59,082 bases of DNA from Acidobacteriota bacterium (lineage in GTDB: Bacteria > Acidobacteriota > Polarisedimenticolia > Polarisedimenticolales > DASRJG01): NCBI GenBank assembly GCA_041500265.1, contig JBGQLU010000003.1:1-59082 (forward strand), read 5' to 3'. Positions 1 to 59,082 of the stretch are shown here, piece after piece. The translations under genes were made by a program, and so were the position numbers. How positions within the stretch are numbered: the stretch's first letter is position 1; every line of letters begins with the position of its first letter. The notes beneath the pieces are model-generated. The model did no database searches. It was not told where the DNA came from and saw only the letters and a program-made list of their open reading frames with translations.

Positions 1-305
1 ACGTTGGTCCCGTCGATGAACGAGAGCACGCGATCGGGCCGCTCCTCGAGGATCGTCCGCCTGAGGCGGGGCACCCGCCGGAGGTTGTTCAGGATCGAAT
101 GGGCCACGGAGGTCGACCGGCGCTGGATCCCCAAGGCCTTGCGGCGCACGCGGGGGTCGATCGGGAAGAACGGCGGCTCCGAGCCGTCGTCGAACGTCGC
201 GAGGGTGACGTCCCAGCCCTGTTCCGCCCAGTGGTTGCACAGGGTCGCGCATACGCGCTCGGCGCCGCCGCACTGCAACGAAGCGATGAAGAAGAGCAGT
301 TTCAC
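1..305 (-). CDS. GT4 family glycosyltransferase, N-terminal part (runs off the window edge)
   Basis: Manual translation from GTG at 305: MKLLFFIASLQCGGAERVCATLCNHWAEQGWDVTLATFD...RPDRVLSF. GGAER and PDxV are typical GT4 N-domain motifs. Absent from the ORF track because it is truncated. Confidence 0.85.
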   Translation of the reverse strand, partial: MKLLFFIASLQCGGAERVCATLCNHWAEQGWDVTLATFDDGSEPPFFPIDPRVRRKALGIQRRSTSVAHSILNNLRRVPRLRRTILEERPDRVLSFIDGTN

Positions 306-345
306 ACGGGAGCGCGATCCTAACACGCTCTACAATCCCCCCTCC

Positions 346-1512
346 GTGAGCCACGCCGCCCCAACCACCCGAGCGCGCGCGCTCTGGTTCGTCACGACCG
401 GCCTCGAGGCGGGAGGTGCCGAGCGGTTTCTTTCGCTGCTCGCCCCCGCGCTCGCGGTTCGTGGATGGAAGCCGTCCGTGTGGAGCTTGGGCGGACTCGG
501 TCGTTTCGGCCCCGTGCTGCGGGCGGCGGGCCTGCAGGTCGGCGCCCTCCAGGTGCGTGAGCTCGGGACCGCCTCCTACGCGGCGCTCCGTCTGGCGGCC
601 GCCGCGCGGCGCGAGCGTCCTTCGCTCGTTCAAGGGTGGATGTATCACGGGAATCTCGCCGCCACCGTCGCGGCGTGGGCCTGTTCGGCCCCGCTCGTCT
701 GGGGGATCCGGCAGTCGCTCGCCGACTTCGCCGGCGCGCCGTGGAGCACCCGCGCGGTCATACGCGCCGGCGCGCGCCTTTCGCGGTTCCCCGAGGCGAT
801 TCTCTACAATTCGCCCGTGAGCCTCGAGCAGCACGCCGCCCTCGGCTACCACTCCCTGCACGCGGAGGTGCTCCCCAACGGTTTCGACGTCGCGGCGTTC
901 CATCCCGATCCCGCGGCCGGTGACCGCCTCCGCCGGATGATCGGTCTTCCGCCCACCGCCGCGCTCGTCGGGTGTATCGCTCGATTCCATCCGGTCAAAG
1001 GGCACGACGTCCTCTTCGAGGCCTTCCGGGCGGTGTCTGATTCCCTCCCCGGCTGCCACCTCGTTCTGGCAGGGGCCGGCACGGCCCCGGGCCAACGGGC
1101 TCTCCATGCGGCCATCGCCGAACGGGGTCTCACCGGGCGGGTCTCCGGGCTCGGGGAAATCGACGACGTCCCGCGGGTCGCCGCGGGTTTCGACGTCCTC
1201 GTGCAACCCTCGCGGGGCGAAGGGTTCCCCAACGCCGTCGGCGAGGCGATGGCGTGCGGGGTCCCGGTCGTGGCGACGCGCGTCGGAGAGACGGACGCGC
1301 TCGTCGGCGACACCGGCATCGTGGTTCCGGAAGGCGACGCGGCGGCTCTGGCGTCGGGATTGATCTCGATCCTCCACGCCCCGGTCGAGGAGCGCCGCGC
1401 CCGGGGCGCGGCCGCGCGCGCGCGGGTCGCCGCGCTCTATTCGATCGATCGGGCCGCCGACCGGTACGCGCAGCTGTACGCGCGGCTCGTCCCCGGCGGC
1501 GAGGCGCGCTGA
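346..1512 (+). CDS. GT4 family glycosyltransferase
   Basis: GGAER, QGWMYHGN, KGHDVL and EGFPNAVGEAMACG motifs. Start moved to GTG 346 because the ORF-track extension overlaps the divergent GT4. Confidence 0.92.
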   Translation: MSHAAPTTRARALWFVTTGLEAGGAERFLSLLAPALAVRGWKPSVWSLGGLGRFGPVLRAAGLQVGALQVRELGTASYAALRLAAAARRERPSLVQGWMYHGNLAATVAAWACSAPLVWGIRQSLADFAGAPWSTRAVIRAGARLSRFPEAILYNSPVSLEQHAALGYHSLHAEVLPNGFDVAAFHPDPAAGDRLRRMIGLPPTAALVGCIARFHPVKGHDVLFEAFRAVSDSLPGCHLVLAGAGTAPGQRALHAAIAERGLTGRVSGLGEIDDVPRVAAGFDVLVQPSRGEGFPNAVGEAMACGVPVVATRVGETDALVGDTGIVVPEGDAAALASGLISILHAPVEERRARGAAARARVAALYSIDRAADRYAQLYARLVPGGEAR

Positions 1513-3470
1513 TGTGCGGCCTCGCCGGCGCCTACCAGCCGGGAGTCCCGGAGAGCGACTGGCGCGCGAGGCTCGCCGCGATGGCGGACGCGATTCGCCA
1601 CCGTGGTCCCGACGACGAGGGTCTCTGGCTCGACCCCGCGGCCGGCGTGGGATTCGCCTTCCGGCGGCTGTCGATCGTCGATCTCTCCGTCGAAGGGCAT
1701 CAGCCGATGCTCTCGGCGAGCGGCCGGTTCGTCATCATCTTCAACGGCGAGGTCTACAACCACGCGGCGCTCAAAGCCGAGCTCGAGCCCCTTCGAATCC
1801 CCTGGCGCGGCCACTCGGACACCGAGGTCATGCTCGCCGCGATCGAGACCTGGGGGCTCTCCGCCGCGGTGCGGCGGTTCGTCGGGATGTTCGCGTTCGC
1901 CCTGTGGGATCGGGTCGATCGCCGGCTGCACCTGGTTCGGGACCGCCTCGGCATCAAGCCGCTGTACTGGGGGTGGTCGCGGGGCGCGCTGCTGTTCGGC
2001 TCCGAGTTGACCGCCCTCCGCCGCCATCCCGCGTTCGACGCCAAGCTCGACCGGAACGCCGTCGCGAGCTTCCTCCGATTCAACTACGTGCCCGCGCCGC
2101 GCTCCGCCTACGAGGGGTTCCGCAAGGCAGAGCCGGGCGGCATCCGGACCTTCGACCTCGCCGCCGCCGCCCCGGGGGACGAAGGACGCCTGGAGACTTA
2201 CTGGTCGCTCGCGGAGGTGGCCGCCGACGGGCTCCGGCATCCGTTCGTGGGAAACGATCGCGAGGCCGTCGATGCGCTCGAGGCCGCGCTGATGGACTCG
2301 GTCGGCCTGCGGATGGTCGCGGATGTCCCGCTCGGGGCTTTCCTGTCCGGCGGGATCGATTCCTCGCTCGTCGTCGCCCTCATGCAGGCCCAGAGCTCGC
2401 GACCGGTCCGCACGTTCACGATCGGGTTCGCCGAGCCCGAGTACGACGAGTCGGGGTGGGCGGCGAAGGTCGCCTCGCGGCTCCAAACCGAGCACACCGT
2501 GCAAATCGTCCGGGCGGAGGACGCGCTGGCCGCGGTCCCGCGGATCGCGGCGCTCTTCGACGAGCCGTTCGCCGACTCGTCTCAGGTGCCGACCCTCCTC
2601 GTGTCCGCCCTCGCGAGACGGCACGTGACCGTGGCCCTCTCCGGAGACGGCGGCGACGAATCGTTCGCAGGCTACAAGCGTTACGCGCTGTTCTCCGACC
2701 TGCGCCGGACGCTAGGCCGGCTCCCCGGGCCGGCTCGCCGGGCGGCTGCCGGCCTGCTCGGCGCCGTTCCCCCGGGGGCCGCCAATCGCCTGTTGCGCTT
2801 CACCGCGCCATGGCTCCGGCGTTACGGGAGCGGCGGCGGCGCCGGCGACAAGATCCGAAAGCTCGCGGAGCTACTGGCCGTGCCGGACGATCGGGCGATG
2901 TACGTCGACCTCCTTTCGCACTGGAAGCGTCCCGAGCTGCTGATCCCGGGGGCCCGCGAGGCTTCGCGGTGGGTGGACACGATCGCCCCGCGGGAAAAGT
3001 TCCGCGACGACATCCACCCCCTCATGTTCGACGACACGCTCGCCTACCTCCCCGACGACATCCTGGTGAAGGTCGATCGCACCAGCATGAGCGTCGGACT
3101 CGAGGCGCGGGTTCCGCTCCTCGATCACCGCGTCGTCGAGCTGGCGTGGCGGTTCCCTCTAGGATTGAAGCTCCGCGGGGGCGGCACGAAGTGGGCGCTG
3201 CGACAGGTGCTGTACCGCCATCTTCCGCCCGAGCTCGTCGACCGCCCGAAGATGGGATTCGGGCTCCCGATCGACGTCTGGCTGCGAGGACCGCTCCGCG
3301 ACTGGGCCGAAAACCTCCTCTCGGCCGACCGCTTGCGACGCGAAGGCCTCCTCGACCCGGCGCCGATCCGCGAGAAATGGCGGGAGCATCTCAGCGGGGA
3401 CCGCAACTGGCACTACTACCTCTGGGACGTGCTCGTCCTCCAGGCGTGGCGCGAGGCTCAGGGGGTCTGA
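1512..3470 (+). CDS. asnB: Asparagine synthase (glutamine-hydrolysing), polysaccharide-locus amidotransferase type
   Basis: N-terminal MCG (Ntn Cys), HRGPD, FNGEVYN, SDTEV, LSGGIDSS, SGDGGDE, KVDRTSM, EARVPLLD. ATG overlaps the upstream TGA. Confidence 0.95.
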   Translation: MCGLAGAYQPGVPESDWRARLAAMADAIRHRGPDDEGLWLDPAAGVGFAFRRLSIVDLSVEGHQPMLSASGRFVIIFNGEVYNHAALKAELEPLRIPWRGHSDTEVMLAAIETWGLSAAVRRFVGMFAFALWDRVDRRLHLVRDRLGIKPLYWGWSRGALLFGSELTALRRHPAFDAKLDRNAVASFLRFNYVPAPRSAYEGFRKAEPGGIRTFDLAAAAPGDEGRLETYWSLAEVAADGLRHPFVGNDREAVDALEAALMDSVGLRMVADVPLGAFLSGGIDSSLVVALMQAQSSRPVRTFTIGFAEPEYDESGWAAKVASRLQTEHTVQIVRAEDALAAVPRIAALFDEPFADSSQVPTLLVSALARRHVTVALSGDGGDESFAGYKRYALFSDLRRTLGRLPGPARRAAAGLLGAVPPGAANRLLRFTAPWLRRYGSGGGAGDKIRKLAELLAVPDDRAMYVDLLSHWKRPELLIPGAREASRWVDTIAPREKFRDDIHPLMFDDTLAYLPDDILVKVDRTSMSVGLEARVPLLDHRVVELAWRFPLGLKLRGGGTKWALRQVLYRHLPPELVDRPKMGFGLPIDVWLRGPLRDWAENLLSADRLRREGLLDPAPIREKWREHLSGDRNWHYYLWDVLVLQAWREAQGV

Positions 3471-5359
3471 GCCGGGCTGGCCGTCGAGTCGAGGCGTTGC
3501 TCGAGCGCTTCCGCCCGGCCGGCGGGCAGGCGCAGCAGCCCCGCGTGGTACGCGGAAACTCCGGCCTCGGGAGCACCGGCGGCCGCGAGAGCTCTCGCCG
3601 CGTCGAGCTCCTTCCGCGCGGCGGCGGCGTTGCCTTGGGCCGCGAGCGCTTCGGCACGGAGGAGACGCGGGGCCGCGGCGCGCGGCTCGATCGCCTCGGC
3701 GCGCGCGGCCGCGGCGGCGGCGCCACCGGGATCTCCGAGCTCGAGGATCGTCGTCGCCTCTTCCATCGTGGCGAACGCGTCGTGCGGGGCCAGCGCCTCG
3801 ACGAGCTCGAACCGCCGCGCGACCTGGCGGCGGAAGGCCACGACCGGGAAGAACGTCCGGCACGCGAGCGCGTCGATCCTGGCCGCCCCCTTCACGAGCG
3901 TCGCGTCGGCGGGGCTCAGGCGCATCGCCTGCTCGGCCGACTCGCGCGCGAAGGCGTAGCGCTCGATCGACCATGAATCGGGCGCCCCCGCGATCACCTC
4001 GGCGCGCCGCATCCAGAGCGAGGCGACGTACGGGTTCAGGCCGAGCGCCCGATCGACGATGGCCAGCCGCGCGCCGGCGGGTGCGCCGGGAAGATCCTGC
4101 TCGGCGCGCCACGCGAGCCAGGGCGAGACGTCCAAGACCAGGAACCCCAGAATCGCCGCAGCGCCGACGGCCACGCGCGCTCTCTTGCTCTCGAGGGGTG
4201 CGCTTCGCTCGCACCGAGCGGCGACGAGACTCCCGACGAGGGCCGCGGCGAGCAGGTAGAGAGCGGGCCGTCCGGTGAGGTCGTCCAGGGCGCCTTGGGT
4301 CAGAAGGCCCGCGAGTGCCGCCGCGGCGGCCGGGCTCGCGCCGCGGAGGAGCCCCTCCCGCCGTCTCCTGACGGTGCCCATCACGACGAGGCCGAGCGTG
4401 ACGGCGAGTGCTACGGCGGCCGGTATCCCGAACTCGCAGGCCGCCCGCAGGAGGTCGGAGTGAGGCGTGGGGAACGACCGCGCGTACCGGAGCGTCTGCC
4501 GCTCGAGCGGAAAGTTGAGGTGGCTCGCCGCGATGCGAAACTGCCCGGGACCGGTCCCGAAGAGCGGGTCTTCGGCGAGCGCCCCGGTCGACGCGCGCCA
4601 GATGTCGATGCGCTGAAACGCGAACGGATCCTGGGAGGTCGCGAACCGCCAGGCGGCGCCGACCGCCCCCGCCGTGACCGCCGCCGCCAGGACGACGATC
4701 GCGATGCGAAGCCGTCGCCGGTCGAGGGACGGCGAGGCGGCGAGCCACACGGCACCGGACGCCGCGACGGCCAGCACCGCACCGCGCGAGCCGGACGCCG
4801 CGAACGCCGCGACCCCGACGGCGATCGCGAGGATTCCGGCAGCGCGGGCGCGGGAGGTCCACTCGGGGAGCGTGCCGCCGACCACGAACGACGCCGCGAC
4901 GAGCCATGCCGCGAGGTGGTTCGTGTTGAAGAACGTCGTGGCGGGTCTGGTCTCCCCGAGGAGACGCTCCCCGAGGGCGGCCAGCCCGTGAGCGGCGATG
5001 CCGGCGGCGAGCCAGGGCGCCAGCGATTCGGGAAGCCGGTCCCCGCAACGAGCGGCCGCCCAGGCGATGGCGGTGAACGCGACGAGCTCCCAGCAGGTCA
5101 GGAACGCCGCGTATCCGTACGGGGCGATCGCGGCGGAGGCGCACGCCAAGGCGAGGAAGACCGCGAACGAGACGACGACGGAGCGCGCCGGGCGCCACCC
5201 CGACGGCGTCATCATCGACGAGATCGCGATCGCCGCGGCCAGCCCGTGCTCCGCGAGCTGGACGGTCGGCTGCGCCCCTCCCTCTCCCAACGTCGAAAGC
5301 AGGAGAAGCGCTCCGAGGCCCGACGCTTGAAACAAGGGGGCGCCTTCGGACCTTGTCAA
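3458..5359 (-). CDS. O-antigen ligase/Wzy_C-like membrane protein with C-terminal TPR-like region
   Basis: Many TM segments; FFNTNHLAAWL, SGSRGA, RIDIW...PLFGTGPGQF, PHSDLL; Ala-rich helical C-terminus. TTG start overlaps the upstream TGA. Confidence 0.85.
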   Translation of the reverse strand: MTRSEGAPLFQASGLGALLLLSTLGEGGAQPTVQLAEHGLAAAIAISSMMTPSGWRPARSVVVSFAVFLALACASAAIAPYGYAAFLTCWELVAFTAIAWAAARCGDRLPESLAPWLAAGIAAHGLAALGERLLGETRPATTFFNTNHLAAWLVAASFVVGGTLPEWTSRARAAGILAIAVGVAAFAASGSRGAVLAVAASGAVWLAASPSLDRRRLRIAIVVLAAAVTAGAVGAAWRFATSQDPFAFQRIDIWRASTGALAEDPLFGTGPGQFRIAASHLNFPLERQTLRYARSFPTPHSDLLRAACEFGIPAAVALAVTLGLVVMGTVRRRREGLLRGASPAAAAALAGLLTQGALDDLTGRPALYLLAAALVGSLVAARCERSAPLESKRARVAVGAAAILGFLVLDVSPWLAWRAEQDLPGAPAGARLAIVDRALGLNPYVASLWMRRAEVIAGAPDSWSIERYAFARESAEQAMRLSPADATLVKGAARIDALACRTFFPVVAFRRQVARRFELVEALAPHDAFATMEEATTILELGDPGGAAAAAARAEAIEPRAAAPRLLRAEALAAQGNAAAARKELDAARALAAAGAPEAGVSAYHAGLLRLPAGRAEALEQRLDSTASPAQTP

Positions 5360-7005
5360 GGCGTCCCCCGGCTCGCGGCCGCGGCGATCTCTCCCGCCAA
5401 GGCGTCGCGCCGCAGCGCATAGTCGGTGCGGAGCGGGTACAGCTTCGCGGCCGAGGCGAGATCGGCGTACGCGCCGGGGGCATCGCCGATTGCGAGGCGG
5501 ATGTCCGCGCGCGTGACGCGGGCGGACGCGCGGGCCGGGGCGAGCGCGACCGCCCGGTCGGCATCCGCCGCCGCCGCGAGTCCGGCGCCGGCGCCACCTG
5601 AGGCGATCCGCGCGCTCGCCGTAAATTGCGCGGCCTCGGGGCTCCAAGGCGCGAGCCTCTCCGCTCGCACCGCGGCGGCGAGGGCGGCGGGGTGGTCTTG
5701 GGCGACCGCGGCTTCACGCGCGGAGAAAAGCGCGTCCTTCGCGAGCCCAGAGGCGGCGCAGGCGAACGCCGCGACGGCGGCCAGGGCCGACCAGGCGACC
5801 CGGCGGGCGGGCCGCGCCGCGGCGGGGGCCTCGACCGGCCGCGGCGCCAGCCACCCCCGGAATATGGCGGCGGGCAGGATCAGCGAAGGCAGGAAGGCGG
5901 TGAAATCCGCGAGGTTGTGGGCCGCGAACGCCGTGAGTCCTATGGCGAGCCCCGCTTGGACGCCTAGGGTCGGGCCGCGGAAGAGCGGGGCCACGAACGT
6001 CAAGAAAAAGAGAGCCGACAGGGCGATGCCGCACGGGACCCCCCAATCCGCGATCAGCTCCGCCGGAAGATCGTGGGCGTGCCTCGATTCGTTGTCCCCC
6101 TCGCGGCGGTGCTGGGGAAAGGCCTCGGCGAAGCCGCCCGGCCCGAAGCCGCCCCACGGGTGCTCACGGCCGATCTCGAGGGCCACGCGGATGTTCCCCG
6201 CGCGGAGGCGCCACGGACTGTCCCCCCGGGTCGGGGCGAAGAGGGCGTCGGGGCGAGTAAGGCCCGCGGCGAGGATCGCCAGCGCAATCGCGGCGGACGC
6301 ACCGACGATCACGCGCCCGGGGACGCGGCGCCGCAACGCGGCGAGGCCGAGCCCCACCGCGAGCGCGCCCAATGCCGTGACCGAGCGCGTCGCGGCGAGC
6401 CCTGCGGCTCCCAGAGCGCCCGAGGCGAATCCGGCCCACCGGGTCCACCCACGACGCGCCGCCGCCCACAGCACGACGGCCGGTAGGGTCAGCGCGAAGA
6501 AGCCGCCGAGGGCCGCGGGGGTGACGAAGCCGGCGTAGGGCCGCCCCTGCTCCAGCCGGTTCACGACCGCCGCGGCATCCGGCAGCGCTCCCGCGGCGCG
6601 TGCCGATTCCGCCATCGCGGAAAGACCCCAGATCGCTTCGTAGAGCGCGCGGCAGGCGACGACGGCCGTGAGACCCGCGAGCACCGGTCCCAAGGCCCGC
6701 GGCGCCGAAGGGTTGGCCGTGGCCGCGATGCCAGCGACGGCCGCGAGCACGAGCAGCGCTGCCGGCTCGACCGCGGCACCGGGGGACAGGGCCCCGCGCA
6801 CCGCGATCGCAAGCACCGGCAAGGTGGCGACGGCCAGCATCGCCGGACGGGAGCGCGCCACGCGCGGCGAGGCCAGGATCGCCGAGAGCAGCGCCAGCGC
6901 CGCGACTCCCGCCTGAGCCGAGCCGTGGGCCTCGGGCGCGATCGTGAACGAAACGGCGACGAGGGCGAGCAGCGCCGCGGTGAGTCCATCCGGTCGGTCG
7001 GTCAC
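5356..7005 (-). CDS. O-antigen ligase/Wzy_C-like membrane protein with short TPR-like tail
   Basis: RPYAGF, TRSVTA, HPWGGFGPGGF, HAHDLPAE...DWG, HNLADF motifs. GTG at 7005 follows GGGAG. Confidence 0.82.
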   Translation of the reverse strand: MTDRPDGLTAALLALVAVSFTIAPEAHGSAQAGVAALALLSAILASPRVARSRPAMLAVATLPVLAIAVRGALSPGAAVEPAALLVLAAVAGIAATANPSAPRALGPVLAGLTAVVACRALYEAIWGLSAMAESARAAGALPDAAAVVNRLEQGRPYAGFVTPAALGGFFALTLPAVVLWAAARRGWTRWAGFASGALGAAGLAATRSVTALGALAVGLGLAALRRRVPGRVIVGASAAIALAILAAGLTRPDALFAPTRGDSPWRLRAGNIRVALEIGREHPWGGFGPGGFAEAFPQHRREGDNESRHAHDLPAELIADWGVPCGIALSALFFLTFVAPLFRGPTLGVQAGLAIGLTAFAAHNLADFTAFLPSLILPAAIFRGWLAPRPVEAPAAARPARRVAWSALAAVAAFACAASGLAKDALFSAREAAVAQDHPAALAAAVRAERLAPWSPEAAQFTASARIASGGAGAGLAAAADADRAVALAPARASARVTRADIRLAIGDAPGAYADLASAAKLYPLRTDYALRRDALAGEIAAAASRGTP

Positions 7006-7092
7006 GAAGCTCCCACCCACGCGCCGCGGCGCGCATCCGATCCGAAACGGGGCGAGTCTATACGGGGGGATCGGCGGATGGGAACCGGTGAC

Positions 7093-7119
7093 GCGGGGCC
7101 CGAAGAGCGCGGGCCCCGC
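7093..7119 (-). terminator. GC hairpin downstream of the 7132-8583 gene
   Basis: GCGGGGCCCG...CGGGCCCCGC inverted repeat just after the stop; no clear U tract. Confidence 0.4.
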
Positions 7120-7131
7120 ATCGGAGACGGC

Positions 7132-8583
7132 TTACTTGTGGGCGACGGTCGCGAACCAGAGACGTCCGTATCCGGGAAGCGCGTCGTCCCCTTCGACCCA
7201 CACGAGGCCGAACGAGCTGCCCGTGTTGGCGAGATCGGGATGGGACGAGGCGGTCCCGGGGAGGAGCGTCCGCACGTGCACTTCGGACCAGGGCCCCCAA
7301 GCATCGGCGAGATGGCTGTTGCCGCTCGCGTCGAGGCGCCGGAAGTGAACATCGAGCCCGCCGGGCGTCGTGCTCACCATGTTGTCGTTGGTGGCGACGA
7401 ATTCGCTTCCCGTCCAGGCGATTCGGCCGCTTCGGCCGGCGTCGGCGTCGGGAGGAAACTCCTGCACGGGGGTGAGCGTTTCCGCGCAGAAGAAGCGCGT
7501 GCACGACCGGTCCCCTTCGGTCTCGAGGACGTGCCACGACACGGCGAAGCCACAACTGTTACCCGCGATCGCCGGCATCGCGCCGAGCGGCGTGTACGAA
7601 TCGGCGTGCTCGTTCACCTTGACCGTCTCGGCAACGATGCCCCAGGGGTCGCGCGCCCGGGAGGTCAGAAGGACGTCTCCGGTCACCTTGAGACCGTAAT
7701 AGGCCTCGTAGACGATGCCGAACGTCCCCTCGTGAACGTCGATGACGCCGGGTGCCAGCCGGATGCCGGTTCCGCTGAAGGTGATCGAGGCGTTGCGTCC
7801 GCTGGTCGGGAGGATCTCCTCATCGGACAGGCTCAGCCCGTCGCGGTCGAATCGCTGGAACCTCAGGCAATCACCCGCGCAGAAGGGGGTCTTCCAGACG
7901 ATGCCGAAGCGATCCTGGCCCCAGGCGATCTTGGGCTCGCTCCCGCTCGAGGCGATGACGACGTCGCTCATCGCAAGGCCCGTGGGATCGAGGATCATGA
8001 GACGCACCGGAGTGACCTTCATCGACACGTCCTGATAGACGATCGCGAGACGGGTTCCGGTCCACGCGATATCCGGCGCCTTCGCATAGCCGCGCAGGCG
8101 GAGCGGACTCGCATCCATGAGAGTACCGTCGGGGGCGATCCGGGCGATCCGCAGGCTGCTGTTCAGATCGGCCCAGACGGCCAGGAAGTTCGATCCCGTC
8201 CACACGAGCCGCGGCTGCCCGTCGAGCGGGAGCATCTGCCCGGGGATGAGAGCGCCGGCGGCCGGCCACAGGGCATGGGGTTGCGTCAACTCCGGCCAGT
8301 CGGCCGAGGTGTCGAAGCCGTCGTCCACGACCCCGTTGCAATCGTCGTCGATACCATTCGCGAGCTCGACGGCGGAAGGGTTCACGGCCGAGTCGTCGTC
8401 GTTGCAGTCGAACACGCTGTCGTATCCGTCGCGGTCGGCGTCCCGCACGACGGGCGGAGAGATAGGCGGCTTGGCCAACCGCTGCTCGAGGGTGACCTGT
8501 GGGGCGATGTTCGGTTCCGTGGGGGCGGCGAGCGCCGCGACGCCGGCCGTCGCGACGAGCAAGGTGGCGAGCAAGATCCTCAT
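7132..8583 (-). CDS. Secreted protein with MopE-related putative metal-binding motif and repeated (I/L)xWxG beta-propeller-like repeats
   Basis: Signal peptide MRILLATLLVATAG; DCNDDDSAVNPSAVELANGIDDDCNGVVDDG; repeats LVWTG, IAWTG, IAWGQ, IAWTG. GGAGG RBS before ATG 8583. Confidence 0.8.
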   Translation of the reverse strand: MRILLATLLVATAGVAALAAPTEPNIAPQVTLEQRLAKPPISPPVVRDADRDGYDSVFDCNDDDSAVNPSAVELANGIDDDCNGVVDDGFDTSADWPELTQPHALWPAAGALIPGQMLPLDGQPRLVWTGSNFLAVWADLNSSLRIARIAPDGTLMDASPLRLRGYAKAPDIAWTGTRLAIVYQDVSMKVTPVRLMILDPTGLAMSDVVIASSGSEPKIAWGQDRFGIVWKTPFCAGDCLRFQRFDRDGLSLSDEEILPTSGRNASITFSGTGIRLAPGVIDVHEGTFGIVYEAYYGLKVTGDVLLTSRARDPWGIVAETVKVNEHADSYTPLGAMPAIAGNSCGFAVSWHVLETEGDRSCTRFFCAETLTPVQEFPPDADAGRSGRIAWTGSEFVATNDNMVSTTPGGLDVHFRRLDASGNSHLADAWGPWSEVHVRTLLPGTASSHPDLANTGSSFGLVWVEGDDALPGYGRLWFATVAHK

Positions 8584-8872
8584 GGCATCCTCCGCATCAC
8601 TCCGGTGTATGTCCCGATCCAAGGGCAGGTACTCGTCCCCGGGAGGAGTGGTGTCGAGGCCGGCGGGAACGAGCCCTGCTCCCTGGTGACTCGTCCGCCG
8701 TGGGGGGTCGGACGGAGGTCGCGCAGGAGCTTCTCTTAAGACCGGAAAAGGCCTAGAACGCGGAATCAACGCCCGAAAGCGGACTGGACCGGTCCGTTGC
8801 CATCGTTTCCAGCCGCCCGCGGCGATGCCATCAACGAGGGCGCCGGACCGTTCGGCGCGAAGGAGAATCCTC

Positions 8873-9130
8873 ATGGCACGGTGCGAGGTCTGCCGGAACG
8901 ACTATGACAAGGCGTTCGAAGTGCTGCTCAACGGACGCACGCACGTCTTCGACTGCTTCGAATGTGCGATTCATGCTTTGGCGCCGCTGTGCGGCCACTG
9001 CAAGGTCCGTGTGGTGGGGCACGGCGTCGAGGCGGAGGGGCATGTCTATTGCAGCGCCCACTGCGCGGGCCAGCACGGCGTCCACGGCTTGGTGGACCGG
9101 GCGTTCGAGGGGCTCGCCGGCGCACGATGA
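8873..9130 (+). CDS. Small Cys/His-rich protein (prokaryotic metallothionein-like)
   Basis: CEVC, FDCFECAIH, CGHC, YCSAHC in 85 aa; AGGAG RBS. Confidence 0.85.
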   Translation: MARCEVCRNDYDKAFEVLLNGRTHVFDCFECAIHALAPLCGHCKVRVVGHGVEAEGHVYCSAHCAGQHGVHGLVDRAFEGLAGAR

Positions 9131-9774
9131 TGATCGCCACGGGGTTCACGAATCGCACGGAGGGAGGCGTCCGCCTCGCCGAGAAGCTCGCCCGGTTCGC
9201 GAACCGGGACGACGTGATCGTGCTCGGGCTTCCCCGCGGCGGCGTGCCGGTCGCCGCCGAGGTCGCCGCGGCGCTCGGCGCGCCTCTCGACGTCTTCGTC
9301 GTCCGAAAGCTCGGCACCCCGGGGCACGCGGAGCTGGCCATGGGTGCGATCGCGAGCGGCGGCGTGCGAGTCTTGAATCGCGACGTCATCGACGCGGTGG
9401 GCGTCACCGACGTCGAGATCGATCTCGCGACGCGCCGTGAGGAGGCCGAGCTCCTCCGGCGCGAGCGCGCCTACCGGGGCGGCCGCCCCGCGTCCGACGT
9501 CCGCGAAAAGACGGTGATCGTCGTGGACGACGGGATCGCGACGGGATCGACGATGCTGGCGGCGGTCGAGGCTTTGAGGAAGCTCGGGGCCGGCCGCATC
9601 GTGGTCGCCACCCCGACCGCAGCCGGCTCGTCGCGGGCGCGCATCGCCCGGGAAGCGGACGAGGTCGCCTGCGTGCTCGTGCCGGAGGATTTCTCGTCGG
9701 TCGGCGAATGGTACGAAGACTTCCCTCAGACGACCGACGACGAGGTCACGGCGATCCTGTCGCGCGCCCCCTAG
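9127..9774 (+). CDS. Phosphoribosyltransferase family protein
   Basis: LGLPRGGVPVA, RKLGTPGH.ELAMGA, PRPP loop VIVVDDGIATGST. ATGA overlap with the upstream gene. Confidence 0.92.
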   Translation: MMIATGFTNRTEGGVRLAEKLARFANRDDVIVLGLPRGGVPVAAEVAAALGAPLDVFVVRKLGTPGHAELAMGAIASGGVRVLNRDVIDAVGVTDVEIDLATRREEAELLRRERAYRGGRPASDVREKTVIVVDDGIATGSTMLAAVEALRKLGAGRIVVATPTAAGSSRARIAREADEVACVLVPEDFSSVGEWYEDFPQTTDDEVTAILSRAP

Positions 9775-9783
9775 GGCGGAGGG

Positions 9784-10098
9784 CTACTTGCCCGCGAGAC
9801 GCTTTCCGAGCTTGATCGCCGCGTCGTACCCCTTCCTGGCCTTGAGCGCTTTGACCCGCGCCTTCTGCGCCGCCTTGAGCTGGCGCATGTACCCCATGTA
9901 GGCGCCCTGAAGCTTCAGCGTCGCCCGCCGCTTCGGCGTGAGGGTGAGCTTGCGCCCGCCGGCGGCGGGACGAAGCGCCCGCCGTTCCGCCTTGCGCGCC
10001 AGGACCGCGACGCGGGCCACCGAGCGCCGGATGTCGAGGATCGCCCTCTTGATGTTGCGGAGCTGTTTCCCTATCGGGTTCCGACGCTGTTTCGGCAC
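9784..10098 (-). CDS. Small very basic hypothetical protein
   Basis: 104 aa, K/R/A-rich, LKLQGAYMGYMRQL core. GTG after AGAGGGGG; extended -10 TGcTACGAT upstream. Confidence 0.75.
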   Translation of the reverse strand: MPKQRRNPIGKQLRNIKRAILDIRRSVARVAVLARKAERRALRPAAGGRKLTLTPKRRATLKLQGAYMGYMRQLKAAQKARVKALKARKGYDAAIKLGKRLAGK

Positions 10099-10183
10099 GG
10101 TGATTCCCCCTCTGGAAGTCGGGAATCGTAGCACTGAGAGCGATCATCGCGAAAAGTTTGCGCTTGTGACCATGGACGCCGTT

Positions 10184-10202
10184 CCGTTTGAGCCTCAAAC
10201 GG
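10184..10202. promoter_or_regulatory. Perfect inverted repeat CCGTTTGAG-C-CTCAAACGG
   Basis: 9-bp arms with a 1-nt spacer, upstream of the basic-protein promoter. The spacer is too short for an RNA hairpin loop, so it looks operator-like. Confidence 0.4.
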
Positions 10203-10566
10203 TCGGCTACCGGGGCTCGAACCAGGATTTCACGTCGAACGAAAAGGAGAGCTGGTGAGCCGCAGCTCGGGGGTGAACCGCCACCCGCTGCCGTCTTCGA
10301 GCGGGAGAAGACGTTGTGGCAGAAGCGAAGCGGATACACCGGGGTGGCGGCGCCGCTGACGCGCGCCCCTTCACGCGCTCCTCTGGCCATCGTCCGACTC
10401 CTCGTTGATCCCAACCCCGATCGCCCGTGCCAACGGACTCTATCGGTCCGAACTCTAGGTGCGGGCCTACCCGGAGCAAGGAGCGTCGGGAGGGGGTGGG
10501 GCGACGAGTTCTTCTGTCACAAGTGGTAAGCGTCTCGGAGCTTATTCGGGCTGTCTTGGATGGAGA

Positions 10567-12177
10567 TTACCTCCCTTTTCGCCGGTACACGAGCAACGCG
10601 TTCACGGCGGGGGCGGGGGGCGCCCCGACCTCCGTCCCCCAGGAATAACGCGTTTCGGAGAGCGAGCGGATCTCGGCGACGCCGACCAATTCGTAGTTCT
10701 TTCGGTACGTCCCTTCCCACCACTTGAAGACGGTGAGATCCGATCGGTCCCGAGGAAGCCACGAGGCGATGACCTGGGCGAGCACCACGTACTCCGGCGT
10801 CGCGGTCTCGATGTCGCGGATCATGTCCTCGGACATCGTGTGGGCATAGGGCTGGGGCTCCATCAGCGCATACGTGTAGATCTGCGAGGTCGCGGACCGG
10901 CGGCCCGAAAGAAAGTAGATCTCGGGTTCGGATCCGAGCACCGCCACCCGATCGCCGGCGGACGAATGGGTTCTGATGTAGTCGGAGACAACCTCGGCCT
11001 CGGGAAACGGGTTCACGCCGTACAGCGACCTCGACGCTCGCATCGGCGACAGCAAGCACCAAGCATCCCGGTCGCCGAACGCGCTCACCGCTAAGATGAG
11101 GACGTACGCGAGAGCCGACCACGCTCCTCTGTCGGTTCGCCGGACGACGGCGCTCGCCGCGCAGCCCGCGAGCAGGGAGACAGCGGGCACCATCAACCAG
11201 AAGTAGTGGGTCCTGAAGTAGAACCCTGGGCACGTCGTCAGGAACGACGCCGCAAGGAACCCCGTGAGCCCGGCGCGCACCGGCCGGAATCGTCGATCGA
11301 TCCACACGAGCGCGAGGCCGGCTGCAGCGAGAAACCACAGAAGGGGGTTACTTTCGAGAACGTAGGAGATCCCGACCCGCAGGAGATGCGGCGCTGCGGA
11401 AAGCGGGTTCTCTCCGACGTAGGCGCGCGCATACGTGATCGTCCAGAACCAGAACGGCGCGAAGACTCCCGCCCACCAGAGGATCAGGCCGGTGGCCGCG
11501 AACGGGAGCATGGCCCCGAAGACGTAGAGCGCGGGCATGCGCAGCCTCTTCGACCACGCTTCGGCCGAACCGCGAGCGCTCGCGGCCACAACGACCGCCG
11601 CTCCCCATAAGCCGAGAATCGCGGCCTGCTGCTTCATGAGGACGGCCAGGCCAAACATCGAGCCCGCGGCCATCATGCGGCCCGCGCCCGGGGATTCGGG
11701 TTCGGACCAGAGTAGGCAGAGACCTGTCGTCGCGAAAACCGCGGCGAAGTGGGTCGCGTGGGCCGCGAGGCCGCACATCGAGGTCGAGGCCGACAGGAAC
11801 GCGCAGGTCGTGGCCGCCACGACACCCGTCGTCTCGTCGATCAGCCGCCGGCCGAGACCATAGAGCAGCACCGAGGTCAGCGTGGTCACGAACAGCAGAC
11901 CCGCGTGAATCCCGGCGGGGCTCTGACCGAACACCGCCAAGACGAGGGCGTACGCCGCGTAGGTGCCCGGGAACTTCATGTTGCACGCGAGTTGGTACGG
12001 CGGAATCCCCTGGAGGATCAGCTGGCCGGAGTACGCGTACTCGCCTTCATCGCGCTCGAGCGGGAAGTGAAGCGTCCTGACGCGGACCGCGGCGATCAGG
12101 AGCAGCACGACGGCGACGAACGCGATGCCGCCGTGTCGCGTGAGCGGGCCTGGCGCGGCGTGAGATCTCGAGGACAC
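10567..12177 (-). CDS. GT-C fold glycosyltransferase (GT39/ArnT/PMT-like)
   Basis: ERDEGEYAY acidic loop after TM1, KFPG, MKQ, many TM helices and a periplasmic C-terminal domain. Confidence 0.85.
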   Translation of the reverse strand: MSSRSHAAPGPLTRHGGIAFVAVVLLLIAAVRVRTLHFPLERDEGEYAYSGQLILQGIPPYQLACNMKFPGTYAAYALVLAVFGQSPAGIHAGLLFVTTLTSVLLYGLGRRLIDETTGVVAATTCAFLSASTSMCGLAAHATHFAAVFATTGLCLLWSEPESPGAGRMMAAGSMFGLAVLMKQQAAILGLWGAAVVVAASARGSAEAWSKRLRMPALYVFGAMLPFAATGLILWWAGVFAPFWFWTITYARAYVGENPLSAAPHLLRVGISYVLESNPLLWFLAAAGLALVWIDRRFRPVRAGLTGFLAASFLTTCPGFYFRTHYFWLMVPAVSLLAGCAASAVVRRTDRGAWSALAYVLILAVSAFGDRDAWCLLSPMRASRSLYGVNPFPEAEVVSDYIRTHSSAGDRVAVLGSEPEIYFLSGRRSATSQIYTYALMEPQPYAHTMSEDMIRDIETATPEYVVLAQVIASWLPRDRSDLTVFKWWEGTYRKNYELVGVAEIRSLSETRYSWGTEVGAPPAPAVNALLVYRRKGR

Positions 12178-12201
12178 GGCCGATGATACGGCCGTCCGGC
12201 C

Positions 12202-12642
12202 CTACTGCTGGACCCCGACGGGATACCGCTGGAAGATGCCCCCGACGATGCAGATCTCGTCGTTGAAGTTCGAGGTCGTGCCCGCCGCGCAATTGTTTCC
12301 GGCGCCGTCCTTCCCGGGCGAGAAGACCGTGTACGCGTTGGCGGTCGAGTCGACCTGGTAGGGGTTCGACCAGCCGTCGGTCATCGGCATCAGCTTCATG
12401 TAGACCGGCTGGATCGTGGCCTGAAGGGCGGCATTGGTCGCGGCGATCGGGTAGTTGACGTTCTCGACCGCGTACGACTCGATACCGGTGCTGATCGATC
12501 GCATGTCGGCCATCGTGCGCTTCTGCTTCCCCTTGTCGACCGCGTTCAGGAGGTTCGGAATGGCGATGGCGGCGATGATGCCGATGATCGCGACGACGAT
12601 CAGCAGCTCCACCAGCGTGAATCCCTTCGAGGACGTCTTCAC
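12202..12642 (-). CDS. Type IV pilin/GspG-like pseudopilin with prepilin cleavage site
   Basis: KG|FTLVELLIVVAIIGIIAAIAIP N-methylation motif; DGWSNPY and SPGKDG GspG-type C-terminal motifs; AGGAGAGG RBS. Confidence 0.92.
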   Translation of the reverse strand: MKTSSKGFTLVELLIVVAIIGIIAAIAIPNLLNAVDKGKQKRTMADMRSISTGIESYAVENVNYPIAATNAALQATIQPVYMKLMPMTDGWSNPYQVDSTANAYTVFSPGKDGAGNNCAAGTTSNFNDEICIVGGIFQRYPVGVQQ

Positions 12643-12699
12643 GGGGTCCTCTCCTTTCCGCCGTGCCGTTCGCGGCCTCCGGTGCCCCTCGCTCACGCT

Positions 12700-12714
12700 T
12701 CAATCGACGTGCCA
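12700..12714 (-). promoter_or_regulatory. Near-consensus sigma54 promoter upstream of the pilin gene
   Basis: TGGCAC-GTCGA-TTGA on the minus strand (consensus TGGCAC-N5-TTGC, with the -12 C replaced by A), about 58 nt before the start. Confidence 0.45.
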
Positions 12715-12864
12715 TGGCCAGAAGCGGCGAAACGGCGTCGTTTCGGCCCTTCCGGAGGACGTGCGTTTGCACTCGCTCCGGCCTCCGGTGACGCGGAGCG
12801 TCGGTCGGCTCGTGGCGGGCGAGCGGCGCCCCCGCCCTACAATGCCGCCGCTCCCGGAGGCCGC

Positions 12865-13809
12865 TTGGACGCCAGGACGACGACGTGGATCGAGGTGTCG
12901 CGCTCCGGGACGCGGAGGCGGGCGGAGGAGCACGCCCTCGTGCTCGAGGCGCTGGACATCCCGAGCGGAATCGCCAACGCCGGCGGGGAATTCGTGATCA
13001 TCGTGCGGCTCGAGGACGCCGTCCGCGCGCGCGCCGAGATCGACAAGTTCGACCGCGAGAACCTGGGCTGGCCGCCGCCGTCCGAGCCGCCGCAGCCGTC
13101 GATCTGGCGGGGGGTAAACGCGGCCGCCGTCTACGCCGGCCTCCTCCTGCTCGTGGACATCGCACGGCGCCGCGGGAGCTTGGGGCTCGACTGGTGGCAC
13201 GCGGGTTACGCCGACGCGCGGTTGATCCAACACGGCGAGTGGTGGCGCAGCTTGACGGCGCTCTGCCTGCACGCCGACCTGCTCCACCTGGCCGGCAACC
13301 TGCTCTTCGGCGTGCTCTTCGGCGTGATGCTCGCGCAGAGCATCGGGATCGGCCTCGCCTGGCTCGGGTTCGTCGTCACCGGGGGCTTCGGGAACTGGGT
13401 GAACGCGTGGCTGCAGGCTCCGTCGCACACCTCGGTGGGCGCCTCGACGGCGGTGTTCGGAATGCTGGGTATCCAGGTGGCGTCCGACTGGCTGCGCCGG
13501 CGAGAGCGGCATTACAACCTGTTCCGACGTTGGGCGCCGATCGCGATGGGGGTCGCGCTTCTCGCCTGGCTCGGAGGGGGCGGGCGTCCGGTCGATCCGA
13601 ACGACGCGCGGCGGACCTTCGACTTGGACGTGCCGATCCAGCGGATCGACGTCCTCGCGCACGTGCTGGGGTTCGGCGCCGGAGCTTGCCTCGGAGCGTT
13701 GCTCGGATGGCGACGGGAGCCGCTCGCATGGAGCGCGACGACGCAGACCGCGTTGGCGCTGACCGCCCTGGGCCTCGTGGCCGCGGCCTGGCTCGCGGCC
13801 TTCCGTTGA
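12865..13809 (+). CDS. Rhomboid family intramembrane serine protease
   Basis: GEWWR, LHADLLHLAGN, catalytic GAS, DVLAH..GF. TACAAT and GGAGG precede TTG 12865. Confidence 0.92.
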   Translation: MDARTTTWIEVSRSGTRRRAEEHALVLEALDIPSGIANAGGEFVIIVRLEDAVRARAEIDKFDRENLGWPPPSEPPQPSIWRGVNAAAVYAGLLLLVDIARRRGSLGLDWWHAGYADARLIQHGEWWRSLTALCLHADLLHLAGNLLFGVLFGVMLAQSIGIGLAWLGFVVTGGFGNWVNAWLQAPSHTSVGASTAVFGMLGIQVASDWLRRRERHYNLFRRWAPIAMGVALLAWLGGGGRPVDPNDARRTFDLDVPIQRIDVLAHVLGFGAGACLGALLGWRREPLAWSATTQTALALTALGLVAAAWLAAFR

Positions 13810-14774
13810 GCGACGCGCGCGCCGCTTCGCCCCGTACCCCGCTGGTCACGATCGTGCTCTTGGCCGCGGCGGCTCTTTCGGTCGCCTCGGTCCTCGTGTG
13901 GCAGGCGATCACCGCTCACGGCGCTCCCGACCCCGGCGCGCGGGGCCTCAATCCGACCGCGGTCGTCTTGAGCAGCGCGGTCCTCGTCTTTCGAGAGGGG
14001 CTCGAGGCGATTCTCGTGCTCGCGGCCGTCACCGCGGGGCTGTCGCGCAGCAAGAAGGGATTCGAACGCGGCGTCGCCGTGGGGTCCGGGCTCGCTTTGC
14101 TCGCGACCGTCGCCACCTGGTTCCTGGTCGTCGCGCTCATCTCCGAGGTCAACGCCTCCGAGCTTCACGTTCAGGCGGTCACCGGCCTTCTGGCGATCGC
14201 GGTGCTGCTCGTCGTGATGAACTGGTTCTTCCACAAGGTTTACTGGACCGGCTGGATCGCCCATCACGACAAGCGCCGGCGCCGCCTCTTGGAGACGCCG
14301 GAGCTCTCGGGCCCGCGCGCGTTTTGGGGCCTCGCCCTCCTCGGATTCACCGCGATCTACCGCGAGGGTTTCGAGGTGGTGCTCTTTCTCCAGAACCTCA
14401 GGCTCAAGGCCGGCACGCCCATCGTGATGGGGGGGATGGCGATCGGGCTCCTTCTGACGATGATCGTCGCAGCGCTCACGTTCATCGCGCACCGCCACCT
14501 CCCCTACAAGAAGATGCTGATCCTCACGGGCGTCCTCCTGGCGGGGGTCCTGGTCGTGATGGTCGGCGAGAGCGCCCAGGAGATGCAGCAAGCGGGATGG
14601 CTCACGACGACGCCGCTCGCTCTCCCGGTGCCCGCGTGGCTCGGCGTGTGGTTCGCGGTCTTTCCGACGGCCGAGAGCCTCATCGCGCAGGCCGCGGCGG
14701 TCGTTCTCGTGATGGGCTCCTACCTCTCGGCCGAGTACGCCCGCAAGCGCAGGGTCCGAGCAACGACCGGTTGA
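13806..14774 (+). CDS. FTR1 family iron permease
   Basis: Two REGxE motifs (REGLE, REGFE), MNWFFHKVYW, several TM helices. TTGA coupling to the rhomboid stop. Confidence 0.9.
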   Translation: MSDARAASPRTPLVTIVLLAAAALSVASVLVWQAITAHGAPDPGARGLNPTAVVLSSAVLVFREGLEAILVLAAVTAGLSRSKKGFERGVAVGSGLALLATVATWFLVVALISEVNASELHVQAVTGLLAIAVLLVVMNWFFHKVYWTGWIAHHDKRRRRLLETPELSGPRAFWGLALLGFTAIYREGFEVVLFLQNLRLKAGTPIVMGGMAIGLLLTMIVAALTFIAHRHLPYKKMLILTGVLLAGVLVVMVGESAQEMQQAGWLTTTPLALPVPAWLGVWFAVFPTAESLIAQAAAVVLVMGSYLSAEYARKRRVRATTG

Positions 14775-14845
14775 ACGGACGATTGTCCTGCGAGGGGTAG
14801 CGGCGTAAGCTTCCCCTTGGCTATTCAGCCCAAGGAGGGAATCCG

Positions 14846-15067
14846 ATGAAGAAACTGTTTTCCGCCTGTCTGATCGCGTTCGCCGTTGCCGCCGCTCTCG
14901 CGGGAAGCGTCACCCTGCTCACCGTGACGTCGACCCCCGCGATGGCCAAGTGCGGGATCTGCCCCCACTACTGTATCGGGGTCACCTGCGACAACGGCAA
15001 GACCTATTGCAACTCGTGCCTCGCCGCATGCGCGGGCGCACACAACTGCGTGACCACAGGATTCTGA
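14846..15067 (+). CDS. Small secreted Kazal-like Cys-rich protein
   Basis: Signal peptide then CGICPHYCIGVTCDNGKTYCNSCLAACAGAHNC (GxTYxNxC Kazal core); AAGGAGGG RBS. Confidence 0.8.
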   Translation: MKKLFSACLIAFAVAAALAGSVTLLTVTSTPAMAKCGICPHYCIGVTCDNGKTYCNSCLAACAGAHNCVTTGF

Positions 15068-15122
15068 GGCTCGACCGACCGATTCCAGCGTGGGCGCGTC
15101 CGGCCCTCGGATGCGCTCACGG

Positions 15123-15139
15123 CTGACATTCCCTGTCAG
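15123..15139. promoter_or_regulatory. Inverted repeat CTGACA-N5-TGTCAG, candidate activator (UAS) site
   Basis: Lies about 95 nt upstream of the sigma54 motif at 15232. Confidence 0.45.
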
Positions 15140-15231
15140 TCGAAACTCCCCGGGGGCCGAAGAATCCGCGCACAGGGGACCGGATCCTGACGGATCCCCT
15201 TCTGGCGCCTCAATTTTATCGCTCTAGCGCC

Positions 15232-15246
15232 TGGCACCGATGCTGC
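15232..15246 (+). promoter_or_regulatory. sigma54 -24/-12 promoter for the PAP2 gene
   Basis: TGGCAC-CGATG-CTGC with GG-N10-GC spacing, 37 nt before ATG 15284. Confidence 0.6.
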
Positions 15247-15283
15247 TCCACTCTCACCTCGGGGGTGGAGGGCGGAAACCGGG

Positions 15284-16138
15284 ATGCTTGCGCTCGACAC
15301 CTCGATCGTCACGTTCTTGAACCGATTCGCCGGTCACTCCCCCACGTTCGACCAGTTCGTTTGGCTGGCGGCGAACAACTACATCCTGAAGACCGGCGTC
15401 ATCACCGCGCTGCTCCTCGGGACGTGGTTTCGAAGGAACGAGGGGCGCGACGATCACCGCGCGACGATGATCTTCGGTCTCGTGGCGTCGTCTTCGGCGC
15501 TGCTGTTCGCTCGGCTCCTCGCCGTCGCCGTTCCGTTTCGCGAGAGGCCGCTTCGCAACCCGGACCTTCACTTCGTGCTCCCCGCTTCGACGAGCACGCA
15601 CACGCTCATCGGCTGGAGCGCGTTCCCGAGCGACACGGCCACTCTCTTCTTCGGCGTGGCGGCTTGCCTCTTCCTCGTCTCGCGGCGGGCCGGACTCCTG
15701 GCCTTCGGACACACGGTTCTCGTCGTCGGCCTCGCGCGGGTCTACCTCGGCATCCACTATCCCACCGACATCCTGGCCGGCGCCTTGCTCGGAATCGGCG
15801 CGGTTTCGCTGATCCACGTCCCGGGCCTGAAGGCCGCCCTCACTCGCGCGCCGATGCGTTGGCTTCGCGACCGCCCTCAGGCCTCCCAGACGGCGTTGTG
15901 TCTCCTGATCTTCCTCGTCGGGACGACCTTCGAGCCGGCGTACCAGCTCGGCCAGTTCGTCGTGGGGGTGGCGAAGCCGGCGATCACCGTCCTCGAGGCC
16001 GGCCGGCATGAGGGAATCGCGCTTCTGCTCGCGGGCCTGGTCCTTGCCGCCGGCGGCGGGGCGGTCGTCGTCCACCGCCTTCGCCGCGCGCGTCGAGATC
16101 CGATGCTCTGGCCCCCGCGGCACACGCCGCATGCCTGA
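15284..16138 (+). CDS. PAP2 family phosphatase (undecaprenyl-PP phosphatase-like)
   Basis: RERP, AFPSD (His of the usual PSGH motif absent), ARVYLGIHYPTDIL; multiple TMs. Confidence 0.85.
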   Translation: MLALDTSIVTFLNRFAGHSPTFDQFVWLAANNYILKTGVITALLLGTWFRRNEGRDDHRATMIFGLVASSSALLFARLLAVAVPFRERPLRNPDLHFVLPASTSTHTLIGWSAFPSDTATLFFGVAACLFLVSRRAGLLAFGHTVLVVGLARVYLGIHYPTDILAGALLGIGAVSLIHVPGLKAALTRAPMRWLRDRPQASQTALCLLIFLVGTTFEPAYQLGQFVVGVAKPAITVLEAGRHEGIALLLAGLVLAAGGGAVVVHRLRRARRDPMLWPPRHTPHA

Positions 16139-16181
16139 CGCCTGCGATACCGAGGTCGCCTCTCGGTAGTAGACTCCCGCC

Positions 16182-17210
16182 GTGATCGAACCGGCATCTC
16201 GGGCGGACCGCGTCGCCCCCGGCCCGCGCTATCTCGCCGCGATCGACGTCGCACGCCTGGCCGCGGAAAGCTCCGATCCCGTGCTCGCGGTCGTTCTCGT
16301 CGGTCTGCCCGCGATCGACGCGTCGCCGTGGCTCACCGCGAACGTGCCCTGCCCGTCGCTCCGGAGCGGACTCGCGGAAGTCTGGCCGGCATCGGGTCCG
16401 GTTTCGCGCGTCGATGTCGATGGCGCCCTTGCGGCCTGCGACGGGACCTCGTTGTTCGTCACGCTCGAGGCGGCGGGAGCCGGCGCCGAAATCGATCGTC
16501 TGGCGTTCGACACCTACCGGCGTCTCCTCCGCGACCTTGAACGGACCGGCTATCCCCATCTCCTCCGGGCCTGGAATTTCGTTCCCGCGATCCACGTCCG
16601 CCACGAGGGTCTCGACCGGTACAAGCGGTTTTGCAAGGGACGGTCCGAGGCGTTCGCCGCGCATCACGGAGACTTGCTCCCGTCGCGGCTTCCCGCGGCG
16701 AGCGCCGTCGGCTCTCCGGGAAGCGCTCTCGTCGTTCACGCGCTCGCCTCTCGCGAGCCCGGCCGCCACGTCGAAAACCCGCGGCAAGTCAGCGCGTACC
16801 GGTATCCGGAGCGATACGGGCCCAAGAGTCCGACGTTCGCGCGCGCGACGGTGGCCCCGCGGTCGGCGGGAGGCGCGCTCTTCGTTTCCGGGACCGCGTC
16901 CATCGTCGGACACGAGAGCGTCCATCCCGGGGACCCCGCCCGTCAGACCGAGGAAACGCTCACGAACATCGCGTCGGTCCTCGACTCGGCGGGCATCCCC
17001 GGCATGGGCGGGCCGCTCGGCCCACGTCTCGACTCGCTCCGCGTGTACGCCCGGCGCCCGGGCGATCTCGACGTCATCCGTTCGGTCGTGTCGAGCGTGA
17101 CCGGCGGCAGCGTCCCGTCGGCCTGGCTCCAAGCGGACATCTGCCGGAACGATCTCCTCGTCGAGATCGAGGCGATCGCCCGATCCGAGGAGTCGGCTTA
17201 CGGCGTGTAG
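16182..17210 (+). CDS. FkbO/Hyg5/XanB2-family chorismatase-like protein
   Basis: LLRAWNF, RYKRFCKGR, PAASAVG, ENPRQVSAYRYP..YGP.SPTFARA, SGTASIVGHES, ADICR.DLLVEIEA. Confidence 0.88.
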   Translation: MIEPASRADRVAPGPRYLAAIDVARLAAESSDPVLAVVLVGLPAIDASPWLTANVPCPSLRSGLAEVWPASGPVSRVDVDGALAACDGTSLFVTLEAAGAGAEIDRLAFDTYRRLLRDLERTGYPHLLRAWNFVPAIHVRHEGLDRYKRFCKGRSEAFAAHHGDLLPSRLPAASAVGSPGSALVVHALASREPGRHVENPRQVSAYRYPERYGPKSPTFARATVAPRSAGGALFVSGTASIVGHESVHPGDPARQTEETLTNIASVLDSAGIPGMGGPLGPRLDSLRVYARRPGDLDVIRSVVSSVTGGSVPSAWLQADICRNDLLVEIEAIARSEESAYGV

Positions 17211-18157
17211 GTCCAGGTGTCCGGGAACGCGCGGATGCCGTTCCACCCGCCGAAGAGGATGATCTGCCCCGTGGGCGGGAAGAAGACCATCGAGTGGTAC
17301 CCACGAGCGGACGGAGCAGTCGTCGTCGCGACGGGCGCCCAGTTGGAGCCGTCCCAGGACCACATGTCGGCGACGTAAGCGCCGGCGACGCCGCCGAAGA
17401 GGATCACGCGGCCCGCGGCGGGGCTGAACGCCGCCGCCGAGCCGAAGCGCGGATCGGGTTGAACGGCGGGGTTCTGGAGATTCCAGTTCGTTCCGTCCCA
17501 GGCCCACGTGTCGCAGGCGTTGATGGCGGCGAGCCCACAGAACATCACCGCGTTGTTCCGGATCGGGTCGAACGCCGCGAACGTCGTGGAACGCGCGCCC
17601 GGCACGCCGGCCGGATCGAGCTGCACCCAGTCGGTGCCCGTCCATTGCCAGGTCTCGTTGCTGTAGAACTGACCCTCGGTTCCTCCGTACACGATCGCGT
17701 GGCCGGTCAGCGGGTCGGTGAAGACGATCGCCCCGGTCCCGGCCGGCGGCGACGACTGCGGGTGTGCTTGCGCCCACGTCCCCTTCGCGCCGTCGAACAG
17801 CCAGGTGTCGCCGAAGTGGTTCTTCCCGTCGAATCCACCGAACAGCACCAGCTGCTTCGTGATCTCGTCGTAGGCCATGCCCGCCCCGGTGCGCTTGGAC
17901 GGCGCGGCCTTCGTGTTGAGCTTCGACCACGCGGTCCCGTTGAACACCCATGTGTCGGCCAGGTAGCCGAGCTTGTTGTCCCCTCCGAAGATGACCATCT
18001 TCGCGCTCACGGGGTCGTACGCCGCGGCATGCCCCGATCGCGAGGTCGGGAACGTGCGCGTGAGAACCAGATTCCACCCGGCTTGCGCGGCGGAATGCGC
18101 TCCCGCGGTCAGAAGAAGTGCGGCCGTGGCGGCCGCCGCGAACGCGAATCGACGCAT
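17198..18157 (-). CDS. Secreted Kelch-repeat beta-propeller protein
   Basis: Signal peptide and six repeats of R..H..AYD......LFGG......DTW.W.G..W; AGGAG RBS. Confidence 0.9.
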   Translation of the reverse strand: MRRFAFAAAATAALLLTAGAHSAAQAGWNLVLTRTFPTSRSGHAAAYDPVSAKMVIFGGDNKLGYLADTWVFNGTAWSKLNTKAAPSKRTGAGMAYDEITKQLVLFGGFDGKNHFGDTWLFDGAKGTWAQAHPQSSPPAGTGAIVFTDPLTGHAIVYGGTEGQFYSNETWQWTGTDWVQLDPAGVPGARSTTFAAFDPIRNNAVMFCGLAAINACDTWAWDGTNWNLQNPAVQPDPRFGSAAAFSPAAGRVILFGGVAGAYVADMWSWDGSNWAPVATTTAPSARGYHSMVFFPPTGQIILFGGWNGIRAFPDTWTYTP

Positions 18158-18189
18158 GGCTCGGTCTCCTTTCCTCGAGGCGCCTCCGT

Positions 18190-18861
18190 TCAGGGCGTCT
18201 TCGAGCCGGGAAACTCCCGGATTCGATGTTGATGGACCCGTGTGTTCGGACCCCCGGTGTCCTGATACGAACACGGCGGCGCGCCGCCGATCGGGGCCCC
18301 GCGGCGGCGCGGAGAGAACACAGCGGAGTCGCGTGCCGCCTGCGCCTTCGCATGGGATCGTGACATGCGGATCTCCTCCATCCAGATTTCCTTGCCGTCC
18401 TCGTACCAGGTCCACCGCGTCGTGACGTGATCGTCGTCCACGAAACGGAACGTCGCCGCGTCCATGTGACCCTGGTCGCGCGAGGGGAGGTTCGTGGCGT
18501 CGAGGAACGTGAAGGCTACGAATTTGACATCGTCGTCGACCTCGGTCGCGACGAGCCGCGGCTGATTCCGGGCAACACAGTAGTGCGTCAAGAGAAGGCG
18601 GTCGCCATCCGGCACGAAGGCGGTCACCATCGTCTCTCCGGGATGGGCTCCGAACGAGGTTTCGATCACGGCCGACCCCCCGGCGATCGCCTGGAACGTG
18701 ACCCGCTCGGTCCAGCCTTTCGAGCTGACCCCCTCCCAAGAGCCCTCCAGCGCCTTGAATCGGGCAAAAGCGGCCAAGGCGTCCGCCGGAGACACGGTCG
18801 GAGGCGGAACGGAGACGGCAGAGGCGACGAACAACGCGGCGGCGAGCGTGCGCTGGGTCAT
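18190..18861 (-). CDS. Secreted hypothetical protein with THYC..NQPR motif
   Basis: Signal peptide; KALEGSW, GGSAVIE, LLLTHYCVARNQPRL, GHM. Divergent from the ECF gene. The last ~55 aa look low-quality. Confidence 0.75.
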   Translation of the reverse strand: MTQRTLAAALFVASAVSVPPPTVSPADALAAFARFKALEGSWEGVSSKGWTERVTFQAIAGGSAVIETSFGAHPGETMVTAFVPDGDRLLLTHYCVARNQPRLVATEVDDDVKFVAFTFLDATNLPSRDQGHMDAATFRFVDDDHVTTRWTWYEDGKEIWMEEIRMSRSHAKAQAARDSAVFSPRRRGAPIGGAPPCSYQDTGGPNTRVHQHRIREFPGSKTP

Positions 18862-18883
18862 GAGGTCCCCCTTACGATCTTGA

Positions 18884-18937
18884 GTGCGCTTCGATCCGCG
18901 TCGCGTTGCATGCAACCCTGCGACCCCGACGGACCAC
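18884..18937. promoter_or_regulatory. Back-to-back ECF-type promoters sharing the palindrome GTTGCATGCAAC (18905-18916)
   Basis: Plus strand TGCAAC-N17-CCAC; minus strand TGCAAC-N17-GCAC. Confidence 0.6.
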
Positions 18938-18949
18938 AAAGGAAGCGAG

Positions 18950-19510
18950 ATGAACGCCGATGACGACCGCGCGCTCGTGACCGCAATCCTCTCCTCGGGA
19001 GACGAGGCCGCGTTCCGGGCGCTGTTCCGGCGGCACTCGCCGTCGCTCTATTCGCTCGCCCGGCGTCTCCTGGGCTGGGCGTCGGCCGACGCCGAGGACG
19101 CCGTTCAGGAGACCTGGATCCGCGCCTCGGAACGGCTCGAATCGTTCCGCTGGCAATCCGCGCTGAGGACGTGGCTCTCCGGCATCCTCGTGAACCGGTG
19201 TCGCGAGCTGCGGCGCCGCGTCGCGCCGGCTTTCGGCACGCCGCCGGAGGACGAGGAGGCGGTCGAGCCCGCCGACGACGTTCTGCGCATGGATCTGGAG
19301 CGGGCGATCGCCGCCCTGCCAGACGGCTACCGTGACGTCGTCGTCCTGCACGACGTCGACGGATATACCCACGACGACATTGCCCGGCTCCTCGACATCG
19401 ACACGGGGACCTCCAAGAGCCAGCTCTCTCGGGCCAGGCAAGCGTTGCGCGCGGCACTTGCGAAGGGGCGGACCGGCGAGTCGCGCCGCACCCACGGAGA
19501 ACGACCATGA
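18950..19510 (+). CDS. ECF RNA polymerase sigma factor
   Basis: DAEDAVQETW and LRTWL in region 2; LPDGYR...LHDVDGYTHDDIA.LL.I..GTSKSQLSRAR in region 4. Confidence 0.95.
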   Translation: MNADDDRALVTAILSSGDEAAFRALFRRHSPSLYSLARRLLGWASADAEDAVQETWIRASERLESFRWQSALRTWLSGILVNRCRELRRRVAPAFGTPPEDEEAVEPADDVLRMDLERAIAALPDGYRDVVVLHDVDGYTHDDIARLLDIDTGTSKSQLSRARQALRAALAKGRTGESRRTHGERP

Positions 19511-20106
19511 CCCACGACGACTTCGATGAGCCGACCGAGACCGAGCGGGCCGCGTTCCAAGCTCTTCCCAGGGAAAGCCCTCCGCCAGAGGATCTCGAGG
19601 ACCGCGTGGTCGCGGCGCTCCGCGCCCGGGGCATCCTGCGGGCCGCGCGTGTCGGCGGACGACGGACGATGCGCGCGACCCTCTTCGTCGCCGCGTCGGC
19701 GGCCGCGGCGGCGCTCTTCATGGCCGGTCTCGTGACCGGGCGCCACGCCGCGGCACCCGAGGTTTTGGGGGACACCCGCCCGCAGTTCGTCCTTCTCCTC
19801 CAGGAGGGAAAGGGTTTCGACCGGGGAACGGACCACCTCGCGGAGTACGCAGCGTGGGCGCGCGCGCTCGGCGCTCGAGGCGAGCTCGTGGCCGGCGAAA
19901 AGCTCAAGGACGACGCGGTGCTCCTCTCGAACGGCGACACCGGCCTGACGATCCGGACGGTGGCCGTCGAGGGGGCGGAGGACACGCCCCGCGGCTACTT
20001 CGTCATCCGCGCCCGGGACCTCGCCGAAGCGATCGCCATCGCCCGCGATTGCCCGCACCTCAAGCACGGGGGCCGGATCGCGCTGCGGCCGATCGACAAG
20101 GTCTAG
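19507..20106 (+). CDS. Putative anti-sigma factor: TM helix plus C-terminal YCII/DGPF-like domain
   Basis: ATGA coupling to the sigma gene; PPEDLEDRVV, one TM helix, then FVLLL..., GEKL, GYFVIRA.DL.EA.AIA.DCP..GG.I.LRPI. Confidence 0.8.
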   Translation: MTHDDFDEPTETERAAFQALPRESPPPEDLEDRVVAALRARGILRAARVGGRRTMRATLFVAASAAAAALFMAGLVTGRHAAAPEVLGDTRPQFVLLLQEGKGFDRGTDHLAEYAAWARALGARGELVAGEKLKDDAVLLSNGDTGLTIRTVAVEGAEDTPRGYFVIRARDLAEAIAIARDCPHLKHGGRIALRPIDKV

Positions 20107-20116
20107 GGATGCCGCC

Positions 20117-20728
20117 TCAGGGCTTCAGGGGGACGAGCTGCAAGCCGTTCAAGACGCCGCTCTGAGGCACGCCTCTCAGCCGGATGTGCAGGGTTCCGTC
20201 CTTTCCGACGCGCGTGGTGTGCAGGGCGTACTGGAAATTCTGGCGCGGCTCACCGAACCACTGCCCTCCGATCTCCTGCGCGTCCTTCCCCTCCACGTTG
20301 ACGAGCGTGTGAATGAGAGGGGTGTCGCCGTTCCACGCGTAGGTGTACACGGCGTAGCGGCCCGGGATCAGCCCTTCGATCAGCACGTCGCAGGGCGAGG
20401 AGTGGAGCGCGAGCGCGTCGTTCAGCAGCGAGGCGTTGATCGCGTCGAGTACGAACGGACCGTCCCACGTCCCCTGCCCGAACGGAAGGCTCAGCGAGAG
20501 GGTCACCGCGGTCGGTGCACCGTCCACGTCGGCGACGGGGAAGGGGCCCTGCTCGTTCCCGATGATCACGTTCCAGTGCCCGATCTGCCCCGCACCGGCG
20601 CCGTATCCGTCCGGCGGCACGCCGGCGACCATCCCGAAATCGATGTTGATCGCCTGCGCCCGCGCCGGTGCGGCCGGCGCGATCGCGGCGAGCGCGACGA
20701 CGATCGGCCACAGCCATCCTGATCTCAT
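20117..20728 (-). CDS. Secreted hypothetical protein (beta-sandwich-like)
   Basis: Signal peptide ending ARA|QAINIDFG; GLIPGRYAVYTYAW; C-terminal LNGLQLV. Confidence 0.75.
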   Translation of the reverse strand: MRSGWLWPIVVALAAIAPAAPARAQAINIDFGMVAGVPPDGYGAGAGQIGHWNVIIGNEQGPFPVADVDGAPTAVTLSLSLPFGQGTWDGPFVLDAINASLLNDALALHSSPCDVLIEGLIPGRYAVYTYAWNGDTPLIHTLVNVEGKDAQEIGGQWFGEPRQNFQYALHTTRVGKDGTLHIRLRGVPQSGVLNGLQLVPLKP

Positions 20729-20921
20729 GACCCACCCCCGCGCCTCGACGGAGGCCGATCGACGAACCGGCGGCTCGAGGCTTCGGGCCGGTAGTACGAA
20801 TCGGACGCCGCGGAGACGTCCCGGTTCCGGCGGCCCCGCTGCACCAGAACCGCGGCCGGGGCTCGTGACGCCGACAATCGCACGTATCCTGAACGAGCCG
20901 ACGACCATGGAGGCTCCCGCC

Positions 20922-21767
20922 GTGAACGCCCATCCCGCTCAGCGCTTCGCCATCGCGGCGTTCCGCGACTTGCATGCCTCCGGATGCTTCGTCCTCCCGA
21001 ATCCCTGGGACGCGGGCACGGCCGTGGTCCTCGCGCAGCTCGGATTCCGCGCGCTCGCTACGACGTCCGCGGGGTTCGCCTTTACGCGAGCGCGGCCCGA
21101 CACCGTCGATGCGATCCCGCGGGACCTGATGCTCGGGCACATCCGGGACGTGGTGGCGGCCACACCGCTCCCGGTGAACGCCGACTTCCAGACGGGCTAC
21201 GCCGACGAGCCCGACGGCGTCGCGGCGAACGTGGCGCGGTGCGTCGCGACGGGGGTGGCCGGACTTTCGATCGAGGATGCGACGGGGCGGTCCGACGCGC
21301 CGCTGTACGAATCGGGCCTGGCCGTGGAGCGGGTCCGCGCGGCGCGATCCTCGATCGATGCGTCGGGCCTTCCGGTGATTCTCACCGCTCGTTGCGAGGC
21401 CTGGCTCGTGGGCCATCCCGACCCGCTCCGCGTGGCCCTCGACCGGCTCGTCGCCTACGCCGGCGCGGGCGCCGATTGTCTCTACGCTCCCGGTGTTGCG
21501 GCGCCGGACGAGATCGCCGAGATCGTCAATGCTGTGGCTCCCAAACCGGTCAACGTTCTGGTCTCCGCGCCGAGCCCGTCGCTCTCGGTCGCCCGGCTCG
21601 CCGATCTCGGCGTTCGGCGGATCTCGGTCGGCTCCGCCCTCGCCCGCGTGGCCTGGGGGGCGTTCCTCCGTGCCGCGCGAGACATCGCATCGACCGGTTC
21701 GTTCGATGCCTTCGCCGACGCCGCGCCGTTCGCCGACCTCGACCGCATCTTCAGCCACCACCTCTGA
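20922..21767 (+). CDS. Isocitrate lyase/PEP mutase family protein
   Basis: LPNPWDAG, ATTSAG, PVNADF..GY, GLSIED, AGADCLYAPG, GVRRISVG. GTG after GGAGG. Confidence 0.93.
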   Translation: MNAHPAQRFAIAAFRDLHASGCFVLPNPWDAGTAVVLAQLGFRALATTSAGFAFTRARPDTVDAIPRDLMLGHIRDVVAATPLPVNADFQTGYADEPDGVAANVARCVATGVAGLSIEDATGRSDAPLYESGLAVERVRAARSSIDASGLPVILTARCEAWLVGHPDPLRVALDRLVAYAGAGADCLYAPGVAAPDEIAEIVNAVAPKPVNVLVSAPSPSLSVARLADLGVRRISVGSALARVAWGAFLRAARDIASTGSFDAFADAAPFADLDRIFSHHL

Positions 21768-21914
21768 CTTTTGCGTCTTCCGAAGGAAGAATTAGGTCCG
21801 ACTACGGGCCTTTTTCTTGTATGACATCTTGAATGCTTTTCGCCCATTTTTTCTTTTGCCATTTAACCAATTCTAGCGGTATCAATGAGGCAGCTTGCTC
21901 AGAGGAGGGGAACG

Positions 21915-24900
21915 ATGCGTCGCAGAACGTGGGCGCGGTACCTGCTCATGGCGGCCGCCGTGACGTTCGGGCGCGCCAGAGCCGATTACGTCAACTTCGA
22001 GTCATCCCAGGTTCATCCGATCGGCCTGACGCCGTCGGGCGCGAAGCTCCTGGCGGTCAACACTCCCGACGGTCTCCTCGAGGTCTTCTCGGTGAACGCG
22101 GCCGGCAACCTCGTCCGGAGGCCACCGATCCCGGTGGGCATGGAACCGGTCAGCGTGATCGCGCGCACCGACTCCGAGGCCTGGGTCGTGAACCGCCTCT
22201 CCGACACCGTGTCGATCGTGGACATCAATCTGGGCACGACCCTGGCGACGCTCCCCGTCGGAGACGAGCCGACCGACGTGGTGTTCGCGGCCGGCAAGGC
22301 GTTCGTCGCGGTCGCGGATGAGGATGCGGTCAAGGTCTTCAACCTCGCGAACCTCGCGGCGCCGCCGACGAAGATCGACCTGTTCGGCCGGGAGACCCGC
22401 GCGCTGGCCGTCTCCCCCGACGGCACGAAGGTCTACGCGGTCGTGCTCCAGTCGGGAAATCAGACGACCGTCATCAACGCGAACATCATCGCCACCAACG
22501 ACGACAAGTTCGACGGCAGCCGCTTGTCCCAGCTCGGCGAGAACAACATCGCCTGTACGTCGGCCAGGCCGACGTATCCTCCCCTCCCCCCCGGGATCAG
22601 CCGCAACCCCGCGCTGCTCGATCCGGCGGCTCCCACGCAGCCGACGGTGGCGCTCATCGTCAAGTGGGACAACGTGACCGGCGCGTGGAAGGACGACGCG
22701 GGCCAGAACTGGAACGGCTGCCTGCCCTACCGGCTTCCGGATCACGACCTCTTCGTGATCGACGCCGCGAACCCGGGCCCGCCGACCTTCGTCGACCACC
22801 TCGGTACGACTTTGTTCGACGTCTCCGTCAATCCGGTGAACGGAAAGATCTACGTGCCCAACACCGACGCCCGGAACTTCGTCCGGTTCGAGCACGCGGA
22901 GCTCCCTCCGGGTTCGCCCGTTCCTGCGGGAGTGCAGGGCCACATGGTCGAGAACCAGCTCTCCGTCGTGAACCCCGCCTCCGGGTACGCGGTGACCCGG
23001 TTGGACCTGAACACGCACATCGACCGGTCGAGCAGTCCGGCGACGAACCTCACCGAGCGGATGGCGAGCGTGTCGCAGCCGGGGATGATGGTGTGGAACA
23101 GCGCCGGGACGTTCGCGTACTTGACGGCCATCGGCTCGCGCAAGCTCTTCCGGGTGGACGGAGCGTGCGCGACGGGATCGTGCATTTTCGGGCCCAACCG
23201 CGGGAGTCCGGTCGCCGTCGAGGTCGGGGAAGGGCCGACGGGTGTCGCTCTCGACGAAGCGGTCGATCGCCTGTACGTGCTGAACCGCTTCTCGAATTCG
23301 ATCACGCTGGTCCAGGCCTCGACGATGACCAAGCGGGGCGAGATCGCCCTGCACGACCCCAGCCCGGAGACCCTCAAGAACGGACGGCGGCTTCTCTACG
23401 ACGGCATCACGAGCTCCGCGCACGGCGACGCCGCCTGCTCGAGCTGCCATATCTCCGGAGATCGTGATGGGCTGGCGTGGGATCTGGGAAACCCGGAGGG
23501 GGATTTCGTGCCCTACGGCACCCCCGGGGACAACGTCCGATTCATCGCTCCTTCCGGCGTGCTCAACGCTCCAGTGGAATGCCCGACGCCGCACGATTGC
23601 GCGTCCCACGACGGCTTCGATCCGCAGAAGGGACCGATGACCACCCAGACTCTTCGCGGGATGATCGAGCCCCTTCACTGGCGAGGCGACCGGGGAACGA
23701 TGGCGGCCTTCAACCCGGCGTTCGTGGCGCTCATGGGCACGCAAGACGCCGGTCCCGTGGACGGCAAGCCGGCCGGATTGTCCGCGGAGATGATGGAGCT
23801 GTTCCGGCAGTTCGCGCTGGGCATCACCTTCCCTCCCAATCCGAATCGGAACGTGGACGACACCCTCCCCAACGCGCCGGTGACGATTCCCGGCCATCCG
23901 CAGCCCGGGAATCCGACGGTCGGCGAGTCGATCTTCACGACGGTCAAGTCCGCCAACGGACTCTTCCAGTGCTCGGCGTGCCACGCCGCGCCGTTCGGCA
24001 CCGCCGGAGGGAAGCTGGGAGGAATCAACCCGGGCGATCCGTCGACGATGCACGCGGGCCTGCTGAACGGCCAGGCGGACAAGATCGTCCACAACGACAT
24101 GAAGGTCCCCCACCTGCGAAACCTCTACCAGAAATTCGGACCCACGTTCGGCACGTCCGCCAACCCGACGGATAGCAAGAGCGGCTTCGGGCTCATCCAC
24201 GACGGCTCGATGCCCGACCTCGTGACGTTCTTGTCGCAGACCCTCTTCGCCGTGACCGCCCAGAACGCGCGGGATCTACAAATGTTCCTGCTGTTCTTCC
24301 CGACGGGAACCAAGCCGGCGGTGGGGAAGGAGCTGAGCGTCCCGCCTGGACCGCCGGGGATGCCCGGATCGGCGACCGAGACGCTCGTGTCCACGCTCGT
24401 CGCGAAGGGAAACCTCGCCGATTCCGGCCGCCACTGCGAGCTGGTGGCGGCCGCGATCAGCGGAGGGCGCGAGCGGAGCTGGTATCTGAACGGAGGGATC
24501 GGTTCGGGCGAGCTGTGGACCAGCGACGTCAACGGCGAGCCGCAGGTCTCCACACTCGCCCTTCGCCTGGGCGCCACGGGTCCCGTCACCTTCACCTGCG
24601 TTCCGGTGGGGTCCGGGATACGCGTCGGCGCCGATCGCGACGAGGACGGCGCCCTCAACGGAACCGATTGCTCCGACGACGACGCCGCCCACTCCGCCGC
24701 TCCGGCCGACGTGACCGGTCTCGTCCTTCGCAAGTCCGCTCCGCCGCTCCTCTCGTGGGATGACCAGGCGCCGCTCGTCGGCCCCGGCGTCTTCTACGAA
24801 GTCAGCGGGGGAACGCTCTCGAACCTTCGCGCGGTCGGACTCCAGGCGGCGAGCAGCTGCGTGACCGGAGTTCTGCAAATACCGGGCTACGACGACACGC

Positions 24901-25022
24901 GGGGCAACCCTCCGCCGGGAGAGGGTTACTACTACTTGGTCCGCGCGCGGACCCCGGAGTGCTCGGGCGGATTCGGCGCGGGCACGACGTCGATCGAGAG
25001 TCTGGACTGCGGCGGGTTGTGA
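21915..25022 (+). CDS. Secreted YVTN beta-propeller plus di-heme cytochrome c peroxidase-like protein with C-terminal extension
   Basis: Signal peptide; YVTN-type repeats (VVNRLSDTVSIVD, YVLNRFSNSI); two CxxCH (CSSCH, CSACH); LHWRGDR and KVPHLRNLY as in the bCCP/MauG fold; GAGGAGG RBS. Confidence 0.88.
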   Translation: MRRRTWARYLLMAAAVTFGRARADYVNFESSQVHPIGLTPSGAKLLAVNTPDGLLEVFSVNAAGNLVRRPPIPVGMEPVSVIARTDSEAWVVNRLSDTVSIVDINLGTTLATLPVGDEPTDVVFAAGKAFVAVADEDAVKVFNLANLAAPPTKIDLFGRETRALAVSPDGTKVYAVVLQSGNQTTVINANIIATNDDKFDGSRLSQLGENNIACTSARPTYPPLPPGISRNPALLDPAAPTQPTVALIVKWDNVTGAWKDDAGQNWNGCLPYRLPDHDLFVIDAANPGPPTFVDHLGTTLFDVSVNPVNGKIYVPNTDARNFVRFEHAELPPGSPVPAGVQGHMVENQLSVVNPASGYAVTRLDLNTHIDRSSSPATNLTERMASVSQPGMMVWNSAGTFAYLTAIGSRKLFRVDGACATGSCIFGPNRGSPVAVEVGEGPTGVALDEAVDRLYVLNRFSNSITLVQASTMTKRGEIALHDPSPETLKNGRRLLYDGITSSAHGDAACSSCHISGDRDGLAWDLGNPEGDFVPYGTPGDNVRFIAPSGVLNAPVECPTPHDCASHDGFDPQKGPMTTQTLRGMIEPLHWRGDRGTMAAFNPAFVALMGTQDAGPVDGKPAGLSAEMMELFRQFALGITFPPNPNRNVDDTLPNAPVTIPGHPQPGNPTVGESIFTTVKSANGLFQCSACHAAPFGTAGGKLGGINPGDPSTMHAGLLNGQADKIVHNDMKVPHLRNLYQKFGPTFGTSANPTDSKSGFGLIHDGSMPDLVTFLSQTLFAVTAQNARDLQMFLLFFPTGTKPAVGKELSVPPGPPGMPGSATETLVSTLVAKGNLADSGRHCELVAAAISGGRERSWYLNGGIGSGELWTSDVNGEPQVSTLALRLGATGPVTFTCVPVGSGIRVGADRDEDGALNGTDCSDDDAAHSAAPADVTGLVLRKSAPPLLSWDDQAPLVGPGVFYEVSGGTLSNLRAVGLQAASSCVTGVLQIPGYDDTRGNPPPGEGYYYLVRARTPECSGGFGAGTTSIESLDCGGL

Positions 25023-25175
25023 GACGCCGGATTCCGGCGATCGCCACGTACGTTCATATGACAGATTTCTAATTCTTGGTGACTCCATGGGAATTTAGGA
25101 ACGAACAGTCCGCAATTTGACATTGCGTCGTTCCGAGAACGCCCGTATGAACTGGGTGAACGAGAGCTCCTGGGG

Positions 25176-26753
25176 GTGCTCGTGAACCACCGATGGGCGC
25201 GCCGCGCCCTTGGGTTCGGCCTCTTTGCTTCGCTAACCTTCCCGGTCTCATCGGCGTCGATGGCGACGTGGGCCGCGGGTCCGAGCCGCTCCGAGGATCC
25301 CGTGGTGGTCTCGGGGTCGCTTCTCCCGACGCTGCTCGGCCGCACGATCACGCAGATCTTCGTCTTCCGGTACGACGCCGGCACGAACGGATTCGTGCCG
25401 ATTCCGTACCAGATCGACCAGCGGATCGACTACCTGGTCAATCCCGGCTCTCCCACACCGGTGCACGAGCTGATCTACGACGTGTTCCATCAGGACGACG
25501 GCAAGCTCGACGCGGATGACGAGATCGCGTTCCTCGATGCCGACGCCGGCGACGCCGCGACGGCCAACGCGCAGTGGCCGCCGGGAGTCGATCCCGACCG
25601 GTTCGAGATCCGCATCGCCGATCCGCGCCCGGGAGGACCGTACCCCGACCGCTTCGTCTACATCTTCACGGGAACGGGGCTCGTTCAATCGACGACGTCG
25701 TACGTGAACTGGAACACCTCGCCGATCTCCCCGATCTCGAGCGCGCGTTTCGGTCTGGGCTTCGTCGATCGCTGGCTGATGACCGGGTATCAGGTTTTCC
25801 CGCCCTGCGGGACCGGAGAACAGCTGGTCGACCGGATCAAGGGGCGCGCGGGGATCTCACCGACTCAGGCGGAGAGCGAGGAGATCTGGAATTCGGTCTC
25901 GTTCTATCTCGGAGGGCTCATCGGGCCCGTTCGGGCGATCCGCTACGTGAGGGGCGCGGCGAGCGGCGTCAACACGATGATGCACGACATCGTCTACCGC
26001 GGATTCTGGGAACGGACGGTCAACCTCCGCGTCCACGCGCTCTCCGGAATCTGGTTCTACGTCGATCTCCTTCCCAAGCCGGGGACGACCTTCTATTCGT
26101 CCACCGTGCGGAGCGGAGTCCCGGTCGACGGCGTTAACGATTCCTCGGTCGGGACGACGATCCCGGCGTGGTCGATCATGAACGGCCCCGGGGGCGGGGT
26201 GGCGATTCTCTACACCGTTCCCCCGTCCCCGTTCGTGGGCTCCGAACTTTTCTACTATCGAGACGACGCCTCCTACGACGACCAGCCGGCCAACGAGCCG
26301 GACTACACCGACAAGGACGACAGCGCGTACGGCGACCACGGCATCCATCTCGACACGATCACGAGCTCGGAATCCGACACGATCCCCGTCTCCGCTCGGC
26401 TCTACCCGCTCTGCTCCAACCAAGGGGACCCGTCGCTGGGGGACAGTTATCGCCAGTTCCTCGATTACCCGCTCCAGCTGTCGATGACCGACCAGACCCG
26501 CGCGGCGTCCGCCGTGCGGACGCTGATGATGACCAAGTCGGGCGCCGACCTGGCCCTCGGCTGGCAACCGGTCGCCGGAGCGACCTCCTACAGGATCTAC
26601 GCGTCGGCGTCGTCGAGCCTCTCCCGCGACAGCTGGACGCTCATCGGCACGAGCACCATTCCCGGATTCATCGATACCGGGGCGCTTGCGAACGGAGTCG
26701 CCCGCTACTACTCCGTCACGGCCGTGACCGCCAACGGCGAGGGTCCCTGGTAG
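25176..26753 (+). CDS. Secreted hypothetical protein with C-terminal FN3-like domain
   Basis: Signal-like N-terminus; PIPYQID, DEIAF, GPVRAIR; tail LGWQPVAGATSYRIY...YYSVTAV...GEG. Confidence 0.8.
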   Translation: MLVNHRWARRALGFGLFASLTFPVSSASMATWAAGPSRSEDPVVVSGSLLPTLLGRTITQIFVFRYDAGTNGFVPIPYQIDQRIDYLVNPGSPTPVHELIYDVFHQDDGKLDADDEIAFLDADAGDAATANAQWPPGVDPDRFEIRIADPRPGGPYPDRFVYIFTGTGLVQSTTSYVNWNTSPISPISSARFGLGFVDRWLMTGYQVFPPCGTGEQLVDRIKGRAGISPTQAESEEIWNSVSFYLGGLIGPVRAIRYVRGAASGVNTMMHDIVYRGFWERTVNLRVHALSGIWFYVDLLPKPGTTFYSSTVRSGVPVDGVNDSSVGTTIPAWSIMNGPGGGVAILYTVPPSPFVGSELFYYRDDASYDDQPANEPDYTDKDDSAYGDHGIHLDTITSSESDTIPVSARLYPLCSNQGDPSLGDSYRQFLDYPLQLSMTDQTRAASAVRTLMMTKSGADLALGWQPVAGATSYRIYASASSSLSRDSWTLIGTSTIPGFIDTGALANGVARYYSVTAVTANGEGPW

Positions 26754-26766
26754 GCGCGCCGACGGG

Positions 26767-27138
26767 TCAGGCCCTCCCCCCGGCGAGTCGTCGCGACGCC
26801 ATCATCGCAACCAGCGTAAGAACGACCGCGAAGATGAGCCAGTGCGCGCCCACGCTCGTGCCCGTGCGCAGGAGCGCCTCGATCGACGACGCCGGGATCG
26901 GCGATGGCCTCGTGCTCCCGGGCGCGCCGCCGGCGACCTCGAAGAGCACGGCCGGAGCGCCGACGAGCGCGATGACGGCCGCGGCCGCGACCGGCCAGGC
27001 GCGTTTCCAAGGGAAGGGGATCGGCGGCGGAGTCGCCGCCTCCCGCCGCACGGCTTCCATGACCGATGCGGCGAAGCCGGACGAGGGAAGGATCTCGTCC
27101 TCCCCCTCGAGGATGCGATCGATGTCCTCGTGGCTCAT
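26767..27138 (-). CDS. Membrane anti-sigma-like protein
   Basis: PSSGFAASVMEAV, PPPIPFPW, two TM helices; ATGA coupling to the ECF gene. Confidence 0.8.
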   Translation of the reverse strand: MSHEDIDRILEGEDEILPSSGFAASVMEAVRREAATPPPIPFPWKRAWPVAAAAVIALVGAPAVLFEVAGGAPGSTRPSPIPASSIEALLRTGTSVGAHWLIFAVVLTLVAMMASRRLAGGRA

Positions 27139-27701
27139 CGGGTCTCCTTCGGCGCCGGTGCTGCGAGCAGCGCCGGCAGCTTTCCACGGAGGATGTCGCG
27201 GCCCCGGGAGAGCCGGGCCTTGACGGTTCCTTCGGGCACCCCGAGGCTGCGCGCCGCGGCGGCGACGTCCATGCCGTGGAAGTAGAAGAGGATCATCGCA
27301 TCGCGATACCTCGCGGGAAGGGCGTGGACCAGGGCACGTACGAGGCGGTCGCGATCGTCCCGTTCGAGACCACCGTCCGCCGCGCGCAAGTCCGGCATTT
27401 CGGCGACATCGTCGAACGAGACCCGGCTCGACGGGATTCTCCGCAGCTCGGAGCGGTAGAGGTTCGCGGCCAGCGCGAAGAGCCACGTCGAGAATGCTGC
27501 GTCGTCGCGCCAGCCGCCGAGCGCGCGATACGCCCGCAAGAAAGCCTCCTGGGCCAGCTCCTCGGCGCGGCCGCGGTCCCGGCAAAAGCGAAAGGCGAGA
27601 TTCACGAGCGGACCCTGCCATCGGCGGACGATTCCCTCGAAGGCCGAGAGGTCGCCCGCGAGAACCTTTCGGAGGTCGTCGCGGTCCTCGTCACCGGTCA
27701 C
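27135..27701 (-). CDS. ECF RNA polymerase sigma factor
   Basis: AEELAQEAFLRAY, FSTWLF, LPARYR, LGVPEGTVKARLSRGR. Confidence 0.95.
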   Translation of the reverse strand: MTGDEDRDDLRKVLAGDLSAFEGIVRRWQGPLVNLAFRFCRDRGRAEELAQEAFLRAYRALGGWRDDAAFSTWLFALAANLYRSELRRIPSSRVSFDDVAEMPDLRAADGGLERDDRDRLVRALVHALPARYRDAMILFYFHGMDVAAAARSLGVPEGTVKARLSRGRDILRGKLPALLAAPAPKETR

Positions 27702-27726
27702 TCGCGGGCCCCGCCTTCCTCCGTTC

Positions 27727-27814
27727 GACGCGCGCCATCCGCTGCCGGTTGCACTTTCTTCCATTCGAGCCGTTTCGTGAAATGAAATGCAACCGCGACC
27801 GCCGGAGCGCGGTC
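27727..27814. promoter_or_regulatory. Divergent ECF promoters TGCAAC-N17-(C/G)GTC
   Basis: Minus strand TGCAAC(27753-27748)-N17-CGTC toward the sigma gene; plus strand TGCAAC(27788-27793)-N17-GGTC toward the 27855 gene. Confidence 0.7.
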
Positions 27815-27854
27815 TCACCCTGCGAATCGGCGGAAGCGCCCACAGGAGCGTGTC

Positions 27855-28253
27855 ATGACGGAAGAGATCATCCCGGTTGCCGTTTTCATCATGCTCGCGG
27901 TCGGCGCGCTCGGCCTGTTCGGCTATCTGGCCGTTGCATCCTGGGCGGACGCGCGGCGGCGGGAGCGAGAGTCGTTCTATCGAAGCGAGACGCTCAAGAA
28001 GATCGCCGAGCTGCAAGGTGCCGGGGTCAACGCGGCGGTCGAGCTGTTCCGCGAGCAGGAGCGCGCACTGGCCAAGAAGGCCAGGGAAGGCCAGAAGCTC
28101 GCCGGGTTGCTCACGATCGGGGTCGGCATCGGGCTCATGGTGTTCCTCAAGGGGGTCGGGGACCACGAGCCGGCGTATCTCGTCGGTCTGATACCGACGC
28201 TTGCGGGCGTGGCGCTGCTCGTCTACGCCTACCTGCTCGGGCCGAAAGACTAG
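27855..28253 (+). CDS. Small membrane protein (DUF6249-like), probable ECF target
   Basis: TM, then RRRERE...LKKIAE, then two TMs (GLIP..GVALL); AGGAG RBS. Confidence 0.78.
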   Translation: MTEEIIPVAVFIMLAVGALGLFGYLAVASWADARRRERESFYRSETLKKIAELQGAGVNAAVELFREQERALAKKAREGQKLAGLLTIGVGIGLMVFLKGVGDHEPAYLVGLIPTLAGVALLVYAYLLGPKD

Positions 28254-28269
28254 GACGGCGCCGATCCGG

Positions 28270-29046
28270 CTACCCGGGCCGGCGGGGGCTGACCAGTTCG
28301 ATCCGCCAGACGGGCCCCGGCGTCGTGAGCGAGCCCTCGAACCCGACGAACGCCGGTACGTCGTCGGTGATGATCCAGGCGTGGAGATCCGGCGGGATGC
28401 GCCCGAGGAGCGTGGCGAAGAGGTTCAGCCACAGCCCCAGCCGAGGCTTCATCGCGTAGTGCACCGCGTTCTTCGTGAGCTCTCCGACCGGAATTTTCAC
28501 CTCTCCCACCGGCGTCAGCTCGAGCTCGATGAGCTTGGGCTCGGGCGTGAACCCCACGAAGTGGATGATCACGCCGGTTCCCTTGGGGAGGTCCTTCACG
28601 ACGGTCAGGATCATCCCGTTGTAGACGTCCGGCGGCAGCGCGAATTTGCCTTCGAGGATCTTCTCTCCGCCGCCTTTGTGGTCCTTCGTCGTCACGCGAT
28701 ACGCGCCGGTCGCGAGCGTCATCGAGATCTCGGTGTCCACCGCGAACGCTGGGCCCTTTTCGGCGAGTCCGTACGTCTTCAGGAGGTAGACCCCTTTTTC
28801 GGTGAACGTGACGTTCTCGTCGAAGATCGACCCGTCCTTGAAGTGGAAGATCATGCGCTTGTCGATCTCGTCGCCCCGGGCGACCTGGAGCAGATCGCCC
28901 TGGGCCAAGGCAGCGCCACTGAGGTCGCGCAGCACGAGAAAGCCGTGCGTGACGCCCTCGGCGTAACGCACCCGGACCGGGACCGCCATGAGCGGACTCA
29001 CTCCCGCAGCCAAGACTGCAGCGCCGAGCACCATCTTGAGTTTCAT
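28270..29046 (-). CDS. Secreted hypothetical protein
   Basis: Signal peptide; EGVTHGFLVL, FHFKDGS, PPDVYNG, PAFVGFEG; GC3-rich codon usage. Confidence 0.8.
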   Translation of the reverse strand: MKLKMVLGAAVLAAGVSPLMAVPVRVRYAEGVTHGFLVLRDLSGAALAQGDLLQVARGDEIDKRMIFHFKDGSIFDENVTFTEKGVYLLKTYGLAEKGPAFAVDTEISMTLATGAYRVTTKDHKGGGEKILEGKFALPPDVYNGMILTVVKDLPKGTGVIIHFVGFTPEPKLIELELTPVGEVKIPVGELTKNAVHYAMKPRLGLWLNLFATLLGRIPPDLHAWIITDDVPAFVGFEGSLTTPGPVWRIELVSPRRPG

Positions 29047-29124
29047 CCCGATCTCCGAGAGGTCTCCGATGATGCGCGGAGGCCCTCCAACGCCGCCATG
29101 GGGTGTCGACCCCATCCGCTCCCA

Positions 29125-29143
29125 GTAGGGTTAGACCCCATGG
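29125..29143 (+). promoter_or_regulatory. Conserved motif copy 1, GTAGGGTTAGACCCCATGG
   Basis: 18/19 identical to 30409-30427. A related near-palindrome ATGGGGTGTCGACCCCAT lies at 29098-29115. Confidence 0.6.
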
Positions 29144-29214
29144 AGGCCGGTCGACCAAAGTCGTAGCGTTTCCCACGTGCCGAACACAGGCGCACTGGAA
29201 ACAAGGAGCACACC

Positions 29215-29370
29215 ATGTTGTGGACGATCGCTTTGATTCTCGCCCTGCTCTGGGTCCTGGGCCTCGCGAGCAGTTACACGATGGGCGGGTTGATTCACAT
29301 CCTTCTCGTCGTAGCCGTGATCGTCGTGCTGTTCCGGCTCATTCAAGGGCGCCGGTTGACGAGCGCGTAG
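29215..29370 (+). CDS. lmo0937/DUF5670-family small membrane protein (51 aa)
   Basis: Manual translation MLWTIALILALLWVLGLASSYTMGGLIHILLVVAVIVVLFRLIQGRRLTSA; AAGGAG RBS; below the ORF-track size cut-off. Confidence 0.9.
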   Translation: MLWTIALILALLWVLGLASSYTMGGLIHILLVVAVIVVLFRLIQGRRLTSA

Positions 29371-29405
29371 CACGCCGTCACCGACATCGATCCGCTGGAG
29401 GTCTC

Positions 29406-29645
29406 ATGAATCCCAAGACGCTCGTTGCCATCATCCTCATCGGCCTCGCCGTCATCGCGTTCGCGTACCAGGGCATCACGTACACGACTCGGGGACAAGA
29501 CGTGAACATCGGCCCGATGCACATGACGACCGAACACACGCATCACATTCCGCTGCCGCCGGTCTTCGGCGCGATCGCGCTCGTCGGCGGAATCGCGCTC
29601 TTGATGGTGAACAGGCGGAGTCTCGGTAGCGCGGTCCCCCGGTGA
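29406..29645 (+). CDS. Small membrane protein (DUF3185-like)
   Basis: TM, YQGITYTT...IGP...IPLPP.FG, TM; GGAGG RBS. Confidence 0.85.
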   Translation: MNPKTLVAIILIGLAVIAFAYQGITYTTRGQDVNIGPMHMTTEHTHHIPLPPVFGAIALVGGIALLMVNRRSLGSAVPR

Positions 29646-29923
29646 GAATCCACGACATCGGCCCGCGGAACGAGATCGTCCATCCGGCGGCGAAGCCTTC
29701 GCCCTGGAGCAAGGACTACGGTCGGTCCGGCGGCGTCGAGCTCGACCGTCCGTACATCGACGATCAACCCGAGGACCGGCACGGCTGGGCCGCCCCCTCT
29801 CGCTGGGGTAGCCGGCCCGTCCGCGAGGTCGAGGCCGGAATCGTGCGCCGCGGGACGGCGATGAGGCGTCTTCTGCATCTCACCTGGACGTGGATCCAGA
29901 ACGTCGTGAGCGACGGCGGCTAG
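29642..29923 (+). CDS. Hypothetical protein
   Basis: GTGA coupling to the upstream stop and fills the operon gap; no motif recognised. Confidence 0.55.
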   Translation: MRIHDIGPRNEIVHPAAKPSPWSKDYGRSGGVELDRPYIDDQPEDRHGWAAPSRWGSRPVREVEAGIVRRGTAMRRLLHLTWTWIQNVVSDGG

Positions 29924-29933
29924 ACGGGAACCG

Positions 29934-30404
29934 GTGAATGTCATGGCTCGAATCAAGTCGTCCCGAACCGTTCTTCTGATGGCCGGAACCCTGCTCGCCG
30001 GATCGAGCCTGTGCCTGTTCCAGTCGTGCGTCGAGGCCAGGGCGGTTTCGACGAAACCGAGCCGGATCGAGCAGGTGCGCCTCGGATTCGGGCTCGACCT
30101 CGAGGGGAAAGTGAGCCCCGGCTGCACCGCGAGCTCGTTCGGGGTGCACGATCCCATTCATCTTTCCTTGAAGATCGGTGAGACGCCGCCAGGATCGCTG
30201 ATCCGCGTTTCGGTCCGCGACACGGTCACACGCCGCATCGCGTGGAGCCAGGAGAAAACCGTTCCCGCGGTTCATTCTTACGTGACGTTCGAGATAGGAA
30301 GGGACCTCGCCGAGGGCCGGTATCGAGCCGAATCGATTCTCGGCGACGAGACGGCGAGCACGCGGGACTTCCTGGTGCACACCTGGAACGGAAACACACA
30401 CTGA
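29934..30404 (+). CDS. Exported hypothetical protein (Ig-like beta-sandwich)
   Basis: Hydrophobic N-terminus followed by Cys; LAEGRYRAE C-terminal strand pattern. Confidence 0.65.
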   Translation: MNVMARIKSSRTVLLMAGTLLAGSSLCLFQSCVEARAVSTKPSRIEQVRLGFGLDLEGKVSPGCTASSFGVHDPIHLSLKIGETPPGSLIRVSVRDTVTRRIAWSQEKTVPAVHSYVTFEIGRDLAEGRYRAESILGDETASTRDFLVHTWNGNTH

Positions 30405-30408
30405 TCCG

Positions 30409-30427
30409 GTAGGGTAAGACCCCATGG
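30409..30427 (+). promoter_or_regulatory. Conserved motif copy 2, GTAGGGTAAGACCCCATGG
   Basis: Matches 29125-29143; lies upstream of the SYLF gene. Confidence 0.6.
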
Positions 30428-30554
30428 GTAACCTCTTTTCGAATGCGTACCTTTCTCGTCGAAACGCAAGACTGCTTCCGTAAACCTTGTGCGGGCGCGG
30501 CCCACGATTCCAACTCAGACCCCAACCACAAGGATGAAAGGCACGGTTCCACTC

Positions 30555-31280
30555 ATGCGAATCCGATCTCTCACGATTCCTCTCGCGCTGTTGGTGGCCC
30601 TCCCGGTCGCGGCGTCGACCAGCGCGACGCAATTGACCACGAAAGAAAAGAAGACGCTCAGCGAGTCGGTCACGGTCTTGAACGAGCTCTCCGCGGCCCC
30701 TGACAAGGGCATCCCTCAGGAGCTTCTCGCCAAGGCCAGCTGCATCCTGATCTTCCCCTCGGTCGACAAAGGGGCGTTCATCGTGGGCGGCAAGAGCGGC
30801 CACGGTGTCGCGTCGTGCCGTCAGCCGGACGGGAAGATGGGCCCCTTGGCCTTCTACACCGTCGGAGGCGCGAGCGTCGGCTTCCAGATCGGCGGGCAAA
30901 CCGCCGACGTCGTCATGCTCATCATGAACGACAAGGGAATCGACCACCTCCTTTCCGACAAATTCACGATCGGTGGTGAAGCCACCGCCACCGCCGGCCC
31001 GGTCGGGCGCACCGCCCACGCCGCGACCGACGCTCAGATGCATGCGCAAATCCTCTCCTGGTCCCGCTCGAAGGGCCTGTTCGTGGGAGCGGCTCTGGAC
31101 GGCTCGGTCGTGAAGCCGGACGTCGAATCGAACGAGCGCCTCTACGGCCACCCCACCACCGGGAAAGAGATCCTGGTGGACTCCAAGCTCTCCGTCCCGG
31201 CATCGTCCAAGCCGCTCCTCGACGCGATTCGCCACCAGATGGCCGTTGCCGTCGCAGTGGAAACCGCGGAAAAGAAGTAA
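30555..31280 (+). CDS. Lipid-binding SYLF (Ysc84) domain protein
   Basis: IPQELL..A.C..IFP...KGAFIVGG..G.G, GASVGFQIG, AGPVGR, SWSRSKGLF.G. Alternative start at 30534. Confidence 0.92.
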   Translation: MRIRSLTIPLALLVALPVAASTSATQLTTKEKKTLSESVTVLNELSAAPDKGIPQELLAKASCILIFPSVDKGAFIVGGKSGHGVASCRQPDGKMGPLAFYTVGGASVGFQIGGQTADVVMLIMNDKGIDHLLSDKFTIGGEATATAGPVGRTAHAATDAQMHAQILSWSRSKGLFVGAALDGSVVKPDVESNERLYGHPTTGKEILVDSKLSVPASSKPLLDAIRHQMAVAVAVETAEKK

Positions 31281-31313
31281 CTCAGGGTCGATCGACGCCT
31301 GAGGTTTCACCCG

Positions 31314-31352
31314 CGCTCGCTTCCGGCCCCAACCGGAAGCGGGCGTTTTTTT
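31314..31352 (+). terminator. Intrinsic terminator
   Basis: CGCTCGCTTCCGG-loop-CCGGAAGCGGGCG followed by T7, just after the SYLF stop. Confidence 0.85.
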
Positions 31353-31374
31353 CGGCACAGGCCCACCCGATCCG

Positions 31375-32298
31375 CTACGACTGCGAGCCTGGCGGGTAGC
31401 GCGTGAACTGCCCGTCGACGAAGCAGATCTCGGCGTCGAAGCGCGTGGTGGTGCCCGGCGTGCAGATGCTGCCCGCTCCGTCCTTTCCGTGGGAGAAGAT
31501 CGTGTACTCGGTCGTGTGCGATTCCACCTGGAAGACGCGCCCCCACCCGTCCGCGACCGGCATCTTCTTGATGTAGACCGGCTCGAGCACCGACTGGAGC
31601 TCCGCGGCGCTCGTGGCGGTCGGGTAGGCCTTGTTGTCCACCGCGTACGACTCGACGGCGGTGCCGATCGAGCGCAGATCGGCCATCGTCCGTTTCTGCT
31701 TGCCCCGGTCGACCGCGTTCAGGAAGTTCGGAATCGCGATGGCCGCGATGATGCCGAGGAAGGCGATCATCACCGGAACGACGACGGCAACGGCGACGAT
31801 GATTGCGGCGGTATTCTTCGTCCGCAGCGATTGAAGTTGTTCCCGCTCGAGCGCGCCGAGATTCTCGACCGGAGTTGCGGAGAACAGCACCCGGACTCCC
31901 CCGTTGAACATGTACACGAGGACCAGGATGCTGATTACCGTCTGCAGGGGGAACCCGATCAGGCCGAGACAGGAGAACGCGATCTGGAGGTACCGGCCGT
32001 ACGCTCGGAGCCTCCACAAACCGTACCCGCAGACCAAGGCGCCCACGCCGAGCATCGACGAGGCGATTCCAAGAACGAGAAGAACGGGACCGTCCGGCGA
32101 TCGTCCCGACAGAACGATGAGCGGCACGCTGAGGAACAACCAGCAGATCCCGGAGACGAACTTGATCGCCGAGAGGAGCGTGATGACCGCGGGGCGCACA
32201 CGCTGCAAAGGCATGGAGGACGATCCCATTCCCTTGCCGCAAGCCGGGCAATACAGGGCATCGTCTGCAGCCTGCGCGCCGCACTGGGTGCAGTACAT
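31375..32298 (-). CDS. Zinc-ribbon + multi-TM + GspG-like pilin-domain fusion protein
   Basis: N-terminal CTQC...CPAC, several TMs, then GIIAAIAIPNFLNAVDRGKQKRTMADLRSI...DGWGR...SHGKDG, paralogous to 12202-12642; GGAGG RBS. Confidence 0.85.
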   Translation of the reverse strand: MYCTQCGAQAADDALYCPACGKGMGSSSMPLQRVRPAVITLLSAIKFVSGICWLFLSVPLIVLSGRSPDGPVLLVLGIASSMLGVGALVCGYGLWRLRAYGRYLQIAFSCLGLIGFPLQTVISILVLVYMFNGGVRVLFSATPVENLGALEREQLQSLRTKNTAAIIVAVAVVVPVMIAFLGIIAAIAIPNFLNAVDRGKQKRTMADLRSIGTAVESYAVDNKAYPTATSAAELQSVLEPVYIKKMPVADGWGRVFQVESHTTEYTIFSHGKDGAGSICTPGTTTRFDAEICFVDGQFTRYPPGSQS

Positions 32299-32366
32299 CG
32301 AAGCGTCCTCCATCGGAGGGCCAACCGACGCTCCTCGTAGCCTACAGCGGATCGGCCTCGATCGCG

Positions 32367-32900
32367 CTACTCGTGCGGCTGCAAACCCAGGTACGCCCCG
32401 GCCATGCGGAGCACGTTGCGCTGGTTGTCCGGATCCGCCGTCAGCGACCGCTGGAAGAGCTCTTCCGCATGCTTGCGGTCGCCCTTGACCAGATAGTAGG
32501 AGCCGATCTCCGCCAGCCAATCGGCGTCCACGGGCGCCAGTTGAAGAACCTTATCGAAGGCCGCCTGGGCCTTGTCCCAGTCGCCGGCCTCCCAATAGAC
32601 GCGTCCGATGCGAATCCAATCGCCCGGGGCCGCCTTCTTGGCGATCGCGGCATCCATGATCTTCTGAGCTTCCTCCTTGCGCCCGGTCAGGTAATAGATC
32701 CGCGCCGTCGCGATGTTCTCCCAGGAACCGTCCCCGGCGTATTCGCGGGCCATGCCGAGCAGGGCGTCGCCGGCTACTTTCGGGTCCTTGCCCAGGAACA
32801 GGTCGGGGCTCGTCGGGTTCTTCTTCGCCACGGCGATGCCGGCCGTCAGCGCCGAGGCCAGCAGCATCGAAGCAATCACACGCATGCGCTTGGACATCAT
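32367..32900 (-). CDS. Secreted TPR protein
   Basis: Signal peptide; TPR-like helices (IGRVYWEAGDWDKAQAAFDKVL, IGSYYLVKGDRKHAEELFQRSL); AGGAGG RBS. Confidence 0.85.
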   Translation of the reverse strand: MMSKRMRVIASMLLASALTAGIAVAKKNPTSPDLFLGKDPKVAGDALLGMAREYAGDGSWENIATARIYYLTGRKEEAQKIMDAAIAKKAAPGDWIRIGRVYWEAGDWDKAQAAFDKVLQLAPVDADWLAEIGSYYLVKGDRKHAEELFQRSLTADPDNQRNVLRMAGAYLGLQPHE

Positions 32901-32925
32901 TCACCTCCTGCGGTTCGAGACACCT

Positions 32926-33408
32926 CTACCGCCCCGCCTTGTACCAGGCTTCCTTCGCCTCGCGCGATCCGGGGACGTCGTCGTTGCGCAGCTCCTTGTC
33001 GATCGCCTCCACGTAGACGGTTCCGTCCTCCGGGTACTCGCAGACTTCGTAGGACACCCGGTTCCCGGTCGCGAGGTACTCCATCGGCGCCGTGCCGGTG
33101 TTCAGGAAGGTGTGCGGAGCCGGATCCCCGGCAAGGTAGAGAACGAAGTCCCCGGTCTTGACCGGAACGTCTCGATCGCCGTGCCGGAGAATCCCGCTGC
33201 CCTTCAGGATCAGGAACATCTCCTCCTGAAGATGATGCCGGTGGAGCCGCGTGGAGCGCATCCCCGGCGCGAGGCGATAGAGCCGCAGGCCGGATTGGAT
33301 CGAGCCCAGCTTACGAGCGGGATCCCGGATCTCGACGGCGGTCCGTTCCCCGGACGACCAGGGCGTCCATGGCAACTCCGACAGGTTGACGATCTTGGGG
33401 TCGTTCAT
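32926..33408 (-). CDS. Cupin domain protein
   Basis: LAPG.RST.LHRH..QEEMF.IL.G.G, PHTF.N, EVCEYP. Confidence 0.9.
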   Translation of the reverse strand: MNDPKIVNLSELPWTPWSSGERTAVEIRDPARKLGSIQSGLRLYRLAPGMRSTRLHRHHLQEEMFLILKGSGILRHGDRDVPVKTGDFVLYLAGDPAPHTFLNTGTAPMEYLATGNRVSYEVCEYPEDGTVYVEAIDKELRNDDVPGSREAKEAWYKAGR

Positions 33409-33788
33409 GGTGAAAGCCTCACCTTCCGGAGCAGGCGTCCGCAGTCTTCGGGTGCGAAGCAATTGCAGCGGAGCGCCGATCGCAGAAGCGCCTGCATCGT
33501 GCGGACGCGCTCGATCACGCCATCGAGCTCCGCGAGCTTGTCGGCCGCGAGCTCGCGCAGGCTCGCCGAGTAGGGCCGCCCCGAGATCAGCTGGCGGATC
33601 TCCCGGAGAGTGAACCCGCTTTCCCGCGCGAAGCGAATCACCTCGAGCCGGAGCAGAACGTCCCCCGTGTAGTGCCGCCGGCCGCCGCGCCGCTCGGGCG
33701 AGGGGAGCAACCCGAGCCGCTCATAGTATCGAATGGCCGAGGTCAGGAGGCCGGCATCCCGCGCGATTTCGCCGATCCGCATCGTCAC
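33405..33788 (-). CDS. MerR family regulator (SoxR-like group, three C-terminal Cys)
   Basis: IGEIA...SAIRYYER.GLL, GFTLREI, CNCFAPEDC. Start is GTG 33788 or ATG 33782. Confidence 0.92.
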   Translation of the reverse strand: MTMRIGEIARDAGLLTSAIRYYERLGLLPSPERRGGRRHYTGDVLLRLEVIRFARESGFTLREIRQLISGRPYSASLRELAADKLAELDGVIERVRTMQALLRSALRCNCFAPEDCGRLLRKVRLSP

Positions 33789-33802
33789 CGTTCGATTATC
33801 CC

Positions 33803-33833
33803 TTGACTTGAAGTGCGCTTCAAGTCGGAGACT
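33803..33833 (+). promoter_or_regulatory. MerR-type promoter/operator with 19-bp spacer
   Basis: -35 TTGACT, 19 nt, -10 GAGACT; perfect dyad GACTTGAAG-TGCG-CTTCAAGTC at 33805-33826. Confidence 0.88.
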
Positions 33834-33855
33834 CGTCGCTCGAGAGGAGAACCCC

Positions 33856-34221
33856 ATGAAGCGGCTAGTCGCGACTGTGTTGATGGCCTCGCTGTCGCCC
33901 GTATCGATCGTCGCCGGCGAGAGGTTCGCGTGCAACATGAGCGCCCTGACGAGCGACGAGCGCGCGCATCATCGCGATCTTTCGCAAACCCTGTTCGCGG
34001 CGGTGAAGGAGAAGCGCGACCTTCCCGACGGCTACGGCTTCCTGCTGCCGCCGGCGGAATTGATGACGCTTGCCGAGTGGGTCTCGTTCGAGCGTAGGTG
34101 CTGCCCGTTCCTGACGTTCGAAATCGAGCAGTCGCGGGATCAAGGCCCGCTCTGGCTCCGCATCACCGGGTCGGACGGGGCGAAGCCGTTCATCGCGGCG
34201 GAGTTCGAGACGAACCCCTGA
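33856..34221 (+). CDS. MerR-regulated small protein with AC..L and E..CCPF motifs
   Basis: FACNMSAL, GYGF, ERRCCPFLTFEIE, LWLRITG; signal-like N-terminus; GAGGAG RBS. Confidence 0.85.
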   Translation: MKRLVATVLMASLSPVSIVAGERFACNMSALTSDERAHHRDLSQTLFAAVKEKRDLPDGYGFLLPPAELMTLAEWVSFERRCCPFLTFEIEQSRDQGPLWLRITGSDGAKPFIAAEFETNP

Positions 34222-34682
34222 GCGCCGGCGGGCTGTAGGGTCGATGGCCGAATCGGACGCCACTCCAGGTTCGAGCTGTCGAAGCAGCGTGCGGGATTCC
34301 CGGGATCGGGGTCGACGCACGCGATCTCGAATCCGGGGCAAGCTCCGCTGGTAGAGCCCGCCTCGGGGCAAGGGTGCGTTTTCCGGAACTCGTCCTTCGC
34401 CCGCTGGGTCTTGGCGGCCCGCTCGTGGAGCTCGCGGTCGATGGTGCTGCTCCGCTCGCGGTACGACGCATCCGCGTACGAGCCACCACAACCGCGAATC
34501 GCGACACCGCCGCCGTGATGGCCGGGCGGGCCCATCGGGTGCCCGGCGCAGGGGTGACCGGCGGCAGCGTGGCCGGCGCAACCGTGGCCGGAGCCGGTTC
34601 CCGAATGAGCCGAGCACACCGATGCGGCCGCGACGGCTAGGATCACGGCATGAATCGCGACCCGGAGCTTGCCTGCCCGCAT
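34140..34682 (-). CDS. Secreted His/Gly/Cys-rich protein with degenerate HNH-like C-terminal domain
   Basis: Signal peptide; GH.CAGH repeats; FRKTHPCP..G...GACPG...SNLEW. 3' end overlaps the opposite gene by 82 nt. Confidence 0.6.
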   Translation of the reverse strand: MRAGKLRVAIHAVILAVAAASVCSAHSGTGSGHGCAGHAAAGHPCAGHPMGPPGHHGGGVAIRGCGGSYADASYRERSSTIDRELHERAAKTQRAKDEFRKTHPCPEAGSTSGACPGFEIACVDPDPGNPARCFDSSNLEWRPIRPSTLQPAGAQGFVSNSAAMNGFAPSDPVMRSQSGP

Positions 34683-34842
34683 CCTCGCTAGTCTGCGCCT
34701 CCGGAGCCGCGGTGTCGAATGGGGCCAGGGGACGGTCTCGCGGGGAGCTCGCAAGGAATCCGCCGAGAGCCGATGCGCGCGCGGTCCGATCTCCCCGGAG
34801 TATCATCGGAACAAGGCCCTGCCATGGGCTCGAGAGGACACG

Positions 34843-36540
34843 TTGCACACACCGTCGGTCATCGGCCGCAGCGTGATCGCGGCGTCCGCCATCGCGCTGG
34901 CGTTCGGGGCGGCGGGCGCGTCCGAGCGGTGGCTCGAGCTCAAGACCGAGCATTTCCGCATCCTGAGCAACGCGTCCGCGGGCAAGACGACGGAGATCGG
35001 TTCGTCCCTGGAGGCGTTCCGAGCGGTCGTCGCGCGGAGCACCAAGGGACTGACCCTCGGTCCCGACGTGCCCACCACGATGTTCATCTTCAAGGACGAT
35101 GCGTCCTTCGACCCTTACAAGTACCGCCCCGATCGAGAGAACAGCCGGCTGTTGGGGTTTTTCTTCCCGGCGGTCGAGCGCCAGATCATCGCCCTCAACG
35201 CAACGCCTCCGGAGAACGTGAACTTTGCTCGTGCGTTCAAGCAATTCCAATATTCCTACGCGCCCGTCTATCACGAGTACACTCATTCCCTCCTTCGCAA
35301 CACGTTCTCGCAGCTCCCGCTCTGGTTGAACGAAGGGATCGCCGAGTACTTCTCCACGCTCCTGGTCCAGGGACGGAACGCCGATGTGGGGCGGGCCGAT
35401 CGAGCGGAGCTGCCATGGCTGCAGCAGCGGTTCGTGATCCCCATCGACAAGTTGATGGCGATCCCGCGCTTCGACGTGCTTCCGGGGAACACCGAGGCAA
35501 CCGCGCGCGCCGAATCCTGGGCGGTCGTCCACGCGCTCCTTCGAGGCAAGGACGAGCGAAGGCGGCAGTTCTCGCAATTCCTGTCGCTGCTCCTCGCGGG
35601 GACGCCGCAATCGGAGGCCTTCAGCAAATCGTTCCCCGTTTCCATCGCCGAGCTTCAAGCGGAGGTCGAGGCCCACGTGCGCCAGGGCGAGTTCAGCGTT
35701 CCGACCTACACCCTCGACGAGCTCGGCGTGGCGCGCGAGTACGAAATCACTACGGTCGATAGCACCGAGATGAACATCGAGCTGGGAGAGTTGGTCGCGC
35801 TCACGCGGAGCGATCGACTGGACGTGGCGGAGGAGCGATTCCGCGCGGCGCTCGCCACCAAGCCGAACTCCCCACGGGCGCTCGCCGGGCTCGGGCGGGT
35901 CGAGCAGTCGCGCGGACACGTCGAGCGCGCGGAAGAGCTCTTCCGCAAGGCCCTGGTGGAAGCTCCCGAGGATCCGATCGTGAGTTTCCGTCTCGGAAGC
36001 GTCTTGCTCGGGAAGGTGGACGAAACGATGGACCCGGCGCCGCCGGGACTGTCTCTCCCGCCGCGGGTCGCGGAGGCGCGCGCCCTGTTCGCCGCGGCGG
36101 TCCGCGCCCGCCCGGATCTCGTCGTGGCGCAACGATTCTTCGGCGAGACCTTCCTGGTGGATCCCGGGGACCGCTCTGCCGGCGTGGCCGCGTTGGAAAC
36201 CGTCTTGCGCACCGACCCGCGCTCCTGGCGGGCCGCCTCGGCGCTCGGGCGACTTCGGCTTTGGTCCGGCGATCTGGCCGGCGCTGCGGCCCTTCTCGAC
36301 TCCGCGGCCGCTAGGAGCGGAGACGTGCGGGAGATCGCGGCCTACCGGGCGATCGTTCTCGATGCGCTCAAGGCCGCTCTCCTCGATCGGATCGACCGCG
36401 AGGGCCCGGCCTCCGCCGCGACGTGGCTCCGCGGCGTGATGACGAAGACGGCCGACGAAGGGACGGTGCGGCAGCTCGAGGCTTGGCTCGGTCAAACCGA
36501 AGCCGCGATCAAGCCGCCCGCCCCGGCACCCGGCGGCTAG
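34843..36540 (+). CDS. Secreted zincin-like (DUF1570-type) domain plus TPR protein
   Basis: WLELKTEHFRI, HEYTH, PLWLNEGIAEYFS, ESWAVVH, C-terminal TPRs; TTG after GAGG. Confidence 0.85.
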   Translation: MHTPSVIGRSVIAASAIALAFGAAGASERWLELKTEHFRILSNASAGKTTEIGSSLEAFRAVVARSTKGLTLGPDVPTTMFIFKDDASFDPYKYRPDRENSRLLGFFFPAVERQIIALNATPPENVNFARAFKQFQYSYAPVYHEYTHSLLRNTFSQLPLWLNEGIAEYFSTLLVQGRNADVGRADRAELPWLQQRFVIPIDKLMAIPRFDVLPGNTEATARAESWAVVHALLRGKDERRRQFSQFLSLLLAGTPQSEAFSKSFPVSIAELQAEVEAHVRQGEFSVPTYTLDELGVAREYEITTVDSTEMNIELGELVALTRSDRLDVAEERFRAALATKPNSPRALAGLGRVEQSRGHVERAEELFRKALVEAPEDPIVSFRLGSVLLGKVDETMDPAPPGLSLPPRVAEARALFAAAVRARPDLVVAQRFFGETFLVDPGDRSAGVAALETVLRTDPRSWRAASALGRLRLWSGDLAGAAALLDSAAARSGDVREIAAYRAIVLDALKAALLDRIDREGPASAATWLRGVMTKTADEGTVRQLEAWLGQTEAAIKPPAPAPGG

Positions 36541-36545
36541 ACGAT

Positions 36546-36568
36546 CGTCCGGGGAGCTCCCCCGGACG
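36546..36568. terminator. Hairpin between convergent genes
   Basis: CGTCCGGGG-AGCTC-CCCCGGACG, 5 nt after the 36540 stop. Confidence 0.55.
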
Positions 36569-36607
36569 AGAGAGGAGAAATTCCACGCGGCCGGGCTGGG
36601 CGCGCGC

Positions 36608-37090
36608 CTACTCGACCAGCGGGATGCCGTCCGCGAGGTCGTAACGGATCATCGCGCGGATCTTGTTCTCGATCTGCACGTAACGCGCGACCTTCGTCGA
36701 GGGCAGAACGGCTTCGAGCTTGGGGACGTAGGACTGCTTCAGCTTGACCTCGGCCTCCTCGATCGCGAGCGATTCGGAGAGAAGCGTCTTGGCGGTCTCG
36801 TTCGAGATCGGCCCCTTGTTGTAGGCGTCGGCATAGGAGGCGATCGCCTTCGTGAGGCGCTGGTTGATCTGCTGCAAATCCTTCTGATAGGCGTCGTACA
36901 CCGGCCAGAACCCCTTCGCCTCGGAATCGGTCAAGTCGAGATTGGCCGCGACCAGAAGCTTCTTGTCGGCCTTCACTTTCTGCCGGAGGATTTCCATCGT
37001 GTGGTCCGCCGAGGTCTCCTGCGCGAGCGCGGGGACGGGGGCGGCAACGGCCGCTGCCAGTACCAACATTGCGACGCTCATGAATCTCAT
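36608..37090 (-). CDS. Secreted helical hypothetical protein
   Basis: Signal peptide; LDLT..EA..FWPVY..YQ, KVARY.QIENKIRA; GAAGGAG RBS. Confidence 0.85.
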   Translation of the reverse strand: MRFMSVAMLVLAAAVAAPVPALAQETSADHTMEILRQKVKADKKLLVAANLDLTDSEAKGFWPVYDAYQKDLQQINQRLTKAIASYADAYNKGPISNETAKTLLSESLAIEEAEVKLKQSYVPKLEAVLPSTKVARYVQIENKIRAMIRYDLADGIPLVE

Positions 37091-37217
37091 CGGGCATGCT
37101 CCTTCTACGGGACTCGGCGGTCCGTTGAATGACGTGCTGTTTGGCTCGATTCGCACCACGAAAGGCGTCAGGGTACCCCGAATCGGTCCTTTCGGGAGGA
37201 GGCATCGGTGCGGCGCG

Positions 37218-37493
37218 CTAACGTCCCTTGTACACTCGCCTCAAGACGGACGCTCCCTCGCGATCTTCGACCACGGGATGCACCGCCAGCTCGAGGTGGT
37301 CGGACCACTCCGACATCCACTCGAAGAGCGCCTTCCCGTCCTTGCATTCGGCAAGCGCGAAGCCCAGACCGGCGCCGTGCCATCGCCCGAGCATCTTCAC
37401 ACCCTTCGGGGGCGCTCCCCCGGTCTCGAGAAACCGCGCCACAACCGGCGGCATGTGCGCCGGTGCAGCCTTTCAGGTCACCATGAATTTCAT
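37218..37493 (-). pseudogene. DUF3303-family gene with in-frame TGA at codon 7
   Basis: GGAG RBS, then ATG AAA TTC ATG GTG ACC TGA AAG (MKFMVT*K...), continuing in frame RFLETGG.PP.GVKMLGRWH...W..EWSD..E..V.PV.ED. Confidence 0.75.
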
Positions 37494-37672
37494 TTTGACG
37501 TCTCCATGTGGGAGTCCGATGCGCCGCGCGGGATCGACCCACGGCGCCCCAGTCCATCGGCAGCGAGGGAGGATATCACCTCGAAACGGCGTATCCCGCC
37601 GCCACGTGGGGCGCACATTCGGATAGAATCCGTCGCATCACGGCGCAACGGCCGCGAACGGGAGGATGGCAC

Positions 37673-37903
37673 ATGCGAAACGGGACCTGGACGAGAAACG
37701 CTCTGTTCGGCGGGATGGTGGTTTTCGTGCTCGCTTCGGGGCTTTCGGCGCTGTTCTCGACGGTCGAAGCGGGCGCCTGCCGCTGCCCGTTGATCTACGC
37801 GCCGGTCACCTGCGATCACGGCAGGACGTACCCGAACCAGTGCGAGGCCGACTGCCACAACGCCAAGAACTGCGTGCCGACCGGCATCGGAGCGGCGCAG
37901 TAG
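37673..37903 (+). CDS. Small secreted Kazal-like protein
   Basis: Signal peptide then CRCPLIYAPVTCDHGRTYPNQCEADCHNAKNC; GGAGG RBS; paralog of 14846-15067. Confidence 0.82.
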   Translation: MRNGTWTRNALFGGMVVFVLASGLSALFSTVEAGACRCPLIYAPVTCDHGRTYPNQCEADCHNAKNCVPTGIGAAQ

Positions 37904-37905
37904 CG

Positions 37906-39741
37906 TCAGCGCGAACCGCGACCCGGTTTGCCGCGGTCGCGACGGGTCGCCACCGTCGTCCGGCTCGTGCTCTTGTTTCCCGCCGCGTCGCTGCACGAGA
38001 CGTCGATCGTGTACGTCCTGCCCGTGCCGGCCCGGAGGCGGACCCCCAGCTGCGCCGGGCTCGGCTTCGGGCCAGGATCGTCGATGACGAAATCGGGGCT
38101 CGCGCCGCCGCCGCCGCCGGAGCCCGAGACCCGCAGATCGCTCCGAACCGAGACGATCCGGCAGCTCGGTGCGGCGTCACAACCGTCGCTCGCGACGGCG
38201 GTGATCGAGACCGGCACGAGCTTGTGGTTCGGCGGCGACAGGACGCCGGGATTCGCAGCGATCGAGCCGATCACCGGCCGGGTCGTGTCCCGTACGGTGA
38301 CGTTCACGACGTCGGAGCTCGTCGCCCCGGCTTGGTCCGTCACCGTCAGGGACACGGCGTGCTGGCCGAGGGACAACGGTATCGAGGCGGCCGGGCCGGT
38401 CGCCAACAGCGCCCCCAGCTCCGACCAGGCGAACCGGGTGATGTCGTCGTTCGTCCCGGGGGTGGAGTCGGCGTCGGAGCTGCCCGAGCCGTCCAGCCCT
38501 GCCGTCGCGCGGAGGTCTCGTCGGCATTCGAGGAGCTGGTCGGGGCCGGCAGCGGCCACGGGGGGGTGATTCCCCGTGCATTCATTCAGAAGAACCGAGA
38601 CCGTCGCATCGGCGAAGTTCCCGGCGACGATGTCGAGTCCGCCGTCGTGGTTGAAGTCGGCGACCGCAACCGGGATCGGTTCGCTCCCGACGGCGAGGGT
38701 GGCTTGCGGACCGAACGTTCCGTCTCTCCGCCCCAGGAGGACCGACACCGTCGCGTCGTTGACGTTTCCGACGGCCAAATCGGGGTGGCCGTCGTTGTTG
38801 AGGTCGTCGACGGCGACGAAGATCGGAAGTCCTCCGACCCCGAACGCCGCTCCGGGGCCGAACGATCCGTCTCCGCGGCCCAAGGCGACGAGGACGGAAT
38901 CGCTGGACGCGTCGAGCGCCACCAAGTCGAGCGCTCCGTCGCCGTCGAGGTCGGCGAGAGCGAGGGACTGCAACACCGCCCCGGCGGGCATGGAAACGAT
39001 CGTCTGCGGACCGAACGTGCCGTCGCCGCGGCCAAGCAGGATCGTCACCGTGGCGTCGAGGGCATTGTCGACGGCGACATCGAGCTTGCCGTCACCGTTG
39101 AGGTCGCCGACGGCGACCAGCAGTGGCTGCCCGCCGACGGGGATCGACGTGGGAGCGGAGAACGAGCCGTCCCCGACGCCGAGCACCACGATGACGCGGC
39201 CGGCGAGGAAATCAGTCACGACTAGATCGCCATGCCCGTCGCCGTTGAGGTCGCCGAGCGCCAGGCCTTCGACCGCCCCCCCGGCGGGGAACGTGGTCTG
39301 CGGGCCGAGTCCCCCGTGTCCATCTCCCAGGAGAACCGAAAGCGTGCCGTCGTTGCTGTTGAGCACGACCACGTCGGTCTTTCCGTCGGCGTCGAGGTCG
39401 GACGCCACGACTCGCGTCGCGCCGCGACCCACGGTGAATGGCGTCGGCGCTCCGAACGAGCCGTCGCCGTTTCCGAGGAGGATCGCGACGCTGTTCGCGT
39501 TGCCGCCGCCCGCCGAGAAATTCGTGACGGCCAAATCGAGATTGCCGTCACCATCGAAGTCCGCGACGGCGATCCCCTCGGGCCGCCCGCCTGCAGACTC
39601 GGTGATTTGCGAGGCGAAGCTCGAGTCTGGGCAGGAGGCATAGGCGGACAGCGCAGGGCCTCCTGGACCGTAGACCAGCGGCGCCGAGAACGCGATCAGG
39701 ACGATCGACCCGATCGCGTAGGGATGCTTGAGCGGTTTCAT
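37906..39741 (-). CDS. FG-GAP/VCBS repeat protein with PKD-like and PPNHK C-terminal domains
   Basis: About seven D(F/L)(N/D)GDG..D...N...V..LLG.GDG.F repeats; PPVA.AGPDQ...LDGSGSSD.D; LSPPNHKLV. Confidence 0.9.
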   Translation of the reverse strand: MKPLKHPYAIGSIVLIAFSAPLVYGPGGPALSAYASCPDSSFASQITESAGGRPEGIAVADFDGDGNLDLAVTNFSAGGGNANSVAILLGNGDGSFGAPTPFTVGRGATRVVASDLDADGKTDVVVLNSNDGTLSVLLGDGHGGLGPQTTFPAGGAVEGLALGDLNGDGHGDLVVTDFLAGRVIVVLGVGDGSFSAPTSIPVGGQPLLVAVGDLNGDGKLDVAVDNALDATVTILLGRGDGTFGPQTIVSMPAGAVLQSLALADLDGDGALDLVALDASSDSVLVALGRGDGSFGPGAAFGVGGLPIFVAVDDLNNDGHPDLAVGNVNDATVSVLLGRRDGTFGPQATLAVGSEPIPVAVADFNHDGGLDIVAGNFADATVSVLLNECTGNHPPVAAAGPDQLLECRRDLRATAGLDGSGSSDADSTPGTNDDITRFAWSELGALLATGPAASIPLSLGQHAVSLTVTDQAGATSSDVVNVTVRDTTRPVIGSIAANPGVLSPPNHKLVPVSITAVASDGCDAAPSCRIVSVRSDLRVSGSGGGGGASPDFVIDDPGPKPSPAQLGVRLRAGTGRTYTIDVSCSDAAGNKSTSRTTVATRRDRGKPGRGSR

Positions 39742-39775
39742 GAATCTTGGTCTCCGGGCGCCGGGTGGGTGAAGA

Positions 39776-39809
39776 GTCCTGCCCGGCGGACGGATCCGCC
39801 GGGCAGGAC
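39776..39809 (-). terminator. 15-bp perfect stem-loop
   Basis: GTCCTGCCCGGCGGA-CGGA-TCCGCCGGGCAGGAC between the 39838 gene and the FG-GAP gene. Confidence 0.65.
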
Positions 39810-39837
39810 CAAGAGGAGGCGAGACGCCTCCGGTCGC

Positions 39838-40533
39838 TTACTGGCCGAACTGTCCGATCGGACCGTCGCCGTCGGCGAAGTTGGTCGTGTTCAGAACCTG
39901 GATTCCCGCTTTGTGGTCGCCGTTGAACGGGGTTTGACCGACCGGGCAGTGCGCCGCCTGGGCCTCGGCCGTCGAGTCGAACCACAGCCCGATGTGGAAC
40001 ATGTGGATGGGTGGGGTCAGCGGATTGGTCGTCGCATCGGAGGGATCCACGAGGGGGGCCGTGCCGACGCCCGGCGCCATGACGAACGTTTCGTCGCTGA
40101 AGATACCGGCGAATCTCGCGTGGCCGACGCCGAACGCGTCGGTCTCGACGTCACCCTGGTACCAGGCCAGACCGAACGGGGCGTGGGGAAGCTGGAGAAC
40201 GAAGACGGTGAACGTGTTGTTCGGGGGGAGCCCCGTGACCAAGACGTCCATCTGCTGGCTCGCGCCGCGCGAGGTCAGCTTGACCACGCCTCGCGCGTTG
40301 GGCAAACACGTGGCGACCGCGCCGTTCTTCACGAGATCGAACGTGAACCCTGGCGTGACGATCTCGGCTCGAGAGGCCGGAGTCTCGACCTCGAAGGACG
40401 ACGCCGGCCTCACGACCGACGCTACCGCGGCGTTCGCAGGGCCGACGGCCCCCGCGAGCGCGAGGAGGGGGGCGAAGGCCCAGCGGGGGAAAGACCCGGG
40501 CGTTTTCGAAGACATCGGAGGGACCTGTTGCAT
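39838..40533 (-). CDS. Secreted hypothetical protein
   Basis: Signal peptide; GLPPN..F.VFVLQ.P.APFG.AWYQGD, HMFHIGLWF, TPFNGDH.AGIQVLNT; AAAGGAG RBS. Confidence 0.82.
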   Translation of the reverse strand: MQQVPPMSSKTPGSFPRWAFAPLLALAGAVGPANAAVASVVRPASSFEVETPASRAEIVTPGFTFDLVKNGAVATCLPNARGVVKLTSRGASQQMDVLVTGLPPNNTFTVFVLQLPHAPFGLAWYQGDVETDAFGVGHARFAGIFSDETFVMAPGVGTAPLVDPSDATTNPLTPPIHMFHIGLWFDSTAEAQAAHCPVGQTPFNGDHKAGIQVLNTTNFADGDGPIGQFGQ

Positions 40534-40591
40534 GACGAATTCTCCTTTCAAGAGATGAAACGGTTCGTAAGGTGGCTGTAACGTTTCGGGG

Positions 40592-42046
40592 TCAGCGGTC
40601 ATCTCCGTCCCGTCCTTCGGAGGCGGGTACGGCCGGGGTGACCGGCGTTGCGGTGCCGGTGAGGATCCAGGCCTTCTGGCTGGGCGCGAAGCGCGGCGCC
40701 AGGTAGCCGTCGTTGATCTCGCGGGTGACCGCGAAGCGGTTGAACGAGGTCGCCGGCAGGAATAGCCGGGCGTTGTCGATGAAGCCGTCCGAGGCGCTGT
40801 CCACGTCGCCTTCCACGGCGGAGATCACTCCGTCACCGTTCTGGTCGACGCGATCCACCTCGGCGGCGTACGCATCGAACAGGCGCTGCGGGAAGTCGGT
40901 GCCCGGCTCGAAGGAAGCCAGCCGCTCGAAGACGTCCAGGAAGATCTCGTTCGCGAGGCCGCTCGGGATGAACCGGTTGCGGAACTCCCGCTGCGCGTCG
41001 TCGTCGCCGTCGAACTTGTCGGGATCGCGGGGGAGGAACGGATTGTCCCCGTAGACGACCGGGTTGTTCCGCACGCCCTGCGGACCCGAGCCCGGCACCA
41101 GGCTGGAGATCCGGCCGATGTTCCCCAATTCGAACGTGCCCGGGATTCCGCCCGTGTTCGGGAGCTCGTAGAGGGGAAAGACCCAGTTGGTCGTGTAGTT
41201 GAACTCCCAGTAGCTGTGCACGTCACTCTGCTGCATGGCGTTGTAGGCGCCCATGCTCAGGAAGATCGGCACCGTGTTCCCCTGGATGTCGGGGAAGTGG
41301 TCCGCTTCGCTCGTGAAGCGCGCGGCCTTGCCGTCGGTGGTGAAGACGTGGCCGGCGACGTTGTTGCCGTTGCCGGTGGCCCGGAGCCGGTCGGCGTCCG
41401 CCTGGAGGAGCTTCCCGAACTTCGCATGGCCGTCCTGCCGGGGCGTATCGACGGGCGCGACCTTGAGATCATGGATCATCCACCCCTCGTACCAGCCGCT
41501 CTCGTTGTTGATCACGAAGAGCGGGTCGATGTCGGTGAAGATGTCGATGAAAGCGCGGACGTCGTTGGGATCGGTCGGCAGATCGGGCTTCGGCTCGAGG
41601 GCGAGACGGACGGAGCCGATCGTCGGGATGCCGCATACGCCGCCGGTCGCGGTGAGCTGCACGGCGTCGTTGACCCCAGGGAAGATCGTCGTGAACACGT
41701 TGGGCTCGAACCCGTGCGTGTCGAGGAGGTAGTACTGGAAGAGCAGGCTCTTCTGATCGGCCTCCGCGAAGGTCTGCATCGGGAGAAAGGTGTGGGGGCG
41801 TCCGGCGAGCCGGAGCAGCCGCTCCTTGAGCGGCCGCGGGGCGAGGCGGACGTCGCCGCGCTGCGCGAGCGTCGCCATGTCGGACTGCGCGTGCGGGTTC
41901 GGATGGCACGGCGCCGGGATGACGTCCGTCTGGAGGAGTGAGGCGGCCTGGCCGCTCGCGACCGACCCGGCGAGCGTGACCTTCGCGGCGACGGCCGCGG
42001 CGAACGAAATCTTCGAGATCCAACTCGGTTTCCGATACGTGACCAT
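40592..42046 (-). CDS. Secreted hypothetical protein with EF-hand-like loop
   Basis: Signal-like N-terminus; strong GC3 bias; INNESGWYEGWMIHD, HSYWEFNY, DQNGDGVISAVE; AGGAG RBS. Confidence 0.85.
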   Translation of the reverse strand: MVTYRKPSWISKISFAAAVAAKVTLAGSVASGQAASLLQTDVIPAPCHPNPHAQSDMATLAQRGDVRLAPRPLKERLLRLAGRPHTFLPMQTFAEADQKSLLFQYYLLDTHGFEPNVFTTIFPGVNDAVQLTATGGVCGIPTIGSVRLALEPKPDLPTDPNDVRAFIDIFTDIDPLFVINNESGWYEGWMIHDLKVAPVDTPRQDGHAKFGKLLQADADRLRATGNGNNVAGHVFTTDGKAARFTSEADHFPDIQGNTVPIFLSMGAYNAMQQSDVHSYWEFNYTTNWVFPLYELPNTGGIPGTFELGNIGRISSLVPGSGPQGVRNNPVVYGDNPFLPRDPDKFDGDDDAQREFRNRFIPSGLANEIFLDVFERLASFEPGTDFPQRLFDAYAAEVDRVDQNGDGVISAVEGDVDSASDGFIDNARLFLPATSFNRFAVTREINDGYLAPRFAPSQKAWILTGTATPVTPAVPASEGRDGDDR

Positions 42047-42132
42047 GGGACAGGCTCCTATCGAGAAGAGGTTCCGGGCCGCGCGGCGGGGGGCGCGCGA
42101 GGCTCGATCCCTGCTGGTTCCACCGTGAAGAT

Positions 42133-42471
42133 TCATGCGCCGGACGAGCCTCCCTGCTGTTTCGGGGCCGCGCGGTCGCTCGTGTCCCCGTTCGTGCGGA
42201 TCACGGCGATCCCGTCCTGCTCGAGCATGTCGGCGATCAGCGGCGAGCACCCGGTGATCCCGACGCCGGCCCGGGCGAGCCGGCCGAGCGCCTCCTTGCC
42301 GGAACGTGCGATGAGGGCCACGCCGGAGAGATCGAGCACGACCGGCCGATCGGAGCGCATCGCCTCCAAGCACACCCGCTCGAGCATGTCGGCCCATGCG
42401 GCGACGATGCGTCCCTCGAGGATCAGGACGACCCGTTGCTGGTCGGCGTCATTGCGAACGATGCGAAGCAT
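42133..42471 (-). CDS. STAS-like small protein
   Basis: MLRI..., LILEGRI...W...LE..C, VVLDLSGV..I...G...L..L...G. Confidence 0.75.
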   Translation of the reverse strand: MLRIVRNDADQQRVVLILEGRIVAAWADMLERVCLEAMRSDRPVVLDLSGVALIARSGKEALGRLARAGVGITGCSPLIADMLEQDGIAVIRTNGDTSDRAAPKQQGGSSGA

Positions 42472-42484
42472 GCCGCTCGACATC

Positions 42485-42499
42485 GCAACACACGTGCCA
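42485..42499 (-). promoter_or_regulatory. Consensus sigma54 promoter
   Basis: TGGCAC-GTGTG-TTGC, a perfect consensus, directly downstream of a bEBP gene. Confidence 0.85.
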
Positions 42500-42607
42500 G
42501 CGCGAATCCGGCGGGACGCCTCGAACGCAATTGCTTCAGGAGAGACGATTTGCGGGGCGAACGCGGCGACGCGGCGGAGCGTCGCGCAGCACCGGCCGCG
42601 CCGCCCC

Positions 42608-42624
42608 GTCGGCGTTATGCCAAC
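42608..42624. promoter_or_regulatory. Candidate bEBP upstream activating sequence
   Basis: GTCGGC-GTTAT-GCCAAC imperfect dyad about 110 nt upstream of the sigma54 promoter. Confidence 0.5.
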
Positions 42625-42633
42625 AGGCCGGAA

Positions 42634-44718
<2,085 letters not shown>

Positions 44719-45012
44719 GAGAACACCCGTCCCGCGGATCGACGTCCGACCTGCCGAGAGAGGCGAATGCGGACGTCCGGTCACGTCGGCGGCGCGCACT
44801 ATAGCGCCGACGCGGCGGCGCGTCCTAATGGCTCTCCCAGGCCGTCTCGGAGTGCTTCAATTTCAACGACTTAGGCGGCTCCGGACGGATCCGCGGAACA
44901 AGAACACGACAGCCGCCGCCGCCGTGGTCGGTGAACCGAGGTGTGGATCGTGTCACCGTGCGCCCACACCGTCGCTTCGGCCCGTTCTTACGCGTCCTGC
45001 TAGTCTTCCTCG

Positions 45013-46089
45013 ATGCTCCCGCGATGCGCTCGCCGCGGCCTCGCCGCGATGCTCCTCACCTGCGGCGGCGCGGTCGCGGCCTCGGCGGCCGGAGCCGCGA
45101 ACGGGCTGGGCGGCTGGATCGTTCCGTGGGACTTCGACGCAGGGATGCAAAGCGTCGCGCGGGGTCGGGGCCTGTTCGACGACGTCTTCCTCTTCGCGGC
45201 GCGCTTGGACCGTTCGGGAAAGGTCGTACTGGACGAGCGCAAAGGGCACTGGCCCGATGCCGTGCGGGACGCGCGCGCGGCCGGAGCCCGAGTTTGGCTC
45301 ACCGTGGTCAACGACGTCGTGGCCGCGGGGCCCTCGCGATCGATCCTCAAGGACTCGAACCTGGTCCACGAGCTTCTCGCGAGCCCCGAGCGGAGCGCCG
45401 CCCATCGCGCCGACATCGTGAACGCGGCGACCCAGCTCGGAGTCGAAGGCGTCGATCTGGATTACGAGAACCTCCCCAGGGGAGAACGCGAACGGTTCTC
45501 CTCCTTCGTCCGCGCGCTGGCCGAAGATCTGCACGCTCGCGGGCTGGCGCTGTCGGTGACCGTGCAGCCGAAGACCGCCGAGAGCACAGCCACCGGCCCC
45601 GGAGCGATGGATTGGAGCGCCTTGTGCTCGGCCGCGGATCGGATTCAAGTGATGCTCTACAACGAGCACAATGCGTCGACCGGACCCGGGCCGGTTGCCG
45701 GCATCGATTGGGTCCGGCGCGTCGCCGACTTCGGTTTGAAGACCTGCCCCGCGAAGTCGCTCGTCCCCGTTCTCAAGGTGTCGGGCATGGATTGGGGGCC
45801 CGACCGCTCCGACTGGCTGTCTTACCCGGAAGTGTCGTCGATCATCGAGCGCGTCCGGCCGAAGATCCACCGCGAGCGCGAGAACCGCGTCCCCTGGTTC
45901 GCCTATCGCGGCGCCGGGGGGCGCCACGTCGTCTACTTCGAGGACGCAGAGAGCCTCGCCGCGAAGTCCGGAGTCTTGAGAAGCCGCGGCCTTTCGAGAA
46001 TCGTGCTCTGGTCCCTCGGAAGCGAGGATCCCGTCGGCCCGGCGCGCATCGCGGCGACCTCGGGGAACGACGGCGGTCAGAATCGGTAG
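45013..46089 (+). CDS. Secreted GH18 family glycoside hydrolase
   Basis: Signal peptide; EGVDLDYE (DxDxE intact), VMLYNEH...PGPVA...W, VYFEDAES, LWSLG.ED. Confidence 0.88.
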   Translation: MLPRCARRGLAAMLLTCGGAVAASAAGAANGLGGWIVPWDFDAGMQSVARGRGLFDDVFLFAARLDRSGKVVLDERKGHWPDAVRDARAAGARVWLTVVNDVVAAGPSRSILKDSNLVHELLASPERSAAHRADIVNAATQLGVEGVDLDYENLPRGERERFSSFVRALAEDLHARGLALSVTVQPKTAESTATGPGAMDWSALCSAADRIQVMLYNEHNASTGPGPVAGIDWVRRVADFGLKTCPAKSLVPVLKVSGMDWGPDRSDWLSYPEVSSIIERVRPKIHRERENRVPWFAYRGAGGRHVVYFEDAESLAAKSGVLRSRGLSRIVLWSLGSEDPVGPARIAATSGNDGGQNR

Positions 46090-49000
46090 GCGAACGAAGC
46101 GTTGACCGCGGTCCGATGATACGTGGGGGTCTGCCCATACTCCCCCGTCACCATGGTGCGCCACCGCGTCGTCCAATCCTGCGTCCAGGCGATTCGCGCG
46201 CGCCCGACCACGCGCGAGCCTGCTTGATCGTCTCGAGAGGGCCCGACTCCCACCTCCGCGTCGATCGAGGCTCCCGTGGCGAAGGACCGCACCACGCGGG
46301 TGAGGGCCAGCAGCGTGACGAGACGCTGGGGCGCGTAGTAGCCGACGGCGCTGAACTGACTGTCGCCGGCCTCGAATCGACCGCCGACCTCCACCAGGCG
46401 CCTCGCCCCGAGCCCCACGGTTCCGTCCGCCCACGCGTAGAGCAACCGGTTGCCGTCGGTCAGGTCGTAATACGAGACGTGGGCGCGTGTCCGCCAGGTC
46501 CGGGTCAGGAACTCGTGGCCCGCATCGCATCCGCGCTTCAGGATGCTGTCCCGCAGCGCTCCGACCGTGTCCTCGTCGAGAACGCCACAGGCGAGGTCGA
46601 AGCGATTTCGGTCGACGCCGCCCCGAAGGCTCGCCTCGCCGTTCAGGCTCCGCACGCCGTCGTTCAGGCTCCGGTACCGGAGCCAGCCGAGGACCGACAG
46701 CCCTTTCGGCGCGTCCCAGGCCCCTCCGAGCGTCGCCTGGCCGCCCTCGAGTGCTGCGAACGCGCGGTCGGTGAACCGCGCCGAGCCGAGCTCGCCCCAC
46801 AGTCGGAACGGCGCCGAAAACGACACGCGCCCGGCGGCTCCGACCTCCACCGTGCCGCGTCCGTCGGAATCCGAGGAGCCGTGCGTCTCGAGGCCCGCCT
46901 GAGGATCGGTCTCCCAGGCGAGCTCACGTCCGACCCGCTTCCGGAAGGGGTCGACACGCCCCCATTCGGGGCCCGTCGGCAGCGCCGCGTAGACGCGCTC
47001 GGCGTCGCGCATCCTGCCCTGGTCTTGAAGGGAGCGGGAGAGGAAGAACCCCGCCTCCGGACCGGTTCTCTCGTCGGCGGCGATCATCGAGCGAAACGCG
47101 GCCTCCGCGCGGCGTGGACGGGCGTTCCAGAGATCCCAACGTGCGGCATCGAGCATGGCTTCCGCGCGAGGCGCCTCGATCGCGAGATGCGCCATGAGCC
47201 GCTCGCCGTTCCACTCGCGAGGAACGTTGAAGCGACGCAGGAGGAGCGGTCCCTGTGCCGCGGCGGCGACGACGTTGTACCCGGAATCGTCCTGCACGAA
47301 GCCGTAACGGTAGTATCTGCGGAACGCGTCCTCGTTGGCTGCGAGCGCGCCGGGGTCGTTCCCGCCGTGCAGCTGCCCCATCTCGGAGAACGGAAAGGCG
47401 TACCCCACGACGGATTGACCCGGCAAGTTGTCGCCGAGCCGCCGCCGGCACTCCAGATAGTCGCCATCCACCCGGGCGACGTACTCGTCGTGGGTCTCGA
47501 GCCGCCCCGCGTCCGCGAGCCACTCGCGGTTAACGAGGAACTCGGCCAGACCGCCGGCCTCGTCCACCGGAATGGGATCGTGGGCCAGGTGGCCGTGGCT
47601 CTGGAAGTCCCAGCGGCCGGTCGAGCGGAGCTCCCGGAGCCGTGTCCAGTCGGCGTTGAAGGCGCTTTCATCGGCGATCCTCACCGTCGGCACGAACATC
47701 GTCGCCTTCATGTTGAGGCGGGCGAGCACGGGATCGGCAAGCTGGAACGAGTCGGCGCGCGCGTCGTCGAAGGTCACCAGAACCGGCTTCCGCGGAAACG
47801 GCGCCGCTCCCGAGCGCATCGCGTCGAGGTCGCTGACGGTGATCGTCGTGAAGCCCGCAGCCGCCAACGCCTCCATCTGCGATACGAACCGATCGAGCGG
47901 CATGCTCAGGCTCCGCGGGTGTTCGGCCAGCCCGTGGTAGAGGAGGATCGGGACATCCACGCGGCCCGCGGGGGTACTCAGGATGCTCGCACGGCGAGCG
48001 GCGGCCTCCGCGCGTCGCCCCGTTTCTTCGAAGATCGACGCTTCCTCCAGGGCACGCTCGTGGGGATCGAGGAACCCGTCACGGTCCGAGCGCAGGAGCG
48101 CGAGCGCTTCGGAGTACCGCCCCAACGCGTACAACGCATGCACCTCCCCGATGAACACCGTGCGATTCCGGCCCAGGTCCTTGCGGAGCCGCCGGTACTC
48201 GTCGAGCGCTTCTCCCGGCCGATGGAGGGTGAGGTGGACGTCCGCGAGCAGGAAGCGGAGCTGCGGGGAATCGGGATGGGAGCGCATGGCCTCTTCGAGC
48301 ACGCGCTCGGCGAGGCGTGGTCGATCGGTCGCTTCGTAGGTTTCGACGAGCGTGACCCAGTAGGCCACGCGCTGCGGGTAGCGCGTGACGAGCTCTCGGT
48401 ACCAGCGCCCGGTCGACGCGTCGTTCCTCTGCACCTGGGCGTCCTCCGCGAGGAGGCGCAGGACGGGCTCCGAGGCGCGGTTCCCGGCGACGAGATCGCG
48501 CGCCGCATTGATCGCGTCGTCGTACTCTCCCGTCTCGTACATGGATCGGATCCAGTAATGGGTTGCGCGCGGGAGCTCCGATCCCATGTCGATGATCTTG
48601 CGCCACTGGGCCTCGGAGGCTTTGAAGTCTAGGCTTCTCCACAAGGCCTCCCCGTAAAGAGTCTGCACGGTGAGATCGTCGGGGTGCTGTTCCACCAGCG
48701 TCTCGGCGAGCGTTCTCGCGCTGCGGTACTTGCCGTCGGCGAGGTACGCCCTCGTCAGGAGGACGTTGGGGCCCTTCGTGTCCGTCGGATCGAACGCCAG
48801 AGCGAGGAGGGCCTGCTCGATGGCCGCGGCCGGCGTGCCGCGCTGAAGCTCGAGTCGCGCCAGGAGCAGACGGGGCTCCGCCAGCTCGGAATACGCGGCC
48901 GCGTAGCCGGTCCAAACCCGGCGCACTCCGGCCCAGTCGGCCTGCCTCCATAGGGTCCATCCGTAGTCGCGGAGCGCGGCGCGGTTGTTCGGATCCGCGT

Positions 49001-50222
49001 CGAGCGCCTTTCGATAGAACACGCTCGCGGCCGCATCGTCTCCCGCTCGATAGGCCGCGCCCCCTCGCGCCGCCGCGAGACGTGCCAGGGCCACACCCGA
49101 GGCCTCCCGGCGTCCGGGCTCGCGGGATCGGGCGTCGAAGAAGCGCTCGCCTGCATCGAGCGCATCGTTCCGGATGAACAGGTCGGCGCACCGGACGAAC
49201 TCGGAAGGATCGACCGGGCCGGTCGAGAACAGGTCCTCGAGCGACGCTGTCGCACCGGAAACGTCACCGCCGTCGAGTGCCAGGGCGGCCAGAGCGTAGA
49301 GCGCCGCGGCCTTGTTCGAAGTCGTCTTGGCCGATCGCGTGTACGCCTCGCGCGCTTCCGTGAGCCGGCCCGCGTCTCGCAAGGCGTCCCCGATGGCTTG
49401 CCAAAGAGCGGCCGGCTCGGGAGCGCCCCGATCGACCGCCAGGCGCCATTCCGTTACGGCGTCGGCATTCGCCCCCGCCTTGCGAAGCGCCCACCCGAGG
49501 TTGACCCGGTACACGATCTTGGCGGGATCGTAGCGGACGGCCTCGCGATAGTCGTCCCGGGCGGTATCCCACGCTTCGGCCCGATACGCCTCGTCTCCCT
49601 TCGTCGCCACGACGCGGGCGAGGCGCCTGGCGATCGCTCCGTCGCTGTCGCGGACGCGCGCCAGCGCTTCGCGAAGGACCGCTTCGGCGGCATCGAGCCG
49701 CCCGCGCTTCTCCTCCAGGTCGGAGAGCCTCGAGATCGCGCCGATGTCCCCGGGAAGGCGCTCCAGGATGGCGCGGTACTGCGAGGCCGCCGGATCGAGC
49801 CGGCCGAGCTGCTCGTACGCCCGACCGAGCCGCAACCGGATCTCCGGTTGTCGCGAGTTCGCGGCGAGACTTCGCTCGTACGCGATCGAGGCCTCGCGCC
49901 AGGAGCCGGCATCCAGCCGGACGTCGCCGACGGCGTTCCACGCGTCGACGTTGTCCGGCTCGAGCTTCAGGACCGTGTCCCAGACGCGAAACGCCTCGCG
50001 GTCGTTGCCGAGCCTGTGGTGCGCCCAGCCCAGGTTCTCCCAGGCTCGGATCAGAGCCGGGTCCAGATCCACGGCTTTTTGGAAGCTGAGGAGCGCGCCG
50101 CGAAAGTCCCCCGCCTTGTAGAGCCTCACGCCGTCGTCGAGCGGCCCTTGGCCCGGCGAGCGTGCCGCCGCCGGCAGCGCGGACGCTAAAACGATCGCGG
50201 CGATCGTGAGGGCGTGCCTCAC
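46077..50222 (-). CDS. TPR-repeat / CE4 polysaccharide deacetylase / probable outer-membrane beta-barrel fusion
   Basis: Signal peptide; more than 12 TPR-like repeats; VPILLYHG, VTFDDA, SHGHLAH, AFPF, LRRF (PgaB/NodB-type); amphipathic beta-strand C-terminus ending in YRF. GTGA coupling to the upstream gene. Confidence 0.88.
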   Translation of the reverse strand: MRHALTIAAIVLASALPAAARSPGQGPLDDGVRLYKAGDFRGALLSFQKAVDLDPALIRAWENLGWAHHRLGNDREAFRVWDTVLKLEPDNVDAWNAVGDVRLDAGSWREASIAYERSLAANSRQPEIRLRLGRAYEQLGRLDPAASQYRAILERLPGDIGAISRLSDLEEKRGRLDAAEAVLREALARVRDSDGAIARRLARVVATKGDEAYRAEAWDTARDDYREAVRYDPAKIVYRVNLGWALRKAGANADAVTEWRLAVDRGAPEPAALWQAIGDALRDAGRLTEAREAYTRSAKTTSNKAAALYALAALALDGGDVSGATASLEDLFSTGPVDPSEFVRCADLFIRNDALDAGERFFDARSREPGRREASGVALARLAAARGGAAYRAGDDAAASVFYRKALDADPNNRAALRDYGWTLWRQADWAGVRRVWTGYAAAYSELAEPRLLLARLELQRGTPAAAIEQALLALAFDPTDTKGPNVLLTRAYLADGKYRSARTLAETLVEQHPDDLTVQTLYGEALWRSLDFKASEAQWRKIIDMGSELPRATHYWIRSMYETGEYDDAINAARDLVAGNRASEPVLRLLAEDAQVQRNDASTGRWYRELVTRYPQRVAYWVTLVETYEATDRPRLAERVLEEAMRSHPDSPQLRFLLADVHLTLHRPGEALDEYRRLRKDLGRNRTVFIGEVHALYALGRYSEALALLRSDRDGFLDPHERALEEASIFEETGRRAEAAARRASILSTPAGRVDVPILLYHGLAEHPRSLSMPLDRFVSQMEALAAAGFTTITVSDLDAMRSGAAPFPRKPVLVTFDDARADSFQLADPVLARLNMKATMFVPTVRIADESAFNADWTRLRELRSTGRWDFQSHGHLAHDPIPVDEAGGLAEFLVNREWLADAGRLETHDEYVARVDGDYLECRRRLGDNLPGQSVVGYAFPFSEMGQLHGGNDPGALAANEDAFRRYYRYGFVQDDSGYNVVAAAAQGPLLLRRFNVPREWNGERLMAHLAIEAPRAEAMLDAARWDLWNARPRRAEAAFRSMIAADERTGPEAGFFLSRSLQDQGRMRDAERVYAALPTGPEWGRVDPFRKRVGRELAWETDPQAGLETHGSSDSDGRGTVEVGAAGRVSFSAPFRLWGELGSARFTDRAFAALEGGQATLGGAWDAPKGLSVLGWLRYRSLNDGVRSLNGEASLRGGVDRNRFDLACGVLDEDTVGALRDSILKRGCDAGHEFLTRTWRTRAHVSYYDLTDGNRLLYAWADGTVGLGARRLVEVGGRFEAGDSQFSAVGYYAPQRLVTLLALTRVVRSFATGASIDAEVGVGPSRDDQAGSRVVGRARIAWTQDWTTRWRTMVTGEYGQTPTYHRTAVNASFAYRF

Positions 50223-51970
50223 CTCGTCACCAACAGGCGCATCCCCGATCGGCGGAGCTCCTTCTCCACCGCCCGGGCCGCTTGCGACCAGCCCTCCCCC
50301 GATGCGCGCGGGACAGCTTCGAGTCCGAGCGACAGGCCGTCGAAGCGCTGCTCGGCGGCGCGCCGCGCCAGCATGGACGCCCACTCATCGGGGTGACCGG
50401 GCGCCGCCCCGCGGGCCGCGACGCTCGGCACCACGTCCCACGCGAACTTCCGGGACAGGATGCGTAGGAGGTCGCGATCGATCGGTCGCTCCCGCACGGT
50501 GCCCCCCTCGACCGTGGCCCAAGGCGGGCTGATCGCGGCGATCGAATCCGCATCGCGGGCCAAGATCCGGATCGCCGCCGCATCGGGCGACGCCGGAATC
50601 GACCGAACGCGATACGGGTAGGCCGAGAAGCGCAAGTCGGAAACCGAGAGAGTTGCCGCTCCCGCGCGGCTGTAGGCGACCAGTCCGATCTTCCCGCTCC
50701 ACCTCGCCGGGAGGGCGATCGGCTCGTTCGAGACCGGAGTCCCGTCCCAGATCGCCCGGATTCCTCGACCTCGCTTGATGAGGCCCAACGTGTGCGACCG
50801 CGCTTTCGTCGCGGCGTCGGGCCGGCGAGCCAGGACTTCGGGCGCCTGTCCACGCTCGCGAACCTGGACGTAGAGGATCCCGTCGGCGCCTCCGATGCGC
50901 CACTCGCGGCCACGCGTCTCGTCGGGTTGGACGACCCAGAACTCCCCGTCGCCGAGCGAGACGCGCGCCGCGAGCTCCCAATCGTCCACCCACCTCGCGG
51001 CCGGGATCCAGACCTCGGCTCGCGGCGTTCCACTAAGGCGAAGCGAGGCACCGTCGGGAGTAACGGTTCCCTCTCCTTGAACCCAACGATCTTCGACGGG
51101 GACCGGCTCGCCCGTTGGAGAGCGGGGCGGTGGAGAGGCGACGGCACGGTCCAATCGAGCCAACAACTCCGGCGGGCTCCACGATGGCGCGACGCGCAAT
51201 CGCGGAACGCGGAAGGGACTCGCGTCGGTGGGAGCGGCGCCGGCGACGTCGTCCTCGAAGCCGAGCCAGGGGAACGCCTCGCGCGGTGCGTCCATGCATC
51301 CGAGCGCGGCCAGCGGACCATCGCCGCGGGGGGCCCACGCGAGGACTTCGGGACGCCCCAGCCTCGACGCGATCCGCCGCGCCCCGGGAGGCTCGGGCGG
51401 AAGCACGCACGGCTCGGCCCCGGGAGCGGCGTCCGGCGGGTCGCCCGAAGCGATTTCCCAGAGCCCGCTCTGGACCATGCGCTGAAGGCGGTCCCAGAAG
51501 AGAAACGAGACGTCGCGGCTTTCCTGGCGCTCGGTCCGGAGGAACATCACGGCGGGCCAGTGAAGTTCGCGGAGGACAGGGTCGGCGGCCTCGTAAGTGC
51601 TCAGGTACCCTTCGTCGAACGTGAGCAGGAAGGGCTTGGCCGGCAGCGGCACGCCGTGAGCGTAGGCCGCGCGGACCTCAACGAGGGTGACCGCCTGCCA
51701 GCCCGCGGCCGCGAGGGCGCGTAGAGCCTTTCGTAGTCCGATCCGGTCGACGTGGCCGGCGTCCGGCATCCTCACGACGCGGTCAAAGGCAAGAGCGACG
51801 AGGCGGCCGCCCTCGTCCGGCCCCGCGGCTCGGCGGGCGGCGAGCTCGACGCGACGGTTGAGCCAGGCGCTCGTTCCGGCCCACAACACGGCTCCCGCGA
51901 CCAGCGTCGCGATCCAGGTTCTGCGGTCGCGAACGAACGTCCGCGACTCGAAGACGCTCCCTCGGCTCAT
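50219..51970 (-). CDS. Membrane-anchored protein with degenerate CE4 deacetylase, central beta domain and partial degenerate GH18 domain
   Basis: N-terminal TM; LLTFDEGY, WPAVMF, WEIASGD (no His pair); C-terminal AISPPW...FDGLSLGLE. Confidence 0.8.
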   Translation of the reverse strand: MSRGSVFESRTFVRDRRTWIATLVAGAVLWAGTSAWLNRRVELAARRAAGPDEGGRLVALAFDRVVRMPDAGHVDRIGLRKALRALAAAGWQAVTLVEVRAAYAHGVPLPAKPFLLTFDEGYLSTYEAADPVLRELHWPAVMFLRTERQESRDVSFLFWDRLQRMVQSGLWEIASGDPPDAAPGAEPCVLPPEPPGARRIASRLGRPEVLAWAPRGDGPLAALGCMDAPREAFPWLGFEDDVAGAAPTDASPFRVPRLRVAPSWSPPELLARLDRAVASPPPRSPTGEPVPVEDRWVQGEGTVTPDGASLRLSGTPRAEVWIPAARWVDDWELAARVSLGDGEFWVVQPDETRGREWRIGGADGILYVQVRERGQAPEVLARRPDAATKARSHTLGLIKRGRGIRAIWDGTPVSNEPIALPARWSGKIGLVAYSRAGAATLSVSDLRFSAYPYRVRSIPASPDAAAIRILARDADSIAAISPPWATVEGGTVRERPIDRDLLRILSRKFAWDVVPSVAARGAAPGHPDEWASMLARRAAEQRFDGLSLGLEAVPRASGEGWSQAARAVEKELRRSGMRLLVTR

Positions 51971-52000
51971 CGATCGTCTCGCGGTCGCGTCGCAAGCCTC

Positions 52001-53677
52001 CTACCGCGTTCCCCAGTGGTTGCGCCGCACGGTCGCGAGCGCGTAGTAGGTCTGCCACACGAGGACCACCATGTAGAAGAGACTGAACGCGATGCCGTAG
52101 ATCCACATGCCGCTCTTGTGCCGGACGAGGTAAACGAGTCCGTAGAGCAGGGCCATCAGGAGCGTCCCGTAGGCGTACAGATACGAGAAAGCGCCGAACC
52201 CGAACATGGGGAGCACCAGGGCGATGAAGACGACCGCAGGCGAGATGAACGGGAAGATGACCCCGAGGTAGAAATAGAACGCGGCGAGCGGGTGGCGCTT
52301 CCACATGAAGGTCGAGGCCAGAAGGCTCTCCCGGATCCACGACTTCTTCCAGCGGAGCTGCTGCCGGAAGAACTGCCCGAGCGTGGACGGCACGATCGTC
52401 GCGCAGATCGCGCTGGCGTCGTAGAGGACCCGTCGCCTGCGAAGCATGAAATTCGTCAGGCTGCGATCGTCCCCGAACGTCGCCGGCGTACCCAAGAACT
52501 CCTGCTCGAGCCACGCGTCGAGGACCTCCATGACGTAGGCCCGCCGATACGCGGCGAGACAGCCGGAGCAGCAGGTGACCGTGTCGAAGAGGGACTCCGC
52601 GGACTTCACGATGCGGAACGCGACGTAATAGCGAACCTCCTGCATCTTCGTAAGGAGGTTGTCCCCGGCGTTGGCGACCGTACCGTGCCCGCAGACCGCG
52701 CCGACCTCCGGGTTCGCGAATCCCTGAACGATGCGTGCGAAGGCGTCCCGGCGGACGAAGCTGTCGGAATCGACGTAGATCAGGATGTCGCCGGTCGCCC
52801 GCCGCGCCGCGGCGGCCATCCCGTGGCGCTTGCCTCGGTTCGTCTCGAACCGCACCAGCTCCAGATCCGGGTGCCTCTCGCGAGTTCTCTCCATCTCGGC
52901 CCAGGTGCCGTCGGTCGAGCCGTCGTCGACCACGATCACCTGCATCAGCTCCGGGGGATAGTCGGAGCGGTAGATGCACTCGAGCGTCTCCCGGATCGCT
53001 CGTTCTTCGTTCTTGCAAGAGATCGCGACCGTGATCTTGGGGCGCAGGCCTTCGTCGCGTGGGGGGGTGTACAAGCAAGCCAGCGCGATGCGCGAGAGGA
53101 TGTAGCCGGAGATCAGGAGGCTGTAAAGGTTGACGATCGGGTGATACCAGAAATAGTAGAGATTGTTCCCGCGCAGCCACACGACATCGATCGCGGTCGC
53201 GGCGATCAGCGCCAGGCCGATCCACGGAAGCGCGACGTCGAACAGCGCCAGCGCCTTGGAACCGCGGTCGGTCGCGAGGACGGCCCCGTAGGCGTAGGGG
53301 TGATCCGGGGAATTCGAGTCGGGAGGGACGGCCCGCACGACGCGCGCCATCACGCTGTCGAGAGCGCGCAGCTTCCGGGGCATCGCATTGCGGACGGCAA
53401 GGCTCGGAGACCAGGCGAGCCGTACCCATCGACCGACGTCCACCGGCCGGCTCGTGCGCAGCTTCACGCCGTCTTCGCCCAGGTCGGTTGCGATCCCGGT
53501 GCCGCTCTCGCCCCGCGGGAGGCTCCAATTCGGCCGGAAGGACAGAGGCACCTCGAGCGGTTGCCGGCGGTGGCGCCGTCGTTCCGGCGGCTCGGCGGCG
53601 CGATCCGAAGTTACCTCCGCCCGCGCGTCTATGAACGGCGCTGGGCGCATCGGTCGGCTGGCCCCTCCCTCTCTCAT
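52001..53677 (-). CDS. PilZ-domain-fused GT2 processive synthase (hyaluronan synthase/NodC-like)
   Basis: ERRRHRR and DLGEDG (PilZ); two TMs; DDGSTD, GKRH, VDSDS, CCSGCLAAYR, EQEFLG...TFGDDRSLTN, QQLRWKKSW; C-terminal TMs. Start may be 53650. Confidence 0.9.
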   Translation of the reverse strand: MREGGASRPMRPAPFIDARAEVTSDRAAEPPERRRHRRQPLEVPLSFRPNWSLPRGESGTGIATDLGEDGVKLRTSRPVDVGRWVRLAWSPSLAVRNAMPRKLRALDSVMARVVRAVPPDSNSPDHPYAYGAVLATDRGSKALALFDVALPWIGLALIAATAIDVVWLRGNNLYYFWYHPIVNLYSLLISGYILSRIALACLYTPPRDEGLRPKITVAISCKNEERAIRETLECIYRSDYPPELMQVIVVDDGSTDGTWAEMERTRERHPDLELVRFETNRGKRHGMAAAARRATGDILIYVDSDSFVRRDAFARIVQGFANPEVGAVCGHGTVANAGDNLLTKMQEVRYYVAFRIVKSAESLFDTVTCCSGCLAAYRRAYVMEVLDAWLEQEFLGTPATFGDDRSLTNFMLRRRRVLYDASAICATIVPSTLGQFFRQQLRWKKSWIRESLLASTFMWKRHPLAAFYFYLGVIFPFISPAVVFIALVLPMFGFGAFSYLYAYGTLLMALLYGLVYLVRHKSGMWIYGIAFSLFYMVVLVWQTYYALATVRRNHWGTR

Positions 53678-53837
53678 GAATGCGTGCTATCGAATGAATC
53701 TACCTTGTTCCTCTCTCCCCCGCCCTACTCCGTGTCGAAACCCATTCGCAAAACGCACCGCGAATGTCTCGTATGCCGAACGTCCAGAAAATGACGACAC
53801 CATTGCGCGGTTTGTGACATCACGGTATTTCTGCAGC

Positions 53838-56492
53838 ATGCGCCCAACCCTGGTCGCTTGCGTCCTGTCGGTCCTCACATTCGTCGCGCTCCCCGCGTCG
53901 GGCCAGGCACTGCCTCCGGGGTTCCAGGATTCCGTCGTCCTCAGCGGTCTCACGCTGCCGATGGCCGTCCGCTTCGCGCCGGACGGCCGGATCTTCGTCG
54001 CGGAGAAGAGCGGCCTGATCAAAGTCTTCGACTCCCTGCAGGATCCGACCCCGACCGTCTTCGCCGATCTTCGCGTCGAGGTGATGGACTACTGGGATCG
54101 GGGACTCCTGGGACTGGCGATCGATCCGAACTTTCCGTCCCAGCCTTATGTGTACGTTTCTTATACGTACGACTTCGACCCGGCCACCCCGCAGATCCCC
54201 CCGCCCCGTTGGGGCGATCAGTGCCCGACGCCGCCGGGCCCGAACGACGACGGCTGTGTGGTCACGGGGCGCGTATCGCGCCTGAAGATCAACCCGGACG
54301 ACACGCAGAACGGCCCGGAACAAGTCCTCCTCGGGAACAACTGGTGCCAGCAGTTCCCGTCCCACTCGTTGGGCGCGATCGACTTCGGACCGGAGGGCGC
54401 GCTTTACGTAAGCGCGGGGGAAGGAGCCAGCTTCCGTCTCGTGGACTACGGGCAGAAAGGCGGGACCCTCGGAGCGCCCCCTCCGGTGCCCTCGAACCCG
54501 TGCGGAGATCCGCCCACCGGACGCGGCGGAACTCAAACGGCTCCTTCGGGCGAAGGCGGGGCACTACGCTCGCAGGACTATCGAACGACGTCGGACTCGC
54601 TGTCGTGGGACGGGTCGATGCTGCGCGTCGACCCGGTGACGGGGGTCGGATGGCCGGGAAACCCCAACTCGGATCGCACCGTCGCATTCGGCTTCCGGAA
54701 CCCGTTCCGATGGACGTTCCGGCCGGGGACAGCCGAGGTCTGGCTCGGCGACGTGGGATGGGACACCTGGGAAGAGATCAACCGCCTTACCGCAATCCCG
54801 GGACCGTCGGCGGCCAACTTCGGCTGGCCCTGCTACGAAGGCGCCCCGCGCCAGCCGAGCTACGAGAACGCCGGCCTCACCCTTTGCCAGACACTCTACG
54901 GGCAGGGGCCGTCGGCGGTCTTAGCACCGTACTTCGCCTATCAGCACTACCAGAAGATCGATCCGAACGAGACCTGCAGTAACGCGAACTCGTCGATTAC
55001 GGGGCTCGTCTTCTATCCCGCGGGGGGGTATCCGTCATCCTACGAGGATGCCCTCTTCTTCGCCGACCACTCTCGCAATTGCATGTGGGTCATGACCAAG
55101 GGAGCCAACGGACTCCCGGACCCGGCAACCGTGCACGTCTTCGAGAACGGCGCGTCCGAGCCGGTGGACCTTCAGCGCGGACCTGGGGGGGACGTCTTCT
55201 ACGTCGATCACGAGGGGGGGGCGATCCACCGCATCTCCTACACCTCGGGGAACACGCCGCCGACCGCCGTCGCCGATGCGAGCCCGCGAAGCGGCGGTGT
55301 CCCCCTGACCGTCCAGTTCGATGGGTCGCTCTCGAGCGATCCGGATCCGGGCGCGACGCTCACGTACGCCTGGGACCTGGACGGCGACGGGCTCTTCAAC
55401 GACGCGTTCGTGGTCCGGCCGATCCACACCTACACGGTCGCCGGACAGATCACCGCCCGCTTGCGGGTGACCGATGACAAGGGCGCCTCGTCGATCGACG
55501 GCGTCGTCGTGAGCCCCGGGAATCACGCGCCCCTCGCGACCGTCACGGCGCCGCCGCCCACCCTCACCTGGGCCGTCGGCGATGCCATCGTCTATTCCGG
55601 AAAGGGGCAAGACACCGAAGACGGAGCGATGCCCGCCTCGTCGATGCACTGGGACATCGTCATGCACCACTGTCCGAGCGGGACTCCCGACTGCCACGAG
55701 CACCTCATCGAATCGCACGACGGAACCTCGGGAGGCACGTTCGTCGCCCCGGACCACGATTACTACTCGTATCTCGAGTTCCGGCTCACGGTGACCGATC
55801 TCGGCGGGCTCACGGGCGTCAATTCGGCGGACATCGACCCGAAGACGAGCGTCACCACGTTCGCCTCGAGCCCAGCCGGCGCGACCATCTCCGTAGGCTT
55901 CCGCACGGCGCCGGCGCCGTTTTCGCAGACTCTGATCGTGAACTCGACGAACTCCGTCTCCGCGGCAGGTTTGCAGACGTTGGCCGGCCTCCCGTCGTAC
56001 TGGAGCTCCTGGTCGGACGGCGGCGCCCGCCTCCACGACATCGTGGCGGGCGCGTCCGCCGCGACGTTGACGGCGAGCTACCTGGTCTGTGGAACCGTCG
56101 AGATATGCGGGGACGGCCGGGACAACGACTGCGACGGCGTCGTCGACAACGGCGCGATCCCCGGCCCGATGCTCTCGTTCCACGTCGACCACGACAAGAT
56201 GTTCTGGACGGCGCTTCCGGGAGCCCAGACGTACGACGTCGTGCGCGGAAGCCTCAACGGCCTGAGGAACAGCCACGGCGACTTCGCCGCCTACACCCAG
56301 GAGTGCCTCGACAACAACGACCCGGGAACGGCTCTGATCTACCCTTCGAACCCGCCCGCGTCCGGGAGCGTGCAATGGTACATGGTCCGGGCGAACAACT
56401 GCGCCGGAGCCGGCACGTGGAACGACGGGTCGCCGACGCAAGTCGCGGATCGCGATCCGGGAATCAATGCCTCGAGCCACACCTGCCCGTGA
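53838..56492 (+). CDS. PQQ-dependent glucose/sorbosone dehydrogenase family protein with PKD, MopE-like and C-terminal domains
   Basis: Signal peptide; FAPDGRIFVAEK.G, DRGLLGLA.DP.F, GFRNPFR, DVGW.TWEEIN, NFGWPCYEG; PKD (LTVQFDGS.SSDPD...YAWDLDGDG); EICGDGRDNDCDG. Confidence 0.9.
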   Translation: MRPTLVACVLSVLTFVALPASGQALPPGFQDSVVLSGLTLPMAVRFAPDGRIFVAEKSGLIKVFDSLQDPTPTVFADLRVEVMDYWDRGLLGLAIDPNFPSQPYVYVSYTYDFDPATPQIPPPRWGDQCPTPPGPNDDGCVVTGRVSRLKINPDDTQNGPEQVLLGNNWCQQFPSHSLGAIDFGPEGALYVSAGEGASFRLVDYGQKGGTLGAPPPVPSNPCGDPPTGRGGTQTAPSGEGGALRSQDYRTTSDSLSWDGSMLRVDPVTGVGWPGNPNSDRTVAFGFRNPFRWTFRPGTAEVWLGDVGWDTWEEINRLTAIPGPSAANFGWPCYEGAPRQPSYENAGLTLCQTLYGQGPSAVLAPYFAYQHYQKIDPNETCSNANSSITGLVFYPAGGYPSSYEDALFFADHSRNCMWVMTKGANGLPDPATVHVFENGASEPVDLQRGPGGDVFYVDHEGGAIHRISYTSGNTPPTAVADASPRSGGVPLTVQFDGSLSSDPDPGATLTYAWDLDGDGLFNDAFVVRPIHTYTVAGQITARLRVTDDKGASSIDGVVVSPGNHAPLATVTAPPPTLTWAVGDAIVYSGKGQDTEDGAMPASSMHWDIVMHHCPSGTPDCHEHLIESHDGTSGGTFVAPDHDYYSYLEFRLTVTDLGGLTGVNSADIDPKTSVTTFASSPAGATISVGFRTAPAPFSQTLIVNSTNSVSAAGLQTLAGLPSYWSSWSDGGARLHDIVAGASAATLTASYLVCGTVEICGDGRDNDCDGVVDNGAIPGPMLSFHVDHDKMFWTALPGAQTYDVVRGSLNGLRNSHGDFAAYTQECLDNNDPGTALIYPSNPPASGSVQWYMVRANNCAGAGTWNDGSPTQVADRDPGINASSHTCP

Positions 56493-56567
56493 CCCCGGAC
56501 GGGAGTAGGCGTGCCCTCGTGGCCGGGCCGAAGAGGGCCTAGGCGTCCGGCGGGGCACAGAGAAACC

Positions 56568-57359
56568 ATGCGCGCGAGATTCATGAAAGAAGTGGCGGCG
56601 GCGGGTCTGCCGCCGGGTCCCGGCCCGGAAGGCGAGATCACCGAGGCGGACCTCGCGGGGCTTCCCGATTCCGTTCGCCGCTACCTCGGCTTCATGGGTG
56701 TCGTCGGGACGCCGCGGGTCTGGTCGTTCCGCCTCGCCCTCACCGGGCGGTTCCGCCGGAGCCGGAACGACGCGTGGATGGCGTGCGAGGCCTGGCAATA
56801 CAACAGCGGCCTCGCCGTCGCCCGCATCTTCCACATCCGCATCCGACTCCGCGGCCTCGTGCCGGTGCTCGCTCGCGACACCTACGTCCTCGGGCGTGGG
56901 CGCATGCTGATCCGGCTCTTCGACCTCGTGACCGTCGGCGACGGGACCGGCGTCGAGTTCGACACCGGCGAGCTGGTCACGTACTTGAACGACGGGATCA
57001 TGATCGCCCCCTCGATGCTGCTCGTCCCCGAGGTCCGCTGGTCCACGGTGGACGCGCGCTCGTTCGACGTCGCCCTCACCGATCGCGGGCGAACGGTCAC
57101 CGCGCGCGTCTCCATCGACCAGCGCGGCGCCCCGACCGACTTCAGCACGACCGACCGCTTCGCCGCCGACCCGAACGACGCGACCAAGCTCGTGCGCACC
57201 CGGTGGACGACGCCGATCGAGGGTTGGCAGGAGACGGGCGGCCATCGTCTCTGGACGAGAGGCCGAGCCGTCTGGCACATGCCCGAAGGGGAATTCGCCT
57301 ACGCCGATTTCGCGCCGGTGCCCGGGAGTTTCGCCGTCAACGTGCGGCCGGGAGAGTGA
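56568..57359 (+). CDS. Conserved hypothetical protein (DUF6544-like)
   Basis: ITEADLAGLPDSVRRYL, RDTY..G.G.M, GELVTYL, W.TP. Start uncertain (56511 or 56568). Confidence 0.8.
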   Translation: MRARFMKEVAAAGLPPGPGPEGEITEADLAGLPDSVRRYLGFMGVVGTPRVWSFRLALTGRFRRSRNDAWMACEAWQYNSGLAVARIFHIRIRLRGLVPVLARDTYVLGRGRMLIRLFDLVTVGDGTGVEFDTGELVTYLNDGIMIAPSMLLVPEVRWSTVDARSFDVALTDRGRTVTARVSIDQRGAPTDFSTTDRFAADPNDATKLVRTRWTTPIEGWQETGGHRLWTRGRAVWHMPEGEFAYADFAPVPGSFAVNVRPGE

Positions 57360-57375
57360 GCGTCTGGCCGGCCGT

Positions 57376-57657
57376 TCATTTCGGCGGCATGGCGGCGCCG
57401 CTGCCGGGGGTCGACGTCCAGTAGGCGAACTCCCGCTCGTAGCAGACGCCGTCCAGATCGGTCACGCGACCCTGGAAGTACGCCTGCGCGTCGGCGATGG
57501 CCTGGTTGTAGATGGTGGGGCCGATCTCCCTCAGGCAGTACTCGAGCAACATGCCAGCCTTGAGGTCGCCGACGTCCTGTTCCAGGTTCTCGGCGAAGTA
57601 GCGCTTGATGGAGGCCTGGAGCTGCTTGGCGGCTTCGGGGGAAAGCTTGATCGCCAT
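57376..57657 (-). CDS. DUF2164 family protein
   Basis: IKRYF.E.L...GDL.A..LL.Y...EIGP.IYNQAI.DAQ. Confidence 0.88.
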   Translation of the reverse strand: MAIKLSPEAAKQLQASIKRYFAENLEQDVGDLKAGMLLEYCLREIGPTIYNQAIADAQAYFQGRVTDLDGVCYEREFAYWTSTPGSGAAMPPK

Positions 57658-57823
57658 GATGACCTACGCTTGCGAGAGGTGGCGTCGCACGAAGCGGCGA
57701 GCGTAGCACGGCCCGTGCGCCGCCGGCGCCGCGTCCCGTCACACCGTTTCAACCGCCGGCAGCTTCCCCGTCGCGTTCCCGCGCGGCTCCGGCCACTGGA
57801 ACGGGAGAGCATCCCGTTTCTTC

Positions 57824-57928
57824 TCAGTCCGCCGACACGATCTTGAGAAACGGCTCGGGGTCGTCGTCGATGATCTGGACCGTGGGAGTCGTGAAGAGAT
57901 CGAAGACGAAGATCAGTTCGAGCAACAT
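57824..57928 (-). CDS. Small ORF, 34 aa (MLLELIFVFDLFTTPTVQIIDDDPEPFLKIVSAD)
   Basis: GGAGGAGG RBS 4 nt before ATG, TAGAAT at 57955-57950, GC3-rich codons, hairpin at 57800-57818 after the stop. Confidence 0.6.
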   Translation of the reverse strand: MLLELIFVFDLFTTPTVQIIDDDPEPFLKIVSAD

Positions 57929-58065
57929 GGCGCCTCCTCCAGTCGGCTGATTCTACTCCCGTCCCGGCCTCACACGATCGTGCGATCAGGAAACGCCGCA
58001 CATATGAGGCGGGGACACGGTCCACCCATAACTGCGTCTGGCGGACTCGAGGAGCCGCCTGAGGA

Positions 58066-58416
58066 TCAGCTCGCGCGCGGGGAGGCCCGCCGCGTCCGAC
58101 GGGCACCGAGGGCCGCCGCCACGACGCCGCAAGCCGCGAATCCCAGAAACGCCGTGAGGTCGTGCTTGTCCCCGATCTCGAGCGTCATGTACGGCCGCGT
58201 GAGGAAGAAATCCTGGCTGAGGGCGGAGGCGAGCGCGGTGGCGAACGCGGCCGGATACCCGCCGAACTCGGCGGCGACGATGGTCACGATGATGAACGGA
58301 AACGCGAGCGTGGGGACGGCCACGGCCTCACGCAGGGGCATCAAGGCCCCGCCGACGAAGATCGCCAGGACCGGCCCGAGCGCCAGGTAGAACATCCGCT
58401 CTTCGTCGTCTCGCAC
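58066..58416 (-). CDS. Stand-alone DUF4118 (KdpD transmembrane domain-like) protein
   Basis: Four TMs with A..GG...A..TA..SAL..DFF.T.PY.TL.I....D; GTG after GGAG. Confidence 0.8.
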   Translation of the reverse strand: MRDDEERMFYLALGPVLAIFVGGALMPLREAVAVPTLAFPFIIVTIVAAEFGGYPAAFATALASALSQDFFLTRPYMTLEIGDKHDLTAFLGFAACGVVAAALGARRTRRASPRAS

Positions 58417-58469
58417 CGTCGGGTCTCCGCCGCGTCGTGCCGCAGCCCCGACCATTGGAGCAGCTTCGG

Positions 58470-58518
58470 TATCAAGACGGCGTCAAGAAGGCTCTCCGTG
58501 ACGTCAATCTTCCGTCAA
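58470..58518 (-). promoter_or_regulatory. Four phased TTGA(C/T) direct repeats (OmpR/KdpE-type boxes)
   Basis: Minus strand TTGACG-N5-TTGACG-N15-TTGACG-N5-TTGATA; spacings 11/21/11 bp. Confidence 0.6.
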
Positions 58519-58562
58519 ATCCCGGGGAGTGCGAGGCCCCCCTCCGGGCTTCCGTGGGGGGT

Positions 58563-59082
58563 TCAGTCGCGCAGGTGGTACGGCACGCTGGTCACGACCA
58601 CCCGGTGTCGGAACAGCAGCGCCCCCTTGATGAGGAGCGCGCGCTGGTTGTGAAGCAGGTGGTGCCACCACCGGGCCGGCACGAACTCGGGAAGGAGCAC
58701 GGTGACGAAGTCGTCGGGGCGCTCGTCGTCGGTGATCGCGACGTACTCGAGGAGCGGCTGCATGACGGAGCGGTACGGCGAGGCCAGGATCTCGAGGCGA
58801 ATGCCCTGCCCCCAGCGTCCCCACAGCTCGCGGATCTCGGCGGTGGCCCGAGGATCGACGTCCACGTAGACCGCCCGGACGTCGTCGGAGAGAGTGCGCG
58901 CGTACTCGAGCGCCTGCACGACGGCGCGGTGCACGCCGCCGATCGGAACGATCACGACGTTGTGGCGCCGCTCCGTCACTTTCACGTCGGCGAGCGAGAG
59001 CTGTCTGGCGACACCCTCGTAATGCCGCCGGATCGCGAGGAGGACGAAGACCAGCATCGGGATCAAGGCCACGATGACCCAC
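58563..59082 (-). CDS. APC family permease (YdaO/KimA-like), C-terminal part
   Basis: AIRRHY, VIVPI..VH..V..AL.YA, SPYRS...PL..Y, PEF.P..WW..LLHNQ.AL..K..LLF...VV.SVPY. Confidence 0.88.
   Translation of the reverse strand, partial: WVIVALIPMLVFVLLAIRRHYEGVARQLSLADVKVTERRHNVVIVPIGGVHRAVVQALEYARTLSDDVRAVYVDVDPRATAEIRELWGRWGQGIRLEILASPYRSVMQPLLEYVAITDDERPDDFVTVLLPEFVPARWWHHLLHNQRALLIKGALLFRHRVVVTSVPYHLRD

What the first reader, a model, noticed from the sequence alone, without database searches (positions are those of the whole stretch)
45013..53677. Candidate undescribed c-di-GMP-controlled exopolysaccharide system: PilZ-HAS/NodC-like synthase, pseudo-enzyme partner, TPR-deacetylase-barrel exporter and GH18
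Seen: three co-oriented minus-strand genes (30-nt gap, then a GTGA overlap) and a convergent GH18 whose end overlaps the last gene by 13 nt. Together they supply each part of a synthase-dependent pathway: inner-membrane GT2, periplasmic CE4 deacetylase, TPR scaffold plus barrel, and a trimming hydrolase. Established: Pga, Bcs, Alg and Pel systems use this logic with other parts (PgaC/D plus GH153; BcsA with C-terminal PilZ plus GH8; Alg44 PilZ as a separate subunit). Here the synthase motifs are class I hyaluronan synthase/NodC-like and the hydrolase is GH18. Inference: the product is a partly de-N-acetylated beta-1,4-GlcNAc (chitin/chitosan-like) or hyaluronan-like polymer. I do not know a characterised system with this architecture.
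Basis: partly seen in the sequence, partly recalled or inferred. Interest (0 to 1): 0.9.

Follow-up and report, generated by a model that had tools for sequence, protein, structure and literature searches.

The report
PilZ-gated GlcNAc-polymer secretion gene cluster
Four neighbouring genes encode what looks like an uncharacterised bacterial machine that makes, partly deacetylates and exports a chitin-like sugar polymer when the signal molecule c-di-GMP is present, and the same gene set recurs in several bacterial phyla.

Summary

- **Gene 1** is a membrane GT2 synthase. It has an N-terminal PilZ-type barrel with invariant RxxxR. Its core scores best against NodC and folds most like hyaluronan synthases. 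It is not PgaC.
- **Gene 2** is a membrane-anchored protein with three periplasmic parts: a dead CE4 domain, a CBM66-like sandwich and a probable GH18 remnant. It is predicted to dock on the synthase.
- **Gene 3** fuses TPR repeats, a CE4 with intact catalytic motifs and a PgaA-like barrel.
- **Gene 4** is a convergent GH18 with an intact DxDxE motif.

The module is conserved. Among related loci with enough flank, gene 2 is present in 25 of 25, gene 3 in 18 of 18 and the GH18 in 14 of 15. These loci come from Acidobacteriota, Nitrospirota and delta- and gammaproteobacteria. A Paenibacillus version lacks the porin.

Seven literature searches found no description of it.

The best reading is a c-di-GMP-gated, synthase-dependent system for a partly de-N-acetylated polymer, probably beta-1,4-GlcNAc. 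The product and c-di-GMP binding are inferred, not shown. I class it as a new variant of a known kind.

The parts
52001..53677 (-). Inner-membrane processive GT2 synthase (558 aa; likely true start Met10 at 53650). N-terminal PilZ-like barrel, 2 TM helices, GT-A domain, interface helices, 3 TM helices, and the protein ends in WGTR.
   Evidence: Pfam GT2 and Chitin_synth_2. NodC 189.8 bits against PgaC 129 bits. AF2 model pLDDT 88.2. Foldseek top hits are hyaluronan synthases, best E 6.6e-21. D252, D303xD305, GDDR402-405, QQxRW439-443 and W555/R558 are invariant in 67 family members.
53276..53584 (-). PilZ-like beta-barrel of the synthase (residues ~32-134). Carries R34xxxR38 and D65-L-G-E-D-G70.
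   Evidence: R34, R38 and G70 are invariant in 44 homologues. Strands at 39-134 in the model. PF07238 gives E 0.0079 and 16.9 bits here, below the cut-off. It matches in 15 of 44 and 29 of 67 relatives and scores 27.4 bits in the Paenibacillus homologue.
50219..51970 (-). Membrane-anchored periplasmic partner (583 aa). N-terminal tail and TM helix 10-37, catalytically dead CE4 domain 51-276, CBM66/lectin-like beta-sandwich 280-453, C-terminal alpha/beta piece 455-583 resembling the catalytic-strand region of GH18.
   Evidence: AF2 pLDDT 88.1. VIA-align: PplD Z 23.2, PgaB-N Z 21.1, CBM66 Z 17.2. TFDE replaces TFDD and the His motif is deleted. hhalign to the GH18 alignment gives prob 82%, E 1e-5. 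Predicted docking on the synthase: ipSAE 0.62 against best control 0.00.
46077..50222 (-). Exporter (1381 aa from the GTG at 50222): signal peptide, TPR array, CE4 deacetylase, outer-membrane beta-barrel.
   Evidence: Many TPR families and CE4. Start and GTGA overlap. Orthologues at 33-59% identity next to the synthase in other loci.
47973..50138 (-). TPR scaffold (residues ~29-750 of the exporter).
   Evidence: TPR_19, TPR_16, TPR_14 and others. PEP-CTERM PrsT 150.8 bits, and PgaA and BcsC TPR parts.
47124..47921 (-). Active-looking CE4 de-N-acetylase domain (residues ~768-1033 of the exporter).
   Evidence: Best PDB hit is the BpsB/PgaB deacetylase, E 4.9e-13. TFDD aligns with TFDD and SHGHLAH with SHSHNLH. 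TFDDAR and HGxxAH are conserved in 14 of 14 orthologues.
46080..47099 (-). C-terminal outer-membrane barrel (last 340 residues), PgaA-like.
   Evidence: Atlas feature hits to PgaA_barrel clusters at 0.96-0.98. hhalign to E. coli PgaA 634-807, end to end, prob 50.6%, E 1.6e-4. Terminal Phe in 14 of 14. No Pfam hit.
45013..46089 (+). Exported GH18 hydrolase (358 aa), convergent, overlapping the exporter gene's end by 13 nt.
   Evidence: PF00704 E 4.1e-19. PDB 5jh8 'probable chitinase' 1.3e-28, then YdhD and YaaH/SleL. GVDxDYE is conserved in 13 of 13 diderm copies, and Paenibacillus has GVEIDYE. Overlap.

Best explanation
This is a synthase-dependent exopolysaccharide secretion system of a so far uncharacterised type. 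In the steps below, 'inferred' marks what no call showed.

1. **Gating (inferred).** c-di-GMP binds the N-terminal PilZ barrel of the synthase through RxxxR and D-x-G-x-x-G. This releases the enzyme, probably by freeing the C-terminal WGTR loop. This is by analogy with BcsA's gating loop, which is recalled knowledge.
2. **Polymerisation (fold shown by model, chemistry inferred).** The NodC/HAS-like GT2 polymerises UDP-GlcNAc and threads the chain through its own membrane channel. The linkage is most likely beta-1,4.
3. **Hand-over (docking predicted, role inferred).** Gene 2's protein sits on the synthase through its cytoplasmic tail and TM helix. It presents three non-catalytic sugar-binding modules to the emerging chain: a dead CE4, a CBM66-like sandwich and a GH18 remnant. 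This would be a BcsB-like hand-over role.
4. **Modification and export (motifs shown, activity inferred).** The TPR array of gene 3 holds the chain. Its built-in CE4 removes some acetyl groups. The PgaA-like barrel lets the now partly cationic polymer out.
5. **Trimming (inferred).** The separately transcribed, exported GH18 trims or clears polymer, as BcsZ, AlgL, PelA and the PgaB C-terminal domain do in their systems.

My odds are about 0.75 for 'c-di-GMP-gated secretion system for a partly deacetylated HexNAc polymer'. They are about 0.55 for the beta-1,4 (chitin/chitosan-like) linkage.
For: **Anatomy.**

**Synthase.**
- Invariant GT2 motifs and terminal WGTR in 67 of 67 family members.
- The model aligns over 450-490 columns with hyaluronan synthases, including their TM parts.
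- NodC and the pXO1 HasA row align to the very C-terminus, whereas PgaC and IcaA end in W(V/S)SPDRG.

**PilZ.**
- R34, R38 and G70 are invariant.
- PF07238 is found in 15 of 44 and 29 of 67 relatives and in 22 of the 120 rows listed.
- The genome has 13 GGDEF matches.

**Partner (gene 2).**
- It has a CE4 fold, but only 1 of 24 orthologues keeps the second Asp. The His motif is absent in 16 of 24, including this one.
- Complex prediction gives ipSAE 0.62 (median of 3 runs) against a best control of 0.00. That mark was reached by 58 of 80 solved complexes and 2 of 110 mismatched pairs. The runs share at least 93% of contacts, and the partner's pLDDT is at least 82.
- The interface uses partner residues 3-22, which include the invariant F12, D15 and W19. 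On the synthase it uses 456-465, which include the invariant W459 and P463.
- In other lineages the partner is fused to TPR repeats.

**Deacetylase and GH18.** Both look active and are conserved.

**Hydrolase family as a clue to linkage.** GH18 sits here where PNAG loci carry a GH153 domain (family name recalled) or a GH20 (L098).

**No UDP-sugar dehydrogenase.** There is none in the four-gene module. The genome's two copies are on contig C1. The pXO1 has locus, by contrast, carries one next to hasA.

**Conservation.**
- 25 of 25, 18 of 18 and 14 of 15 loci for genes 2, 3 and 4.
- The four-gene loci form one clade of 18 rows with SH-aLRT 99.
- A monoderm version in Paenibacillus has PilZ-GT2, a dead-CE4 partner, GH18 and a separate CE4, with no TPR or porin.
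Against: - No experiment and no RNA data exist. The window comes from a 75%-complete MAG.
- PilZ in this copy is below Pfam's cut-off, and the Ser of [D/N]xSxxG is a Gly.
- The CE4 domains and the barrel are closest to PNAG machinery (PgaB/BpsB/IcaB, PgaA). That would fit a beta-1,6 product.
- The best fold matches of the synthase are heteropolymer synthases.
- The nearest solved GH18s include spore-cortex enzymes YdhD and YaaH/SleL. The hydrolase might therefore act on peptidoglycan-like GlcNAc linkages.
- GH18 is missing within 3.7 kb in L003. It is convergent, hence not co-transcribed, in 13 of 14 loci.
- The barrel has no Pfam hit, and the hhalign probability is only 50.6%.
- The complex prediction used unpaired, self-made alignments, and it is a model's confidence, not a measurement.
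- The system is sporadic: 5 of 401 genomes of the phylum, counting this one.
Confidence: 0.6

Rival explanations
1. A divergent PNAG (beta-1,6-GlcNAc) system. The synthase makes PNAG despite its NodC/HAS-like sequence. Gene 2 plus gene 3 are rearranged PgaB and PgaA, and PilZ replaces PgaD as the c-di-GMP sensor.
For: - Both CE4 domains hit PgaB/BpsB/IcaB best.
- The barrel resembles PgaA.
- PgaC_IcaA still scores 129 bits.
- An earlier operon survey reported pga-like operons in environmental bacteria that lack pgaD (PMC7112194, passages). Its S4 figure could not be seen.
Against: - PgaC_IcaA 129 bits against a cut-off of 422.3, and NodC scores higher.
- PgaC aligns only over the GT domain and has a different C-terminal motif.
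- PgaC/IcaA fall outside the family in the tree.
- The hydrolase is GH18, not GH153 or GH20. The GH18 mechanism and beta-1,4 specificity are recalled knowledge.
Confidence: 0.13
2. A hyaluronan-like or other GlcNAc-containing heteropolymer synthase system, as JGI's automatic name 'hyaluronan synthase' suggests.
For: - The best solved relatives by sequence and by fold are class I hyaluronan synthases.
- JGI names the homologues 'hyaluronan synthase'.
- pXO1 HasA aligns over 214-558 at 31% identity.
Against: - There is no UDP-glucose dehydrogenase in the conserved module. The genome's copies are on another contig, unlike the has locus.
- Two CE4 domains and a GH18 fit a HexNAc homopolymer better.
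- NodC outscores the other models.
- The automatic names are not tests.
Confidence: 0.1
3. Not a matrix polymer. The synthase makes short chito-oligosaccharides, as NodC does. These are deacetylated (as by NodB) and released as signals, or the system builds a cell-envelope, sheath or cyst layer rather than a secreted EPS.
For: - NodC is the best-scoring curated family.
- A GT2 next to a CE4 recalls nodBC.
- The GH18's relatives act on cell-wall material.
Against: - A 750-residue TPR array with an outer-membrane barrel is the hallmark of polymer export.
- NodC sits on a very long branch outside the family.
- The model has a HAS-like set of TM helices.
- There is no nodA-like acyltransferase.
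Confidence: 0.07

Closest known systems
PgaABCD poly-beta-1,6-GlcNAc system (E. coli; fetched as L093)
   Same: - An inner-membrane GT2 controlled by c-di-GMP.
- A PgaB-type CE4 de-N-acetylase.
- A TPR plus beta-barrel exporter.
- A glycoside hydrolase activity.
- A partly deacetylated GlcNAc polymer as the likely product.
   Different: - The synthase is NodC/HAS-like, not PgaC.
- c-di-GMP would be read by a fused PilZ, not at a PgaC-PgaD interface (recalled).
- No PgaD is seen between or beside the genes.
- The active CE4 is fused between TPR and barrel instead of being a lipoprotein.
- An extra dead CE4-CBM partner is present.
- The hydrolase is a separate GH18, not a GH153 domain.
Bacterial cellulose synthase BcsA-BcsB-BcsC-BcsZ
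   Same: - A processive GT2 with a fused PilZ.
- A membrane-anchored periplasmic partner rich in carbohydrate-binding modules (BcsB role).
- A TPR-barrel exporter.
- A periplasmic hydrolase.
- The fold of the synthase matches BcsA at E 2.8e-14.
   Different: - PilZ is N-terminal here and C-terminal in BcsA.
- The partner is anchored by an N-terminal helix and is built from dead CE4, CBM66-like and GH18-like parts.
- There is a deacetylase.
- The hydrolase is GH18 instead of GH8.
- The substrate is almost certainly not UDP-glucose.
Class I hyaluronan synthases (Chlorella virus, Xenopus HAS1; PDB 7sp7, 8smp)
   Same: - Best solved relatives by sequence (E 5e-31) and by fold (E 6.6e-21, TM about 0.6).
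- A GDDR motif, a QxxRW motif and a WGTR motif near the C-terminus.
   Different: - No PilZ and no export partners in HAS.
- HAS needs UDP-GlcA, and no dehydrogenase accompanies this locus.
- Identity is only 20-24%.
NodC chito-oligosaccharide synthase with NodB (fetched as L095, L096)
   Same: - Best-scoring curated family (189.8 bits).
- Aligns to the C-terminus.
- A GT2 next to a CE4 deacetylase.
- Beta-1,4-GlcNAc chemistry, if the inference holds.
   Different: - The score is far under the 550-bit cut-off.
- NodC makes pentamers and is exported by NodIJ.
- NodC has no PilZ, no TPR-barrel and no GH18.
- NodC is separated by a long branch.
'Bacterial chitin synthases' of Dickeya, Pectobacterium and others (Goncalves et al. 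2016, PMC5122149; abstract and passages read)
   Same: Bacterial GT2 enzymes related to chitin synthases, for which a chitin EPS was proposed but not shown.
   Different: - Those are eukaryote-derived division 1 CHS genes.
- They sit with DUF1501/DUF1800 and epimerase genes.
- They have no PilZ, CE4, TPR-barrel or GH18 module.
Pel system (PelA-G), including its Gram-positive form
   Same: - c-di-GMP-dependent.
- A partly deacetylated HexNAc polymer.
- A TPR-barrel (PelB).
- A deacetylase/hydrolase (PelA).
- A porin-less version in Firmicutes, as in the Paenibacillus locus.
   Different: - The synthase is a different family (PelF is GT4; recalled).
- The c-di-GMP receptor is PelD.
- The polymer is alpha-1,4-GalNAc.

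Membership tests
Synthase-dependent EPS secretion systems (Bcs, Pga, Alg, Pel type) | Inner-membrane processive glycosyltransferase with its own TM channel | tested here: met
   A GT2 with 5 predicted TM helices and interface helices. The fold matches HAS, BcsA and chitin synthases.
Synthase-dependent EPS secretion systems (Bcs, Pga, Alg, Pel type) | TPR scaffold plus outer-membrane beta-barrel | tested here: inconclusive
   TPR is clear. The barrel rests on Atlas look-alikes at 0.96-0.98, hhalign to PgaA at prob 50.6% and a terminal Phe in 14 of 14. There is no Pfam hit, and it was not folded.
Synthase-dependent EPS secretion systems (Bcs, Pga, Alg, Pel type) | Periplasmic modifying enzyme and a polymer-specific hydrolase or lyase encoded with the synthase | tested here: met
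   A CE4 with the TFDD and H..H motifs. A GH18 with DxDxE, present in 14 of 15 loci.
PilZ c-di-GMP receptor domain (PF07238) | RxxxR and [D/N]xSxxG motifs on a six-stranded beta-barrel | tested here: met
   R34 and R38 are invariant and G70 is invariant. Ser is Gly in this copy and Ser in many relatives. Strands at 39-134.
PilZ c-di-GMP receptor domain (PF07238) | Score above Pfam's gathering cut-off | tested here: inconclusive
   This copy scores 16.9 bits against 22.5. Relatives match at E up to 0.01 in 15 of 44 and 29 of 67, with a best E of 7.9e-11.
PilZ c-di-GMP receptor domain (PF07238) | Binds c-di-GMP | not testable with these tools
   Needs ITC, DRaCALA or a similar assay.
PgaC/IcaA PNAG synthase (TIGR03937) | Equivalog-level score, and a C-terminal region like PgaC | tested here: not met
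   129 bits against a cut-off of 422.3. BLASTP covers only 212-462. PgaC and IcaA end in W(V/S)SPDRG, not WGTR. They fall outside the family in the tree.
NodC (TIGR04242) | Equivalog-level score | tested here: not met
   189.8 bits against a cut-off of 550. A long separating branch.
Class I hyaluronan synthase | HAS-like fold and motifs | tested here: met
   Foldseek top 12 hits are all HAS. phmmer gives E 5e-31.
Class I hyaluronan synthase | Alternating use of UDP-GlcNAc and UDP-GlcA | not testable with these tools
   Only indirect evidence: no UDP-glucose dehydrogenase in the module.
CE4 metal-dependent de-N-acetylase | Asp-Asp of motif 1 and the two His of motif 2 (exporter's CE4 domain) | tested here: met
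   TFDD and SHGHLAH align with BpsB's TFDD and SHSHNLH. Conserved in 14 of 14.
CE4 metal-dependent de-N-acetylase | The same residues in gene 2's protein | tested here: not met
   TFDE replaces TFDD, and the His-bearing stretch is deleted. The fold is kept, Z 21-23.
GH18 | DxxDxDxE catalytic strand | tested here: met
   EGVDLDYE here, and GVDxDYE in 13 of 13 diderm orthologues. PF00704 E 4.1e-19.
PgaA porin (TIGR03939 / PF21197) | Family-level score for the barrel | tested here: inconclusive
   TIGR03939 gives 37 bits, on the TPR part only. PF21197 has no hit here and scores 24.6 bits in a relative, P0259. hhalign prob 50.6%.

The most novel reading that the evidence does not exclude
This is the first bacterial secretion system for a true chitin/chitosan-type (beta-1,4-GlcNAc/GlcN) exopolysaccharide. 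It is switched on by c-di-GMP through an N-terminal PilZ that controls a terminal WGTR gating loop. It is served by a doubly dead enzyme, a former CE4-GH18 bifunctional protein turned into a non-catalytic co-polymerase. That protein bridges the synthase to the TPR-deacetylase-porin, and in some lineages it is fused to the TPR part. The system would be a widespread but overlooked matrix polymer of sediment and soil Acidobacteriota, Nitrospirota and proteobacteria, with a porin-less form in Firmicutes.
Probability: 0.45. Interest if true: 0.82.

Novelty: new variant of a known kind. Interest (0 to 1): 0.72.

Why it matters
Only a handful of synthase-dependent exopolysaccharide systems are understood: cellulose, alginate, PNAG, Pel and a few others. 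They define much of what is known about biofilm matrices and c-di-GMP control.

This module would add one with a different synthase lineage, a different hydrolase family and probably a different polymer. Bacteria are not known to secrete a chitin- or chitosan-like polymer as a matrix.

It would also add two unusual design features. One is a deacetylase built into the exporter. The other is a partner made of retired enzyme domains.

The module occurs in hard-to-study environmental phyla that shape sediment and soil aggregates. It also occurs in two cultured strains, Holophaga foetida DSM 6591 and Paenibacillus cellulositrophicus KACC 16577, so it can be tested directly. A bacterial route to chitosan-like material would also be of practical interest.

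Tried and rejected
- **Literature.** Seven searches found no description of a PilZ-NodC/HAS-like synthase with CE4, TPR-barrel and GH18.
  - Passages only were read in two PilZ surveys (10.1101/2020.02.11.943704 and 10.1101/814665). They name glycosyltransferase fusions only as cellulose-synthase-like.
  - Passages only were read in the operon survey PMC7112194. It has no GH18, chitin or hyaluronan terms. Its S4 figure on pga-like operons of environmental bacteria could not be seen, because supplements are closed. It might include relatives of this locus.
  - Passages only were read in PMC3684757. It proved to be an unrelated Wzx/Wzy and PEP-CTERM cluster.
  - The abstract and passages of PMC5122149 were read. 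It describes a different kind of bacterial chs gene.
  - All other papers were seen as search listings only.
- **Barrel.** Pfam gave no barrel family for the last 340 residues, even at E 10.
- **Gene 2's C-terminal half.** Pfam gave nothing. The Atlas look-alikes of residues 280-583 were GH18/YdhD clusters at only 0.79-0.80, which is a lead and not evidence.
- **Sigma-54 control.** I rejected sigma-54 control of the operon by the neighbouring GAF-GAF-sigma54 activator. The only perfect -24/-12 match lies before another gene. The total number of matches was below shuffles (31 against a mean of 36). The activator is not found next to the module elsewhere.
- **RNA evidence.** No RNA holder was listed.
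- **PilZ fold match.** A structural test of the PilZ barrel alone was not possible.
- **Hyaluronan synthase in the tree.** None was included, because none was available as a usable sequence.

Full report
**Observation.**
The window has 65-75% G+C. A GC3 filter leaves one clear gene set at 45-54 kb.
- Three minus-strand genes lie at 52001-53677, 50219-51970 and 46077-50222, and a plus-strand gene lies at 45013-46089.
- The DNA shows the 30-nt gap between genes 1 and 2.
- Gene 2's TGA overlaps the GTG of gene 3 as GTGA.
- GH18's TAG at 46087-46089 gives a 13-nt convergent overlap.
- From the GTG, gene 3 begins MRHALTIAAIVLASALPAAA, which is a signal peptide. The longer ORF up to 50384 is probably not used.
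- The synthase probably starts at Met10, which has a GGAGG-like stretch before it. The database representative has 549 aa.

**Gene 1, the synthase.**
- Pfam finds GT2 families and Chitin_synth_2.
- Among NCBI's curated models NodC scores best (189.8 bits) and PgaC_IcaA follows (129 bits). Both are far below their equivalog cut-offs of 550 and 422.3.
- The closest solved proteins by sequence are Chlorella-virus and Xenopus hyaluronan synthases, E 5e-31.
- An AlphaFold model built on 44 homologues has pLDDT 88.2. It shows a beta-barrel at residues 39-134, two TM helices, a GT-A domain, interface helices and three more TM helices.
- Foldseek ranks hyaluronan synthases first, at E 6.6e-21 to 2.5e-16 over about 450-490 columns. 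BcsA and chitin synthases follow.
- In 67 members of the wider family, D252, D303-x-D305, G402-D-D-R405, Q439-Q-x-R-W443, W555 and R558 are invariant. Most proteins end exactly at WGTR.
- Against sequences fetched here, P0001 aligns with S. meliloti NodC from residue 182 to its last residue (167 bits). It aligns with E. coli PgaC only over 212-462 (116 bits).
- NodC has DWLSR at the matching place, whereas PgaC and IcaA end in W(V/S)SPDRG.
- In a quick maximum-likelihood tree of the last 400 residues, PgaC/IcaA (used as outgroup) and NodC both lie outside the 67-member family on long branches of 2.4 and 4.2. The program itself warns that these long branches meet.
- The synthase is therefore neither PgaC nor NodC. 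It belongs to a large separate family of NodC/HAS-like enzymes.

**The PilZ domain.**
- Pfam does not report PilZ for the whole protein at E 0.01. For the first 146 residues alone it gives E 0.0079 and 16.9 bits, under the cut-off of 22.5.
- The family evidence is stronger.
  - R34 and R38 (RxxxR) and G70 (the last residue of [D/N]xSxxG) are invariant in 44 homologues.
  - PF07238 matches 15 of these 44 (best E 7.7e-10) and 29 of 67 in the wider family.
  - 22 of the 120 rows listed carry it among precomputed domains.
  - The Paenibacillus homologue scores 27.4 bits, above the cut-off.
- The genome has the signalling background: 13 GGDEF and 10 PilZ matches in a 75%-complete MAG.
- Binding of c-di-GMP is an inference. 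The idea that it frees the terminal WGTR loop rests on recalled knowledge of the gating loops of BcsA and hyaluronan synthase.

**Gene 2, the partner.**
- Pfam sees only half a CE4 domain.
- The model (pLDDT 88.1) has four parts.
  - A long N-terminal helix (10-37).
  - A complete CE4 fold (51-276; PplD Z 23.2, PgaB N-domain Z 21.1, IcaB Z 20.6).
  - A beta-sandwich (280-453; CBM66 Z 17.2, rmsd 2.8 over 151 residues).
  - An alpha/beta piece (455-583).
- In 24 orthologues the first Asp of TFDD is kept in 23, but the second in only 1. It is E, H, G or Q in the others.
- The His-bearing stretch that aligns with BpsB's SHSHNLH is absent in 16 rows, including this one. It is reduced in one row and present in seven. 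In this clade the domain cannot bind the catalytic metal.
- The C-terminal piece aligns with the catalytic-strand region of the locus's own GH18 family. GLSLGLE lies opposite GVDLDYE, with hhalign prob 82% and E 1e-5.
  - A profile search of the PDB also touches a GH18 there (5jh8, E 0.0069).
  - I rate 'GH18 remnant' at about 0.65.
- The protein thus looks like a former deacetylase-hydrolase, comparable in layout to PgaB, that lost both activities.
- A complex prediction of synthase 135-558 with partner 1-290 passed.
  - ipSAE was 0.62 (median of three runs) against 0.00 for the best of three controls.
  - That mark was reached by 58 of 80 solved complexes and 2 of 110 mismatched pairs.
  - The runs agree in at least 93% of contacts, and the partner's pLDDT is at least 82.
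  - The alignments were my own and unpaired, so the calibration holds only roughly.
- The interface joins partner residues 3-22 and 37 to synthase residues 456-465, 410-414 and 171-179. It includes residues invariant in both families: F12, D15 and W19 in the partner, and W459 and P463 in the synthase.
- A profile search of 1.84 billion representatives found 284 proteins at E up to 1e-30. Many have about 1,250-1,450 residues and match the whole profile in their N-terminal half. Five of the six I scanned carry TPR repeats after the partner-like part. The sixth, P0259, is of the exporter type and carries two CE4 stretches, TPR repeats and a weak PgaA_barrel match.
- Fusion of partner and scaffold in other lineages supports a bridging role.

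**Gene 3, the exporter.**
- Residues about 29-750 are TPR repeats.
- Residues about 768-1033 are a CE4 domain. Its best solved relatives are the PNAG deacetylases BpsB and PgaB, E 4.9e-13. TFDD and SHGHLAH lie opposite their TFDD and SHSHNLH.
- TFDDAR and HGxxAH are kept in 14 of 14 orthologues.
- The last 340 residues have no Pfam match. Even so:
  - They resemble PgaA_barrel clusters in the Atlas at 0.96-0.98.
  - They align end to end with the last 174 residues of E. coli PgaA, prob 50.6%, E 1.6e-4.
  - They end in an aromatic Phe in 14 of 14.
- I take the barrel as likely, not shown.

**Gene 4, the GH18.**
- PF00704 gives E 4.1e-19.
- The nearest solved proteins are a 'probable chitinase' (5jh8, 1.3e-28), YdhD, and YaaH/SleL-type cortex enzymes.
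- The catalytic strand GVDxDYE is kept in 13 of 13 diderm copies, and Paenibacillus has GVEIDYE.
- The N-terminus looks like a signal peptide, on the sequence alone.

**Conservation.**
- Genome and metagenome scans with the synthase gave 92 loci, and I laid the four proteins on them by tblastn.
- I then read the table for loci whose synthase is at least 50% identical and belongs to the clade.
  - A gene-2 orthologue starts right after the synthase in 25 of 25 loci with at least about 0.6 kb of flank.
  - The TPR-CE4-barrel gene follows in 18 of 18 with at least 2.5 kb.
  - A GH18 lies within the flank in 14 of 15 with at least 1 kb beyond gene 3. L003 lacks it.
  - The GH18 is convergent in 13 of these 14 and co-oriented in Holophaga foetida.
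- L001/L018 and L007/L008 are near-duplicates, so the number of independent cases is a little lower.
- Record titles place these loci in Acidobacteriota, Nitrospirota, 'delta proteobacterium' and Gammaproteobacteria MAGs and in Holophaga foetida DSM 6591. Source names add Polarisedimenticolaceae, Manganitrophaceae, Nitrospira and Nitrospinaceae.
- The window's own organism is probably a Polarisedimenticolia-type acidobacterium, judging from its closest named homologues.
- Inside the phylum the system is sporadic. Orthologues of gene 2 at E up to 1e-200 occur in 5 of 401 genomes, counting this one.
- On a Paenibacillus cellulositrophicus plasmid the same logic appears without an outer-membrane part:
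  - a PilZ-GT2 ending in WGTRE...;
  - a 589-aa partner (hhalign prob 98.3%, SFEDG, no His motif);
  - a co-oriented GH18;
  - a separate CE4 upstream.
- More distant synthases of the family (40-55% identity) mostly keep a CE4 or TPR neighbour, but not the partner or the GH18.

**What it most likely does.**
- The parts list equals that of a synthase-dependent secretion system. The numbered mechanism is given in the best explanation.
- The sugar is inferred from three things. Two PgaB-type CE4 domains demand an N-acetylated sugar. A GH18 needs an N-acetyl group next to the bond it cuts and acts on beta-1,4 bonds (recalled knowledge). No UDP-sugar dehydrogenase lies in the module, whereas the has locus carries one.
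- The hydrolase family tracks the polymer in known systems. The staphylococcal ica locus fetched here has a GH20 beside icaA.
- Against the beta-1,4 reading:
  - The deacetylase and porin parts are closest to PNAG machinery.
  - The synthase's best folds are heteropolymer synthases.
  - The GH18's relatives include peptidoglycan-active enzymes.

**Known systems and novelty.**
- It works like Pga and Bcs but fails membership of PgaC, NodC, PgaA and PgaB at family level.
- The 'bacterial chitin synthases' reported by Goncalves et al. are a different gene family in a different context.
- NfrAB, BgsA and other c-di-GMP-controlled synthases are recalled as further analogues. They were not tested here.
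- No search found this architecture in print. The library lacks most subscription journals, and supplements were closed.
- I therefore call it a new variant of a known kind.

**Verdict.** Interest is 0.72. Confidence in the stated mechanism as a whole is 0.6.

Noticed in passing
window 40592-44799 (-), site 42485-42499: A sigma-54 activator with two GAF domains lies at 42634-44799. It is followed by the only perfect -24/-12 match in the window, TGGCACGTGTGTTGC at 42485-42499. That site sits just upstream of a 601-aa protein with no Pfam family (40592-42397). This looks like a self-contained regulator-target pair, unrelated to the polysaccharide module.
   Followed up: partly
window 53388-56492 (+); L004 1594-4389: A large GSDH/PKD-domain protein is transcribed divergently from the synthase. 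A 49%-identical homologue sits at the same side of the synthase in L004, but not in the other loci.
   Followed up: partly
proteins P0235, P0240, P0251, P0253, P0262: In other lineages the gene-2-type partner (TM helix, CE4-like, sandwich, C-terminal piece) is the N-terminal half of 975-1446-aa proteins. Their second half carries TPR repeats. These may be single polypeptides reaching from the inner membrane towards the outer membrane.
   Followed up: partly
L094 4586-12216 (Paenibacillus cellulositrophicus plasmid): A Gram-positive form of the module, all co-oriented: CE4, then PilZ-GT2 (625 aa), a dead-CE4 partner (589 aa) and GH18. It has no TPR or porin. It offers a cultured strain in which the system could be tested.
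   Followed up: partly
loci L013-L092, alignment A4: The wider synthase family has forms of about 430-450 aa without any N-terminal domain and forms of about 525-560 aa with it. Most end exactly at WGTR. A few ORFs have long N-terminal extensions (L046, L048, L051, L056). One member matched a phosphoglucomutase/phosphomannomutase domain at E 1.1e-39. That may be a fusion or an over-extended ORF.
   Followed up: no
L010 5267-6853: The synthase homologue of a Phycisphaerales MAG contains one in-frame stop codon. It could be a sequencing error, a pseudogene or recoding; this was not examined.
   Followed up: no
L098 101-2595 (Staphylococcus cohnii plasmid): A family 20 glycosyl hydrolase gene lies directly upstream of the icaA-type PNAG synthase. 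It is an example of the hydrolase family matching the polymer.
   Followed up: no
window 44900-53900: Near-identical DNA (63-92% of sampled words) is held by sediment metagenome runs of four studies other than the possible source. This suggests the organism, or at least the locus, recurs in sediments.
   Followed up: no

Follow-up and report, generated by a model that had tools for sequence, protein, structure and literature searches.

The window that we analyzed, a 59,082-nt stretch of an Acidobacteriota contig, contains a minus-strand open reading frame whose longest form spans 46077-50384. We favored a 1381-aa form of this frame (46077-50222, minus strand) because homologues run from 1376 to 1385 aa; its GTG start (50220-50222) overlaps the stop codon TGA of the gene upstream, the two together reading GTGA. 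The domain order of the predicted protein, which we call the deacetylase-porin, is signal peptide, TPR array, CE4 domain, three TPR-like hairpins, and 16-strand barrel. It belongs to a conserved four-gene cassette together with a GT2 synthase, a paralogue of the CE4 domain, and a GH18 hydrolase.

The GTG start opens a predicted Sec signal peptide (residues 1-20; 50163-50222, minus strand). The N-terminus reads VRHALTIAAIVLASALPAAA followed by RS, and both its resemblance to a Sec signal and the cleavage after AAA were judged by eye; a crude hydropathy scan flagged residues 1-19. Because the signal peptide contains no Cys, the protein is not expected to be a lipoprotein. A periplasmic TPR array follows at about residues 26-750 (47973-50147, minus strand), where Pfam TPR_19, TPR_16, TPR_14, and other families gave matches lying within residues 33-748, at E values of 2e-34 to 1e-7. 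At 34 aa each, we estimate roughly 20 repeats. A profile of the protein also matched BcsC (9b8a) across TPR positions. The frame, signal peptide, and long TPR array described in the initial annotation were all recovered.

Residues 760-1381, the last 622 of the protein, were modeled with AlphaFold2 (pLDDT 93.5, pTM 0.86), and the model comprised a CE4 domain, then six helices, then 16 strands. The CE4 de-N-acetylase domain, of the PgaB type, occupies residues 760-1005 or so (47208-47945, minus strand), close to the 47960-47180 first proposed for it. Pfam PF01522 (Polysacc_deac_1) matched residues 808-883 with a score of 34.5 bits (cut-off 23.1), over profile positions 3-71 of 124 only; with the gathering score passed and the catalytic motifs present, the domain belongs to family CE4. 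Using VIA-align, the model superimposed on PgaB 4f9d_A with Z 26.2 and rmsd 3.1 over 243 aligned residues (model 1-262 on PgaB 52-311) and on 4u10_A with Z 26.8, and the best matches in both sequence and fold were PgaB, BpsB, and IcaB. The motifs that had been read as intact from the letters are all in place. An N-terminal YH motif, Tyr762-His763 (47934-47939, minus strand), a candidate catalytic acid, aligned with PILMYH of PplD (6dq3); model residue 1 pairs with PgaB residue 52, and we take His763 to be the equivalent of PgaB His55. TFDD at residues 817-820 (47763-47774, minus strand), with the predicted catalytic base Asp and metal Asp, aligned with the TFDD motifs of PgaB from E. coli and BpsB from Bordetella. 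SHGHLAH at residues 875-881 (47580-47600, minus strand) aligned with SHTWNSH of E. coli PgaB and SHSHNLH of BpsB, its His876 and His881 being the putative metal ligands at the H-x4-H spacing of PgaB. The fold, the Asp/His/His metal triad with H-x4-H, the catalytic Asp, and the N-terminal His of PgaB-type CE4 domains are thereby accounted for.

The six helices form three TPR-like hairpins (residues 1006-1105; 46908-47207, minus strand; helices 247-346 of the model) that lead into a predicted 16-strand outer-membrane beta barrel (residues 1108-1381; 46080-46901, minus strand; DSSP strands 349-621 of the model). The chain ends in FAYRF, and 32 of 36 aligned sequences have Phe in last position. 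A short TPR and an alternating beta tail ending in YRF had been anticipated, with structure prediction named as the way to examine a C-terminal barrel, and the model bears this out. By rmsd, the best superposition of the barrel was on the PgaA porin 4y25 (2.9, 268/290 aligned, Z 24.2). The highest Z for linker plus barrel was to PelB 9h80_M (Z 25.0, 342 aligned at 11% identity, model 260-622 on PelB 803-1191), closely followed by BcsC (6tzk, Z 24.5; 9b8a, Z 24.4; model 258/292-622 on BcsC 668/707-1137). Unrelated barrels scored Z 15.7 or less, and Foldseek agreed with the VIA-align fold matches. By these models, the deacetylase domain lies in the chain between the TPR scaffold and the export barrel. 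Its active site may face the pore mouth, such that the polymer would be modified at the pore entrance. A crude alternate-residue count, to be read as rough, gave 17 acidic and 17 basic lumen-facing charges; a cationic polymer would be expected to pass an electronegative pore, and the count gives no hint of one. One barrel relative, P0192, lacks the CE4 domain; hhalign aligned it with A1 in one global alignment.

The first gene of the operon (52001-53677, minus strand) encodes a GT2 processive synthase of the hyaluronan-synthase/NodC type (Pfam Glycos_transf_2, 1.6e-29; Chitin_synth_2, 3.6e-20) with four hydrophobic segments in the hydropathy scan. At its N-terminus is a weak PilZ-like domain, which scored below the Pfam cut-off in the window synthase (E 0.0085, 16.8 bits versus 22.5). 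PilZ was matched in 3 of 5 scanned homologue N-termini (E 7e-10, 2e-4, and 3e-4; no match in L002 and L006) and in the Holophaga synthase (E 8e-11). In BcsA, PilZ is instead found at the C-terminus.

Directly upstream of the deacetylase-porin is the 583-aa CE4 paralogue (50219-51970, minus strand). Its AlphaFold2 model (pLDDT 89.5) consists of an N-terminal helix, a CE4-like fold (52-275, Z 23.2), a CBM66/ConA-like beta sandwich (CBM66 at 290-453, Z 18.4), and a small alpha/beta domain. The Asp-Asp pair was found in 0 of 25 paralogues and both His were in register in 3 of them. Since the Asp-Asp pair is absent from all 25, the deacetylase-porin would be the sole canonical deacetylase of the cassette. 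Because the hydropathy scan flagged no membrane helix in the paralogue, the one pointer to its anchoring is the AlphaFold2 helix at residues 11-37.

The fourth gene (45013-46089, plus strand) is convergent, its 3' end overlapping that of the deacetylase-porin by 13 nt, and encodes a GH18 hydrolase with a signal peptide (Pfam Glyco_hydro_18, 4e-19) and a DLDYE motif. It matched 5jh8, a "probable chitinase" (E 1.3e-28), and YdhD 3cz8 (2.7e-22). From 103 relatives of the deacetylase-porin in species-level genomes we retained 80 loci; GH18 was present in 31, with DxDxE in 24 of the 31, and all four cassette genes were together in 19, including that of Holophaga foetida DSM 6591. This separate gene seems to supply the hydrolase role.

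A TPR-plus-barrel exporter, a periplasmic CE4 modifying enzyme, and a GH18 hydrolase thus occur in one locus, as in synthase-dependent secretion. We consider it about 80% probable that the deacetylase-porin serves a synthase-dependent exopolysaccharide system as its outer-membrane export component, with the deacetylase built in. The initial annotation had gone further in describing PgaA and PgaB roles fused in one chain. What stands of that description is the N-terminal TPR scaffold and C-terminal 16-strand porin of PgaA and the deacetylase half of PgaB, with its CE4 fold, metal triad, and N-terminal His; what does not is the rest of PgaB, whose GH153 domain and lipid anchor are both absent, the CE4 domain being followed by the TPR linker and barrel and the signal peptide lacking a lipobox. 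The fused deacetylase sits at the position where the PgaB deacetylase domain docks on PgaA: PMC9384988 reports docking at residues 221-515 of PgaA, adjacent to the porin, and describes binding, by the TPR region near the outer membrane, that raises deacetylase activity. The contact in that pair is non-covalent, whereas in the deacetylase-porin the link is covalent, and PgaA has 8 predicted TPR motifs (PMC9384988) as against a TPR region of about 720 residues here.

These resemblances could be taken to mean that the locus is a divergent Pga (PNAG) system, making a beta-1,6-GlcNAc polymer, in which the PgaB deacetylase domain has become fused into PgaA. The CE4 matches and the barrel superposition on 4y25 described above favor such a system, as do ESM Atlas neighbors with PgaA_barrel at 0.83-0.84, which are leads rather than evidence (the top match, at 0.94, was a TPR cluster). 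The synthase, however, scored 189.8 bits against NodC versus 129 against PgaC_IcaA (both under cut-off), and its best solved relatives were hyaluronan synthases (7sp7, E 5e-31). Gene inspection, carried out with no PgaD model, revealed no PgaD candidate between or beside the cassette genes, so that on both counts the operon departs from the pgaABCD type, and the cassette has a pseudo-CE4 protein and a GH18 in addition. The conserved hydrolase is a GH18 with DxDxE instead of a GH153, and GH18 is a CAZy family that acts on beta-1,4-GlcNAc linkages. PMC5933820 names GH20 and GH153 enzymes as PNAG hydrolases. Pfam PgaA_barrel (PF21197) did not match the window barrel and passed on 0 of 8 barrel pieces, the best score among them being sub-threshold (E 0.012, 15.2 bits versus a cut-off of 27). 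TIGR03939 (PgaA) reached 37.2 bits versus a cut-off of 366.65, matching TPR residues 36-181 only, and TIGR03938 (PgaB) 59.2 bits versus 321.9, over profile positions 20-197 of 621 only. We regard a divergent Pga system as unlikely; judged by sequence and operon content, the deacetylase-porin is not a Pga member, although it resembles PgaA joined to PgaB's deacetylase half.

Other export systems share parts of this layout. For linker plus barrel, PelB had the top Z score, and in the Pel system a hexosamine polymer is reported to be deacetylated in the periplasm before export (PMC12022489), as we propose here. PelA, however, is a separate soluble protein whose deacetylase is not the closest CE4 relative, and no equivalents of PelC, PelD, PelE, PelF, or PelG were seen in the cassette. 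BcsC likewise combines TPR and a 16-strand barrel, and a BcsZ-BcsC fusion reported in Zymomonas (PMC7112194) is a precedent for joining a periplasmic polymer-processing enzyme to a porin protein, although the enzyme in that fusion is a glycoside hydrolase rather than a deacetylase and the polymer is glucose-based. IcaB-like and GT-fused PgaB clades without PgaA are described as placing CE4 beside an inner-membrane GT2 synthase (Bundalovic-Torma et al. 2020, PMC7112194). They have no outer-membrane component, whereas in the window family the active CE4 would reside in the porin protein and the membrane-proximal CE4 copy is degenerate. An inner-membrane-anchored deacetylase arrangement is still present in Patescibacteria, in a two-gene form where a GT2 precedes an active, anchored CE4 that carries a lectin-like domain, a layout that resembles these clades.

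A built-in deacetylase presupposes that the CE4 domain is catalytic. It could instead be a carbohydrate-binding or structural insert at which no deacetylation takes place, given that a pseudo-enzyme CE4 exists in the same cassette and that the Pfam match is partial. Yet Y762, H763, T817, F818, D819, D820, H876, and H881 were all invariant in 36 of 36 aligned sequences that are otherwise 26-89% identical to the window protein (the middle His of SHGHLAH was kept in 30), and the neighboring paralogue illustrates how quickly these residues change when constraint is lost. A non-catalytic insert is therefore improbable, and the CE4 domain is apparently an active deacetylase, as far as residue conservation can indicate.

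The fusion of deacetylase and porin is a conserved natural architecture. There were 111 relatives of the 1381-aa protein in the protein collection, with full-length relatives at E = 0, well outside what chance would produce. At least 580 aa past the CE4 start were kept in the same ORF in 63 of the 80 loci, which therefore retain CE4 with a barrel-sized tail, and 47 of these 63 also had at least 500 aa before CE4. Conversely, a CE4 domain lay directly upstream in 195 of 238 proteins with a near-full match to linker plus barrel. Shorter or split forms numbered only 9 matches, mostly contig-end fragments. The same architecture and length were found in independent records, among them genomes of the isolates Holophaga foetida DSM 6591, Methylobacter svalbardensis, Methylovulum psychrotolerans, and a Methylocaldum sp., and full-length matches free of internal stops in 3 related genomes. 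Contigs from the runs of four other studies spanned both domain junctions with no indels (X2 at 47358-48439 and 46436-47355, with 0 differences; X4 at 47745-48557; X5 at 46685-47234). The source genome was assembled from a metagenome and is fragmented (251 contigs, 75% complete), and homologues and raw reads had been suggested as a check on assembly fusion, but with independent records, related genomes, and bridging contigs all in agreement, an assembly or annotation artefact joining separate TPR-porin and deacetylase genes has a negligible chance of being correct and is refuted as far as present data go. Two low-support joints in the read layout, with sides of 22 and 20 letters (below the 30-letter guide), were rejected as noise from other organisms. 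None of the sequencing runs listed as carrying this sequence was an RNA run.

For an export component with a built-in deacetylase, we propose the following route. The hyaluronan-synthase/NodC-type GT2, probably gated by c-di-GMP via its N-terminal PilZ-like domain, would polymerize a GlcNAc-containing chain and push it across the inner membrane, where the anchored pseudo-deacetylase with its lectin-like module may receive or guide it. The roughly 720-residue TPR array of the deacetylase-porin would span the periplasm. Held between this array and the three porin-proximal hairpins, the CE4 domain would remove some of the N-acetyl groups, and the partly cationic chain would exit via the 16-strand barrel. 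The periplasmic GH18 hydrolase may trim or clear the polymer. As to what is secreted, our leading guess, at somewhat less than even odds, is a partly deacetylated, chitin/chitosan-like beta-1,4-GlcNAc polymer. A hyaluronan-like or other heteropolymer is less probable, and a beta-1,6 PNAG-like polymer is doubtful.

It is tempting to see here a further, unnamed class of Gram-negative exopolysaccharide system secreting a chitosan-like polymer, in which the deacetylase moved from an inner-membrane-anchored enzyme into the porin and the old copy became a lectin-bearing pseudo-enzyme acting as co-polymerase or guide; we offer this tentatively, with the odds somewhat against it. If the product is chitosan-like, the cassette would be a way for bacteria to secrete chitosan and would clearly exemplify an enzyme splitting labor with its pseudo-enzyme paralogue across the cell envelope. 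The coupling in space and time of polymer modification to export is still debated for the Pga, Pel, and alginate systems because the enzymes bind their TPR-porin partners only transiently. The deacetylase-porin would be one natural solution, fixed in a single chain with the deacetylase between scaffold and pore. It offers structural studies of coupled modification and export a single, stable protein to work on, and it lends independent support to the PgaA-PgaB docking site that biochemical work mapped in E. coli.

We found no published description of the deacetylase-porin or the four-gene system in the literature. According to database records, the family is present in at least Acidobacteriota, Nitrospirota, Elusimicrobiota, Desulfobacterota-like lineages, and methanotrophic Gammaproteobacteria. 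The cassette seems to be a polysaccharide system, not described before, of bacteria from soil and sediment, its cultured carriers including Holophaga foetida and several methanotrophs, and we propose that it represents a widespread means of secreting an N-acetylglucosamine-type polymer. Among close kin the system is patchy (6 of 31 related genomes, the source genome included) and therefore accessory. No sigma-54 promoter was found in the intergenic region upstream of the operon (53678-53838), and window-wide there were 31 such sites versus 36 expected. Among 53 of 97 flanking ORFs from 18 loci, the only shared extra neighbor was a gene of the UDP-sugar dehydrogenase family, present in 3 of the 18.

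The open frame on the minus strand runs, in its longest form, from 46077 to 50384. Translation from a GTG at 50220-50222, whose bases are partly shared with the TGA stop codon of the gene upstream (GTGA), gives a protein of 1381 amino acids, and this start is supported by homologue lengths of 1376-1385 amino acids. Judged by eye, the N-terminus, VRHALTIAAIVLASALPAAA|RS, resembles a Sec signal peptide and has no lipobox cysteine; a crude hydropathy scan flagged residues 1-19. Pfam searches returned many TPR families (the best at E 2e-34), whose matches fall between residues 33 and 748, as well as Polysacc_deac_1 at residues 808-883 (34.5 bits, cut-off 23.1). The sequence contains the motifs TFDD (residues 817-820) and SHGHLAH (residues 875-881), and its last three residues are YRF. 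The features listed in the initial annotation proved right in every item.

We examined the fold of the last 622 residues (760-1381), the region covered by both an AF2 model and an alignment of the window protein with 35 homologues. The model, with a mean pLDDT of 93.5 and a pTM of 0.86, opens with a CE4-type alpha/beta domain (model 1-246, protein 760-1005), continues with six helices (model 247-346) and closes with sixteen beta strands (model 349-621), so that structure prediction bears out the C-terminal barrel that had been proposed. Using VIA-align, we matched the CE4 domain to E. coli PgaB (4f9d_A; Z 26.2, rmsd 3.1, 243 aligned, model 1-262 to PgaB 52-311) and to 4u10_A (Z 26.8, rmsd 2.5, 236 aligned, model 1-255 to 31-288). 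The helices and barrel together matched PelB (9h80_M; Z 25.0, rmsd 4.0, 342 aligned, model 260-622 to PelB 803-1191) and BcsC (6tzk; Z 24.5, rmsd 4.1, 321 aligned, model 292-622 to BcsC 707-1137), and the barrel matched the PgaA porin (4y25; Z 24.2, rmsd 2.9, 268/290 aligned, model 343-622 to PgaA 514-807). Unrelated barrels came next in the ranking with Z values of 15.7 or less, and Foldseek found the same families. These matches identify the six helices as the counterpart of the TPRs that adjoin the porin in PelB and BcsC, with the CE4 domain inserted just before them. That position in the chain agrees with experiments on the system whose proteins are separate and, if the predicted topology holds, deacetylation would be coupled to the pore.

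The active-site residues of the CE4 domain are intact. In phmmer alignments, the window TFDD aligned with TFDD of PgaB and BpsB, SHGHLAH with SHTWNSH of E. coli and SHSHNLH of Bordetella at identical H-x4-H spacing, and PILLYH with PILMYH of PplD. Y762, H763, T817, F818, D819, D820, H876 and H881 were invariant in 36 of 36 sequences, a set in which identity to the window protein is only 26-89%. We take His55, Asp114/115 and His184/189 to be the PgaB residues usually quoted for these roles.

The initial annotation had assigned the roles of PgaA and PgaB to this single chain. If the CE4 domain is active, as its residues suggest, the protein would correspond in role to PgaA combined with PgaB's deacetylase half; unlike PgaB, it has neither a GH153 domain nor a lipobox. 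It failed the family tests for PgaA (TIGR03939, 37 against 367 bits) and PgaB (TIGR03938, 59 against 322 bits), and none of 8 barrel pieces passed Pfam PgaA_barrel, one of them matching below threshold. In contrast to the Pga operon, no candidate PgaD gene was seen in the cassette on inspection of its genes.

We also determined how often the barrel occurs with a deacetylase. A profile of the linker and barrel matched 201 representatives at E≤1e-30, 2005 at ≤1e-10 and 12023 at ≤0.001, although TPR similarity within the linker probably swells the number of weaker matches. Out of 250 database proteins compared, 238 had a near-full match to linker and barrel, and in 195 of these a CE4 domain lay directly upstream (within 40 residues in 191). 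The rest comprised 21 short fragments, 1 intermediate and 21 long proteins without a CE4 match; Pfam scans of 16 of these long proteins found TPR families only, and several have 150-430 residues without a Pfam match before the barrel linker. Deacetylase-less TPR-porin relatives therefore exist (21/238, against 195/238 with CE4), as a minority of the barrel family. Five proteins of 1432-1652 amino acids (P0192, P0227, P0241, P0236 and P0211) have no detectable CE4 domain, and their unmatched 150-430 residues lie between the last TPR and the barrel linker, where another inserted domain may take the deacetylase's place.

It had been suggested that the single open frame be checked as a possible assembly fusion. 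Homologue loci, isolate genomes and bridging contigs agree that it is not an artefact. The protein collection held 111 relatives at E≤0.001, and a search of one genome per species gave 121 stretches matching the patterns, 103 of which encoded a relative; 80 loci were kept. At least 580 residues follow the CE4 start in the same frame in 63 of the 80 loci, and upstream of CE4 these 63 have at least 500 residues in 47 cases, 200-500 in 8 and fewer than 200 in 1, the contig cutting the 5' end in 7. Among the remaining 17 loci, the 3' end is cut in 6, 500-580 residues follow the CE4 start in 1, and fewer than 500 follow in 10, of which 7 are short forms that lack both TPR and barrel. Carriers with isolate genomes include Holophaga foetida DSM 6591, Methylobacter svalbardensis, Methylovulum psychrotolerans and Methylocaldum sp.; other taxon names were taken from the titles of metagenome-bin records, which may not be reliable. 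A match was found in 6 of 31 related genomes, counting the source genome, which makes the system accessory; it was full length without internal stops in 3 of the 6 and a contig-end fragment in 2. Contigs from sequencing runs of four other studies bridged the TPR-CE4 junction (X2, 47358-48439, 0 differences; X4, 47745-48557; X3, 47440-48269, 9 differences) and the CE4-linker-barrel stretch (X2, 46436-47355; X5, 46685-47234), and no insertions or deletions were listed in any of them. Public records name the relatives only "tetratricopeptide repeat protein" or TPR/deacetylase.

The protein belongs to a conserved gene set. The first gene of the operon encodes a GT2 synthase of 558 amino acids (52001-53677, minus strand) and is followed by a CE4 paralogue of 583 amino acids (50219-51970, minus strand), which matches Polysacc_deac_1 and PgaB. 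A GH18 gene (45013-46089, plus strand) converges on the 3' end of the TPR-CE4-barrel gene (46077-50222, minus strand), the two 3' ends overlapping by 13 nt. Searching the 80 loci by tblastn, we found all four genes together in 19, with GH18 on the opposite strand in 16/19 and co-directional in 3/19 (L018, L020 and L024). The order in Holophaga is UDP-sugar dehydrogenase, PilZ-GT2, CE4 paralogue, a TPR-CE4-barrel protein of 1395 amino acids and GH18. No neighbours beyond the four genes were shared among the 53 scanned of 97 flanking ORFs listed for 18 loci, except for a UDP-glucose/GDP-mannose dehydrogenase family gene (3/18 loci).

The GT2 protein matched Glycos_transf_2 and Chitin_synth_2 in Pfam. 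Its best NCBIfam matches, both below cut-off, were NodC (189.8 bits) and then PgaC_IcaA (129), and its best solved relatives were hyaluronan synthases (7sp7, E 5e-31), followed by BcsA (1e-5) and chitin synthase (8e-5). It contains the strings DSD, GDDR and QQLRW, presumably hallmark motifs of the hyaluronan-synthase/NodC group. A weak PilZ match was obtained in its N-terminal 150 residues (53228-53677, minus strand; E 0.0085, 16.8 bits against 22.5). PilZ was found in the N-termini of 3 of 5 scanned homologues (7e-10, 2e-4 and 3e-4), with no match in the other 2, and in the Holophaga synthase at 8e-11. A PilZ-like domain placed N-terminally in an enzyme of the hyaluronan-synthase/NodC type suggests, at the level of sequence, that the synthase may be under c-di-GMP control.

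The GH18 product has a DLDYE motif and a hydrophobic N-terminus and is closest to 5jh8, a "probable chitinase" (1.3e-28), and to YdhD; of the 31 GH18 matches linked to a cassette, 24 had DxDxE, and one of the 7 lacking it was truncated. GH18 enzymes act on beta-1,4-linked GlcNAc substrates with assistance from the acetamido group. We lean towards a partly deacetylated beta-1,4-GlcNAc chain as the polymer because of this linkage preference and because the PNAG hydrolases named in passages of PMC5933820 are GH20 and GH153. The polymer may instead be PNAG-like or hyaluronan-like. A UDP-glucose/GDP-mannose dehydrogenase family gene adjoins the synthase in 3 of 18 loci (L020, 3056-4354; L024, 3022-4332; L017, 33-1523), which hints that a uronic acid could form part of the polymer in some lineages.

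We modeled the 583-residue paralogue with AF2 (pLDDT 89.5, alignment of 25 sequences). The model has an N-terminal helix (residues 11-37), a CE4 fold (residues 52-275; Z 23.2 to PplD, 21.8 to PgaB), a CBM66/concanavalin-like sandwich (residues 290-453; Z 18.4) and, as a fourth part, a small alpha/beta domain. None of 25 paralogues has the Asp-Asp pair (the window copy reads TFDEG), all 25 have other residues in place of the N-terminal YH, and just 3 keep both metal histidines in register. Judged by these residues, the paralogue looks like a pseudo-enzyme, resembling a conserved pseudo-deacetylase partner. The modeled helix 11-37 would anchor it in the membrane; a hydropathy scan at a threshold of 1.6 flagged no membrane helix in this protein.

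The seven short-form loci (L071, L074, L075, L076, L077, L079 and L080), with record titles of Patescibacteria/Saccharibacteria and similar and two bins titled only "bacterium", are reduced to two genes, GT2 and then a protein of ~510-540 amino acids, encoded no more than ~300 nt downstream of the GT2 match in at least 5/7. All six translated short forms have a hydrophobic N-terminus, intact YH and TFDD, and a lectin-like sandwich region, and five have the H-x4-H motif. We built an unrooted maximum-likelihood tree from 61 CE4 domains, of which 29 were porin-type, 25 came from paralogues, 6 from short forms and one from PgaB. The porin-type domains formed a single group (support 98/92) that joined the short forms (98/90), with the paralogues lying separately. 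We infer that an anchored CE4-lectin enzyme was duplicated, the active copy entering the porin protein and the anchored copy degenerating; since the tree has no root, the lone PgaB sequence sits on a long branch and the composition of nine rows is deviant, this order of events is a proposal.

Full-text searches of a library with few subscription journals found neither a TPR-deacetylase-porin protein nor the cassette described, although a description may exist elsewhere in print. The passages on fusions in an operon survey (PMC7112194) report a BcsZ-BcsC fusion and GT-PgaB fusions, and passages of a 2026 review (PMC13721041) do not mention such a protein.

Near matches to the sigma-54 promoter consensus were no more numerous across the window than expected by chance. 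One exact TGGCAC-N5-TTGC lies at 42485-42499 (minus strand), just downstream of a GAF-GAF-AAA+ sigma-54 activator gene (42634-44799) and upstream of an ORF at 40592-42397, whose likely true start (MVTYRK..., signal-peptide-like) is ~440 nt further on and whose product is secreted and matches no Pfam family. A gene at ~53838-56492 (plus strand), divergent from that of the synthase, encodes a large secreted protein that has glucose/sorbosone dehydrogenase, PKD and MopE-like motifs, and a 48%-identical copy adjoins the cassette in L001 (1585-4350).
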